Shown here: piece by piece, positions 1-57,550 of the stretch
How positions within the stretch are numbered: the stretch's first letter is position 1
Layout: every line of letters begins with the position of its first letter
Source: Nemertoderma westbladi
Lineage: Eukaryota > Animalia > Xenacoelomorpha
Direction of reading: 5' to 3'
Length of the DNA: 57,550 nt
Assembly (NCBI GenBank): GCA_032718475.1
Contig: JAUCBJ010001862.1
Location: forward strand, 1-57,550
Program-made: the position numbers and the translations under genes
The notes under the pieces: generated by a model
What the model was told of the DNA's origin: nothing
Database searches by the model: none
The model's input: only the letters and a program-made list of their open reading frames with translations

Positions 1-582
1 CTATACATATTATAATATCTGCAATTTAATTCGAATTATTATTATATAAAAGATTTTTTATAGAATTAATTTATATAATAAAAGCTTATTTAAGCTTGTA
101 CACAGGTTTGTCAATTCCTTACTCTCTGGTTTGGTTTAGTTTTCCGTTGTACGGTGTCTAGTTATTATTACCAAAACAATAAACGAAAGTCAATCAAAAG
201 CACTGGTTATTGCAGTATATTTGTGCTAGAAATAAAGTACTCGGCAGTACGGATGGTTACTGGTCATTTCAGTGGTTGTGTATCTCTATTATACTATAGG
301 CTATGGCTAGGCTAGTCTGTTAAGCTGCCTTTAATGTTTTCATGTAATGGTAGCTGGGTTGGCCTATGGCAACCCTACTGCCCAACACAGCTACATCAAG
401 CCCTAATCTGAAGTTAGGCTGATATAATAATTGTAGAAATTCAGCTCAATTTAGTAAATTATGAGTTTTACATAACTGATTAGGCCTACGTGTAATTTAG
501 GTTAAAGATTCGCACAGTAATTCCGTGACGTTTAGTTTTGTAATTACCGTTATGATCAGAATCCTTTGAAACTCGCAATATG

Positions 583-692
583 TTTATCACCCGGGTGGAA
601 AACATTTATCACCCGGGCGGCGGGTGATAAATGTTTTTCACTCGGGTGATAAATGTTTTTCATCCGGGTGATAAATGTAAGGTCCGAAATAC
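583..692. repeat. short inverted array of ~22-bp units (MITE-like hairpin)
   Basis: TTTATCACCCG units on the left mirrored by CGGGTGATAAA units on the right. Confidence 0.7.
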
Positions 693-779
693 AGGAGGTT
701 TTAGATTTTTACAGAATTCTACAGTACCTGATAAACCGTGTGTGTATATTTCAGGTAAGCCTGTAACGGCAACGAAGTA

Positions 780-1125
780 TGAAACGTATCGTACTGTAAT
801 TAACCTCAAACTATGCCCACATGCGATATATTTTCAGAGACACATTTCTATTCCGGACGGTATAAGTATAGCCTATACTAGAATACGCCTATCGTCCCAT
901 AATTTAAAAATTGAAAAAGGCCGATAGAGCCGCATGCCTCGTGCCTCACGCACTTGCGAATGTGACAACTTGTCGGTACAGGATGAATCGCACGTACTGC
1001 TACATTGTCCTCTTACTGTAGACCTGCGCTCAAAATACAAGAATACCATATCTTTTTCGAATGTACAAGATCTGTTTGAAGACGATAGAATGTTAATTTG
1101 TTCTCTATTCATTTCTGATATTTGA
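780..1125 (+). pseudogene. 3' remnant of non-LTR retrotransposon ORF2 (CR1/L2-group C-terminus)
   Basis: RIRLSSHNLKIEKGR*...RTCEC...QDESHVLLHCP, typical LINE C-terminal Cys/His motif, with an internal stop. Confidence 0.7.
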
Positions 1126-1342
1126 AGTTGGTTTTAAGTAATTTGCCATTATAATAATTAATTGTGCTTATTCAATTTTACTATATAGAGTAGTTCAATT
1201 TTGAATCTGACTGGATTCCGTGGATTAGAGGCAACTGGACACGAATAAAAATGTAAAACAAAACAAGAACAGAGAGAGGAAAAAATACTAATAGAGAGAG
1301 AAAAGGTCAAAGAAAGGCGAAACTGTAATTTATTAAAAGAAA

Positions 1343-2520
1343 TTATTTTAAGTGTAAACGAAAAGCTTTTAGCTTTTTCGCTAATAACTTTTTTGAATTT
1401 GAATTTTTAATATCAGAGGGCAGAGTGTTCCATATTTTAGGGCCTGAGAATTTGAGTGATCGTTGGGTTTGCATTAGGCGCACACGGGGAAGAAAGAAGG
1501 TATTAGAAGATGCAGAGCGTGTATTATATGTGTGGATAGAGCTGGTTTGTTGAAACAAATTTTGTAGTGCGACGGTTTTAGTACCCTTGTGTATATCGTA
1601 CATAAATTTTGCAAATTCAAGATTAAATAATTTGTTTAATGGTAAGATTTTGAGAGATTTATATATAGGACCAGCATGAGATTGGAAGTGATTGAATGTG
1701 ATGGCACGGATTAACTTATTTACCTGTATTTGAATCTTATTTGTATGACTATAGTATGTATTTCCCCAGAGCGGTAAACAGTAAAGTAAAAGAGGGTGTA
1801 TTAGTGCAAAGTACAGTGTCCGTAGAATATGTAATGGTAGTATGTATCTGAGTTTATAAAAAATGCCAGTTGTTTTAGATATTTTTTTAAGTATTTAGTG
1901 ACAGTGCGTTTTCAAGTTTAAACTATTATCGATAAATATTCCCAAAAATTATGTTGCAGATTTATTACATAAGGATTTGGAGCGAATGTTAATAGAAGGG
2001 TTAATTTTTGTTCTAGAATTTTGAAAAAATAAAAATTATGTTTTTTTCAAGTTAAGTGAGAGTTTGTTGTCGATCAGCTAGTTGTCCAATTTGTCTAGTT
2101 CTACATTAACTGTATTTATCAGGGTAATTGGGTTTTTGTCAAAGTGAAGTAGGGTTGTGTCGTCTGCAAACAGTGTTGTCAGTAAAGAGCTGCAGTTCGG
2201 TAAGTCATTAATGTACATTGTACAGTAAGAAGTGTGTTGGGCTCAGTATAGCACCCTGAGGAACTCCACAGGGAGCGCTGGCCGGGGAGGAAATGGTTCC
2301 GTCAATGGAGACAACATGTGATCTGTTTTGTAGAAAAGACCCGAGAAGTTTTAGAGGTTGTCCCCGTATCCTATAACAGTCCAGCTTCTTCATTAAGGTC
2401 CCATGATCGAGAGTGTCAAAAGACTTCCTGATATCAACCGAGATGAGACAGGCAGAGCTACCGCTATCGATAGATTCTTGTATTTGTTCAGTTACTGTGA
2501 GTATAGCGTCAGTTGTAGTA
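1343..2520 (-). mobile_element. 5'-truncated degenerate CR1/L2-group LINE (RT and C-terminus)
   Basis: GVPQGAILSP, LFADDTT, HTYNTRS...KFSGPKIWNTLP motifs across broken frames. Confidence 0.85.
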
Positions 2521-3503
2521 ATGTAGTTTTGTCATAATGTAGGAGTTACTTGCATAAACCACAGGACCGAATTAATTATATCTGTGCTGTGCCATATAAT
2601 AATATACTAATTGTGTTTTCGGTTATTTCTGTATAATTTCTGTGAATTTGTATAATTATTCAGTCAATAAACCATATACAGTATATATATATATTATATA
2701 TATCGCCATCATTTAATCCCTTATACTAAATCCAAGACAGACAACTTGCTCCAGGATCTATACTTATATTTATTTACTGATTATTTGAGTCATCATCAAC
2801 CCCAACTTGGGTTCAAATGATGATCTTTCCCTGCAGACAAACTATACACTGGAACAAGCTAAAGTTGCTGCTGTTGAATAAACTTTGGAGAATTAATACA
2901 AACTCGATGGTGCTTCCTTCGGTTCTATCACATTTGAGGCACACAGTGACAAACACCTTTCCCCAGTGGCCATTTTTGGACCAATTTGTCTCAAATTTCA
3001 CACAGACACTCTCTGACCTATGTGTAACTTCATAGAAAAAAATTTAAATTAGGTGATTTTCCGCTTCGAGCAGCATGATAGAAAATTATGAGTTTATGGC
3101 TTTTTTTTCCGAAAAGTCAATTTTTGCCTGTTTTCAAATGTGCACCATTTCCTCAATTTTCCTTCAATTTGCCGGAAAATCTACAGACAGACACTCCAGT
3201 TTGTGTATTTAATGTGATGTAAATTTTACGGCTGCAGAGGACGATATGCCCTTCGCGTAGCACGTGAAAAAAACCGTCCGGACCGGTACCTACAGCGCTG
3301 TAAGTAGGCAATCAACTAATAGTCAAATAATATTTTAAATGGGATGTTCAATTGTACCGACGGGCAGTCGGTAGACCTACAGTTGCCAGTTCAAGTGCCT
3401 TGACGATTTACAATTAGTGGACGTCATCTGCAGCCGTCTTTCAGCGGTGGATCAGACCATGGAATACCATGATAAGACATGGTCAGACGGTCTCGGTCTG
3501 TAA

Positions 3504-3636
3504 CCTGCTCCTTTACTAACCTGTCATTTTAATGGCAATGGGACCTAATGTTCTTCGGGACTTAACGCGACTTTACATCTTTGTTTTGTACAGGTCCCAA
3601 AGTGTGTCAGGTCCCGTTGCGATTTAAAGGAGCAGG
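3504..3636. repeat. short inverted-repeat element (possible MITE)
   Basis: CCTGCTCCTTTA...GCAATGGGACCT versus AGGTCCCGTTGC...TAAAGGAGCAGG. Confidence 0.4.
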
Positions 3637-4379
3637 ATATAGAGGCGTGTTGGGGGAGCCAAAACAATAAACGAAAGTTTTTACGGGAGTCAGTTAGCCA
3701 GGCTCCCGACCGATCAACAAAGTGGTAGTGCTCATACGCGCTGCTATGGCGGCTTAGAGTCGACTGAGTTCCCCCTTGGGGCCGGCGAAAAAGAGTTCTA
3801 TGAGTTTAACTGAATTGTTAATAGTTTGATATCTGATAGTAACCTTTACTGGTAGGTAGCCTACGGTAGTTGCCGCTCTGTAACGAAGCGATCGAAAACG
3901 ATGCACCTACTCCTACTGCTCTACATAAATGTGCCAACTGGCCTCTTAGGTGGAATACGGCCTACTTGTTAACTAACAAAGTGGATGAATCATATACACT
4001 ACACCAATAGACGGCCTCAGGATAGATACGCCCTGGGGGTGAGCTGGTTGGGTAAGCTGGTTAGCCCACCACCCCATATCACATCCTAACCCTAACCACA
4101 TCTTGTCCTTATATGCTTATAGTGGGTTTCCCTGTAGCTGTAAGTGGGCTTGTTGGGCCAACTTACTGGCTTGGCATTTCTTTAGGTCCAACATTGGTAA
4201 ATTAGCCCCCCCCCCCCCCCCCCCCCCATTTTCTAGTAGAAGCGCTTAGCAGTGAGGGTGAATCCGCTAACAAAAGTTAACACATGTTACAAAATTATGA
4301 CCTACATTTTCCTGAAGAGTCGTACAGTTAATCTAATCAACCAGAATGAGCCAACCAAAAGGTTTTACCGACTGCTGGT

Positions 4380-4457
4380 AATGTTTCCACCGATATGCTA
4401 TAATGTTTCCACCGATATGCTATAATGTTTCCACCGATATCCTGTAATGTTTCCACC
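4380..4457. repeat. 22-bp tandem repeat, ~3.5 copies
   Basis: TAATGTTTCCACCGATATGCTA repeated. Confidence 0.9.
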
Positions 4458-5311
4458 AGTAGGCCTATACTTAGATATAATTAATTAATTTTGTAGAATT
4501 ATGAGAGTTTTGGCAACTTATTGGGCAAGTTACTCATTCAGCAAATGGCATATTGGGCAAGGAGTCCGCCGTTACTTCCCAACAAACCCAGTCAGCTATT
4601 CAGATTAACCTGCAGCAAGCTACAGTAGAAGTGCTAGCCAGGAGGAAGAATTACCAGCGACCTACAGTTTCCTAGAAACAGGCTGACGTCAACACACAAT
4701 TTATTAAAACTGATAACCTGGTGCACAGGTGCTGCACGAAGGCCCCATGTAAATTATATTTGGAAATTTCTAAACTTTTGCCAGACTACATTGTGTACCT
4801 TAGTTTGGTTATATTTCATCGAGAATTGATCGATTTGTTAACGTTCAAATATTGGCATTGACAGAACGACAGGTTGATTAATACAGTAGTACCCCTAAAA
4901 CTAAGGTTCACCATGCTTCGTGGCTCGCCCCACAGTTCCAACAAAGGTTACCTTAAATACCCAAGATCAATTATATCCAAGACACATTTTGTGTTCTTAA
5001 CACCAGAATGACTGAATTATTATTTTCGGCACCTTTGATTTTCATTCTGCTATAGAGCCAGCTCTTAATAATTATTGTTGTAATCAATATCCCTTCGTGA
5101 CATTTATTCAATTTTACGTAAATTAAACGAGTTTAAAAAAGTAATTATTATTTCAATAATTTATGTTTTAAACAACTATTCACCTAGAAAGGCAGATGTG
5201 CACTGTTTGGTGTTTGACAGGAAGCCAACTTAAATCACATACTCCCAAATTCATCACTTCCGCCCTGGAAATTTTATAAATTTTATTTTAATTTCCCTAG
5301 GTTACATAATC

Positions 5312-5372
5312 ATGTCGAAGTTAACATTTACATCACTGATACTCGTTATCATCTGTTCTACGTCCAGATCAG
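5312..5372 (+). CDS. host gene A first coding exon: signal peptide MSKLTFTSLILVIICSTSRS
   Basis: ATG at 5312 after a ccctag acceptor; basic-hydrophobic-small residue pattern; phase-1 donor AG|GTACAG joins exon 6657 in frame. Confidence 0.75.
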
Positions 5373-5704
5373 GTACAGTGGTTTATAAAGTACTATTTTT
5401 ATGTACATACTGAAGAGTTGTACTGTATGCATAGGGTGAAGACAATTTTTTAATCTAATTCAATAATAACTATGTTGTTTAGCTTAAATTAATTTACGTA
5501 CTTAATTTAAGTAGCCTACATACTACAAAATTGTACGCCTATATTCAAATTTTCTATATCCTGAAATTTCAAATTTAAATTACAGTACTTTATGCTGCCA
5601 TTATTAATCAAGATTACCTAAAAACATAAAGAAGAGAGCTAAATACAGTAGCTTTAGGGGTTTCGATGAACAATACCTATAATAATCTACATTACAACAT
5701 TAAG

Positions 5705-6372
5705 GATCCATCCAGTCTAATACAGTATGGCTAGTCTAACCCTCGCATACCAGCACCAATTATTGGAAGATCCATCCAAACTAGGCCTAATACACTAATA
5801 CAGTATGGCTAGTCTAACCCTCGCATACCAGCACCAATTATTGGAAGATCCATCCAAACTAGGCCTAATACACTAATACATTATGGCTAGTCTAACCCTC
5901 GCATACCAGCACCAATTATTGAAAGATCCATCCAAACTAGGCCTAATACACTAATACATTATGGCTAGTCTAACCCTCGCATACCAGCACCAATTATTGG
6001 AAGATCCATCCAAACTAGGCCTAATACACTAATACAGTATGGCTAGTCTAACCCTCGCATACCAGCACCAATTATTGGAAGATCCATCCAAACTAGGCCT
6101 AATACACTAATACAGTATGGCTAGTCTAACCCTCGCATACCAGCACCAATTATTGAAAGATCCATCCAAACTAGGCCTAATACACTAATACAGTATGGCT
6201 AGTCTAACCCTCGCATACCAGCACCAATTATTGGAAGATCCATCCAAACTAGGCCTAATACACTAATACAGTATGGCTAGTCTAACCCTCGCATACCAGC
6301 ACCAATTATTGAAAGATCCATCCAAACTAGGCCTAATACACTAATACAGTATGGCTAGTCTAACCCTCGCAT
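5705..6372. repeat. 78-bp intronic minisatellite, ~8.5 near-identical copies
   Basis: GATCCATCC recurs at 5769, 5847, 5925, 6003, 6081, 6159, 6237, 6315. Confidence 0.95.
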
Positions 6373-6656
6373 CCCCAAAATCAAGCATAAACCTTACCGT
6401 CCTACCACCCTTTATACACTACATATGAGTGTTCTCGTTACCTGTACAGTAATTATTTATAATAATACAGTAAGTTAACTTATTGAGAATATGGTGCGTG
6501 GAGTTGTGGATACACAAATCACAAATACATGGCCTATATTCCCCTTCCCCGATCTTTACTTATTTACATGTAGTTTACGAAAATTCGACTGACTCTAACT
6601 AGTGTAGTTTCTTTATATTTCGATAACTTCCTTCATTATTTATGTCATATCTACAG

Positions 6657-7082
6657 CTGATCCCCCAGGCAAGAATACTGTTATTAAGGTGACATTCCAA
6701 AGCAAAAAGTTTGGACCAAGTGCAGTTGAAGATTCGTGTTCACATTCACAAGAAATACAAGTGGGATATGAACAGAGTGATGCGGAAGTGCGTGCTATAA
6801 TCGACAAGTCGGACTACTGCACACAAACCATTACCACCATATCTCAAGCGGTCGCCAGCACCGATCTCTGTTTTGTTGATCGTGATGGCAACAGTATCCA
6901 TTTCAATACCTGGAAAGGACATACTAATTGTGAAAACAATGATAAAATAAAATGTACCGAAAAAGTTATTGTTGACGACAAGAATAAGCTGCCTATAACG
7001 AAATTACAGATTGGGGATACAGGAAGTGACTATGAGATCATGTACAGCGAGGCTGTCAGTGACATAGTTTGCACTAAATTCG
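6657..7082 (+). CDS. host gene A exon: Caspr/Neurexin-IV-like fibrinogen-related domain, copy 1
   Basis: ctacag| acceptor and G|GTAAGT donor, 426 nt, phase 1-1; motifs Y...IIDKSDYCTQTI, FVDRDG, DKNKLPITKLQIGDTG, IVC resemble the CNTNAP fibrinogen-like domain. Confidence 0.8.
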
Positions 7083-7366
7083 GTAAGTTCAGTTATCAGT
7101 ACGGTAGCAGGTTAATATTTCCTAGACACCAAAATTTCTATATTTGAGGTGAAGACATTTTTACACTAATTCACTGATAACAATGTTGATAAGCTTAAAT
7201 TACGTACAAGTACATATTGTAATTGAATATCATTAGTGTCAACATTATATATAATACATTATTAGTTGAATTTATTTTATTGTTATTTTATAAAGGCGCA
7301 GTTTACAAACCCACAGGGAGTTAGATCCGGTTTCTAGGTATAAAGGGGTGTGAAGGGGTTATTTAA

Positions 7367-7410
7367 CACCCGAAGAAGATAAAAAATAATTAATCGGAAG
7401 CTTGTGTAAT
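7367..7410 (+). other. degenerate Penelope-type terminal hammerhead-like motif
   Basis: CACCCGAAGAAGAT...ATCGGAAGCTTGTGTAAT resembles the motif at 42379-42423. Confidence 0.35.
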
Positions 7411-8164
7411 ATTATATTCTATATATTGTTTGATTGTTAAAACATTGTTGTCGATCTCGGATTTATTTAATTTTTCAACAACTCTCCACACCTCTTTTTA
7501 CATTATTAGTATACTGTCGAGTATCGACCCCCCTATATGCAGAATACCGCGTTACCGGTACTTATTTAGAATAATAAGTTAACTTATAGAGAATATGGTG
7601 TGGTTTTGTGTATTTAATTTAATTTAATTCGTACACCAAATACAAAATATGATATAACGGTACACAAAGCACAATAATGTTTAATACTGTAGTATGAAGT
7701 AATAATACAAGTCATAAAATAAAGAAACACTTAATTTAAAGAGACATTATCTAATATGCACTCAATCCAAGGAAGAGAAGTACCGTTTAACATAACCACA
7801 GCTGTCGGTTTTTCCTAAACTCGCCCGAAAGGAATACACTTGGACTTTGCATCCTGACTTTCGGTCAGGTCAGGTTTGCTGGAGTTTCGGATCCAAATTG
7901 GTACTGAAAACCAGCTTATTCTCGGCCCAAACTCCTCACACAGTTTCACCATTGTGCTGAAGACCTACAATTGAAGGACACAACAGAAACAAGTCATCCG
8001 CATAACCGAGAATCCCGAGATAGACAGAACCCACGAGACAAATAATCCCGACACTGAACACATTTAAATCAAGGCTCAATGAACACTATAAAAATTTACC
8101 ATTGAAATTTTATCCGTCCTGGTGGTAGCAATAAGGTAGCAGCAATAAATCCCCAATAACTCCA

Positions 8165-11100
8165 TATTAATTTTAATTTATATCGCGACATTCGTATTTT
8201 TTATGTATTTAACACTTACTTAATTTTATGAAATATTTTTTAAACTCGATTACATCTGTTTTTACAGTACCTAATTGACTTAATCTGTATTAATTTTAAT
8301 TTATAGCAACACATTCGTATTTTATATGTATATAAGAATTACTTAATTTTATGGAAACATTTTTTATTTTCGTAATTACATTTCGTCAACTAAATAAGTC
8401 ATTGAGGGCTATAGCGCCTAGGGCACCATTGAAGGCAAAAGCTTGATACGCATCTGCCTTAGAGATGATACACGCCCCGCCCTGTCTATACTGGATGCTC
8501 CTCTACCAGTGTTAGGTAACCTAACCCAGGAGGCACACTTGGTCCAGGGTGTAACAAAAGGACCCCTACAGTCGGCAGCAGGGCTGTAGGCCATGGATAG
8601 GCGGAAGGAAATCAACCAACGGCTAGACATGCTGACAAGGTCGGCGGAAGGTAATCAACCAACGGCGACCTACTGCGAAGACGCTTGTAGGAGTTGCGAC
8701 CACAAGCGGTTTACTCCCGCAACTGAAAGATATGAGTATGAGAACCCTCCAGGAGAAATACCGGCTCGGTCGTCGCCCGGGTCAACAAGGACCGCGTCCC
8801 TCAGTGGTACACCAGGCTGGGGTCGATAAATTGGCTACTGGAACAGAAGACAGAGAAGAAAGAAGAACCAACCTGTTGAAATGTAAAAAGACACTAAAGA
8901 TTGCTACAATGAACGCACGCACGCTGAAAGCACATACCAAACAGGGTGACATGGTCGCTCTGGCAATGGAATATAACATCGACATCCAAGAACATCGGAT
9001 TTGTCATGAAGACACTGCCATGAAGTACAATGACATTGGAAATGGATGGACGTTAGTAACAAGCTCAGCAGTAAGAAACTCAGCCAAGGCATTAATTGGT
9101 GGAGTAGGAATTCTGCTAAGCCCATTTGCACTTAAGACCCTAAACAACATCGAATCTATAAATTCCCGGGTTATGATCGCAACATTTGATGGGAATCCCA
9201 AGGCAACAGTTATATGTTGCTACAATCCAACCAATGCCTCAGAGCCAGAACAATCAGTCAAGTTTTATGAAGAACTGATTGGACTTATAAAGGACATTCC
9301 GAGACACAATGTTAAAGTCATTGCTGGTGACCTGAATGCGCAAATTGGCCCAGAAGACATCAAGGGTTACACCTATAACACCAGTTCTAACAGAAATGGG
9401 TACTTACTTTTAGACCTAATGGAAGAATGTGAATTGATACCAACAAACAACACATTCGCAAAGAGTAAGGGGAAGCTATGGACCTTTCAATACCCTAATG
9501 GAACCAAAGCACAACTGGATTACATCATTATAAACAAAAAGTGGAAAAACAGCATGATCAACTGCGAGGCATATAGCTCGTTCAACCTAATTGGTTCGGA
9601 CCACAGAATTGTGACTGCAGAGATAAGACTCAGTTTGAGAGCCAGCAAACCCAGTACAAGCAAGCAAATCAACTATGACTGGGAGAAACTCAGAACTGAC
9701 AATGCTGTAAAGGATGCTTATACAGTAGAAGTTCAAAACCGCTTTGAAGCACTTCAGTTAATGGATGAAGACCACTCCACCGATTCAATATACCAGAATA
9801 TAATAACAGCCCACAAAGTTACTTGTAAGAGAGAAGATCTTAAAATAGCCTACAAAGTTAAAACCGAACAACCAACAACCAAAAACATTAACAAGGTTGA
9901 GAAAGCTAAGGACGATCTTAAATTGGCCTACAACATCAGCCAGGACAATTACATACAGGATAAAACTGAAGCAATTACAACTGCTCACATACAGCAACAA
10001 TCAAGACTTACCTGGCAAACTGTAAATGAGGTATCTGGTCGGAAAAGTTGTGCAAAGGGGCGCCTCAAAGCCGATAGTCCTGAAGAACGTGTTGGGAAGT
10101 GGAAAAATCACTTCAGCAACTTGCTTGGGCAGCCACCAAACATCGAGGTCAGCCCTACAAGGAAAATATATGACAAGACACTACCTATAGAAACAGGGGA
10201 CTTCACACCTGCTGAACTCCAAAGAAGCATTAAAAGCATGTCCAATAATAAAGCGAGTGGATAAGATGAAATCCCAGCGGAGGTATGGAAAACCGGAGTG
10301 CTAAACTAGACCATTATTGAATGTTTGCAACCGGATGTTAAAAGGGGAAAAGCCACCACCAATTTGGACTAAAGGTCAACTAAAGCCTCTCCCCAAGAAA
10401 GGAGACCTCGGCATACCAACAAACTATCGTGGGATCTGTCTGCTTGTGGTAGCTGCCAAAATATACAATAAAATGATTCTATATAGGATTAGGCCTCACA
10501 TAGAGAAACTACTGCATAAGAGCCAAAACGGAATTCGACCAAGTAGATCAACAATAGCTCAGATACTTGCACTACGGAGACTGATTGAAGGAATTAAGTC
10601 AAAGAATCTCCCCGCAGCCATGATATTTGTGGACTTCTTTATTTTTGACTCCATCCATAGAGGTAAAATGCTTGAAATTCTAAGAGCTTATGGAATACCA
10701 GAAGTAATTGTTGCTGACATTAGATTTTTATATTGTGACACAGAAGCGCAGGTACTCTCACCAGATGGTGAAACTGAGTTTTTCTCAATCCTGGCTGGCG
10801 TACTGCAAGGTGACACATTACTATTACTATTACTAGCACCATTACTATTTGTAATTGTGCTGGATTACGCAATGAGGACGGCCACAAAGGGTGAAGATCT
10901 GGGATTCACACTTCAAGAACGCAGAAGTAGTAGATATCCGGCAACTACAGTCACAGACACCGACTTTGCGGATGACATCACCCTGCTCCCTAATACACTA
11001 GCAGATGCACAGCTTCTACTAAATAAAGTGGAGAGGGCTGCTAAGGAGGTTGGATTGCATATAAATGCTACAAAGACCGAATTAATGACCTTTAATGTTG

Positions 11101-11905
11101 ATGGAAACTTGACAACCATTGATAATAATCAACTAAGGAAGGTCGATGACTTCCAGTACCTTGGATCATGGATAGAGAGTAGCAAAAAGGACATAGAAGT
11201 TAGGAAAGCAAAGGCTTGGGTAGCTCTATCAAAAATGGATACCTTCTGGAAATCAGATCTCTCCAGGCACCTGAAGACTAAGTTATTTCGAGCCACAGTG
11301 GAAAGTGCATTTTTATACGGGGGTGAGACCTGGACACTGACTAAATCACTTGAACAACAAATTGATGGTTGCTACACAAGACTACTAAGGGCAGCCCTAA
11401 ACATCAGCTGGAGACAACACATGACAAACGCCGAACTTTATGGTACAATACCACCTGTATCAACCACCCTCCGTGAACGCAGATTAAGATTCAGTGGGCA
11501 CTGCTGGCGAAGTAAAGACGAGGTCATAACAGATCTACTTCTCTGGCAACCAACTCATGGAAAGCGTAGTCGTGGACGACCGGCCATAACATATATAGAT
11601 CAACTTGAAAGGGATACTGAACTTGGGAGAAACGAAATTGCGACAACTATGGAGAATCGGGAAGCCTGGAAGGATCTCATTTCCACTGTCCGAGTTCGCT
11701 CGACCTAGTAGTAGTAGTAATTTTATGGAAACATTTTTTAAACTCGATTACATCTGATCTTATCATCATACAGTACCTAATTGACTTAATCTGTATTAAT
11801 TTATAGCAACACATTCGTATTTTATATGTATATAAGAATTACTTAATTTTATGGAAACATTTTTTAAACTCGTTTACATTTGTTTTTTTACTTTATTGCC
11901 TTAAT
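8165..11905. repeat. ~120-bp AT-rich tandem repeat interrupted by the RTE insertion (8165-8366 and 11719-11905)
   Basis: ACATTCGTATTTT...ACTTAATTTTATGGAAACATTTTTTAAACTCG units on both sides of the RTE. Confidence 0.8.
8367..11718 (+). mobile_element. full-length RTE-clade LINE (APE + RT), disrupted by a stop and frameshift near 10262-10320
   Basis: APE motifs AGDLNA, LDYII, SDH; RT motifs GVLQGD, DFADD; (TAG)n tail; ~22-bp TSD AATTTTATGGAAACATTTTTTA at 8345-8366 and 11719-11740. Confidence 0.95.
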
Positions 11906-12276
11906 CTGCTAAGGTCGTAATCTATTTATCATATAATTACAAAATAATATTGTAATTTGCTATCTTAAATATGGTCAATTGCTGTCAATCTATTTTTATT
12001 TTTTTTTAATTATGTTAATCTTCCATATTTTATACATTATGCATTATTATACATTATTATTACATTATTATTATCTCATATATTTTACTCGATTTTACAG
12101 TACCAGTACCAGTATCTTTATTTTATTCCTACCTGGTTGTCAGTCACCTACGTTTACTTTCATTATCGATTTATGGGTGCTAAAAGTGGATACTTTCCTC
12201 ATCACCCTTTAAACTATTAAACTAAACTATTAAATAATAGGTCACGGATAACCACCCCCCCCCCCCCCCCCCTTAA

Positions 12277-13859
12277 CCCTATCAGTACCGGGCTATAAAA
12301 TGTTGTACAAATACCGGGGGGGAGGGGTCATATTGACCACCCCTCCCCCCCCCCCCTCCCTCTAAAATCTACAAACTTTTACGAAAACGTCTGATTTTTT
12401 GTTTGTTCTTAGGTATCACTAGTCAGGATCCGACCGAAAAAAAAATTTTCGAAAAAATGTACTGGGGTGGTTATATTGCAGCACCAAAATTACAAGTAGT
12501 GGACAATTTTCAGAAAATTTGAAAGTTACATTTTTCGTCTAATTATTTTTCAATACAGGTTTTCTGGGGCGCAAAATACATTGGAAAATATTTAAAAATG
12601 ATATGATTACTATAAATGGCTGTTTAGTCCTCTCTGCGTAGGAAAAAAATGAAAAAAACAAGTAACCAGCACTTTTCAGTTAGAACACAAAATTTTTAAT
12701 TCACTTATACGATGCTATAAATTCACATTTTCAGGTTTTCTAGGGCGCTGATTCTAATGGAATACATTTCTAAATTGCCCCATCATTGCTACTTGTATTT
12801 TTCGGCGTAATTTGGCAAATTTTGGTGCTAGGACCAAATTTCGTACCCATCACCAAAGAGTACAAGTTTGTGATGTCCAGTGCTGTTTTTATTGATTCCA
12901 TCGGATTCAGGACCCTCATAAACCCGCATAACGCAATAAACAAGATGATACTATCTACTGATCAATTTGCTTATTTTCCAAAATTTGGTGCTGGCACAAC
13001 AATTTTCACCCACCGGCGAAAAATACAAGTTTGAAAACTCTTATGAAATTTTTACTGATTCCATTAAATTCAGAACCCTCACAAACCCATATAACGCAAG
13101 AAACAAGGTGACACAATCAATTTATATATTAGATGGTTTTCAAAATTTGGTGCTAGCACCACATTTTGCACCCACTTCCGAAAAATACAAGTTTGAGATG
13201 CCTAGTTCGAAAATTATATAGTCCATTCAATTCAGAATAGCCATAAACCTCTAAAACGCAAGAAATAAATTGTCACAAACAATTTTATCAATTGAATGGA
13301 TTTTCAAAATTTCGTGCAGCACCAAAATTTGCACCCACCACCGTAAAATACAAGTTTGATACGCTTGGTGCAACTCGTATTTATTTCATCGAAATCAGAA
13401 CCCCAAAAAACCCAATTGCCTAAAAAACAAGTTTCACACAATCAATTTACAAAATTGACATATTTCAAATTTTGGTGCTGGCACCAAAAATTGGCACCCG
13501 CCGAAAAAAACAAGTTTGAAATTTCTAAATCAATTTATATGCATTCCATCCAATTGCCAACACCAAAAAACCGGTGTAAATCAAAAATAAAGATGTTACA
13601 ATTCATATTTAATGAAATGTAATTTTCAAAAAACGTCTCAAAAAAAGTACCAAAAGTAGGGTTAAAAAATGGTGCTATAACTCGAAAACTACCAAATATT
13701 TTTGAAAACGGTTTACTGTAATAGAAGCAAGGAATGTGCAATAGATTTTTAGGAAAAGTCATAAAATTTCAGATTCCCAACTGCGTTTGTTTCAGAATTA
13801 TAATAAAAAAACCACTGGGGGGCTCATATTGACCCCCCCCCCCCCCGGGTTTAATAGGG
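12277..13859. mobile_element. non-autonomous piggyBac-type element with internal ~162-bp tandem repeats
   Basis: TTAA|CCCTAT...ATAGGG|TTAA; subterminal TCATATTGACC at both ends; CAAAWTTTGGTGC recurs near 12816, 12979, 13141, 13306, 13466. Confidence 0.8.
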
Positions 13860-13863
13860 TTAA

Positions 13864-14634
13864 GGTTGTCTAAGAAGGACAGAACATTCTCAGCAAGAAT
13901 GACTTTCCTAAAGTATTCACCATCCCATGACTGTCCCTGATATTTGATGACATGCATCATCCTACGAGCTGTAAACATTATAAAAAACCCAGCACACTCT
14001 GGACGGTTAAGCATCTGATGAATGCGGAACTCATCATCAATATCCTCCAATCGCATGGACCAATTTATGTCATTCTGATGGTTTGGTTTACCCACTGTCC
14101 AAACAAAGAACTCCTCACTGCAGGCAACATGCATAAAGTCCACCTCATCCCACAGACAAACAACCACGTTACAAAATGTAAGCCCATCCTCACGGTTTAG
14201 TTCGGTAAACAGCGGACGTTTAACAATGTGAAAGGGTTTACACCCTTGCCTTTGGAGTTCCTTATGGATGGAGCCAATAATTTTCACTTTGCTACGATTA
14301 AGAAGGATTTCTTTTTGGATGGCCCACACTGATTTCTTAGAGCGGCCTGCACAGCACAGTGCACACACAGTAAGAAAATCCTTAGACTCTTGTGATAGAG
14401 AAAATGGTCTTCCAGTTATTTTCACCTTCCCGTAATTTCTGTTGATCTCGATTCCAGTTTCGCTTCAATAAATCTTCACTACCAGGTACGCATTATCTTC
14501 TCCGCGATCCACTTCCTTGATATTTGCACACCATTTGCCACAGAATCACGAGCCTCTCTAAAAGTAACAGCTCTCATCCTGTCAATCATACGTTTTTCTT
14601 CAGAGTCATGGAAGATTGCACTGGAACTTGTCAT
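13864..14634 (-). pseudogene. IS630-Tc1-mariner transposase, 3'-truncated and disrupted
   Basis: N-terminus DSEEKRMIDRMRAVTFREARD, GRP linker, KRPLFTELNREDG, CSEE/NHQND catalytic-domain start; truncated at the piggyBac TTAA. Confidence 0.7.
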
Positions 14635-15273
14635 TTTAATTACTTCTGTTAGGCCTATTTCAGTTAAATTACCAAAGAAACACTAATACCGGTAACTGAA
14701 TACTCTAATATATTGCAATACAGCAAAGGTCACGGCAGAAATAACTGTTTAAACAGGGCTGCAACCTGCAAAGTTGACTATTAACGCTGGATAAATTATA
14801 TTTTATTTAAATGTGATTAAATCAAAAATATTGAAAAGTAAGATAGGTTTAAAGAATAGCCTATAATTTTTGCAGCTGCTGTTGCTGTTCGCTAGAAGTA
14901 TGATCGAATTTTACATGATTGTGACTTAGATTCGTATCAGTATCTTATTCAATATCGATACCGGTACCATCTGGCTGGATACTCAACGAATTCATACTAA
15001 ACTTAGGAAAAATTTGGCAGTGGAAAGACAAATGAGCTGCAACGGAATCGATAGTACTTTTACTATCGATAATAGTAATAATATTTGAATAAACAAATCA
15101 CGAATACATGGCGGTATTAGCCTTTACCAACCTTTAATTATACTTTACGAAAATTCGACTGACACTAACTAGTTACTGTAGCAGGCCTACTGTAATTGTA
15201 GTAGTACAATTAGTTGCTTTATGTTTTGATATTTCCATCATTGTTTAATTATTTATGAATGTTATTTCTGCAG

Positions 15274-15699
15274 AGTTCCCTATAGGCGCGTACGAGTTTA
15301 AGGTGAAAAAATTCGAAAGCAAGAAGTTTGGTCCAAATGCCGCTGAAGACTCGTGTTCACATTCACAAGAAATAAATGTGGAATATGAGCAGAGAGATCG
15401 GAAATTGCGTGTTATGATCGACAAATCGGACTACTGCACACAAACCATTACCACCATATCTCAAGCGGTCGCCAGCACCGATCTCTGTTTTGTTGATCGT
15501 GATGGCAACAGTATACATTTCAATACCTGGAAAGGCCATACTAATTGTGAAAACAATGATAAAATAAAATGTACCGAGAAAGTTGTTGTTGACGACAAGA
15601 ATAAGCTGCCTATTGCGAAATTACAGATTGGGGATACAGGAAATGACGATGAGATCATGTACAGCGAGGCTGTCAGTGACATAGTCTGTCATAAGTTCG
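15274..15699 (+). CDS. host gene A exon: fibrinogen-related domain, copy 2
   Basis: ttctgcag| acceptor, G|GTAAGT donor, 426 nt as in copy 1, near-identical 3' two-thirds. Confidence 0.8.
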
Positions 15700-15748
15700 G
15701 TAAGTTCAGTTATCAGTACCAGGTTAATATTTCCTAGACACCAAAATT

Positions 15749-16595
15749 GGCCCATGTGAAGAATACCAGACTTTTTGCCGTTATATTTCACTTTGCAGTT
15801 ACCACCATGTGAAGAATACCAGGTTTTAACCAAACACAACCGAAGGGCTTAATCTAACCAAAACAATAAATGAATTAGTATATGTACAGGTCATAAGACA
15901 GAAATAAGCACTATAAAACAAATAAAGATAAACTTAATAAAGATAAATTAAAAAAAATAAAAATTCCATATAAAATTCCAATAAAAAGTCGACCGAAAAG
16001 TGAAATCCTGGTATTCTTCACATGGGCGGTATAATTCTACTAATTTTCATTTTTTCGCTACATGATTTACTACTGTAATAAATAGAGACGATTCTGGCAA
16101 TGGCTTAGTTTGCTGGTGTACTATGATTATTCTCAAAAAAAACAAAACTGTAGTGTGGATTACAAACATATTATCCTTATTATAAGCAGATAGACTTGGT
16201 AAAGGGAAACAAATTAAAATGGTAACCACAATCATAAAATCTTGTTAACTACAGTACAGTAGATACAATTTCACATTATTTAACAAAAATATAAATTTTG
16301 GCGCCCATGTGAAGAATACCAGGATTTCACTTTTCGGTCGACTTTTTATTGGAATTTTATATATGAAGATTTTTCATTTTTTTTTAATTTATCTTTATTA
16401 AGTGTTTTATAGCGCTTATTTCGGTCGTATAACCTGTACATCTACTAATTCGTTTATTGTTTTGGTTAGATTCAGCCCTTCTGTAACCTGTGTTTTTGGT
16501 GAAAACCTGGTATTCTTCACATTATATTCTTCACGTTATATTTCACTGCGAAGTGAAATATAACGGCAGAAAGTCTGGTATTCTTCACATGGGCC
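15749..16595. mobile_element. foldback MITE with ~280-bp inverted arms
   Basis: GGCCCATGTGAAGAATACCAG at 15749 and its reverse complement ending at 16595; inner arm ends near 16028 and 16302. Confidence 0.85.
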
Positions 16596-16959
16596 GGTTA
16601 TTGAAAGGTAGATTAAGTTTATAATAAAAAGAGAAAGTTTTTTAAATAAATCATGTCAACAAATCATTAATCATAATTCTGGCTTTTAATTAGCATCAGT
16701 TTATCCTATTGTCAATTTGTTTTCCTTGATATTTATTTACTAATGAATCGAAACGTCAGCTGTATTTATTCTCATTACAATAAAGGCATAAATTATAGTA
16801 AAATATTAATCATTTCAATTTTAATTAGTCAAGCGAGTAAAGTAAAAAACCTTATTTAGGCATGTTAAGCAGTAGGTTCCACAATTTAATAAGCAATCAA
16901 GACCTAGACAGTTGCATGCAATCAGGTATCAGCTAATCATAACAATGATGGTGATGTCG

Positions 16960-17914
16960 ATTATGTCCGTTTTCGAAGTTGGAGACAACACTGGTGAATG
17001 TTTGCCTTGCGTGAATTACTGGAGTTTTTCAATTGATTGGTCCAGGTGCACTCAAGTGACTGCTCCAGAAGTCGAGGAAATCCTGCCATAGTACCTAACT
17101 GATCTAGACTTTGCTGATGACTTAGGGGTACTCTCAGAATCACTAGAGGGAGCCCAACGGCTCCTCAGCTCATTAGAACATGCTGCTTCTAGTGTTAGTC
17201 TTTTTATTAACTCCAGAAAGACCAAAATTTTGACAGTATATATATATATGAGCATAAGCTCAAAAGATGGTATGCTTGAGCATGTGGATGACTTCTGTTA
17301 CCTGGGATCATGGATCCGGAAGTCAGGTGAGGACCTTCGAATACGTAAGGGAAAGGCATGGGCAGCCTTGAATAGGCTTTCCAGGATTTGGAAGTCACCG
17401 AGAATTAATCGGAAACTGAAGGTCCGATTATTTAGAGCAGCAGTAGTTCCAGAACTCCTCTATGGGAGTCCATGATGGGCTCTAACTGCTGAGGACACCA
17501 AATCTCTGGATGGCACATTCACAAGAATGCTACGCCGGGTTCGTTGTGTCAAGTACAATGCACACATCTCCAACGAGACACTATATAACATTGGAGGTGT
17601 CTCATTGGTTCCCCAAAGCTTGACACTAGAACAAAATCGCCTCCGCTTTGCAGGACATTGCTTTCGCCGTGAGGACCAGCAGGTGCATAATCTTGTACTT
17701 TGGCAGCCTCATGGAGTGAATAAGCATGGTGGACAGCCCATGACTTTCTTGAGACGCATCTTAAAGGACAATGGCCTTGAAGATGCGGATGATCTAGCAA
17801 ATGTCATGTGTGATAGGGAGTTGTGGCGGTGCAATTTTGTCGATAAGCCGGCACAGCATTCCTAAAAATGCAGCTGCAATGCAGCATGCCGATCCTAGTA
17901 GTAGTAGTAGTAGT
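16960..17914 (+). mobile_element. 5'-truncated RTE LINE (second family)
   Basis: DLDFADDL, FCYLGSWI, RLRFAGHCFRR; (TAG)n tail 17896-17914; same family as 43563-43985. Confidence 0.9.
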
Positions 17915-18009
17915 AAGCGACTGCTCTTGGTTCACAACTACAGGACCTCATTAGACAATCACTGCGCATTGATATCGATGATCATCCTAATCGATGATCT
18001 TCCTCCTAA

Positions 18010-18180
18010 TGCTTATGCCTCCGATCATTTAACCCCTTTCCATTCATCCCTCCTTCGCTCCGCTACCTCGCTAAAGAAAAAGCGAATTGTCCATGCGGCC
18101 TTCTCGTACAATGGCAACATATTCGTTCTCCTTGGAAGAGATTCCGACCCTATTCCGATCATCGACCACAGTTATATCGA
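18010..18180 (+). pseudogene. LINE ORF1 C-terminal remnant
   Basis: SDHLTPFHSSLLRSATSLKKKRIVHAAFSYNGNIFV resembles CR1/L2-group ORF1 C-termini. Confidence 0.55.
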
Positions 18181-18688
18181 TGGTATCGAGTCCAACCCCA
18201 AACCTAACAGTGATGTCCTACATGGACACAATCTGCAGAAAGACAGATATTAACCTCGCAACTCCACGGATCGCACCACCAGATACCGATACCAAGGTAA
18301 TCTACGTGATCTATCATCTCGTTCTGCCACAGATTAAGCTGGCACAACTTGAAATTCGTGACAATCAAACTGCTTTTTTACCAAAGTTTCCAAGCATCTG
18401 GATGACATGGATATTGCTGTATGTTTACATCGAAAACCAATTCCAATGCAGCACGCATCAGCACTCAACAGGAAGAGAGTATCTTTCTGCTTGAAGCTCT
18501 TGGCAACAAAATCAACTTCAATGAACAGATTGACCGCCAATTTCACTCACAAAATCTCGTCATCTTCGACTAAGTAAGGATCCCAGTCTCAATGGTGCCA
18601 CTACTGACAAGGAGAAGATCTTTTGAGTTATGAGTGTTTCGATCCCGGATTATCAGACATCCTGTCTAAGGCGCTAATGTACTGTACA

Positions 18689-18929
18689 AGCAAGCAAACA
18701 GTCGGCCGAAGCCGGAGGCGACCCGAAGGCTCCTCTTTCGATGGCTGCTACCCGAGGGTAGGGGTGGGCGCTACTCCTATCCCAAGATTTGCTCCCAGTT
18801 ATTTAACTGGTACTCATTTTATCGACCCCAGTGGATGAAAGGCTGAGTGGACCCTGGCGGGGCTGAACCTACAACCATTAGATTGCAGGCCCGGCGCTCA
18901 ACCAACTGAGCTACCCCGCCTTAATGCCT
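18689..18929 (-). mobile_element. tRNA-derived SINE with Meta-like core
   Basis: A box TAGCTCAGTTGG, degenerate B box, core ACTCAGCCTTTCATCC...GGTCGATAAAATGAGTACCAG; 14-bp TSD TAATGTACTGTACA (18675-18688, 18930-18943). Confidence 0.85.
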
Positions 18930-19666
18930 TAATGTACTGTACACGCCAGATATTGCTTACCCTGAGTAAGAATGCACCAAAGCAAAGTGAAATTCTCCCA
19001 AAGCAAGCTCGGTCAAAGCAAGCTCTGTAAAAGCAAGCTTGGTCGAAGAAATTTAGAAAGTTTACATTAAAAGCGATATCCAACCAGGGCTGCGAAAAGA
19101 ATATGCTCGTCTCCGAGAGATCGAACGAAACCTCTGAGAAGAGCAAACCCGAGAACTTTGGTCACAAATTATATTCGGATTTAAAGACAAGGTCTTCTAC
19201 AGGGACAATTTTGTCATCGCATGTTTCAACCCGGTTTTTTAAATAGACACCATTCGCACCCAGTTTTTAATGAACTACATATTTGTTCTTGGAATTCTGC
19301 TGCAATTCTGAAGTTACTGGACACCAAGGCAGTGTAGCAATTCTGGTTGCTAGCCATTTTTATCAAACTCTGTCAACCATGTGCTGTGCAGTATTGCCAT
19401 GAGCTGATCTGGATTGGTTTTCAGCACTTTCCAACTATTCTATTAGGCACTGTACCACCTACATACTCCACAAGACTCATGCTACAATGATCCTACAATA
19501 TTGCTAATATCCAGGCTTCTATACTGAGTTACACTGACTGTCCCGATATGCAGTTCATCTTGATTGGTGATTTAAATGCGAGACTAGGTGACTTATCTAT
19601 AAATAAAGTTATTTAGCCAATATTTCAACCAATATTCCATACCAGAGGATGTAGGAAGCAATGTTA

Positions 19667-19974
19667 AGGCCCGTTCACATCCAACGGAATGGTACACCGC
19701 ATGGTGTGCCGCAGGGCCATCGGTACACCGCTGACTGTGAACGACCCAACAGGTAGTTGTGCGCTAAACCGCGCGGTTTACCGCAGCCCATTTAAACAAT
19801 GTTAAAACAATTAATGTAATTTCCTGTTGAATTCACAGTCAACAGATAAGACAATCAGTTACTGCAACGGTAATGTTGGGTGTGAACAGGCTCCGGTTAG
19901 TGTACCGCTGGCTTACCGCTTCAATAACCGCTAGACTACTTTACCATTCACCACCGTTGGATGTGAATGGGACT
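19667..19974. mobile_element. PIF/Harbinger-type MITE
   Basis: TIRs AGGCCCGTTCACATCCAACGG / AGTCCCATTCACATCCAACGG with TTA TSD; lies next to a LINE APE remnant (FILIGDLNARLG near 19555-19590). Confidence 0.85.
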
Positions 19975-20199
19975 TTAGCCAGGAGATGGTGTAACAACCC
20001 ATCTCAGGGGAATGGGGCTAGCTAACACAGGGCAAAGGGGACATGGGATCATAGGAGTGGAATATAAGCCGACCAATGGGAGGGCCACAGCTGGTGGTTA
20101 CAAGATGTATCATAATGTACCATAACATATATTTAATTCGCCATCACCCACCCCACAATCTGGCGGGCATCCAAATCAGCTAAATTACGTTATGATGCG

Positions 20200-20722
20200 A
20201 ATGCACGTGGAACAAAGGTCTTGGTACAGAATCCAAGATCCAAACGATGGTCGAGAGTTGGAATAGTGATAGATCGTGGAGAGAAACGTGATTATCATAT
20301 CAAGTTTCCATCCGGCCGAGTCCTGCGGCATAATCGCCGATTATTGCGTCCCCAGAAGGATAATTCTGAAATAATAACTCCATACATTGCAATACAAACT
20401 TTGGGACCACTCCAAAAAAATAAAGTCCCTAAATCAATTCTTCGGCGGAGTGTCAGAGCAAGAAAACCTGTCGTGCGTTTTTCTATTTGAAATAATTATT
20501 AATAATATCAACAATTTTTTTTTTAATAAAAAAAAATTTTTTAAAAAGGGAGATGATGGGTTATGGTTTGTACTGTAGAGGGATCTAAGTCGTACTATAT
20601 ACTTCATGTTACTGGTGTGTACTGTTTTAGGTAGATACGGTTTGTGCTGTTACGTTTGTGCTGTTTAGTTATCAGTCAGGACCTGAGTTCGTATTAATAG
20701 AATCCTGTAAACAGTTTGTTAC
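20200..20722 (+). mobile_element. Ty3/gypsy pol 3' end, PPT and LTR remnant
   Basis: VQNPRSKRW..G....RDYHIKFPSGRVLRHNRRLLRP integrase tail; PPT AAAAAGGGAGA then TG at 20554. Confidence 0.65.
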
Positions 20723-20744
20723 ACGAAGTTGGGACTTCGCGCAG

Positions 20745-21215
20745 CACGAAGTTGGCAGAGCCTTAGCGAATTGACACTGTTAGGGGGTAGGTCAATTTAT
20801 GCAAATAGTCACGTTGGCCCTCTAGCGGCAGACTGGAGAACTGCAGATGGATTCGCCTCCTTTGAAAGTCACAGCTAATGGTCTAATACATATCTGCCAA
20901 GTTTCAGCTTAAACGGATTAAAAGCAAAGAAATGGGAGGGCATTTAATGTTTAGACATGTGGCCCTCTAGCGGGAGACCATTGCACTGATGGTGTCTGAA
21001 AGTCTCTCAAAAATCTCAACTTTTGCTCATATTGATACCTACAAATTTTCAACTTGGCAGCTTTAAATCCGACAAAGTTATTAGCATGTCAAAATTGTAA
21101 CGACGACGACAACGACGACGACGACAACGACGACGACGACGACGACGACAACTATTTGCATAAATTGACCCACCCCCTAACAGTGTCAATTCGCTAAGGC
21201 TCCGCCAACTTCGTG
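20745..21215. mobile_element. non-autonomous element with ~63-bp inverted repeats and (GAC)n microsatellite
   Basis: CACGAAGTTGGC...TTTATGCAAATAGT and its reverse complement at 21151-21215; internal GCCCTCTAGCGGCAGAC shared with the 49.7-55.3 kb repeat. Confidence 0.75.
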
Positions 21216-21399
21216 GCTCGCCCCACAATTGATCATTTTACAATATGGCTGGTATGCAACAACACAACAAGATGTAGGACTGTGTAATACATTCCTCCTA
21301 ATTTTCCACATATATACTGTCATCATGTGACGACTGGTTCAGTTGGCAATTTTATTGATGTAGTAGTTACATAGTTTTCCACCGTCACCCGCTATAAAA

Positions 21400-21597
21400 G
21401 TAAATTTTCTTCGGCCGCTAGGCCAGGGATTACGCGTACTCATTTAGCTACCACTTAAGGATGCAAGGCAGAGAGAGATGCGCCCTGGCTGGTCCCTTTA
21501 AAGCATTCGTGCCGAAACGAAAACTGCCCTGGCCCATGTGAGGATCGAACCCACGACCTACGGGAGATGTGAATTCAATGCGACCACTACACCAAGG
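21400..21597 (-). mobile_element. tRNA-derived SINE
   Basis: A box TGGTGTAGTGG, B box GGTTCGATCC; partial second copy at 55383-55450. Confidence 0.75.
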
Positions 21598-21730
21598 TGG
21601 AACCCTTGGAACCGCTATATTATACTGTTATACCAATTGTGCTGTGTTATCTACTTATTAATATCAGAGGCTCAATATCAAACATCACGTAATAAATAAG
21701 ATTCTCTTTTATTCCATCTGGCACCACCAG

Positions 21731-21838
21731 CCCCAGTTATTAACAACGCGGCAACGCGTAGGAAACGTGAAGCTACAACTAGAGATTTACCCAGTTGGGA
21801 TACCATTGACAACTCGGATCCTGTCACAGACCATCCAT
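21731..21838 (+). CDS. candidate linker exon of gene A with RRKR site
   Basis: pyrimidine tract...CAG| acceptor, open phase 1-1 frame PVINNAATRRKREATTRDLPSWDTIDNSDPVTDHP, weak donor T|GTCAGT. Confidence 0.3.
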
Positions 21839-22116
21839 GTCAGTAACATAGTACAAGGAGTATGCTTATACAGCATTCTTCCGCCCGTTGTGCTACCGGT
21901 AGGTGTCTGTGCTGGTTCATGTAGACTTAGAAATCAGACATTATTATATGGTAGTATAATTATACCTATTTATTTTCATTCACTGCGTGCCACATGCACG
22001 CAACACAATCACTTTTCATATATTTGGGGTAATGGCCCCCTAAATGTTATTCCATCATGGGTTTTACGGTAATGATTTTATTACACGTTTGTACGTTTAT
22101 AATTTTATTCCTAAAG

Positions 22117-22523
22117 ATACGGTCACTATAAAGACAGAATTTGTAAGCGAGAAGTTGGGACCACATGGACCTGAAGATACGTGTAAACATGACATACCGG
22201 TGAATTACGAGATGAGTGATGCAGAAGTACGCGATATTATAGACAAGTCTTACAGCTGCACCCAAACCATTACAACCTCAACTGTAGAAGTCCTCATTGA
22301 CCGTATGAATTGTTTTGCTGATCGCAATGGCGTCCAGGTTGATTTTGATGACTACGACACTGCACACTGCAGCAACAGTGGTTCCAAATGTCTCACTACC
22401 ATTGTTGTTGAAGACAAGTGGTTGCTACCTATTACGAAATTAATGGTTGGGGACACGGGTGACGCCGGCGAGATGTTCTACGACGAGACTGTCAGTGACA
22501 TAGTCTGCAAAGTAGCAAGTTAG
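22117..22523 (+). CDS. host gene A exon: fibrinogen-related domain, copy 3 (probably terminal)
   Basis: cctaaag| phase-1 acceptor; IIDKSYSCTQTI, FADRNG, DKWLLPITKLMVGDTG; TAG at 22521. Confidence 0.75.
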
Positions 22524-23006
22524 TTTGTTTAATATCGCATGTTCAATTTCATTGAGATTCTTAAAGTAGTTATTAAGTAAGATTGTTTAGAATTAAATAA
22601 AATTGTAATTAGTAAGTTCTTTGACCCCAGCGAAGGTCCTGTACATTGTACAACCCGTTATCGAGTACCATTTAACCCAATAGGAACGCCAATCCTGCAT
22701 GATAGATAATGAATAAATAATTAAATTTAGAACGGATCCGCTAAATTAGATTACATATTATATTATTAAATCAAGTTGAAATTCTTGATTCTTGACAAGT
22801 CAAATTATATTAAATCAGATTACATATATTGTAAATTACATGTTAAATAACGAGATGCGGGAACTAAAGACTGGAAAATTACCTTAGAAGTTTGAAGAAA
22901 GTAACGACTCGTTTGCATCAGCAGGAACTAAAGAAGCGGGAAATGTCTTCCTGGCCTCTAGTATTTATTACATATACTAATTACAGTAAGTCGCTAGGCG
23001 GGCAGT

Positions 23007-23193
23007 AATGTCTCGCGCGCACTAATGTCTCGCGGGCACTAACGTCTCGCGGGCACTAACGTCTCGCGGGCACTAACATCCCATGGGACATTAGTGCCCG
23101 CGATAATGCGACTAAGTGACCGCGGGCACTAAAAGTACTGAGACATTAGTGCCCGCGGGCTCTAATGTCTCGCGGGCACTAACGTCCCAAGAC
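23007..23193. repeat. 17-bp direct and inverted unit cluster (MITE-like)
   Basis: TAAYGTCTCGCGGGCAC units and reverse-complement GACATTAGTGCCCGCG units. Confidence 0.7.
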
Positions 23194-23279
23194 CATTGGA
23201 AATTACCTATGGTAAGCACAAAGTATCTAAATCACATTGTAGACTTTCACGTTCGCTACTACTGTACGTACACTTAAAA

Positions 23280-23585
23280 TAACATAGTATCATTGGCATA
23301 TAAACGAGCACTAGTTGATTGAATAAAAATGCCAGGCAAATCGTTTACAAATAACATAAACAACAAAGGCCTTAAACAAGAGCCCTGCGGTACACCGGAC
23401 TTTACAGGCCTAGTAGGACATAGTACAGGCAGTTTGAGTAACTATTTCCTATTTTTACATGTTGTATACAGTATACGGTCGACCAGAAAATTTGTCAACC
23501 ATAGGAGAATATCACTGTTACATACGAAACTTTCCAGCTTAGCCAGCTTTGAAGTTACAACAGAATCGAACGCTTTCGCGTAATC
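23280..23585 (-). pseudogene. CR1-type RT fragment
   Basis: AKAFDSV, SGVPQGSCLRPLLFMLFVNDLP, LYANDT on the minus strand. Confidence 0.75.
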
Positions 23586-23649
23586 TATATACAGTACTGT
23601 ATATAGATATAGGTATATGTATTACTTAGATTTAATTACTTAGATTTAA

Positions 23650-24597
23650 CTATATTTTTTGATGACAATGGAATACTTCAAACAAAAATATACCACAAAC
23701 CAACAGACGTCCATCAATATATCAATCAATATATATGTCCGCACTCAGCCCATCCGCACAGTCAACTTAAACACGTTCCATATGGGGTTGCCCTACGATT
23801 GAGGCGTAACAATTCACGAATGGAGGATTTAATGCAAGCACTTTATGAATATGGAGCAGCATTCATTGCTAGGGGTTGGAGAATGGCCGATGTTACTACA
23901 CAATTTGCAGCGGCAGCTATTCAGACACAGTTAGAATCTCTACAAAATGATAAAAAACGAAATAAAAGTAAATATACCATATTTTATGTTAGTAACACTG
24001 AACCTATATTAGGATCAATACAAAAGATAGTAGACAAACATACACCTATTCTAAGAACAGACATCAGGACCAAGCAACTCATTGACTCTTATAAAATAGT
24101 AAATATTAACCGTAGGGCCCCTACGCTAAAGGGAATTTTAGTTCCATCCAGTTTAACATCAAAGCAGAAGAACCAGGCAAATACAACACATGCTGGATCT
24201 AAAAAATGTACAAGACAGAAATGTATACCATGTGAAGCGATAAAACCAACAAAACAATTCGGATTAACCTCGACCCGTTTGAAAACTAAATATGAAATTA
24301 AACAGCGCCTTACCTGTGATGACAAAGATATAATATATTTAGCAAAATGTAAAATATGTAACTTACAAGGAATCGGATCAACAGAAACATTTAAACCAAG
24401 GCTATCACAATATAAGTGTAATATAAAGAATCATAAGCCACAAACGACTATAGAGAAACATTTTTGTAAAAATGAAAACCATGATATTTCGCATTTCGAA
24501 ATAACACCCATTGAAAAGGTTCATTACAAAGGCAGGGGAAAGAAAGATCAGCGACGGGAGATCCGTACAAGGGAAGGATACTGGCAGTGCACCTTAA
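23650..24597 (+). mobile_element. Penelope-like element (RT thumb + GIY-YIG endonuclease), 5' part; continues at 42202
   Basis: KPTDVHQY, SAHP, IIYLAKCKIC..QGIGST, HF...H, REGYWQCTL; resumes as LRTIKPFGLN after the piggyBac. Confidence 0.9.
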
Positions 24598-24902
24598 AAC
24601 CTTCTAAGGACCAGACCCATTTCACATTAATATATCACAATTCCTTTCATAGGGCAGGCTCATATAGTCAAAATTAAGAAAAATTGTGAATTTCATGAAA
24701 ATCCATTCAGCCATTGGCCTATAAAGGGCATGTTCCCATTTGGGAACAGTGGGCGCTAAAGCACTAAGAATTTACAAAATTTCCATATTATTGAATACTC
24801 AAATTATTTCATCTATATTGAACCAATTACTGCTTAGTAGTATATACTAATGCATTATAAAACTTCCAATAACATAAATAGCGCCCTTACAACAATATTT
24901 AT

Positions 24903-26514
24903 TGTTCGCGGTATTTCAACTTTCCATAACGCGAGTTGAATATTTTTGTATTTATTTAAAATTGATTATTCCGATATTACTACTGGGTGCGGGACCATGG
25001 GTTTTGGGCACATTCAAGAAACTGGGGGCGATTTATGGGCGAACTTTGGGGCAACTTACAGGGTACGGGAATAATTTCATAGTTATAAGGGCCAGGGGGG
25101 GATGGAAAATGCAAGCAGTATTCAGGTTAGCCTGAGTACTATTAGGCCCTGGCCAACTTCCTGCTGCCTGTAGGGGTGGATTTGGTAATGCGCCAGGCCT
25201 AAAGGACAAGGACTGCCCTTAGCGGTCCCTGGCCAACAGCAGCCATTACGAGACTGAAAAGAACTCGGACCGCTGACTGCTTGTGTCAGGGATTTGCGAC
25301 GGGCACCGACGGCCCCTTAGTAGCCAAGCCGTTCTGGTTCTCGATGATCGTTCCCTTCGGGGTTCGTGAGGGGTGGAGCGGACACGCGAACGGGTGGCCA
25401 ACTAACGACTGCCCCCTGACCTAAGCCGTACTGGTTCTCGATGACCGATCCCTTCGGGGTTCGTGAGGGGTGGGACGGACATGCGAAAGGGCTGGCCACA
25501 GGACGGGTTTGACGAGAACTGCCCTTAGCGGTCTCTGGTCAACGGCAGCTACTACGAGACTGAAAAGAACTCGGAACGCTGACTGCTTGTACTGGGATTT
25601 GCGACGGGAACCGACGACAGACCCCTTAGCCAAGCCGTACTGGTTCTCGATGATCGTTCCCTTCGGGGTTCGTGAGGGGTGGAACGGACACGCGATGGGG
25701 TCGAAAGACAAAGGACTAGACTCGACTAGACTCTACTGGCCTACCGACTGTTCGGAGCAGTTTCTCGGCTGCCGAAGCGACTACGAGCCTGAAACGGACT
25801 CGGAAAGCCTAGGTGGTTGGGTTTCTGTGATGAACTGACGGACCCCTAGCCAAGCCGTTCTGGTTCTCGATGATCGAACCCTTCGGGGTTCGTGAGGGGT
25901 GGAACGGACACGCGAACGGGTCCACCGACACGACAGACTCCTAGCCAAGCCGTACTGGTTCTCGATGACCGAACCCTTCGGGGTTCGAGAGGGGTGGTAC
26001 GGATACGCGACAGAGTCTACCGACTGGACCGACCCTTAGCCAAGCCGTGCTGGTTCTCGATGATCGTTCCCTTCGGGGTTCGTGAGGGGTGGAACGGACA
26101 CGCGACAGGGTCGACCGACACCGACACTACGGCACTAAGACTGGGACCGAGGGAAAATCTGGGGAACATTAGGTAGGCTAAAATTCTGAGCAAACAGTGG
26201 GTTATTAAATAATATACTGTAGGGATTTATATTATCGTGTATAATTATTGTGAATATTTGGTGTATATTGATTTGGGGAAGCCCAAAATTATTCTTAATC
26301 AAGTTTCAATGATGTTGAACGGGTTTCAACTATAGGAAGTTACATTAAAGAGTATATCCAACTAATGCAGCTTTTTATCAACCGCAAACTTGCATCTCAG
26401 AAAATATTCCCTCCCCACAATCAATATCCGGTGACTGGCCGGGGCTCGGTGGTCTGTTAAGTCACGTCTCCAGCATCGGCGTTTTTCCCCCCTGGTGTAG
26501 GGATAACGGCAACA
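24903..26514 (+). repeat. 5' LTR (1612 bp)
   Basis: TGTTCGCGG...GGCAACA; matches 37586-39197 at offset 12683; one difference seen (25018 G vs 37701 T). Confidence 0.97.
25210..26115 (+). ncRNA. LTR array of structured RNA modules (6 K-turn/UUCG hairpins, 3 GAAA hairpins); repeated at 37893-38798
   Basis: repeated CCGTNCTGGTTCTCGATGAYCG..CCCTTCGGGGTTCGWGAGGGGTGG..CGG with compensatory closing stems (GACCC/GGGTC, GACTC/GAGTC). Confidence 0.65.
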
Positions 26515-26765
26515 AAATTAAGAATAATTCACGTGGTTAATTTTGACAGGGTGTCAAAATTAAGAATAATTACGGTCAACTTCAACTGGTGGAAGTTGAG
26601 AATCCTTCAATACTCTTCAAAAACTCTCTACGTGCTTGCCAGCACCCACTACGAGGAAACTCTGGTATTTGAGTTGAGACAAAGTCGTGGTTTAATTAAT
26701 CAGCAAACTCGATCTAACCAACTCGTAGTCGGCAGATCACATATTTGGAGAGTTGTTAACAGGGA

Positions 26766-26957
26766 ATGGAAGTATCGATCACACCCATTGATATAATTCA
26801 AGTTGAGCCAGGAATCTGGCACGTCGAAGTTGAGGTACAAGGAACGAACGTTGGACGATTCAGGATTACTGTTCGGGTGGTCCAAGCTGAGTACAATACC
26901 TACGAGGAACTGTTTTACGACATCGCGTATCTAGCCATCGACGAGGCGTTACAATGA
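26766..26957 (+). CDS. 63-aa upstream ORF overlapping the gag start (ATGA)
   Basis: ATG-initiated, amphipathic beta/alpha pattern, TGA stop overlaps the gag ATG at 26954. Confidence 0.5.
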   Translation: MEVSITPIDIIQVEPGIWHVEVEVQGTNVGRFRITVRVVQAEYNTYEELFYDIAYLAIDEALQ

Positions 26958-29900
26958 CAACAAATAACGTATCCGATACCGACGAGATGGATCACCACAC
27001 AGACTCGGAAGCCGACGAGGTACCAAACGTCAAGAACATGACCCGTCGGTTAGGGGCTCTTAAAGGCGGAGTAACCCGAGCGTATCAACGGATGGAGAAA
27101 CAACTCAAAGGAGTCAAAACCCCCCTCAATGAGGTACAAACTCAGCTTCAAAGTATCCGAAATATCCTACAGCGGTACGAAAGAATGATACAGGTGTACC
27201 AAGAGCTCGTTCCCCCCACCGATCAGGAAAACTACCCCAAGTTGGAAGAACACGTTGTACATCTAGATGGGTTCCGCAAACAACACCGGAGGACCCTCAG
27301 CCTTGTGAGAGGCTATGAGGAACAGTATTACAAGAGGGCTGACGCGGAATCAGTACGATCCTCCAGCATCAGGACAGCAGTACATCGTAAGAGAACGGGG
27401 TCCGCTAGAAATCAGCACTCCAGCGCTAGGAGCGAGATATCCGGCTCGGCGCGCAGTTCTCAAGGGGCGCCGCCACTCCGAGACCAACTGCGAGAACGGA
27501 AGGCATTAGCCCTCAAAGCTCGGATGGAAGATGAGTATATTCAACTGCAAGCCGAGCAAGATGTATTAGCCACCGAAACACAAAAGCGAGAGGCCGAACA
27601 AGCGGCCGAACGGCAGGCCGAACAACGCGAACAGGAGGCCGAACAACATAGACGAGAAGCCGAACGGCAGGCCGAACAACGTGAACAGGAGGCCGAACAA
27701 CATAGACGAGAGGCCGAACGAGAGATCGAACAACGTAAATGGGAAGCGGAAATGCGTAAACAACACGCCGAGGCCCAAGCAATTCTTATCCACAAAAAGA
27801 ATGCGGATATTGCAAAACTCGCAGAATACGAAGCCGCACTTATAGAACGAGATATTCATCTCTACGAGGACTGGGAAAGGGATATAGATCAGGAATATGA
27901 ACCAATTCCGGTACCGGAGTCATTTACACCAACAGCGGCGAAACCTCCGAAACCCGAGATCCCGCCTACCAAACAGTCTACGCTATCGGCACAAGCCCCG
28001 GTGTTCCATCCCCCACCAGCTACGCTAAAGAATGAGGAACCTTATTTCCCATCCAACACCACGACAGCGAGTGTACCCAAGTACGAGCCTGAAAGGGACT
28101 CGGAACGGGACGCCACTCCCCGATCTAACAACCCATTTACATCCACACCACAAACTCGTAGCCGCGTCATTATTAAAACTCCACCTATTATTGATCCATC
28201 AAGTATGGGAGTGAGTGCCAATAACTATAACCCTCCGAGTCACTCTAGTTCAGACGACGTCAGCATCATCCGGGCGTTGGAGAACCGCCTTGCCATGCCT
28301 AAGATGGAGATTCGCACCTTCGAAGGAGATCCCGTCGATTACCTCAGATTCAAGAAACGGTTCTTTGCACAAATCGGATCAACGGACATAGCCGACGCAC
28401 AGAAATTGGTATATTTATCGCAATACCTGGGTGACAAACCACGCAGTATTGTTGCATGTTTTGAAGGAGGTTCTCATGAGGCATACTATGACGCATGGAA
28501 AACTCTAGATAAAAGATACGGAAATACCGGAACTATAATTAATAAAACTCTAGAGAGACTGATACAGGACGCGGGATCACTAGGGGACCCACAGAACATA
28601 CAGGAATTCTCCGACTCTATGAAGGATGCCTACTATACTCTGAAACCCTTAAATAAAGAGGACCAGGTGAACAACATTCTAAACCTCCGACAGATCGCCA
28701 AGAAGTTCCCCGGATGGCTACAAAGTAAGTGGGCTTATAAATGTGTAGATCTCCGGCGCAGACATCCAGATCGAGATCCTAGCTTCCTTGAAATGTCGGC
28801 ATTCCTGGACGATATCTCCGAAGCCATGAATGACTCGATGTTTTCAAAACAAAGTCTCGCAAAGTTGGACGGAATAGAGAGCAACTCCAGGAGTAAGATA
28901 ACCCCTCCGAAACCGAGATTCCGCCCCCCACCGGTAAGTACGATGGCCATTACCATGGCCGAGGATTCCGACGACGAAGACTACGAGGAACCGACATCCG
29001 CCGAGGAATGGGCATGTTATCTCGCGAGTTGGGCACCCGAAAGGGAAGGCATCACAAATTCCCTGCTCTGTCTCTTCTGTGGGGAGAAACACAAAGTGGA
29101 ATTCTGCAGAAAGTTTCAGTTCGCCGAACTCGTCCCACGCTTCGAGGCGATAATGAAACACCGAGGATGCTTCCGGTGTCTTGGAACAGGTCACTATGTT
29201 CGGGAGTGCGACCAAAGATCATGCTGTACTGTCTGTAACGACCAACGCCATCACACGCTCCTCCACATCCCCGCGAACTTCGATTTTACTACCCTCCCCT
29301 TTCGGATCGAAGCCAGGCGAAGAGGAGAAACAAACCACATCTTTAAAGGAACCCGGACAACCCAACGGAGAGAAACCAACCCGTTTAAAATCTCCACCGA
29401 TACACCACAAGTAACCAATATTTCGGCCACGATTAATCTTATAAATCGCCGCTACATGGTTTTCGCAAAGGTAATCCCAGTAAGGATCCAAGGAGTCGGC
29501 AAATCTTTGACGACACTCGCGTTCCTCGATAACGGGTCTGACGGAACCATCATCGACCGGGATTTCCTCGAGCAACTCGGCCTAGAATATGAACCTTGTA
29601 AACGGCCCATACAAACCATCACCGATAACAGAGAGGTAGAGTCCGGGGAGGTACAACTCCAGATGGAAGGAGTGATGAAGGGCTACGAAACGGCTAAGTT
29701 AACCATCAAGAACGCCTTGGTACACACAGACCTCCGGGTGCGGTTCCGACAATCAGCCGAGTACGCCCCCCTCATACAATTAGACCGAGACGATGTAGAC
29801 CTGAGGTGTCCGCAGTTGGACGTGAACCGTATCACCCTACTGATTGGACTTGATACACCGGAACTACACATCCCCACCGGAGATATCGCTCGATCTATAA

Positions 29901-32900
29901 ACCAGGATGATGGATTCTATGCTGAACGAACAATAATGGGATGGACACTCTGCGGCATTAAGGAGGAAACTACGGACACCTATACCTACCTTCCTAAATG
30001 TCAGATTAAAGAGAATGTAACCTCTGTGGGTTATTGCTCAGCTTCAGATCTTGACGAGGATTTGTTTCTGGAAACCGAGAAAACCCAACGAGAGATGACG
30101 AAATATTTTAATTTGGAGACCCAGGAGTTCGCGGAAAAGGACGAAAACCCATCCGAAGAGGACCAATATTGTATGGACGTTCTCGACCAGGCCACGTTTA
30201 AAGACGGACATTGGTGTTCACCTATGTTATGGAAGGATCCAAACAAACCAATGGCAAACAACGCCAGCATGGCACTTAGGCGACTTAAAGGGATTCTACG
30301 CCGGCTGAATGACCAACCCGAGATAAAGGAGAAATATAATACCGTAATCCAAGGATATCTCGATGATGGATTAGCAGAAATGGTACCACGGAATGAACTG
30401 CAAGGTGGTGAAAGAACATATTATCTCCCAACCCACTATGTAGTAGAAGCCCGCAAAGGTGGGAAAATCCGAGTGGTAAATGATGCTGCCGCTATGTACC
30501 AGGGCGAATCCCTAAACAGTCAACTTTACACGGGGCCCAACATATATAGCACACTCATTGGCGTATTGATCAGGTTCAGGGAAAACCGGGTAGCATTCAC
30601 CTGTGACATCAAGGCCATGTTTCATCAAGTTCGTACGTTACCAAGAGACTCGGACTGTCTACGTATCCTATGGACGGATAAAACGCTTACTCAACAGGAG
30701 ATTAGCCAACTCACGATAAAGGACGTAGACGTAATGCGTATGGTCGTCAGGATCTTCGGCGCTAAGGACTCGCCGGTAGCATGCAGTGACATGCTAAAGA
30801 GGACGGCAACTATGTGCGAAAACGAGTTCCCTCCAACTGTCATAGAAACAATTCGACGATGCTTCTACGTGGACGACGGATGCGCCGGCGCGGATAATGT
30901 GGATGAGGCATATCGGCTAGCAATGGGGATGGTAGAATGTCTAAAGAAAGGAGGGTTTCCGCTCGTGAAGTTCAGATCCCACGACAAAACACTTATGGAA
31001 AAGTTTCCGGAGGACATCCGGCTGGAAAATAACAAAATGTATTCGGAGGATGTGGAACATCGTGTACTTGGGATTGAATGGGACATAGAATCAGACGAAT
31101 TCATCTTCAAGTATAAACCCCTACCCAAGCCTATGACAAAAAGGGGATGTTTGTCGATAAAAAGCGCCATCTTCGACCCACTAAATTTCATATCTCCAGT
31201 AACCTTGGCCGGAATGAACCTGATTAAGGAAATGTGGATAGAAGGACTGGGATGGGACGAAGAGCTCCCCCCATACCTCAGCGTCAAATGGAGAAAATGG
31301 ACGGAGCAGCTCGAACACCTACATCTTATGCGGATACCTAGACCGTTCTTCCTCGATAAGTTGCCCACCGATATCTTCCAGCTCCACACCTTTTCGGATG
31401 CTTCGAATACCGGAATCGGCGTAGTCACCTTCCTACGGAGACTAAGTAACGATGGAAACGGCGATACAAGCTTCTTATTCTCCAAAGCAAAGACAGTATC
31501 CGGGGAATTCGTAGCAACGATCCCGAGACTCGAGCTACAAGCTGCAGTTTGGGCAGTAAGACAGAATCGCATGGTCATGCGGAACCTACGGATCCCCATA
31601 GAATCTCAACACTTCTGGGTAGATTCGAGTATAGTTCTCTATTATCTCCACTCTCCATCACGGCGTCACACCACGTTTGTTGCAAACCGAGCCACGGAGA
31701 TTAAACAGTGTACCGGCCGAGAACAGTGGCATCACGTGAACGGGAAGGAAAACCCAGCGGACTTATCAAGCCGAGGCGCCACCCCAAAACAACTCGGTAA
31801 AAGTAAACTCTGGCTTACAGGCCCGGAATTCCTACGGCAGCCACAATTAACATGGAGTACCCGATTCGACCCCGAGCTCGATAGCGGAAAATACTCCGAG
31901 GACGATAAAGAGATCCGTAAAATCCATCGAAGCAACGCGGTGGAAATTTATAGTTGTCTGACTGAGCCTGCAAAGGACTCGGGCAGGCACTATAACGTCG
32001 CGATGATCACCCAACTAGCGGCGTCTTTACATCGGTTGATCGAGCGAACTTCATCCATGAGACGGCTCGTCCACCACGTTATAACCCTTCGCAACTTCCT
32101 ACGGTGGAAAAACAACAAACCGATAGTTCAACGGAATATACAAGAACTCATTATCGCGGAGAAGTGTATTGTTAGATATGTCCAGAAAGAAAGTTTCCCC
32201 GATGAATGGGAACAACTTAGTGCGGGCAAAACGTTGAAACCGGACAGCCCAGTCTACCAACTGAGACCAATGATGGGAGAGGACGGACTGATCCGACTGA
32301 ATACCCGGATGGCAAACGCCCCGGTCGAATATGAGGTTAAATACCCGGCGCTTCTGCCCGGAACGTCGACACTAGCTAAGCTATTAATTCTACAATGTCA
32401 CGAGGACAACCACCACGCAGGACAGAATTGGATTATAGCTAATATAAGACAAAGATATTGGATCACCCACATCCAGCCACTGATCCGGAAAGTGTTGAAA
32501 CGTTGCTTCACCTGCAGACGTTACCTAGCGCCACCAATCACCCAAAAGATGGCCGACTTACCAGCCACCCGTCTACAAGCGGATTCCCCACCATTCTACG
32601 TCACCGGAGTGGACTGTTTCGGACCGTTCACGGTTATTGAACGACGATCCAACATCAAATGCTGGGGAGCCATCTTCACCTGCCTAAGGTCTAGGGCAAT
32701 TTACCTAGATATCGTGGTAAATCTGACACAACACGCATTCATCAACGCTCTGCGTCGGTTCGTGGCGAACAACGGGACATGCCGCCACATGTATTCCGAT
32801 AATGGTACAAACTTTGTGGGAGGAGAAAGAGAACTTAGAGAGGCGATCGAGGGATGGTTTACCGATAACACCGCATCCCAAGTCTGGAAGGAACACCAGA

Positions 32901-33571
32901 TACAGTGGCACTTCCAGACCCCCTTAGCACCCCATACGAGCGGGGTATGGGAGAAACTGATCGACCTAGTGAAACGATCCATGCGCGTCGCTCTAGGCGA
33001 CACCCGGGTAACCCATGACACCCTCCGCACAACATTCTGCGAGATCACGGCTACCCTGAACAACCGACCCATTGTCCCTATCCGCGACGACCCCACAGAC
33101 CTGGAGCCCCTCACTCCTAACCACTTACTGGGGAGACCCAAAACCCACGTTCTCCCGGAAACCATGTTCCCGGATCCCAACGAGATCGCGAAACATACAA
33201 ACTGGAAAAAGGCCCAAGCGTTGGCAGCGCATTGGTGGAGAATTTGGGCCCAGGAGTACCTCATAACCCTCCGGACCAGGAGGAAATGGAACAACACCTA
33301 CCGGAACGTCGCAGTTGGCGACATGGTACTAGTTAAAGAAGATCTCAAAGACCGCGTTCACTGGCCTGTGGCGCGGGTCGTGACCATACACCCAAGCAAA
33401 GACGGACTTGCGAGGACTGTGACGATACGAACGAAATCGGGCCACTACCAACGCCCCATCCAGAAGCTGTGCCTTCTTGAAGGCAATGACAGTGGTGATT
33501 CTACAAGAGGTGATAAGTTCCCTACTACGGATCCTACTGTGGACATTGGTGACAATTATAAATGCGTTTAA
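26954..33571 (+). CDS. BEL/Pao Gag-Pol polyprotein (2205 aa)
   Basis: Gag FEGDP region, three BEL-type Cys/His knuckles, protease FLDNGS, RT YVDD, RNase H FSDAS/IPRLEL/NPAD, integrase HHCC and VDCFGP/SDNGTNF/WE, C-terminal WPVARV. Confidence 0.97.
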   Translation: MTTNNVSDTDEMDHHTDSEADEVPNVKNMTRRLGALKGGVTRAYQRMEKQLKGVKTPLNEVQTQLQSIRNILQRYERMIQVYQELVPPTDQENYPKLEEHVVHLDGFRKQHRRTLSLVRGYEEQYYKRADAESVRSSSIRTAVHRKRTGSARNQHSSARSEISGSARSSQGAPPLRDQLRERKALALKARMEDEYIQLQAEQDVLATETQKREAEQAAERQAEQREQEAEQHRREAERQAEQREQEAEQHRREAEREIEQRKWEAEMRKQHAEAQAILIHKKNADIAKLAEYEAALIERDIHLYEDWERDIDQEYEPIPVPESFTPTAAKPPKPEIPPTKQSTLSAQAPVFHPPPATLKNEEPYFPSNTTTASVPKYEPERDSERDATPRSNNPFTSTPQTRSRVIIKTPPIIDPSSMGVSANNYNPPSHSSSDDVSIIRALENRLAMPKMEIRTFEGDPVDYLRFKKRFFAQIGSTDIADAQKLVYLSQYLGDKPRSIVACFEGGSHEAYYDAWKTLDKRYGNTGTIINKTLERLIQDAGSLGDPQNIQEFSDSMKDAYYTLKPLNKEDQVNNILNLRQIAKKFPGWLQSKWAYKCVDLRRRHPDRDPSFLEMSAFLDDISEAMNDSMFSKQSLAKLDGIESNSRSKITPPKPRFRPPPVSTMAITMAEDSDDEDYEEPTSAEEWACYLASWAPEREGITNSLLCLFCGEKHKVEFCRKFQFAELVPRFEAIMKHRGCFRCLGTGHYVRECDQRSCCTVCNDQRHHTLLHIPANFDFTTLPFRIEARRRGETNHIFKGTRTTQRRETNPFKISTDTPQVTNISATINLINRRYMVFAKVIPVRIQGVGKSLTTLAFLDNGSDGTIIDRDFLEQLGLEYEPCKRPIQTITDNREVESGEVQLQMEGVMKGYETAKLTIKNALVHTDLRVRFRQSAEYAPLIQLDRDDVDLRCPQLDVNRITLLIGLDTPELHIPTGDIARSINQDDGFYAERTIMGWTLCGIKEETTDTYTYLPKCQIKENVTSVGYCSASDLDEDLFLETEKTQREMTKYFNLETQEFAEKDENPSEEDQYCMDVLDQATFKDGHWCSPMLWKDPNKPMANNASMALRRLKGILRRLNDQPEIKEKYNTVIQGYLDDGLAEMVPRNELQGGERTYYLPTHYVVEARKGGKIRVVNDAAAMYQGESLNSQLYTGPNIYSTLIGVLIRFRENRVAFTCDIKAMFHQVRTLPRDSDCLRILWTDKTLTQQEISQLTIKDVDVMRMVVRIFGAKDSPVACSDMLKRTATMCENEFPPTVIETIRRCFYVDDGCAGADNVDEAYRLAMGMVECLKKGGFPLVKFRSHDKTLMEKFPEDIRLENNKMYSEDVEHRVLGIEWDIESDEFIFKYKPLPKPMTKRGCLSIKSAIFDPLNFISPVTLAGMNLIKEMWIEGLGWDEELPPYLSVKWRKWTEQLEHLHLMRIPRPFFLDKLPTDIFQLHTFSDASNTGIGVVTFLRRLSNDGNGDTSFLFSKAKTVSGEFVATIPRLELQAAVWAVRQNRMVMRNLRIPIESQHFWVDSSIVLYYLHSPSRRHTTFVANRATEIKQCTGREQWHHVNGKENPADLSSRGATPKQLGKSKLWLTGPEFLRQPQLTWSTRFDPELDSGKYSEDDKEIRKIHRSNAVEIYSCLTEPAKDSGRHYNVAMITQLAASLHRLIERTSSMRRLVHHVITLRNFLRWKNNKPIVQRNIQELIIAEKCIVRYVQKESFPDEWEQLSAGKTLKPDSPVYQLRPMMGEDGLIRLNTRMANAPVEYEVKYPALLPGTSTLAKLLILQCHEDNHHAGQNWIIANIRQRYWITHIQPLIRKVLKRCFTCRRYLAPPITQKMADLPATRLQADSPPFYVTGVDCFGPFTVIERRSNIKCWGAIFTCLRSRAIYLDIVVNLTQHAFINALRRFVANNGTCRHMYSDNGTNFVGGERELREAIEGWFTDNTASQVWKEHQIQWHFQTPLAPHTSGVWEKLIDLVKRSMRVALGDTRVTHDTLRTTFCEITATLNNRPIVPIRDDPTDLEPLTPNHLLGRPKTHVLPETMFPDPNEIAKHTNWKKAQALAAHWWRIWAQEYLITLRTRRKWNNTYRNVAVGDMVLVKEDLKDRVHWPVARVVTIHPSKDGLARTVTIRTKSGHYQRPIQKLCLLEGNDSGDSTRGDKFPTTDPTVDIGDNYKCV

Positions 33572-33847
33572 ACCCTTCTCATCATGTTGACAAACTCTTT
33601 TTAACTGTGATTTATCGACAATGAGTTATGGACCCCCTTTAAACCAACTGTAACCACGCATGGTATTTGTGTTTCCTCGTGTGTTATGTGGAGTCCAGCG
33701 TCACCCTGCAGATGTTTCGGCTGACGCAGGGTCGTTTATGTATTGTTTACCCTGATTTTGGTCATCGGGACCAACGATATTGGATTATTGGAAATGGAAA
33801 AGATTTGAAGTGGAATTCATTGTATTCATTGCAGTATGTTATGTTGT

Positions 33848-34268
33848 CCGTTGCGTCGGTAGTTCGGGGCGTAGGCGGTGTAACGAGTCCAGCTGTAGAT
33901 CCCGGATTGCCGCGCAACACCCCCCTCTATCCCGTTATTCTGGTGGATCCATGGTGCATCCACATGACTTCGACGATAGAGGGTTTTATGTTTCTCAGTC
34001 GCGTTATTCTGGTGGGACCGTTACGTGGATTTTGGGGCGTAGGCGGTGTAACGAGTCCAGCTGTAGATCCCAGAATGTTGCGTAACCCCATCCCACATGA
34101 CTTCGTCGACTGAGCTTTATGTTGTTGGGAGTGTTATTCTGGTGGGTCCCTGGTGCATCCACGTGACTTCACTCCTAGCGTCTTCATTGTCCGTTACGTG
34201 CGCAGTTTGGGGCGTAGGCGGTGTAACGAGTCCAGCTGTAGATCCCAGATTGCCGCGTAACACCCCTT
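33848..34268 (+). ncRNA. three covarying pseudoknot-like modules between pol and ORF2
   Basis: GGGGCGTAGGCGGTGTAACGAGTCCAGCTGTAGATCCC x3; GTTGCG/CGCAAC versus GTTACG/CGTAAC covariation. Confidence 0.6.
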
Positions 34269-34819
34269 CCACGACAAAGATTAACCAAAGAAAATGATTG
34301 AATATAGTTGGAAACGATGAAAAGGATCAGACAACTCTACTATAAACCTGAATGATGACGCGTATACTGATGAAAATGTAATGATGCGCACCCTGGTGCT
34401 GCGCTTATAACAATGATGATAGCCGGGGGGCTATAAACCCAAATGATGATGTGGAAATAAATAAATGTGAAATAAATGGTGGAACTAAATGTTGAAATAT
34501 ACGTGGAAATAAATGAAATAAGATGAAATAATAATGAAATGAAAAAAGACAAAAAAAAGGTATAAAAAAGGTCAAAGAAAAGAATTAGAAAAAAGAAAAG
34601 GACAAAAAAGTCATAAAAAACTGGTTGGATATTATGTATAGCTATAGTAACTGTAAATGCTGAATGTATTAGCAATAAGATGATAGATGCCTATATAGCA
34701 ATGTTATTAATAAACTGAATTAAATAAAAAAAAACTGAATTATTCTGCTATCGCTATAGTTTCAGACTTTCTGGACTTATAATTAACTGATCTAATTTGT
34801 AACGGATATAATCGTAAAT

Positions 34820-37420
34820 ATGGACCCAAATCGCCAAATTATCGGCGAATTACGTAACACGATAGATCTACTGGAATATTCGCAACCCGGATCCCCTGAC
34901 TTTGATACAAATGGGAGCACCCTGCTAAATGAGAACGTGCGAGTCATTAAATTCACCGGGCGAGAGGGACCGGATTCTAAGAATCTACGAGCCCTCCGGT
35001 TAGCTGATGCTAGTACGAGACTGAAAAGAACTCGGAACGCAAAGGCAACCGGAGGGGACGATTCGTCGTTTTGGGAAACGTTCCGGCAGAGCGTCTACAG
35101 ATCCCGATGTTTGATCTACGACAACGAGGGAAACGCGACGCCCACCTCGAAAGCGATTACGTTGGCGAGATGTCAAAGTTTCGTCGACGACAAGAGTACG
35201 TACCTCGCCCACTGGGGAAACCTGTCGGAGTGTACGGCGACGCTTCGAGAGGAACGCGTATCGATTATCCAAAACCGAGACGACTACCAAGAAAAGTACG
35301 GGGCGAAAGAATACGGTCGATCCTTAGTCGTCGTCCTCGGAACCCTGGACGGTTTGGTACTGGTGTGCCGAATATTCCCGACACCCAGACAGGAAGTGCA
35401 GGCAGCCGGAGCGATCTGGTTGCTGCCTCCGGAAATCCAAAAGATCCTCTTCGACTTCGACGTCATTAAAATCGGGTCGGATATCAAGGCGGACGTCCGG
35501 AACGACTACGCGAACGCCCCTGCAGGAAGAAACCGACGAGACGACCTCAACGCCCTTAGCCATTGCATCGACACTCAAACGCTACTAGCCTGGTTACGAT
35601 TCGCCGAGTTCATGCGAGGATTCCAAGAGGTGAGACCGACGAAATCCGGGATCGGCTACCTCGCTGTGCTCAACGGCGGTATCGACTTCAAACCCCAGAA
35701 ATTCCGGGACTATAATAAAATATACGGTGGATACCCGGGATTGGAAATAAAGAGCGAGCGAGAGGGTCGATGGAAGGACGTTGATCGGAAGTGGACGATA
35801 CACCAAAGGTGGGAGAATCCTGATCGACGGAACTACGTTTACGTCGTTATGGAGTGCTACACCGTCGCTAAGTTTATCTGTAAAACTCTCGATAACCTTA
35901 TTACGGCGGTCCCCCTTTCCTTCGTCGACTACGACTGGAACGAGGTTATAAACCACGCGTTTAAAGCGGTCGAGAACATTACACCGGGAGAATCGAAAAC
36001 ACCCGCCGTTATCGATTCCTGGGACGAGAGCGGACCTTACGACATCCCTACGATTACCGAACTTCTCGGTGCGGAGGAGCCTCTGATCTCCTCGGAAGGG
36101 GAAGAGATATGGCTAAACGAGGGTGTTCTACTCTCCACCCCGAAGCGACAACTCGAGCCGGAGGCCGCGTATGGACCGGCCGCCAAACGGGTTGCCTCGG
36201 CCGAACCGATGAAGAGAGCAGGCGTTTACACCCCACGCGGCTCCGGTAGCCCCGCGAGGGAGGTAGCCACTACAGCTGCATTGAGCGACTTCGGCGACAT
36301 ATGCCAACGGTTATCCCCGTATCCTTTCCCGGGTGGCGAAGATTGGTCGTCGGAGATTCCGAGTACCAGCCACCAATGGACCCGCTCAGCGATACTGGTC
36401 GAGGAGGGCCCCAGCGATGCGCCGACACCCGACGATCTCCTCGGTATCCCTCCGTCTAAAACCCCGGCACCCCTTCGCCGACCAGCGGTGGCTACTACAC
36501 CCGCCGTTCCTCAGGACCCTATGCGACTAACCCGTTGGTACGCCGAGCAAACTGAATGGATCCACCGCCAGAAACGGTCATCCGAGTTGAGACCAGCGGG
36601 ACACAAAGAAGGTTATCGGAGCGAGAACCTATTACGCAAAAGCCTAGCATTCCGCGGGCTACCGACCACCGAGAATATTCCGAAGAGCGACCGACGACTC
36701 GAATACTACGTCGGCGTCCCGATTCCGATATTTCCTGGTCGAGAGATACAGTTGGAGGTATGCGGCGACTGCGGTTCGGAGCAGTGCCCACGCAGCAGAA
36801 GGAATCGGGTTACCGATTCTTGCCTCCAGCTCCTCGGGATACTCTATTGCCCATACTGCGCGACATCGGGCCACGACGTTTCCGTCTGCCCGATCCTTTA
36901 TAACCTCTGCACCACGTGCGGTTTCCGTGGACATTCCTCTAGCCCCCGCTGCTATATCAAATGTCCAACCAAAGACGTTACCGCTATGGGCAATATGGTC
37001 ATGTTTGAGACATACGCAAACAGCCACTTAAAGACCAAGGTTCGGAGAAACGCTCGGAATATCGCGCAGGAGATGGCGTGCGGATATTTCTCCTTCCCGG
37101 AACGCCTCCACACGTCGGCCACGCTACCTTTCCATTACGTGGATCTGCTACTGAGCGCCGGATTATTCGGTCCATTTGAAGTCATTAGACGATTATACTC
37201 GTATAAAGAGGAGTTCGGTGACGGAGAATGGTTCCTAGAGGCACGCAAATCTGAGTTGGAGAGACGAACCGACATGATCCCGATGCCTTCGAAAGGAAGA
37301 GCCGCCAGGAGACAAGCCGAAGCGTTACTCACGATGGATGTTGACGCTCCTCTACCAGCCATAGCGATCGATGAGAGTCGACGGGCGAAGAGACGAAAGG
37401 CGTATCAGAGAAAGAAATAG
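34820..37420 (+). CDS. BEL accessory ORF2 (866 aa): DEDDy/WRN-like 3'-5' exonuclease-fold domain + Pro-rich linker + Cys/His zinc knuckles
   Basis: LPPEIQKILFDFDVIKIGSDIKAD, CIDTQ, GIGYLA, RWENP, YVVME; CPYCATSGHDVSVC, CTTCGFRGHSSSPRC; basic C-terminus; no signal peptide or TM segment seen. Confidence 0.75.
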   Translation: MDPNRQIIGELRNTIDLLEYSQPGSPDFDTNGSTLLNENVRVIKFTGREGPDSKNLRALRLADASTRLKRTRNAKATGGDDSSFWETFRQSVYRSRCLIYDNEGNATPTSKAITLARCQSFVDDKSTYLAHWGNLSECTATLREERVSIIQNRDDYQEKYGAKEYGRSLVVVLGTLDGLVLVCRIFPTPRQEVQAAGAIWLLPPEIQKILFDFDVIKIGSDIKADVRNDYANAPAGRNRRDDLNALSHCIDTQTLLAWLRFAEFMRGFQEVRPTKSGIGYLAVLNGGIDFKPQKFRDYNKIYGGYPGLEIKSEREGRWKDVDRKWTIHQRWENPDRRNYVYVVMECYTVAKFICKTLDNLITAVPLSFVDYDWNEVINHAFKAVENITPGESKTPAVIDSWDESGPYDIPTITELLGAEEPLISSEGEEIWLNEGVLLSTPKRQLEPEAAYGPAAKRVASAEPMKRAGVYTPRGSGSPAREVATTAALSDFGDICQRLSPYPFPGGEDWSSEIPSTSHQWTRSAILVEEGPSDAPTPDDLLGIPPSKTPAPLRRPAVATTPAVPQDPMRLTRWYAEQTEWIHRQKRSSELRPAGHKEGYRSENLLRKSLAFRGLPTTENIPKSDRRLEYYVGVPIPIFPGREIQLEVCGDCGSEQCPRSRRNRVTDSCLQLLGILYCPYCATSGHDVSVCPILYNLCTTCGFRGHSSSPRCYIKCPTKDVTAMGNMVMFETYANSHLKTKVRRNARNIAQEMACGYFSFPERLHTSATLPFHYVDLLLSAGLFGPFEVIRRLYSYKEEFGDGEWFLEARKSELERRTDMIPMPSKGRAARRQAEALLTMDVDAPLPAIAIDESRRAKRRKAYQRKK

Positions 37421-37576
37421 TGGATCGGGATATTCCAGGAACATTTATCGAACATTTATTTTTATACAAACTCTAGGCCAAATTAATTAAAAACTATGCA
37501 ATATTAAATTTGGGTTTTTTATATTGGGAATGACCTACGCAAACTCAATCGACCGACAGACTTCACGAAGGTCATT

Positions 37577-37585
37577 GGGGGGGAC
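37577..37585 (+). other. polypurine tract
   Basis: GGGGGGGA immediately before the 3' LTR. Confidence 0.8.
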
Positions 37586-39197
37586 TGTTCGCGGTATTTC
37601 AACTTTCCATAACGCGAGTTGAATATTTTTGTATTTATTTAAAATTGATTATTCCGATATTACTACTGGGTGCGGGACCATGGGTTTTGGGCACATTCAA
37701 TAAACTGGGGGCGATTTATGGGCGAACTTTGGGGCAACTTACAGGGTACGGGAATAATTTCATAGTTATAAGGGCCAGGGGGGGATGGAAAATGCAAGCA
37801 GTATTCAGGTTAGCCTGAGTACTATTAGGCCCTGGCCAACTTCCTGCTGCCTGTAGGGGTGGATTTGGTAATGCGCCAGGCCTAAAGGACAAGGACTGCC
37901 CTTAGCGGTCCCTGGCCAACAGCAGCCATTACGAGACTGAAAAGAACTCGGACCGCTGACTGCTTGTGTCAGGGATTTGCGACGGGCACCGACGGCCCCT
38001 TAGTAGCCAAGCCGTTCTGGTTCTCGATGATCGTTCCCTTCGGGGTTCGTGAGGGGTGGAGCGGACACGCGAACGGGTGGCCAACTAACGACTGCCCCCT
38101 GACCTAAGCCGTACTGGTTCTCGATGACCGATCCCTTCGGGGTTCGTGAGGGGTGGGACGGACATGCGAAAGGGCTGGCCACAGGACGGGTTTGACGAGA
38201 ACTGCCCTTAGCGGTCTCTGGTCAACGGCAGCTACTACGAGACTGAAAAGAACTCGGAACGCTGACTGCTTGTACTGGGATTTGCGACGGGAACCGACGA
38301 CAGACCCCTTAGCCAAGCCGTACTGGTTCTCGATGATCGTTCCCTTCGGGGTTCGTGAGGGGTGGAACGGACACGCGATGGGGTCGAAAGACAAAGGACT
38401 AGACTCGACTAGACTCTACTGGCCTACCGACTGTTCGGAGCAGTTTCTCGGCTGCCGAAGCGACTACGAGCCTGAAACGGACTCGGAAAGCCTAGGTGGT
38501 TGGGTTTCTGTGATGAACTGACGGACCCCTAGCCAAGCCGTTCTGGTTCTCGATGATCGAACCCTTCGGGGTTCGTGAGGGGTGGAACGGACACGCGAAC
38601 GGGTCCACCGACACGACAGACTCCTAGCCAAGCCGTACTGGTTCTCGATGACCGAACCCTTCGGGGTTCGAGAGGGGTGGTACGGATACGCGACAGAGTC
38701 TACCGACTGGACCGACCCTTAGCCAAGCCGTGCTGGTTCTCGATGATCGTTCCCTTCGGGGTTCGTGAGGGGTGGAACGGACACGCGACAGGGTCGACCG
38801 ACACCGACACTACGGCACTAAGACTGGGACCGAGGGAAAATCTGGGGAACATTAGGTAGGCTAAAATTCTGAGCAAACAGTGGGTTATTAAATAATATAC
38901 TGTAGGGATTTATATTATCGTGTATAATTATTGTGAATATTTGGTGTATATTGATTTGGGGAAGCCCAAAATTATTCTTAATCAAGTTTCAATGATGTTG
39001 AACGGGTTTCAACTATAGGAAGTTACATTAAAGAGTATATCCAACTAATGCAGCTTTTTATCAACCGCAAACTTGCATCTCAGAAAATATTCCCTCCCCA
39101 CAATCAATATCCGGTGACTGGCCGGGGCTCGGTGGTCTGTTAAGTCACGTCTCCAGCATCGGCGTTTTTCCCCCCTGGTGTAGGGATAACGGCAACA
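37586..39197 (+). repeat. 3' LTR (1612 bp)
   Basis: near-identical to the 5' LTR, followed by TSD TTTAT. Confidence 0.97.
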
Positions 39198-39465
39198 TTT
39201 ATTATATTTATTAGTAATATTATTATTAATTAACAAATATTATATTACAACTAAGAAGACAAGTAGTAATGTAAATTATTAATTAATAAATTTAAATAAA
39301 ACAAAAGAAAAAACTTTTCCATACAATTCCATCTATATATTTCAGTATTATATAGAGACATATTTATTAATTAATATTACTACTAATTAATTAATAGAAA
39401 ATAATTAGAAATTTACTCTCTGAGTTTACCATGAGCTGAAAAACGATTTAGCTTTCATATAGAGT

Positions 39466-41355
39466 TCAGTGTGTGTTCTTTGAATGGTAAATTATCCAAC
39501 AAACTTTTCCGTGATCACTGTGCAGTCTCTTCTTACATTTTCTACATTGAATTCGCGTATTTTTTTGACATACAGCACATCTTCCTTGTGTAACTTCTTC
39601 CCTAAAGTGCTCCATTTCGTCACATCGGATATCATCAGGTACATGACGCGGTTTACCACTCATACGCCTTGGTTCCCTTATTTGAGCAGTGGCTCCAACA
39701 GTGCCAGATACAATAAGATGTGTAAGATGTGTGATAGCTGCTCTCCTTTCGGAAATATGCGACAATGAACTCTCCAAGCAGCAGTCATGCAAACCCCTAG
39801 AGATTCAATGAAAAGTGGAAACCACCACTTCTTGGCTTTTATTCGGGGACGATATGAAGAAACTAACCTATCTAACAAATCTACACCACCCATACCCTGG
39901 TTATACTTCACAACATCTCCAGGAACCTTCACTTGAACACTACCACCTTTGACTCTCCTCTTTACATTTCCAACTGGTTCATGTCCAATAGCATTGCTTG
40001 CCATGTGAACGATGTTATTGTCATGCCACTTTGTGATATGAACAATGCCATCACATATATAGTCAAATGTTCCTCGAGGCGATTTTTTCATATCCTTCGT
40101 GCTCATCAGGCTGATATTTGCACCACCTGTTCTGTCTTGTCGTATTGTACCAGTTGTTGCTGCACCTCGTTCCTTCATCACTCGTAGCAAAGCATAACTA
40201 GTAAAGAAATTGTCAATGTAAAAATGGTGTTTAGACAATAATGACACACTTTCAATAACATCAGCCATGTGGAGAACGACCTTCCCACCAAGGGTAGTTT
40301 TTGGAACTTTCTCTCGTGCTCGTTCATAGCGATCCACTTTTGCCTGCTTTGCTGGTGGTGCCTTCTCTTTATTGGTAGATTGGGTATCAGCACCATCTTT
40401 CTCCTTTCCAGTGTAAATCTTTAGTTGATACGGATATCCATTACTGCCTGCAACGCACCACCCCTTGTACCCAAAACGAACGGGTTTATTAGCCATAAAC
40501 TGCCTAGCTGAATGAAGGCCATAGTAAGGTATCATGGCTTCATCTATTGATAGTTCACTATCAAATATCCCAAACTGAAGAAGTCAAGCATTCATCATAT
40601 CGTATAAGGGCTGAACCTTCGCAATTTTGTTGCCTTGTTCTAAGTTAAGATTGTCAGCCAGGTGAAAGTATCGCTTGATTAATTCAAATCGATTTCGCGG
40701 CATCGTTTCTTTTACAATTGGAATACCAAGATCATTGTCATCTGACCACATATCACGCTGAGATGGTACTTGGTGATAGCCAGACAATAAAATAATCCCA
40801 AGAAACTTACGAATTTCAATGTCGTTAGTCTTGAATGGAGGGCAGTTTTTATCTCTATTCGCATATAAATCAGTCTGAGTCACAAAAATATCAATCATTT
40901 CGTTGTCCATGTATTTGGAGAATAGTTTGAACGGAGAAGCTCCTGCTATTGATGGATCAACACAGTCCGGTTTTTCTAAACTTTGAAGTTCTGGTTGTGG
41001 AGGGTGCGCTATATTTAAGTTTTTCCGCCATTTATGCTTTTCATGCACAGATTCTTCAACCTCATCAGCATCATTGGATGTCTCGTCATAGTTGTAATCA
41101 TTCTCATATTCCTCTTCCACTTCTATTTCACCAGCAGGCTCAGGTAGGAATGTTGGGTCTATGTCGTCATCCTGCTCCTCATCACTGTCAGCATTGCGGT
41201 CGTCACCTGTATCAGGAGGCAGTATGGTCACAGTTGTAGACAAAGTCCCATGGTGTGATGCTATTGAATCAGCAGCATCTCCTGAGAGTTTTAAATCGTG
41301 CAGTTCTTGTTATTCCACGTTTTCCATAGAATGATACTGGGTCTGCCACTGCCAT
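39466..41355 (-). pseudogene. piggyBac (PGBD2/3-like) transposase with in-frame stop and frameshifts
   Basis: SIDEAMIPY, NKPVRFGYK, YIDNFFTS, YNQGMGGVDLLD, C-terminal Cys-rich domain; TGA at 40584-40586 in frame; frameshifts near 41280 and 39720. Confidence 0.92.
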
Positions 41356-42201
41356 AATGTGATAATTATTGATGTAAACTCAAAAAAGATGCTAAACTAA
41401 TACTGTATTGTGTAGAGTGTAATATGGTAATACTATGCTGAATGTTTGGATCTGAAATGCTGAAAACCAAAATCTATAAGTCCAATGATACAATGCCGTA
41501 ATGTGCATTAATGCCTGAGTTTACAGTACAGTATACTGTATTAGTCTACAGTAATACTGTAATAGCCAACAATCAATGGACATGAGCACTGAATTCCTAA
41601 ATACAGAAATATACCAGTGACAATGGTACATCAGCTACAGTACAGCTGTACTGTACTCTGCCTGTATGACCTAACCTGTGACATAATGACAATACATGAA
41701 TGCAGCAATAGCCTGTTGTGCAGCTAGGCCATATGCACCTAGTTTCAAATAATACAAGGTGTTATAATACAATAAACGTGCTGTACACCTAAATTACCTA
41801 AAAAAGCTAGTTTGTTAATGCCCACTGTTCCCAAATGGGAACATCATAAACTTAATTGAATATGGTGGCCGTTTCCATAAAATAATGACTTTAGGAATTA
41901 GTACCATATCTTATGAACACAAAATAATGTCCTAAACATAAAAATTTATTTTTGGATACCCACTAGGTACCACACAAAATTCGTAATCGTAAAAAATAAA
42001 AAATCTTAATTTTTCCCTAACTTCGACTGCGAATTAAACATACACACTGTGGGTTATACGAGGGTTTTTCTGTCAAAAATCAAAGATCCACTCTTTATGA
42101 ACCAACTTCATTGAAAAAATATTCTCCAAACCCCTCCAATGGCATTTTGCAGGCCTTTGAAAACCATGTTCCCATTTGGGAACAGTGGGCGTTAGAAGGT
42201 T

Positions 42202-42450
42202 TTAAGAACAATCAAGCCATTTGGTCTCAACACTATAAATGAAGCGGTTTGCAATAATTTCGGCTTAGACGTATTTAATCCAGATTAGAGAACTCATTAT
42301 GTAGACTAATGTACTGTAGATGCTTAATTTCATGGATACTGTAATGAATTAGCTATTTATTTATTTAATTATTTAAATCACTTGAAAAAGAAATATTATA
42401 TTATTTCGAAAGCTTGTGTAATTTCTTATAATTTTTATTTAACGTGGTTG
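42202..42450 (+). mobile_element. Penelope 3' end with hammerhead-like motif (42379-42423)
   Basis: LRTIKPFGLNTINE; CACTTGAAAAAGAAAT..ATTTCGAAAGCTTGTG. Confidence 0.75.
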
Positions 42451-42579
42451 ATCTTGGTTTCCTTACAATTATATTTATATATTTAATTTTTGTAACCGGA
42501 TCCCACACCCCAACGGCTTTGACTTGCTAAGTTTATAATCTATACAGTACTGTATATATAATATCTGTAAAGATATCTG

Positions 42580-42645
42580 TTACAATGATGTCGAAGTTAT
42601 ATTACATTGCCAGAGCTACATTCACTGGCATTTATTATAGTAATC
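42580..42645 (+). pseudogene. degenerate copy of gene A first exon
   Basis: GTTACAATGATGTCGAAGTTA matches GTTACATAATCATGTCGAAGTTA at 5301-5323, but the hydrophobic core and donor look eroded. Confidence 0.45.
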
Positions 42646-42664
42646 TTTAATTAATGTCTTCGTC

Positions 42665-43043
42665 TTATATTTTAATTAACAGGATATTGGTTCTTCTTTT
42701 TTCTCTACTATTCTCTGTTCCAGTAGCCGAGCACCGGCCTACTGTACCACTGAGGGATGCAGGCAGTCCTTGTTGACTCCGATGATGACCGAGGACCGAG
42801 CCAGTTATTCTTCTGGAGGTTCTCATTCTAATATCTTTCAGTTGCGGGAGTAAACCGCTCGTGGTCGCAACTAATAATACAAGCATCATTGCAGTAGGCC
42901 ACTGTAATACCTTCTTTGCTTTGCTCCTTGTCTGCATGGCTAGCCGCTGCTGGTGAATTACCTCCCACTTACCTAACCTTTTCATGGTATAAAGACTTCA
43001 ATGGTGCCCTGGGCAATGTAGCCATTTATGAATTCTTTAGTTG
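42665..43043 (-). mobile_element. 5' fragment of an RTE LINE related to 8367-11718
   Basis: shared CAACTAAA..AGGGCACCATTGAAG, AGTTGCGACCAC.AGCGGTTTACTCCCGCAACTGAAAGATAT, and peptide ATGTE...RRTN. Confidence 0.8.
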
Positions 43044-43315
43044 GGGTGGGTCTAGAAACCCACATAATTTTCAACGATATTCTTTCGTAGAAATGCATAG
43101 TGATAGTACAGTAGACCCCAGTCCGATTCCAAATTGTCTCTAATATCAGTAAGATCCCCTTCCAAAGACATTGTTGTTTCACTTATTATTATTGCCATTC
43201 AAAGTTGACAAAGATTGGCCAACTGAATAAAAACGGGAAAACGCAACCCGGCATTAATTTTAACGATTAATAAACTACAATAATAAATCAATGTTGAATA
43301 TTTATCATTTTTTAG

Positions 43316-43504
43316 ATTTATGTCCAACCGGTAGAACGAATTCTGGGGATCAACCCAACAAAGCTTGCAAGTTCCCGTTTGTCTACGAAGGCGTCACTTA
43401 CGACAAATGTACTACGGCGAAAAATTCCGGAGTACCTTGGTGCCCTACGGTGGTTCCGTATATAAGGGGATCACGTAACTGGGGCAACTGTGAATACGAA
43501 CCAT
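43316..43504 (+). CDS. fibronectin type II domain exon (gene B)
   Basis: tttttag| acceptor, T|GTAAGT donor, 189 nt, phase 1-1; CKFPFVYEGVTYDKCT...PWC......NWGNC. Confidence 0.9.
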
Positions 43505-43562
43505 GTAAGTTTTACTGGTAGCGGGGTTGGCCTAGTTGATGTGTACCGGTAGGGCTGCTCTT

Positions 43563-43985
43563 TAGTACTTCTGCTAGGATCGGCATGCTGCATTGCAGCT
43601 GCATTTTTAAGAATGCTGTGCCGGCTGTTGCCGGCAAAATTGCACCGCCACAACTCCCTATCACCCATGACATTTGCAAGATCATCCGCATCTTCAAGGC
43701 CAGTATCCTTTAAGATGCGTCTCAAGAAAGTCATGGGCTGTCCACCATGCTTATTCACTCCATGAGGCTGCCAAAGTACAAGATGATGCACTGGTTGGTC
43801 CTCACGGCGAAAGCAATGTCCTGCAAAGCGGAGGCGATTTTGTTCTAGTGTCAAGCTTGGGGGAACCAATGAGACACCTCCAATGTTATATAGTGTCTGG
43901 TTGGAGATGTGTGCATTGTACTTGACACAATGAACCCGGCGTAGCATTCTTGTGAATGTGCCATCCAGAGATTTGGTGTCAGAGC
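43563..43985 (-). mobile_element. 3' fragment of RTE LINE (same family as 16960-17914)
   Basis: near-identical peptide DTKSLDGTFTRMLRRV...RELWRCNF. Confidence 0.9.
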
Positions 43986-44379
43986 CCAACATGGCTCTTT
44001 AGTAGACTGGTATAACAACCATGAATTCGAGATATGAATTGTGTCCCAACTCTCTGCTAGTGAACCCTATTTCCATACACCAAACAATGTCCACACTGCG
44101 GTCATCAAAACAACGTAATATTTAGCAGAATTTGGATTGGCGGATTTGAAATCTCTTACATTCGGCACATGACAGGATTCAATTTTGTTGACAATTTCCA
44201 AAATGCGGGTTTTGCTCCTACACCCCCCCCCCCCCCCCCCCCCCCCTTACTTACATAAGTATATGGTGATTCTATATTAAATGGTCCGAATTAATATAAT
44301 AATAATTCAATAATAATAATACAATAATACTGTTTGTAGCATTCTAGTTTCTATATTATATATTATTTTATTCCTATAG

Positions 44380-44786
44380 GTCAGATTTCAATTCCTGCGA
44401 AATTTCAAAGCGAGCATGTTGGACCAAGTGGTCCAGACAGTTGGTGCACACATAACGTAGATGTAGATTATACGCCGCTGAGTGATGCAGAAATATTTGA
44501 TAAGATAGATACAGCCATAGGCTGCTACCAAACCATTACCATGTCATCCATAGAGGTATGTAGCTGTGCCCTCTGTTTTGTCGATGGTGTTAACACCCCT
44601 CATAAATTCAGTGATTTCACCACTACAAAGTGCTCTCAGTCTAAAACCAAGTGTCTTGAGACCATTATAGTTCACGACAAGAAGTTATTGCCCATCAAGA
44701 AATTGCAGCTTGGCGATACCGGTAGTTCCGACGAGGAGATATACAGCGAAGGTGTCAGTGATTTAATCTGCAACGTACTATCATAA
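44380..44786 (+). CDS. terminal exon of gene B: fibrinogen-related domain, copy 4
   Basis: cctatag| phase-1 acceptor in frame with the FN2 exon; GCYQTIT, CFVDG, DKKLLPIKKLQLGDTG; TAA at 44784. Confidence 0.8.
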
Positions 44787-45520
44787 AATGTATCGAACTG
44801 TGTTGGTGGAAATGCTTCCTTTAAATGTAGCGAACTTTGTTGGTGGAAATGCTTCCTTAAATGTATCGAACTTTGTTGGTGGAAATACTTCCTTAAATGT
44901 ATCGAACTTGGTTGGTGGAAATACTTCCTTAAATGTATCGCACTTTGTTGGTTGGAATTCTTCCTTAAATGTATCGAACTTTGTTGGTGGAAATGCTTCC
45001 TTAAATGTATCGAACTTTGTTGGTGGAAATGCTTCCTTAAATGTATCGAACTTTGTTGGTGGAAATACTTCCTTAAATGTATCGAACTTTGTTGGTGGAA
45101 ATGCTTCCTTAAATGTATCGAACTTTGTTGGTGGAAATGCTTCCTTAAATGTATCGAACTTTGTTGGTGGAAATACTTCCTTAAATATATCGAACTTTGT
45201 TGCTGGAAATGCTTCCTTAAATGTATCGAACTTTGTTGGTGGAAATTCTTCCTTAAATGTATCGAACTTTGTTGGTGGAAATACTTCCTTAAATATATCG
45301 AACTTTGTTGCTGGAAATGCTTCCTTAAATGTATCGAACTTTGTTGGTGGAAATGCTTCCTTAAATGTATCGAACTTGGTTGGTGGAAATACTTCCTTAA
45401 ATGTATCGAACTTTGTTGGTGGAAATACTTCCTTAAATATATCGAACTTTGTTGCTGGAAATGCTTCCTTAAATGTATCGAACTTTGTTGGTGGAAATGC
45501 TTCCTTAAATGTATCGAACC
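44787..45520. repeat. 36-bp minisatellite, ~20 copies, directly after the stop codon
   Basis: AATGTATCGAACTTTGTTGGTGGAAATGCTTCCTTA repeated. Confidence 0.95.
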
Positions 45521-46448
45521 TTAATTACTTATATATATATATATATCTGGTTTGACCACATGTTTATTTCTCCAGCAGTGCCTAATGAATCTTAATCTGC
45601 GTTCACGTAGAGTGGTTAATACAGGTGGTATGGTATTGTACCAACCTTCCTAAACCTGCATGGCAACCTAATCCCATGCACTCAAGTACTGACATTTCTA
45701 GGATGCAAAATCAACCTCTCTACCAATAAATTCCACAGCGAATGCACCCAAACCATTGCCTCTGTCGCTGAGGCATTTCATAAGCTGGGCTGGACGACAC
45801 ACTGGCTCCCACTCCCACTTTTGGCTACCTCTGACGAATAATCGGCATCCCCACAATCTTATATAAAATCAAATTCCTGGTAGGAGCCCTCACAACCAAC
45901 CAGCGATTGAAACTAGACTCCAATTATCGCAAATCCTTAATTAAGAGGGCTAATGCATCTAGGGTAGGGTGGAGTGAAAAAAAAAATTTCTTTATTTTTA
46001 AGGGAAGCACTATTTTTCTTATGCCTAATCGGCCTAAACTAACTAAACTATGCAAATATATAATGTCAAATAGGTTGGAAAAAAACACAAAATGTGAAAT
46101 TGTGATTTTCATATAACTCTACCCCAGCCTCATAGCGTTTAAAATTTTGCAAAATTTGCCTAGTTTCACCCTAAAAATACTGCAAACCTACTTCGTAGTC
46201 TCTATAGTTGAAATTGATTTACTGGGGATGGAGTTCTTCCTGAGTGAAAACCAAGTCCCCTGATATGATTACAACTATATTTCAATGCTAGAAACCCAGC
46301 TGGCTGTCTGTGAATTTGCCTTTGGATCAAATTCCCAATTATATTATAAATAGTCGGTATAGAAATAAGGATATTTCTAAATTAGGAAAACACTAGTAAA
46401 ACAGTAAAATATATGAAAAATACTGTAAAGCACCCGGAAAACAGTGAT

Positions 46449-47567
46449 TGTTCGCGCTTTCAGACCTTTAGCAGTTTAACCTGCCAATTTTAATTGTCCT
46501 TTTGATTATGAATCGACCTTGGCCCTTACCAATTACCTGGTGTACTGAAGTTACATCCGCCGAAGCCAGTCCGTGCGCGGCGTATGACCCACGGTGTGGG
46601 AGACTGGATTCGGGTTCCCTAGGAAGTTATTGCGGTGTAGGCTACTTTGTATTATTCGATTGATCGCTACTATATAATCTCTGACAACTATATTTACTTT
46701 CGGGGAAATATTAACAGTTCCTTTGGGACGTGGCGCTTTAAGTATAAAAACAGAGTTATGACTTACACTAATCACAACTAGATGGCCACAGAGTTTCGTA
46801 AATAGCGCATTCTTTAGGAGATGCTTTATTAACCTTCACACGACTTCACACGGATTCACACTACATCACACTAATTTACACTAATTCACACTAATTTGCC
46901 GACCGTCACTGATTTTGATCATATATAAGGAGGATTGCAACTGACACACGTAGGGATTATGAAATAGCATTTAATTCACACAAAAACCACTATAATTTGA
47001 GTCACAGTTGTTACCGGTAAACTCTTCCTCCGCTTACCTCAGTAATCAAGAAGATTGAGGAGGTTTACGATTATTTATCGGTATTCTCCCCATATAACAT
47101 CCATTAATATAAACAGCAATTAACACAATATAAAACAGCATTAAAACAGTATGGTGAACAGTCAGTATGTGTTCAATCATATGAGTTGTTAAGTCGGTAA
47201 AATGTTTGAAATGTTAATAGATTTACGTTCTTATAACTAAGGCCATCAGATGTTCTTGGGCCAAAGTCTGAAACGACCGTACGTACTTAGTACAGAATTC
47301 TGAGAGGAATCTAATTCTCAGAAAAACGATAACTAAATGCGCATGCGCTAGTTTCCTCAGGTAGGTCTCTACTGGCATAACTAGGAAGATTGCTCTGATT
47401 GGCTGAATAAGCTTGAACAAAGAGATCTCAACGTACACAAAGAATCAGCATTTCGTCATCTTGGTTCTAATTTCTGTCCGACGCGTAGTTGAACTATTTT
47501 AGGGCTATTTTAGAGTATTCTGCACATTGCGTAAAAATGACTTGTTATGTCCGCAAAAGCTTTTACA
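46449..47567 (-). repeat. candidate LTR of a truncated element
   Basis: on the minus strand a purine-rich GGGAGCGG is followed by TGTAAAAG...GCGCGAACA; no second copy in the window. Confidence 0.3.
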
Positions 47568-47839
47568 CCGCTCCCAGAAAATGGGATTTAAGTCTATAAA
47601 ATATAAAAAATCACAGTTTCTAAAATAGAAAAATACTCTAAACTATTAGTCCTAAACTTTCGTAAACGGCGTTTACGAAGACTTAGTTTTTTAGACTAGT
47701 AAGAGTCTTTTTCTCTTTGGGGCGAGCCACTTTACTAGGAGGGCTATAGCTCCTGGGGGAAGGGTGCAATACGATTGCATCAGAAGGTTTTGGATTATGG
47801 TCGGTGTATCCGCCGGTCGAGGTACCCGGTTGATAGATA

Positions 47840-49052
47840 TCAACATTGGTGGAACGAGGGCGAACGAGGGCGAACAACCTTTAGAGCTCGTTTCAGGACG
47901 GCGGCACTTACCGGTCCTTGATGGGTCGTTTGTACGACAGCGGTAGGTTGACCGTGTGTAGTGAGAAATTTCCTCGGTTTGATTGTTCTCTCTAATTCGT
48001 GTTCCCTGGCTTTATATTCATATGGTCGTCTATGAACTTCTTGTAACTCAGGATGCGAGTTTATGAACAAGTCGCCGTATTCCTGATCTTGGCGGATGAA
48101 GTTGATCAAGTTATAGGAATTCAGATTATTGGGATTAATATTCCTAAGATACTTGCGAACATATTTAGTTGAAATATTCTCGTCAACACGCTTCATCAGT
48201 TCGTAACTGGGAATGCGAGATTTTTGTTCGACGGATGCAATGAATGAAATGCATAGACTCCTTCATATGCACGTCCTGGATAGTATCGGTGATGTGATTC
48301 GCAATGGAGATCCGCGTTAGCTTCCCAGCTCTGATGTAACACAGGGTAACTATTTCGTCTACGCTCTCAAGATCTCGGTTGAAAGGGCAATCGAAACTTG
48401 CGTGTCCTTTGAACTGACAATGGTGACATTGAGTCATAAATTGAGGACAGACGGCGAAGATGTGTAGATTGTTGAGTCTACAATATGCACAATAAATCTC
48501 CATAATAGGTTGATCTTTAAAGTAGAAGCAGGGTTCGCTGGAGTCCACCGGGGTAAAGTGGTCCCGTGATGCACATAATCGGCAACGTTTTCTAGAAATG
48601 TAATTGGCATGCCGATAATCATATGCCGTGAGACATTGTGGACCCTGATACCATTCTAACACATAATCATTGTCGCTACTCCTGGGCGCTGTGGGTTGAA
48701 TTTCTTCGGATTCCAAGCAAATTGGTTCTTCTTCCACTTGCATAGCTGAGATAGGTGCAGCTGTTTCCTCAAGTGAACCCACTGTTTGAACTTCCACAAT
48801 AGAATAACCTGTGGGAATTCGGAGTCTTTTTTTGACAGATGAATGTAGGTTCTGTATACAAACGTCCTTAAAAATGGCAAATCCAGTGCTGTCCAACTTC
48901 TCAGCAGCTGAGTCTCTTAAGCTGAGCTTGGTCAAAGCGCGGTCCTTGAACTGACTATCAACGTTGAGGAACGGAGTCAGAAAGCGCCTAAAGCATTCGA
49001 ATCGGATGAATTTATTATATTCATCTAACTTGGCGAGTTTGGTTCCAAGCAC
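47840..49052 (-). pseudogene. 5'-truncated, frameshifted ORF with zinc knuckles similar to BEL ORF2
   Basis: YCAYCRLNNLHIFAVCPQFMTQCHHCQFKGHASFDC aligns with YCPYCATSGHDVSVCPILYNLCTTCGFRGHSSSPRC. Confidence 0.6.
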
Positions 49053-50086
49053 TGTCTGGGTGACACCTTCTAATTAGGCTAATTAGACCCTAATTGACAG
49101 GTGTCATCAATTAATTAGTACAATTAAACCCTAATAGGTGTCTTACGACTCCTAATTAGGGTTTAATTGATTATCCTAATTAATCAATCCGATACGCAAT
49201 GGTGTCAGTGTTGTCTAACTGTACACCTGGAGGCCCAAGAGGGTGTCATAAGTGACACCGCAGCTCTTTTATTTATTAATTCTTATTTATTTGTATTTAA
49301 TTTTAATTAATTATTTGTATTTAATTTTACTTTATTTATTTGTATTTAATTTTAATTTATTTAATTGTATTTATTTTTACTTTATTTATTTGTATTTAAT
49401 TTTAGATTTACCAATAATTAGTTTTATATATTGGTTTCTAAATGACCTCCATGACTTTCATCTCGTTGTACTTAGCCATAGGGTATACAGCTCCCTTACT
49501 GGTAACAAATTACTCTTATCTATATCCAGACAGCTTTATCGTTGACCTCTGACCCCCAATTAGCTTTAACCAAGCAACAGCTTATTAATAATAGTTTTGT
49601 CCAAGCGCCCCGCCCCCCCTCTCGTGACACCTCTGATTACTAATTACTCTTACCTATATTCAGCCGTCTGCAGTTCCATAGTCTGCCGCTAGAGGGCGTA
49701 TGATCTGAAAAATAACATCTTCTCTAACTTTGTTATTTTCATTCCGAATAGGTTTAAACTCGATAGGCATCTACTATGGCATAGGCCATATCTTTTGCGG
49801 AGACATAGAGTAGTCTGAAGTTCCCCTGTCTGCCGCTAGAGGGCGTATTGTTTGAAAATTAACATCTTCTCTAGCTTTGCTATTTACAATCCGCAAAACT
49901 ATGAAGTTATATTGCTTAAGAGTTCTAAGGGGCGAGCCATGAGGCAAGATGTTTGAGGCTTATTTAGATATATTATTACTTAATTTTGACCCCCCAATAG
50001 GCATCTACTACGGCATAGGCCATATCTTTTGCGGTGTCATAGAGTAGTCTGAAGTTCCCCTGTCTGCCGCTAGAAGGCGTATTATT

Positions 50087-53000
50087 GAGACGAGATCACA
50101 AAATACGAATACAAACACAAAACAATTAAAAACTATACTTTGTTAATCAAGTATTTAGTATTTGATGTATATTAAAATGTTTTATTACTTGAAGGGGCGG
50201 TTGCTGGTTGCCTAGTAATAGGCCATTGAGGGCAGCCCTGCGCCGTCCTCCAGGCCCAGTCCGCTGCGCCAATTCACCCGGGATCCACGGAGGCAGTGGG
50301 AAGCCCCGCGGATAATGGCGAGTGGGACTCGGGTCCGGATCCAGCCCATTACCATACTGTAGGGTTTCCCCCACGCGCGATGCAGCCTTTCCGCAAAGGT
50401 CCGGAGCAGTTTGTTGGCCTGTGGAGCCACGATCCCATCGCACGAGGCGACAAACGGGGAGAAGTTGCCACGACGATCAGAAACGGCATCGGCATAGATC
50501 CGCTTCTTAGCATCCTCAGCGGACTCGAGAACACTCATTGGGGCGCGGCTTGAGTAAGACCCGGCGTCAAGGTTCATTACCTTTATATCAATCAACGCCT
50601 GGGTCTGACTCTCAAACGCGCCCCGAATCCCGATGTCGCACCGTAGCCCCGCCTTGTCCTCAATCCCCGCCTGTTCCCGGACCATGGGTTCCAACACCAC
50701 GTTGCGTGAGCCGAACGCCTGGGCCGCGATGTTCCCCACGAGGTCCCGCAGCTCATTATGCCTCTGTATTACGAGGCCGCCTTTCTTACAATTTAACCCA
50801 TGGTTAATGTCGAAGGCGGCCCCGCATCCGTCACAGCGGCTTGGAACCGATGCTAAGGGACGGCAATACCGGATGGCCAGCGCGTCCCTGAACTCCTGGG
50901 GCGAAAGATCCAGCTGGTGTTCCGATATCGGGAGGGAGGAGATCCACCCACCCGAGCGGTAGTCCGCAGCTCGTTGGATAGTCCTTCGCCGGTCTTTAGG
51001 CATCTCCTCCACCGCTTCCTTATACTGGTCTTCCTCGCGGGCCAGCTGTTCTACCCGCCCAGCCTTCCTCGCATATTGGAGGCATTCTAGATGTCCCGCC
51101 AGAGAGAATTCGTCGTCGCCCAGGATTGCCCGTGATAGGGCTCGCGTTCCACTTTGTGACACCCTGTAGGAAATGGCGGCCTCTGCGACGGGGTTGCGTA
51201 GGCCCATGCCGCCAGTGCGAGGGGACAGGGCAAACAAGCTACGTTCCTTCACTGACACATCTCCATTGAGAACGGCTGCGAGGAACTTCTCCGCGATGGC
51301 GCGCTCCAGGTCCTCAAACTCAAGGCTACAGTTAGGTGTGACACGCTGGAGATATGCCCATTCTCTTTGCAGAGAACAGGCCATCGCTGCGAATGCGGCC
51401 TGCGGCTGGGCCTCAGCCATCTCAGACAGTTTATCGACAGAAGCGACCCACGCTGCTACCTTCGCCCCTACAAACGTCTTCTGGTCGTCCGTCCCACCAA
51501 TAAACCCCCCGAGGAAGCGGTGTCCCGTTACGATGTTGATGGGGTGACCCGCGAAAACCCTGTTGGCCTCATCCAGAAAGGCTTCGTCAACTACAAGGAA
51601 GCATTTCGTAGGCTCTGGGTAGTAGCCGAGTGTGGGGCCGTGATGCTGCAGCAGGAGGAACCAGTCAAGAACATATTCTAGCTTTCCTGCTGCCGCGGAG
51701 TCATCGGCATACCAGTTCTGGCGAGTCTTGGTGCTTCGTAGACGACGAATAAGAGGGAGTGCACCCGACGCGTAGAACGGCATTGCTAATGGGTCACCCT
51801 GCGTGGCCCCTTCCTCGCTGAACAGCACCTCCTCTGTTCCGCGGACTATGAGGATGCTGTGACCCCGGTAACTGTTGAACAAGAACAGTGAACACCGGGG
51901 CCACAGTTGGCGGACGTTCCACAGAGCTGCCGTTCTGTTTAGTGCATTGAATGCATTTGATGCATCCACCAGGAGAACACCCCACCCATCATCGCGCCAA
52001 TCCTCAAATATTGCCGCCATCGAGTGGATAGCCGCCTCAGCACCCGCAGAGGTGCCAGCCGACAACTGCTCCGCTCCGCACGTGTTGGTGATGTCGTCCC
52101 CGGTCGCCTCTGCCATGGCACGGCCCATGATCCGTCGCAGGCACTCACCAATTCCTATTGGCCGAACACCAGGACATTTATCCAGGGCGATGAGCCGTCC
52201 TGACTGTAATGCGCGAATCGACTCCCACGGAACTACTGAGTTTGCAATGGAGCGGGTAATACTGGCTATTGCATCCCGGAGGCGCTCGCTATGGGCCCCA
52301 TAGCTGAGGAGGTAATCGCGCCACCTGGTAGAGTCCGATCCGGTCGGACCAGCGCCTCCATGTAGTTTACGGGCAGCGGATTCGATGTGTGACGCCGTGA
52401 TATCCACATCAACCCTGAGTGGAAAGTCTTCCTCGGGTTGTAGTAATGCCTCCGGTGGGGGTGGTGCCGCTGAGGGATGCTTAGCTCGGAGAACGTCCAA
52501 CACCCGCTGGTTACTTCCTCCTGATTGGATCTCGTCATTGGGGTCGAGGACCCCACCGGATTCTCGCCCCGTCACCCATCTGACTGCGCTTCTAACCTTT
52601 CCCTCCAGCATGAGCCGAGTGAAAATACGGATCGTGTGTTCCTTTTCCTCCCCTGGTGGTCGGCACCTCCTGGTACCCCACTTGCCAGTTGAAAACTTTA
52701 AGGAGCAGCGTTCGGCTTCCACAAGCAGTGTCTCCAGGTGTCCAGAGCGCCATAACTCGACGCGTCTGGTGAGGAGTCGGCGAATATCGGCTGCTTTAAT
52801 AACCTTGGGGTCCCTGTGGAGTAGCAATGAGTCAGCAAGGAGGATGCGCTCCGAACGAGCATTAGCAATGTTGTGCGTTAGTCCAGAGACAAAAGCACCG
52901 GCCTCATCCGAGAGGAGGGAGACAACGTCCCTGCCCACAGCACCCCCAGGCAGCCTGTATTTTGAGCCGCATAGCTGGGTCGCCCGTCTCCACTGGTGGA

Positions 53001-54825
53001 GAAGTTCGTCTGGCACTGCCCCCTTACCAACTAGAGGAGCTCCATATGCACGGTTCATCAACCCCTCCGGGTCTGAGTCGCGGTGACCCTCTGCAATGGG
53101 GTCCCAGAACGCTGCAAACGTGGAGGTGCCACCCCCGAACTGACCTGCTCCAACCCCGGACTGACCTGCTCTACCCCTGGACTGACCTGCACCAGCCCCA
53201 GACTGACCGGCTCCAGCCATCCTGGACTGACCTGCTCCAACCCCGGACTGAACAGTTCCACCCGCGGACTGACCTGCTCCAACCCCGGACTGTACTGCTC
53301 CAACCCCAGACTGAACAGCTCCAACCCCGGACTGACCTGCTCCAACCTCGGACTGGCCTACTCCAACCCCGGACTGACCTGCTCCACCCCCGGACTGACC
53401 TGCTCCGGCCCCAGACGGACCTGCTCCAACCCTGGGCTGACCGGCTACAGCCACCCCAGACTGACCTGCTCCAACCCCGGACTGAACAGCTCCACCCCCG
53501 GACTGTCCTGCTCCAGCCCCGGACTGTATTGCTCCAACCCCGGACTGACATGCTTCAACCCCGGACAGGCTGGGCTCAACACCGGACCAAACAGCTCCAA
53601 CCCAGAATTGACCTGCTCTACCCCTGGACTGAACAGCTCCACCCCCGGACTGGCCTGCTCCAACCCCAGACAGGCTGGCTTCCACCCCCAAAACCCCGGA
53701 CTGATCTGCTCCAATCCTGGATAGGCTGACATCCACCCCCGACTGACATGCTCCAACCCCGGACTGAATAGCTCCAACCCCGGACTAACCTGCTCCAACC
53801 CCGGACTGAATGGCTCCAACCCTGGACTGAAAGGCACCTGACGCTGCTGTAGGCCCCACACCTGATACAGACTGGGGGAAACACGACATGGACTGGGGGG
53901 GACACATTCCAGATTGCTGGACACACAACACAGACTGGTGGGCATCCGACACAGACTGGGGGGCGCCCAACTGGGAGGAACCCAACATAGACAGGGAGAT
54001 TCCTGACACAAACAAGGGTTCATCCGACTCAGACTGGGTGGCACTCGACATGGACTGATGGACATCAGGCACAGACAGAGGGACACACAACGTGGATTGG
54101 GCGGCACGCGACACATACTGGGGGGCACCCGACACATACTGGGGCACACCCGACACATACTGGGGCACACCCGACACATACTGGGGGCCACACGACACAT
54201 ACTGGGGGGCACCCGACACATACTGGGGGGCACCCGACACATACTGGGGGGCAACCGACACATACTGGGGGGCATCTGACACATACTGGGGGGCACCCAG
54301 CTGGCGGGAACCCGATATAGATAGGGGAGCACCCGACACGGGTATGGGGAAGCACGACATGGATTGGGGGGCAACCAATACGGGCTGGGGAGCACCTGAC
54401 TCAGACAGGGGGGAGCCGGGCACAGACTGGAAGACACCCGGTTCATATATGGGGACATCCATCACAGACTGGGGAGAGCCCGACGCGGATTCCATGAGGT
54501 AGTCAAGTTCATCCAGAGTTGAGTTTATTTGTGGTGTCTCACTTGGTGCCTGGACCCTGCCCTTTTTCGTTGTTGTAGCCTGACTCGTCCGCGGCGAGTT
54601 GGTTAGCATGTAGTCGAGTACGCCGTGGCCCACAGACCCGCTGTAACCGGGAGGCATCACGATGGGAACGGATTCTGAGGCTGTGTGAAACGGGGTCGCT
54701 GTCCTATTGGGCAGCTGAAACGGGGTCGCTGTCCTATTGGGTAGCTGAAACGACGAGCTGGGAGATGAAGCCAGGGTTATATCATGGTCTACCAGGGTCT
54801 CGTCGCCATCTTCTCCTGTTGATGC
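50087..54825 (-). mobile_element. CRE-clade non-LTR retrotransposon (RT + restriction-like endonuclease), probably 5'-truncated
   Basis: 13-bp TSD AAGGCGTATTATT (50074-50086, 54826-54838); RPIGIGE, QGDPL, YADD, CDGC..H...C, RHN, RCD...ID, KKRIY. Confidence 0.9.
50212..54825 (-). CDS. CRE polyprotein with long heptad-repeat N-terminus; one in-frame TAG at 53785-53787
   Basis: ORFs 53785-54933 and 50212-53736 share a frame; 21-bp repeats encode PQYVSGA then GQSGVGA. Confidence 0.8.
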
Positions 54826-55455
54826 AAGGCGTATTATTTGAAAATTAACATCTTCTCTAGCTTTGTTATTTACAATCCGCAAAACTATGAAGTTATATTG
54901 CTTAAGAGTTCTAAGGGGCGAGCCATGAGGCAAGATGTTTGAGGCTTATTTAGATATATTATTACTTAATTTTGACCCCCCAATAGGCATCTACTACGGC
55001 ATAGGCCATATCTTTTGCGGTGTCATAGAGTAGTCTGAAGTTCCCCTGTCTGCCGCTAGAAGGCGTATTATTTGAAAATTAACATCTTCTCTAGCTTTGT
55101 TATTTACAATCCGCAAAACTATGAAGTTATATTGCTTAAGAGTTCTAAGGGTCGAGCCATGAGGCAAGATGTTTGAGACTTATTTAGATATATTATTACT
55201 TAATTTTGACCCCCCAATCGATATCTATTACAATATGGGCTATATCTTTTGCAGAGTCACAGAGTATTCTGAAGTTCCCAGTCTGCCGCTAGAGGGCGAA
55301 ATGTCTCAAAGTGAAAACCATATGGTAGCCATGAATTGGTTACAGGCAATAATACTGCATTTTGCAACGTTAGGCCTATTGCTGACCGAACGAAAACTGC
55401 CCTGGTTCATGCAGGGATCGAACCCGTGACATACGGGTGATGTGAATTCAATTCA

Positions 55456-55760
55456 TGCCTCACTGAGGCAATGAGGCATAGACTATGGCTCACTGAGGCA
55501 GAAACTATGCCTCACTGAGGCACTGAGGCACTGATGCATAGACTATGACTCACTGAGGCATAGACTATGCCTCACTGAGGCATAGACTATGCCTTACTGA
55601 GGCACTGAGGCATAGACTATGACTCACTGAGGCATAGACTATGCCTCACTGAGGCACTGAGGCATAGACTATGCCTCACTGAGGCACTGAGGCGTAGACT
55701 ATGACTCACTGAGGCATAGACTATGCCTCACTGAGGCACTGAGGCATAGACTATGCCTCA
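55456..55760. repeat. 22/30-bp minisatellite built of palindromic sub-units
   Basis: TGCCTCACTGAGGCA and ATAGACTAT units. Confidence 0.9.
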
Positions 55761-56415
55761 TAAGGGTCTAAGGACTTCAAGCTGATCATTTGCTTAGTTT
55801 TCTAATTAGAAGATCGTGAGTTCGAACCCTAGAAGAGCATTATTATTTTTCCTAGCTCTAGGCTGAATCTAGTGTACACTAGCTTTGACTCTCCCAGCTA
55901 TAGTGATAGTATGCAAACTTGGGAGTTAATGTGCGGTCTTATGAGTAAAGGTCAAGAGATTAGACTTCAGGTTGCCTCCATTGATTCACTCTTCTTAACT
56001 TTATAAAATAACTCAACCCTTATTTAAAGTTTTAAAAATTATGACTTAGTCGACCAATTTTCCAAAGTATATTATAAAAACATATAATTTCTTGAATAAA
56101 TAGACCTAATAGTAATAAATATTGCGGGGTAAATACATTTATAATACTAATATACTTAATAATTATATTATTTATCCATATTTATTTATCCATAATAATT
56201 ATTAATTATTATGGATAAATACTCCTAATACTAATATAATTGTTTTGGATAAATAGCCCTAATACTATTATGAAAGGAACTCAAACAAACAAATGTCAAT
56301 AGCGTCGTCCTACGCGGGCATACACTGAACGAGAGTTTTTTTATCATAGGTCTTCGAAAATTAGTAAAAGCTGGTTGATTTACTTTACTTTCATCTCCTC
56401 ATTACCCAACTGTTT

Positions 56416-57276
56416 CTAAATTTTATTCAATTGTTCATTAATTTTCAGTAATTTACTTTTATTTCCCAGAACCTGTCTTAATATCTCTTCTCTATTTTCC
56501 TCATTTTCTTCCGTTTGTTTAATAAATTTCCGCATTTGATTTTTGTTTCCTAATATTTGTCTCAATATCTCTTCTTTATTTTCATCATTCTCTTCTAAAT
56601 GTTTAATAAATTTCTGTAATTTAATTTTACTTCCTAGAACTTGGGTCAATGTCGCCTCTTTATTTTCTTCATTTTCCTTCAAATGTTTAATAATTTTCCG
56701 CAATTGATTCTTATTTCCAAGTAATTGCCTTTTTATTTCCTCATTATCATCATTTTCATCCTCTTCTCCACTTTCCTGATCTTCACTTTCTTTGCCCTCT
56801 TCCCCGCCTTCACTTTCTTCATTCTCTTCCTGACCTTCGCTATCTTCACCCTCTTCTTGACCTTCACTTTCTTCATCCTCTTCCTGATCTTCCTGATCAT
56901 CACTTTCTTCGTTCTCAACTTCACTCTCTTCAACTTCATCCTGACCCTCACTATTTTCAGTCTCCATCTCATCATCCTCTTCTTCTCCATCTTTCTCACT
57001 CAAATTTTCCTCATTTTCTAGGGGTAACTGTTTTTGTATCCCTTTCAAAATATTCATAACTTTATGAAATGTATTTTCCATTGTCTGTTTTATATTTAAT
57101 ATATCACGCTCATCTCTCTTTTTCTTTTCATCTTCACTAAAAATATCTTCGGATTTTTTAAACTTTTTTTGTAATGGAGCCATTAGTTTTTCCTTTCTAT
57201 GTGTTTCCATATGACGCGATAAATTGTCTTGTCTCATTTCTTTATTACAAACCAAACAACTTTCATGTCTATGCAT
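56416..57276 (-). CDS. intronless 286-aa protein: N-terminal C2H2 finger, acidic tract, three ~28-aa C-terminal repeats
   Basis: CLVCNKEMRQDNLSRHMETH; E/D-rich tract; repeated ENEENKEEILRQILGNK-like units; intact ATG-to-stop frame. Confidence 0.6.
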   Translation of the reverse strand: MHRHESCLVCNKEMRQDNLSRHMETHRKEKLMAPLQKKFKKSEDIFSEDEKKKRDERDILNIKQTMENTFHKVMNILKGIQKQLPLENEENLSEKDGEEEDDEMETENSEGQDEVEESEVENEESDDQEDQEEDEESEGQEEGEDSEGQEENEESEGGEEGKESEDQESGEEDENDDNEEIKRQLLGNKNQLRKIIKHLKENEENKEATLTQVLGSKIKLQKFIKHLEENDENKEEILRQILGNKNQMRKFIKQTEENEENREEILRQVLGNKSKLLKINEQLNKI

Positions 57277-57550
57277 TATATAGCAATGTCAATTGATAAT
57301 ATTGAATTTTAGCTAAATGATTTTACAAAATTTTAAATAAATAAAACTTTTATGAAAATAAATAAAACTTTTTAATATAAAACTTAGAGAATGACTGGGA
57401 ATGCGTTGAACGGGGGCTATTATAGAGGGAGGCTAGAATGGATTATTCAATCCGAGTGCGAGGGTGAGTTAGGCAGCCAATCAGGACTCGAGGGAGGAAA
57501 GTTAGACAGCCAATGAGAGAGCAGATGCGAGTATAGTGGTAAAGCGCCAG

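Follow-up and report, generated by a model that had tools for sequence, protein, structure and literature searches.

An intact BEL/Pao retrotransposon of Nemertoderma westbladi with repeated structured RNA modules and a probable DEDDy-like, zinc-knuckle protein gene

Whether the extra protein gene and the repeated RNA structures of a single retrotransposon belong together is the question raised by positions 24903-39197 (+ strand) of the window, the whole 57.5-kb stretch of DNA that was analysed. This 14,295 bp element is bounded by TG..CA LTRs of 1612 bp (24903..26514 and 37586..39197) that differ by 1 mismatch over 1612 bp, is flanked by the 5 bp target duplication TTTAT (24898-24902 and 39198-39202), and includes a polypurine tract (37577..37584) and a single unbroken gag-pol ORF of 2205 aa (26954..33571), all on the + strand. 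The near-identical LTRs, the duplication and the unbroken ORF bear out the young, intact element proposed in an earlier note on this DNA. The polyprotein domains were, in order, PF03564, aspartyl protease, PF05380, PF17921 and PF18701, with the Pao peptidase (PF05380), DUF1759, DUF5641 and the integrase zinc domain present in Pfam searches, and the order is the Pao-type PR-RT-RH-IN. PF05380 was found in all 120 gag-pol homologues among the matches listed, and the nearest Pol relatives among them are only 35-39% identical; Gag has zinc knuckles of its own. The element is a recently inserted, intact BEL/Pao retrotransposon. Named clades of BEL/Pao are BEL, Pao, Tas, Suzu, Sinbad, Dan and Flow.

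In common with BEL/Pao elements (Belpaoviridae, Semotivirus), it is LTR-flanked and has a single gag-pol ORF (gag-PR-RT-RH-IN), a Pao peptidase domain, a polypurine tract and a target duplication. However, at 14.3 kb and with 1.6-kb LTRs it exceeds the 4.2-10 kb and 0.2-1.2 kb given, together with an env-like third gene if any, in PMC8742986 and PMC3118150. Its third ORF is non-env, it carries structured-RNA arrays, and it lacks the 18-nt primer-binding site for tRNA-Arg or tRNA-Gly that the ICTV profile places after the 5' LTR (PMC8742986). The first TGG occurs only 20 nt past the LTR with no tRNA-like sequence there, an absence that the earlier note overlooked and that weakens the match to the profile description but leaves the Pol-based assignment intact.

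The 866-aa ORF downstream of gag-pol, ORF2 (34820..37420, + strand), had been described as non-env, and in Pfam it gave no significant match and no env family. No env features were seen, and in the alignment the 19-mer of highest hydrophobicity falls on beta strands of the exonuclease fold, in agreement with that description. The predicted layout is an N-terminal extension, a DEDDy-like domain (~aa 145-350), a low-complexity linker, three Cys/His knuckles (aa 648-711) and a conserved C-terminal segment. Two knuckles are of the CCHC form C-x2-C-x4-H-x4/5-C (aa 677-690 and 697-711), and the third is degenerate (C-x2-C at 648). Three distant homologues were found, and one of them, the best match P0124 (encoded on a 9449-nt contig), has both ORF2 domains (E 6e-16 and 2e-11), retains D-x-E / D / Y-x-x-x-E, and has knuckles that match HIV nucleocapsid (E 1e-4). 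Against a 3-member DEDDy profile, one member of which was retrieved by pattern from the same matched segment, the ORF2 family gave an HH probability of 85% and a score of 43 (maximum 18.5 in 30 shuffles) over a match of only 28 columns. The exonuclease domain of a phage DNA polymerase (L039), found with the ORF2-family alignment, served only as a DEDDy reference. Foldseek placed EXD2 exonuclease at ranks 1-3 and 5, at non-significant scores, and ESM-atlas gave a PF01612 cluster at 0.91 for ORF2. P0124 matched Pfam PF01612 with E 0.2 and did not significantly match a single archaeal PF01612 protein (E 0.72); two AlphaFold models were of low confidence (pLDDT 32 and 34). The ExoI D-x-E, intact in 3/3 homologues, is broken in ORF2 whatever the register (4-residue insertion, D-Y-Q), while D225 aligns with the ExoII Asp and Y341-x-x-x-E345 fits ExoIII in one of two registers only. 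The proposal of a DEDDy-like fold with zinc knuckles is thus backed by several weak, concordant results (HH, Foldseek, ESM-atlas, the P0124 alignment and the knuckle motifs), and ORF2 is likely to have a DnaQ-like fold of the DEDDy (EXD2/WRN-like) type in which ExoI is broken, with two canonical knuckles and one degenerate.

The ORF2 differences listed among close-copy contigs are all synonymous (5/5). Word-index protein searches recovered 0/7994 candidates with ORF2 and, with the ORF2-family alignment, P0124 itself alone among 7987. Nothing was found in PDB sequence searches with ORF2 or its profile, no related locus was detected in viral or metagenome contigs, and ORF2-family queries had no match in plasmids and phages. 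Among the matches listed, the contig alignments included no splice joint into ORF2; an acceptor-like TTTCAG is located ~55 nt upstream of the ORF2 start.

Juno and Vesta are presumably Ty3/gypsy-like LTR elements. According to the available text of PMC5408684 and PMC6431247, these bdelloid rotifer elements, which belong to lineages other than BEL/Pao, and Terminons carry a DEDDy ORF3, which has likewise been proposed to act in 3'-end processing or silencing. In the rotifer LTR elements, as is predicted here, a gene of the DEDDy 3'-5' exonuclease-like type takes the place of env; however, the catalytic residues (DEED) are kept in the rotifer proteins whereas ExoI is broken here, and the present element adds three C-terminal knuckles and RNA module arrays, the latter unmentioned for rotifers in the same text. 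As DEDDy extra ORFs were already known in LTR elements (PMC5408684, accessible part), the earlier description of a candidate new system is overstated. Egalitarian, EXD1 and Maelstrom also combine an exonuclease fold with RNA recognition, as is predicted for ORF2 (bioRxiv 10.1101/2025.08.03.668247 and PMC5408684, both in part), and the DEDD domain of Egalitarian reads a stem-loop localisation signal (bioRxiv 10.1101/2025.08.03.668247, in part). These are host genes, whereas ORF2 is element-borne, and no sequence similarity of ORF2 to any of the three was detected. A BEL/Pao element with a DEDD ORF, a K-turn array or self-priming was not encountered in the literature searched, largely without subscription papers and Repbase reports.

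Four unrelated types of RNA module (A-D), each with recognisable RNA motifs, are present in the element. They are genuine structured RNA of the + strand, the polarity being indicated by cUUCGg caps, GNRA caps and invariant G-U pairs. Module A occurs six times in the 5' LTR (25306, 25405, 25614, 25834, 25930 and 26025; span 25306..26119, + strand) and again in the 3' LTR (37989-38802, + strand), and is a K-turn consensus hairpin capped by cUUCGg, with a basal internal loop similar to the 11-nt GAAA-tetraloop receptor. A GAU bulge of 3 nt, tandem G.A/A.G and a C-G closing pair, with flanking helices, make up the K-turn pattern in 6/6 copies, so the claim of six K-turn-like hairpins per LTR holds; the fold of lowest predicted energy uses another register, in which the bulge is 5 nt. 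In box C/D and U4 K-turns, the targets of L7Ae/15.5K, a 3-nt bulge likewise leads into G.A and A.G pairs (PMC4382518, in part), and an adjoining U.U is shared by 4/6 copies, but here six copies lie within a retrotransposon LTR and the kinked fold is a predicted one. L7Ae proteins bind K-turns selectively (PMC4382518, accessible part), and the K-turns of module A, the most numerous of the four, point to host L7Ae-family proteins as ligands rather than to a DEDD protein.

At one position in the outer stem of module A the Watson-Crick pair takes three different forms, and there is one compensatory pair among copies 3-6; covariation in the inner core was not significant (335/500 shuffles). Identity to a reference copy is 80-94%, some of the copies lie in tandem, and lone copies are often no more stable than shuffles (z -3.2 to +0.9). 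Compared with canonical GAAA receptor pairs taken from the available parts of PMC10243134 and PMC2275092, six of the 11 positions of the basal loop (C2, A4, A5, G6, A8 and G10) are kept in 6/6 copies, and three C-to-U differences between copies run towards the canonical receptor. The loop departs from it at the 1-11 pair and usually also at positions 3 and 7, changes described as destabilising in the same parts of these papers. C-to-U is the commonest kind of difference.

Module B, also on the + strand, is present three times in the 5' LTR (25225-25290, 25531-25596 and 25760-25825), repeated in the 3' LTR (37908-38508), and has a GAAA cap and a bulged A that sits above an internal loop resembling a loop E/S-turn. 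Single copies are found in the Pro-rich linker of gag (codon ~377; 28060..28125, core motif 28082) and in ORF2 (codon ~65; 34992..35057, core motif 35014), in different reading frames. With up to 2 mismatches allowed, 8/8 matches to the core motif in the window fall inside the element, and the covariation score of the lower stem was reached by 0/500 shuffles, confirming the three GAAA hairpins per LTR with copies in gag and ORF2 that had been reported. That inventory was incomplete, as pol contains a B-like hairpin between RNase H and integrase (codon ~1670; 31946..31999, + strand) with a GCAA tetraloop and a bulged A but no S-turn (E 0.037; z -3.5, 0/200 shuffles). The ORF2 copy is identical to LTR copy B2 at 31/32 nt; its place near the 5' end of ORF2 itself is an operator-like location.

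A diverged ORF2 contig (~85% identical) carries module B with stem-compatible changes, but the GNRA loop is lost and an in-frame stop follows shortly 3' of the hairpin, and it may be a dead copy. The double change in this contig is a variant already present in LTR copy B3, and may therefore have been copied from the LTR rather than represent independent compensation; there are five differences within B, where conservation is no higher than in the flanks. A scan of metagenome contigs for the B motif gave one match, in a contig of phage-like character whose proteins do not resemble those of the element. Three prokaryotic matches to the B motif and 38 single viral matches to a short A pattern were taken as chance.

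Three covarying pseudoknots had been proposed upstream of ORF2, but module C (33840-33930, 34010-34096 and 34183-34272, + strand) was found to consist of long hairpins with an invariant 38-nt core. The nested helix, which contains a G-run, has three double-sided changes in three copies (12/500 shuffles), whereas the pseudoknot-specific stem has none and is broken in one copy, and releasing the G-run for this second stem costs 11-12 kcal/mol. An H-type pseudoknot was rejected, as its crossing stem is unsupported by covariation and incompatible with the nested helix. A motif scan for module C gave 0 matches. Module D, which the earlier note overlooked, occurs three times in the same region (cores 33934, 34003 and 34133; span 33924..34179, + strand) and has a conserved internal-loop stem and outer stems that are unrelated in sequence yet paired; its second copy encloses C2. 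An Rfam 15 scan of 24800-39300 (E <= 10) gave one match in 14.5 kb, RsmY on the opposite strand, regarded as chance, and no ribozyme or snoRNA, the module A region included. Compared by eye with their consensuses, the topologies of twister, pistol, twister-sister, hammerhead and hairpin ribozymes, SECIS and SRP-Alu did not fit.

A TATA-like box (25084-25089, + strand) precedes a probable transcription start near 25113, where one contig of run X4 has a loose end; contigs are a weak hint of a start only, and the loose end presumably resembles a template-switch adaptor. With a start at this point, the nine LTR hairpins would be at both ends of the genomic RNA. Contigs collapse between A copies and lose the leader duplication. 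A possible poly(A) site lies close to 34560. A putative 63-aa ORF (26766..26957, + strand) does overlap the gag start by ATGA, as had been noted, but its status as a gene was not upheld by ESM-atlas (below 0.9) or Pfam (best E 0.067).

The reading that we tentatively prefer, while rating it at somewhat less than even, is that the four kinds of hairpin are handles for an RNA-protein particle and that ORF2 is an RNA-binding helper that reads at least one of them. The A K-turns would bring in a host protein of the L7Ae family (15.5K/Snu13 type), and B, present in linkers of gag, pol and ORF2, would be where an element-encoded protein most probably attaches. That protein would be ORF2, binding B as the Egalitarian exonuclease domain binds its stem-loop, and the RNA would be shielded, routed or translationally controlled, while C and D, 3' of the pol stop, may be 3'-UTR signals of the gag-pol message. 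Retention of B in coding linkers, in two reading frames and with covariation, favours this reading, but Gag with its own knuckles could be the reader, and host proteins account for the K-turn majority without ORF2. The Rev/RRE-like pairing of ORF2 with the modules that the earlier note suggested is a candidate interpretation, and searches for relatives with genomic context, in which the two might be seen to co-occur, found none. It is possible, if doubtful, that the hairpins are read by host proteins, Gag and each other, A binding the L7Ae family and docking the GAAA loop of B in its basal loop to compact or dimerise the RNA for packaging, with ORF2 a separate, general 3'-end trimming or anti-silencing factor like rotifer DEDDy ORF3. 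Host reading is consistent with the uniform K-turn pattern and the selectivity of L7Ae (PMC4382518, in part), and docking with the six invariant receptor positions and the C-to-U changes, though the off-canonical positions and the general prevalence of C-to-U count against it. The rotifer DEDDy ORFs shift between unrelated retroelements (PMC5408684, in part), suggesting non-specific action, but the broken ExoI argues against a general nuclease and the operator-like position of B against a separate role. We consider it distinctly unlikely that the arrays are a functionless by-product of template switching by reverse transcriptase, in which stable hairpins multiplied inside the LTR, tolerant linkers received further copies, and ORF2 was picked up as a passenger. 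The similarity and partly tandem order of the A copies, their shuffle-like folding when alone, the near-identity of the ORF2 and LTR copies of B and the collapsing contigs would all be expected, but pairing survives sequence change in the outer stems of both A and D and in the lower stem of B, C has its double-sided changes, the four module types are unrelated, and ORF2 is open over 866 codons with mostly silent differences between close copies. That one module represents an undescribed class of self-cleaving ribozyme, processing LTR or intergenic RNA, is most improbable; invariant internal loops in variable stems (the C core above all) and the occurrence of ribozymes in LTR retrozymes and Penelope-like elements (PMC6431247, in part) are set against the lack of an Rfam ribozyme family match and of a supported pseudoknot.

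Priming offers a further role for the LTR. The primer-site position (26517..26529, + strand), 2 nt past the LTR end and duplicated at 26559-26571, is complementary to LTR segment 26287..26299 (also 38970-38982). The exact 13-nt complement is the longest for the first 6 start positions past the LTR, a length reached by 1/2000 block-wise dinucleotide shuffles, and has a 2-nt spacer and the orientation of a primer. In known self-primers the primer is the 5' end of the RNA, whereas here, unlike in Tf1, the segment is deep in the LTR, ~1.2 kb into the RNA. Self-priming, in which this segment, or the copy of it in the 3' LTR, pairs with the primer-site position, ORF2 or RNase H trims or cuts to free a 3' end and the hairpins organise the step, is rather unlikely. 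It has precedent in Tf1/Sushi, Tcn1 and TAR elements, for which it is described or predicted and which share the absence of a tRNA site and the complementary LTR (PMC6317226, in part), and DEDDy enzymes trim structured-RNA 3' ends (PMC5408684, in part). However, the duplex is AU-rich (-11 kcal/mol) with a cis pairing probability of only 0.03-0.22, and the complement could represent an inverted repeat between U5 and leader or the scar of a template switch. X4 contigs extend to at least 26487, and ~200 nt would therefore need removal to expose the primer end. Contigs of X1 and X3 omit the 44-48-nt leader duplication but keep most of segment 26517..26529; the accessible part of PMC12440569 held nothing relevant on primers. 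Also unlikely is the wider combination of a BEL/Pao lineage without a tRNA primer in which the LTR segment primes reverse transcription, the K-turn/receptor and GAAA array folds the genome into a scaffold decorated by host proteins, and the DEDDy/zinc-knuckle protein recognises this scaffold, either maturing the primer or protecting the RNA against silencing.

Returning to the particle reading and its rivals together, the element probably enlists its own protein and those of its host in packaging, protecting or priming its RNA, in a manner unreported in the literature searched. BEL/Pao replication is poorly understood, with tRNA priming assumed (PMC8742986), and this element deviates from the profile simultaneously in size, third gene and primer site, and supplies short, discrete RNA modules suited to in vitro testing. 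With it, DEDDy accessory genes, the function of which was left open in rotifer elements (PMC5408684, in part), would reach another LTR superfamily, next to candidate RNA targets. Self-priming, if true, would be a mode unreported for BEL/Pao in the literature searched, and if the K-turn arrays do recruit host L7Ae proteins, this would be a retrotransposon borrowing snoRNP/snRNP parts.

The LTR retrotransposon at 24903–39197 has 1612-bp LTRs that start with TG, finish with CA and differ at a single base, and it is flanked by a TTTAT target duplication, indicating a recent insertion. Its gag-pol ORF (26954–33571; 2205 aa) encodes DUF1759, aspartyl protease, Pao peptidase A17, integrase zinc and DUF5641 domains, a set that places the element in BEL/Pao. 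Homologues of gag-pol made up 1528 of 5658 candidates at E ≤ 1e-50, and identity was just 35–39% among the 120 matches listed, which marks this lineage as poorly sampled. Contigs from four public sequencing runs covered 30/30 (X1 and X3), 29/30 (X4) and 17/30 (X5) bins, and X1 and X3 yielded thousands of variant contigs, which fits a multi-copy family, with depth not equivalent to copy number. Among the 40 contig differences listed (864 in total), 30 were in gag-pol (24 third-position, 21 silent) and five in ORF2, all silent.

The window is dense in transposons and has no obvious host gene. A LINE-like element with endonuclease and RT (8732–11708), a MITE-like array of 17-nt repeats in both orientations with nested inverted repeats (22998–23189), a weak, Penelope-like GIY-YIG match (23820–24677) and an IS4/piggyBac-type transposase (39678–40535) were identified. 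An intact-looking 1002-aa ORF on the reverse strand (50212–53220), adjoining a 21-nt tandem array, has RT-like and C-terminal zinc/endonuclease-like motifs; it had no Pfam match and resembles a CRE-type non-LTR element.

Four kinds of repeated RNA hairpin were found, modules A (six copies) and B (three, B1–B3) in each LTR, and C and D (three each) between the pol stop and ORF2, and an Rfam scan gave no match for any of them. The earlier note, made from the sequence alone, had described six K-turn-like hairpins per LTR, GAAA hairpins in the LTR, gag and ORF2, and three pseudoknots, and was largely right: all six A copies match the K-turn pattern, and 8/8 matches to B within the window lie inside the element. 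However, the supposed pseudoknots, which are the copies of C, fold as long hairpins, and module D had been overlooked.

In module B, a hairpin capped by GAAA, a bulged A lies above an AGUA/GAA-like internal loop, and its copies in gag (28060–28125) and ORF2 (34992–35057) are in different reading frames. Three pairs carry double-sided changes, and the covariation score was reached by 0/500 shuffles, a figure that, coming from five related copies, is not a probability. The score for the module A core was reached by 335/500 shuffles, as this core varies too little to reveal covariation, though the outer stems of copies 3–6 vary in pairs; the fold z of single A copies ranged from -3.2 to +0.9. Searching with a covariance model of B revealed a further B-like hairpin, which lies in pol (E 0.037; fold z -3.5). 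In a contig ~85% identical to ORF2, five differences fall inside module B; two turn a mismatch into a C-G pair, a third creates a G-U pair, the fourth opens the top pair, which is likewise broken in LTR copy B3, and the last destroys the GNRA loop. As an in-frame stop directly follows the hairpin and the contig may be a dead copy, its support for module B is modest. At 35009–35040, the ORF2 copy also seems to resemble the ribosomal sarcin-ricin loop, with the AGUA/GAA motif and a hairpin inserted in its tetraloop. The basal loop of module A keeps 6/11 positions of the GAAA receptor, as given in PMC10243134 and PMC2275092, a possible resemblance that serves as a lead only.

ORF2 (34820–37420; 866 aa) had no significant match among Pfam and PDB sequences, and when residues 41–370 were compared by HMMER with all of 1.84 billion proteins, three matches reached E ≤ 0.001. 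These distant homologues (P0124, P0125 and P0126), singleton proteins from ENA assemblies with no genomic context, form a family with ORF2. P0124 shares both domains with ORF2, at E 6e-16 for the N-terminal one and E 2e-11 for the Cys/His region. The zinc knuckles of P0124 gave a match to HIV nucleocapsid; of the three in ORF2, two are canonical and the third is degenerate. PF01612 occurs in 50% of members of the ESM-atlas cluster at rank 5 (score 0.91), and Foldseek, with a poor model, placed EXD2 exonuclease at ranks 1–3 and 5 (best E 0.83). Profile-profile comparison of the family with three natural PF01612-type domains gave a probability of 85% over 28 columns, above 30/30 column shuffles, one of the three having originally been found through the matched segment itself. 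These tests are weak singly but concordant, and a DEDDy fold is likely.

One X4 contig has a loose end at 25113, ~25 nt downstream of a TATA-like box, that looks like a template-switch adaptor; this hints weakly that X4 derives from cDNA and that transcription takes in all nine LTR modules. Assuming a start at 25113, the gag 5' leader (25113–26953) is 1.84 kb, highly structured and contains 14 upstream ATGs, six within K-turn cores, making plain scanning unlikely, so that gag would need internal entry, shunting, or re-initiation past a 63-aa ORF. Two perfect hairpins (z -3.3) lie directly 3' of the 5' LTR (26515–26612), and a 17-nt stretch across the LTR end has a second copy 43 nt downstream, a duplication absent from X1 and X3 contigs. 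CUGGUG, with a raw count of nine in the element, recurs where loops are predicted at the LTR end, in the leader and in module D (26492, 26586, 33940, 34009, 34139, 34150 and 34393). Between 34420 and 34610 there is a TATA-like box near 34431 and AATAAA at 34456, 34471 and 34508, and in X4 a loose end at 34559 looks like poly(A). An internal poly(A) site for gag-pol with a separate ORF2 start is possible; internal oligo-dT priming in an A-rich tract explains the 34559 end equally well.

The modules may be cis-acting handles on genomic RNA, with A predicted to bind a host L7Ae-family protein (PMC4382518). Module B, with copies in gag, pol and ORF2, would be the most probable binding site of an element protein, and ORF2 is the likeliest candidate reader by analogy with Egalitarian (bioRxiv 10.1101/2025.08.03.668247). 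This reading is tentatively preferred, barely ahead of one in which the modules are read by Gag and host proteins and through RNA-RNA docking, with ORF2 acting separately; the ORF2-RNA pairing proposed in the earlier note is a reasonable hypothesis. The ICTV profile (PMC8742986) describes an 18-nt site for tRNA-Arg/Gly downstream of the LTR in BEL/Pao elements, and none is present after this 5' LTR. Instead, 26517–26529, 2 nt past the LTR end and oriented as for a primer, is exactly complementary to LTR positions 26287–26299, a match equalled at the primer-site position in 1/2000 shuffles, and it and its duplicate are the only two of 11,070 internal 13-mers with an LTR complement. The element might prime its own reverse transcription, but in cis this duplex forms only weakly (pairing probability 0.03–0.22), making self-priming a doubtful, minority reading. 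Neutral duplication of the modules is a little less probable still, and a ribozyme among them very improbable.

Only env-like third genes of BEL/Pao are mentioned in the ICTV profile and the consulted passages of PMC3118150, and no BEL/Pao element with a DEDDy-type gene, K-turn array or self-priming was found in the searched literature, where subscription journals and Repbase reports are thinly represented. DEDDy-type genes in the env position are already known from rotifer Juno and Vesta, their function left open (PMC5408684, PMC6431247). Those genes have intact catalytic residues, whereas in alignments ORF2 appears to keep the ExoII Asp and probably the ExoIII Y-x-x-x-E but does not keep the ExoI D-x-E, and it is predicted to be a weakened or non-catalytic RNA-binding protein. 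As the ExoI D-x-E is kept in 3/3 homologues, catalytically active members of the ORF2 family probably exist.

Follow-up and report, generated by a model that had tools for sequence, protein, structure and literature searches.

Six predicted K-turn modules in each long terminal repeat of a BEL/Pao retrotransposon from Nemertoderma westbladi form a candidate Snu13-binding array

Why should a retrotransposon carry, in each of its long terminal repeats (LTRs), six copies of a structured module with the layout of a kink-turn (K-turn), which protein would such modules bind, and in which part of the element RNA would they lie? The question is raised by contig JAUCBJ010001862.1 of Nemertoderma westbladi, analysed here over a stretch of 57,550 nt (the window), where the array is found within an intact BEL/Pao LTR retrotransposon with both LTRs and open ORFs present. 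The parts of the element are the following.

24898-24902 and 39198-39202, target duplication TTTAT of 5 bp, flanking the BEL/Pao element
24903-26514, + strand, 5' LTR of 1,612 bp, TGTT...AACA
26891-33571, + strand, gag-pol ORF, uninterrupted, 2,226 aa from stop to stop, ending in TAA
33844-34266, + strand, motif C in three copies and a fourth motif in two to three copies, between pol and ORF2
34796-37420, + strand, ORF2, 874 aa from stop to stop, ending in TAG, with an N-terminal 3'-5' exonuclease-like region (a lead only) and Cys/His knuckles
37577-37584, + strand, polypurine tract
37586-39197, + strand, 3' LTR, with one mismatch to the 5' LTR (at 25018)

The assignment to BEL/Pao, a group restricted to animals according to PMC3601003, follows from the domain set of gag-pol (DUF1759, aspartyl protease, Peptidase_A17, integrase zinc finger and DUF5641), together with the TG...CA LTRs, the target duplication and the polypurine tract. 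The best homologs of gag-pol show ~40% identity and contain the same domains, and a search of viral contigs with pol as query gave three candidates, none of which was confirmed. Because the LTRs are nearly identical and the ORFs are open, the element has probably moved recently, and its + strand would then have been transcribed recently as well. Every LTR base enters the RNA of such an element at least once, and since the strand on which the modules are read is also the coding strand, each base of the array is expected one or more times in the element RNA.

The array consists of six modules of ~90 nt at 25311-26113 in the 5' LTR, all of which are repeated in the 3' LTR.

25311-25399, + strand, predicted K-turn module 1, bulge G at 25343, K-turn and cap at 25340-25373
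25411-25496, + strand, predicted K-turn module 2, bulge G at 25440, C.U above the G.A tandem
25620-25702, + strand, predicted K-turn module 3, bulge G at 25649
25840-25923, + strand, predicted K-turn module 4, bulge G at 25869, upper stem fully paired
25935-26018, + strand, predicted K-turn module 5, bulge G at 25964, C.A above the G.A tandem, outer stem compensatory
26030-26113, + strand, predicted K-turn module 6, bulge G at 26059
37994-38796, + strand, second, identical copy of the array with all six modules, in the 3' LTR and located in the 3' untranslated end of the element RNA

A sequence-only reading had proposed six K-turn hairpin cores in each LTR, conserved between variable spacers, and this description was borne out: CCG starts at 25329, 25426, 25635, 25855, 25950 and 26045, in each case 14 nt before the bulge G, all six modules recur 12,683 nt downstream, and the cores are 88-98% alike, compared with 13-87% for the 15-nt flanks. 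Two of its structural details apply to part of the array. The outer stem given as GACCC/GGGTC is exact in copies 3, 4 and 6, and the compensatory GACTC/GAGTC is present in copy 5, whereas in copies 1 and 2 this stem is interrupted and different. Similarly, the U.U pair described on top of the G.A tandem was seen in four copies, but copy 2 has C.U and copy 5 has C.A in its place. The competing slipped register, motif B and the primer site of the self-priming type, all treated below, do not figure in that reading. The GAU bulge and both G.A pairs are the same in 6/6 copies, as are the C-G and G-C pairs that follow above, the C stem of 4 pairs and the cUUCGg cap. Only 7 of the 53 core columns vary, and six of these seven fall among the 10 non-canonical columns (P 6e-5, for classes that were defined post hoc and copies that are related, not independent). 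In the outer stems of copies 3-6, pairing is kept with different letters, namely G-C, A-U and C-G at one position and C-G to U-A at another. The + strand model contains 26 G.U and no A.C among its 120 cells, and the two minus-strand folds that were tested were weaker by 11-14 kcal/mol.

A generic scan for Snu13-type K-turns over both strands of the 57,550 nt, with rules that were written with the modules in view, recovered 12/12 modules and only three other places, and of 2000 dinucleotide shuffles made from a single module, 0-10 contained a K-turn of this type. Fold z-scores were strong only in copies 4 and 5 (-3.8 and -3.6), the other four lying between -1.4 and +0.9. A covariance model built from the six modules gave good scores only for the 12 LTR copies, followed by 11 further matches at E 0.66-5. 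The module pattern was also matched in one viral and 19 metagenome contigs, which were dismissed as chance, as 20/20 were single, without the module flanks and without a blastn match to the element. A lone K-turn-like sequence at 33603-33627 (match at 33609), shortly after the pol stop, is probably due to chance too, and a difference in the public run X1 breaks one of its pairs.

X1, the one public run listed for the element, contained two contigs with module sequence. It is of uncertain kind and not recorded as RNA, which is uninformative as to expression, and the parts of the element that it leaves uncovered are likewise uninformative. In the first (depth 5.7; window positions 37563-39184), module 1 runs directly into module 6 across 44 letters common to both, 716 nt are absent, and the contig represents either an LTR with one module or an assembly shortcut. 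It retains motif B and the 13-nt stretch, both of which are treated below, and lacks 19 nt immediately behind the primer-like stretch. Given such a single-module LTR, six copies may be dispensable. The second contig (depth 2.2) agrees with a module core in 40 of 42 letters, the places of the two differences not being displayed, and its flanks have diverged.

These observations bear on the view that a neutral or DNA-level tandem expansion in U3, comparable to enhancer repeats, produced the array and that its RNA fold is incidental. Such an origin agrees with the description of U3 as the most variable LTR region in PMC3601003, with a copy number that varies between individuals or copies, as in X1, and with a core covariation among the copies that is not significant (339/500 shuffles reached as high a value). 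It does not account for variation that avoids canonical pairs, for outer stems that compensate, or for G.U pairs and a cUUCGg cap that favour + strand RNA, and we regard it as quite improbable.

In 6/6 copies the modules have the layout of a standard K-turn, with a C helix, a 3-nt GAU bulge, tandem G.A/A.G pairs and an NC helix closed by the cUUCGg cap, matching the definition in PMC5499572 and PMC4316175. The K-turn reading with a ligand of the L7Ae family (Snu13), as originally proposed, is consistent with the rules printed in those two papers and in PMC1874613, and the modules are predicted to fold as kinked K-turns. ViennaRNA, the model of which has no K-turn term, favours a slipped register with a 5-nt bulge and no G.A tandem by 4.0-6.0 kcal/mol in all six copies. 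In this register the modules would be plain bulged hairpins bound by some other protein. The slipped fold has the lowest energy throughout, but it is intact in five of the six copies, being damaged in copy 5 and also in the diverged X1 contig, and it turns the full K-turn signature and the identity to U3 described below into chance events, at a frequency of such K-turns in shuffles as low as that given above; it is rather improbable in our estimate. In the diverged X1 contig, a CCT before the bulge pairs in the K-turn register and leaves a C.A mismatch in the slipped one, if the two differences lie elsewhere, which weakly but independently favours the K-turn register. Past each kink the arm is a 7-pair stem with a UUCG cap and no docking partner. 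With such a dead-end hairpin as its arm, the kink most likely serves as a protein-binding site rather than as a hinge.

Sites for Snu13 are characterized by a purine at bulge position 2, followed by U at position 3, together with U.U and a closing base pair, as stated in PMC5499572 and PMC1874613. The purine, the U and the closing pair are present in 6/6 modules, and the U.U pair in the 4/6 already named, with C.U and C.A in the remaining two. The fourth pair of the modules is C-G, contrary to the preference of SBP2 for Pu-Py at this place (PMC1874613). The closest known K-turn appears to be the B/C motif of U3 snoRNA: 25343-25353 (11 nt; copies 1, 3 and 6) and 25365-25369 (5 nt; 5/6 copies) are letter-identical to stretches of human U3, the 11-nt motif being located in the U3 sequences displayed in PMC11101645, PMC3941584 and 10.1101/2021.08.01.454689, and the 5-nt 3' strand of the core also in the two of these prints that extend far enough. 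Compared by eye, identity to the human U3 B/C K-turn core is 13/13 in copies 1, 3, 4 and 6, 12 in copy 2 and 11 in copy 5; the comparison is with human, not host, U3, any strong Snu13 site would be expected to share about 8 of the 13 positions, and the identity carries no statistic. The register and the box labels in this comparison are our own assignments.

U3 B/C is described as forming a K-turn (PMC2784804) to which Snu13 binds more tightly than to C'/D, and Rrp9 is loaded on B/C via Snu13, with helices 2-4 of U3 required for loading in vitro (PMC5499572). The modules share the core sequence of this motif, but their order is permuted (C then B, joined by the UUCG hairpin, instead of B then C), they occur as six copies inside a retrotransposon RNA, and they have neither the C'/D motif nor the 5' pre-rRNA-pairing domain nor the flanking helices 2-4 of U3 snoRNA. 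The permuted order makes direct capture of one piece of U3 unlikely, and the U3 likeness could plausibly have arisen by convergence. The label "box C/D-type", which the sequence-only reading had given to the K-turn, is not borne out, as the boxes of the modules are AUGAUCG and GUGA, compared with the consensus RUGAUGA and CUGA in PMC5499572, and U3 B/C is closer. The K-turn of box C/D snoRNAs shares the 3-nt bulge, the tandem G.A, the U.U and the C stem with the modules, but the fourth pair of the modules is C-G where box C/D has G-C, and they contain no guide sequence, the boxes being separated only by a 7-pair hairpin that leaves no guide space. When the LTR, the entire element and modules 4-6 were compared with Rfam, all matches were weak and fell well short of the gathering scores, and no snoRNA, U3, SECIS or ribozyme model was matched above noise.

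It is highly improbable, close to negligible, that the modules function as SECIS elements or as self-cleaving ribozymes. A ribozyme would not be out of place, as ribozymes are common in retroelements, but cleavage in U3 would sever the genome upstream of R. SECIS elements, the sites of SBP2, share with the modules the G.A tandem for a protein of the L7Ae family and a location in the 3' untranslated region (PMC1874613). The modules differ from them by a closed 3-nt bulge in place of an open internal loop, a Py-Pu rather than a Pu-Py fourth pair and a short upper stem, and the element has no in-frame UGA upstream of them. According to the rules in PMC1874613, the fourth pair and the closed bulge disfavour SBP2. 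In addition, the two ORFs are open, with TAA and TAG as their stops, and a SECIS or ribozyme match was lacking in the Rfam scans.

The place of the array in the element RNA was deduced from the following signals around the end of the 5' LTR.

26264, + strand, TATATT, candidate TATA-like box, 23 nt upstream of the putative transcript start
26287-26299, + strand, 13-nt complement of the primer-site position, putative self-primer and putative marker of the transcript start
26344-26349, + strand, ATTAAA, candidate poly(A) signal, 57 nt downstream of the putative start
26517-26529, + strand, primer-site position, 2 nt after the LTR, with a second copy in the leader at 26559-26571

The 5' LTR is not followed by the TGG of a tRNA-type primer site. 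The primer-site position at 26517-26529 is the exact complement of 26287-26299, and such a 13-mer was obtained in 0 of 2000 block shuffles. In the self-priming LTR retrotransposons Tf1 and Tj1, the primer site is likewise the complement of part of their own LTR (PMC4600332); these belong to Ty3/gypsy, whereas the present element is a BEL/Pao member. The complementarity suggests that this BEL/Pao element self-primes. A primer built by splicing was rejected, as the best junction match among 3,150 GT-AG pairs is 10 nt, shorter than the contiguous 13. Taken together, the 13-nt complement, TATATT and ATTAAA point to a start near 26287, which makes it more likely that the array belongs to U3 than to R. 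A TATAA at 25084, upstream, and a further ATTAAA at 26204, downstream, bracket the array and are compatible with a location in R or with a separate transcript. With either placement, the array of the 3' LTR would form part of the RNA's 3' untranslated end.

The bracketing signals also enter into the proposal that the array serves as a sponge or gives rise to small Snu13-protected RNAs, perhaps from an upstream promoter inside the LTR, and competes with U3/U4 for Snu13 or Rrp9. Apart from TATAA and ATTAAA on the two sides of the array, this proposal draws on the arrangement of the modules, in which box C is 5' of a GA-bearing 3' box and the C stem is directed outward, like the ends of snoRNAs. 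As the modules offer no guide space, no box C/D consensus and no Rfam match, and the benefit to the element is not evident, we consider the proposal very improbable.

Besides the K-turn modules, the LTRs contain a second repeated motif, designated motif B, a short hairpin with a bulged A, a GAAA-containing loop and a conserved internal loop below. Its cores in the 5' LTR and in the coding sequences are as follows.

25247-25269, + strand, copy 1 of the motif B core, 96 nt upstream of module 1
25553-25575, + strand, copy 2 of the motif B core, 96 nt upstream of module 3
25782-25804, + strand, copy 3 of the motif B core, 87 nt upstream of module 4
28082-28104, + strand, motif B core in the gag coding sequence, frame offset 0
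35014-35036, + strand, motif B core in the ORF2 coding sequence, frame offset 2, hairpin z -5.6

With a search pattern derived from the motif B copies themselves, the 23-nt core, which is located in long hairpins, gave eight exact matches in the window including the 3' LTR, none in 100 shuffles and none in viral contigs. Because it is present in the LTR and in both ORFs in different frames, motif B is kept as nucleic acid and not as protein. Its internal loop resembles the loop-E/bulged-G motif, and the foot of the modules may resemble the U4 5' stem-loop, a likeness not used as evidence here. The lower loop of the modules is GCCAAG/CACGC, with both changes together in copy 2 (CCTAAG/CATGC), and resembles the 11-nt GAAA receptor with one extra A (10.1101/2024.03.11.584472). 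This pair of elements raises the possibility that the modules are parts of an RNA scaffold that helps to compact, dimerise or package the genome, in which the GAAA loop of motif B docks the lower loop of the module and Gag or ORF2, not Snu13, are the main ligands. The spacing of motif B at 96, 96 and 87 nt before module blocks, its presence in gag and ORF2 and the number of five motifs B for six modules per RNA would fit such docking, as would the receptor likeness itself, but the latter departs at several positions in addition to the extra A, only some copies of motif B have a clean tetraloop, and a U3-like K-turn with a dead-end hairpin cap is left unexplained. We consider a scaffold possible, although unlikely.

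The explanation that we favour, with moderate confidence, is that the array acts as a multivalent landing pad for Snu13 (15.5K) which protects or routes the intronless RNA of the element. Six U3 B/C-like K-turns per LTR would place host Snu13 at six sites along the RNA's 3' untranslated end. With a start near 26287 the array would be part of U3 and be read only from the 3' LTR, ~250-1050 nt before the putative poly(A) site, which is predicted near 26365 of the 5' LTR numbering. Protein binding would select the K-turn over the slipped fold, the ligand would be Snu13 rather than SBP2 or a ribosomal relative of L7Ae, and the benefit would be one of RNA stability or trafficking, through a shield from nuclear decay or snoRNP-like routing. 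Binding of 15.5K is reported to stabilise snoRNAs in PMC5579392. Besides the energies that favour the slipped register, a core covariation at shuffle level and the single-module contig of X1, the loss of U.U in copies 2 and 5 and modules without the U3 helices 2-4 speak against a Snu13 platform. A doubtful further reading is that the array mimics the U3 snoRNP, the permuted B/C motifs recruiting Snu13 and then Rrp9/U3-55K, so that a false snoRNP evades nuclear surveillance, while the five GAAA-loop motifs dock receptors in the module feet and convert the 12-kb RNA into a defined particle; the U3 B/C likeness would in that case point to Rrp9 as a specific second partner.

Among the matches listed in a search of mostly open-access full texts, there was no report of a K-turn array or a U3 mimic in an LTR. 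Nuclear quality-control survival and cytoplasmic arrival of long intronless retrotransposon RNAs are poorly known beyond a few models. Cis-acting stability or export elements are found in intronless retroelement RNAs, including ENE triple helices and CTE, RTE and MTE. These resemble the array in being structured, sometimes repeated and near the 3' end of the RNA of LTR elements, but their folds and ligands differ, and none of them is known to be a K-turn array. If the Snu13 landing pad is real, a mobile element would have borrowed the snoRNP pathway, and a natural six-fold array of Snu13-type K-turns would resemble the engineered L7Ae arrays of synthetic biology. The same element combines a primer site of the self-priming type with an additional, exonuclease-like ORF and two or more further repeated RNA motifs.

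The extra ORF, ORF2, resembles a 3'-5' exonuclease with zinc knuckles, a lead only that comes from the ESM Atlas, where DNA_pol_A_exo1 was indicated at 0.92, the family being present in 50% of that cluster. Three distant relatives were identified, one of which has both the N-terminal region and the Cys/His knuckles in common with ORF2. The first acidic motif looks degenerate in ORF2, and the three relatives retain an acidic motif. ORF2 matched no Pfam family, a word search yielded no homolog and no solved relative was found, and a search with its entry (P0123) matched only itself; a single-sequence fold with a pLDDT of 31 was set aside. A TTTCAG at about 34760 may be a splice acceptor for ORF2. 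The bdelloid LTR retrotransposons Juno and Vesta, with a DEDDy ORF3, are like this element in having an extra exonuclease-like ORF after pol, but they belong to another superfamily, ORF2 is only a weak match, and a K-turn array does not appear in the available part of their description (PMC5408684). In the region just 3' of the pol stop, motif C has a loop of ~25 nt that is nearly invariant and contains the palindrome CAGCTG, and a second repeat is interleaved with it; this region is a possible stability, dimerisation or translation element.

Several other repeats and mobile elements were observed in the window. Just upstream of the element, at 23613-24677, an ORF with a weak GIY-YIG match is perhaps a Penelope-like remnant, and downstream, at 39678-41309 on the minus strand, a DDE_Tnp_1_7 transposase extends across two adjacent ORFs. 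A LINE-like endonuclease and reverse transcriptase occupy two ORFs at 8636-11708, and nested inverted repeats at 15749-16595 are MITE- or foldback-like. Long GC-rich ORFs of 21-nt repeats, with no clear family, are located at 50212-54945 on the minus strand, and tandem arrays were found at 5717-6372 (78 nt), 44786-45519 (36 nt) and 55455-55760 (22/30 nt).
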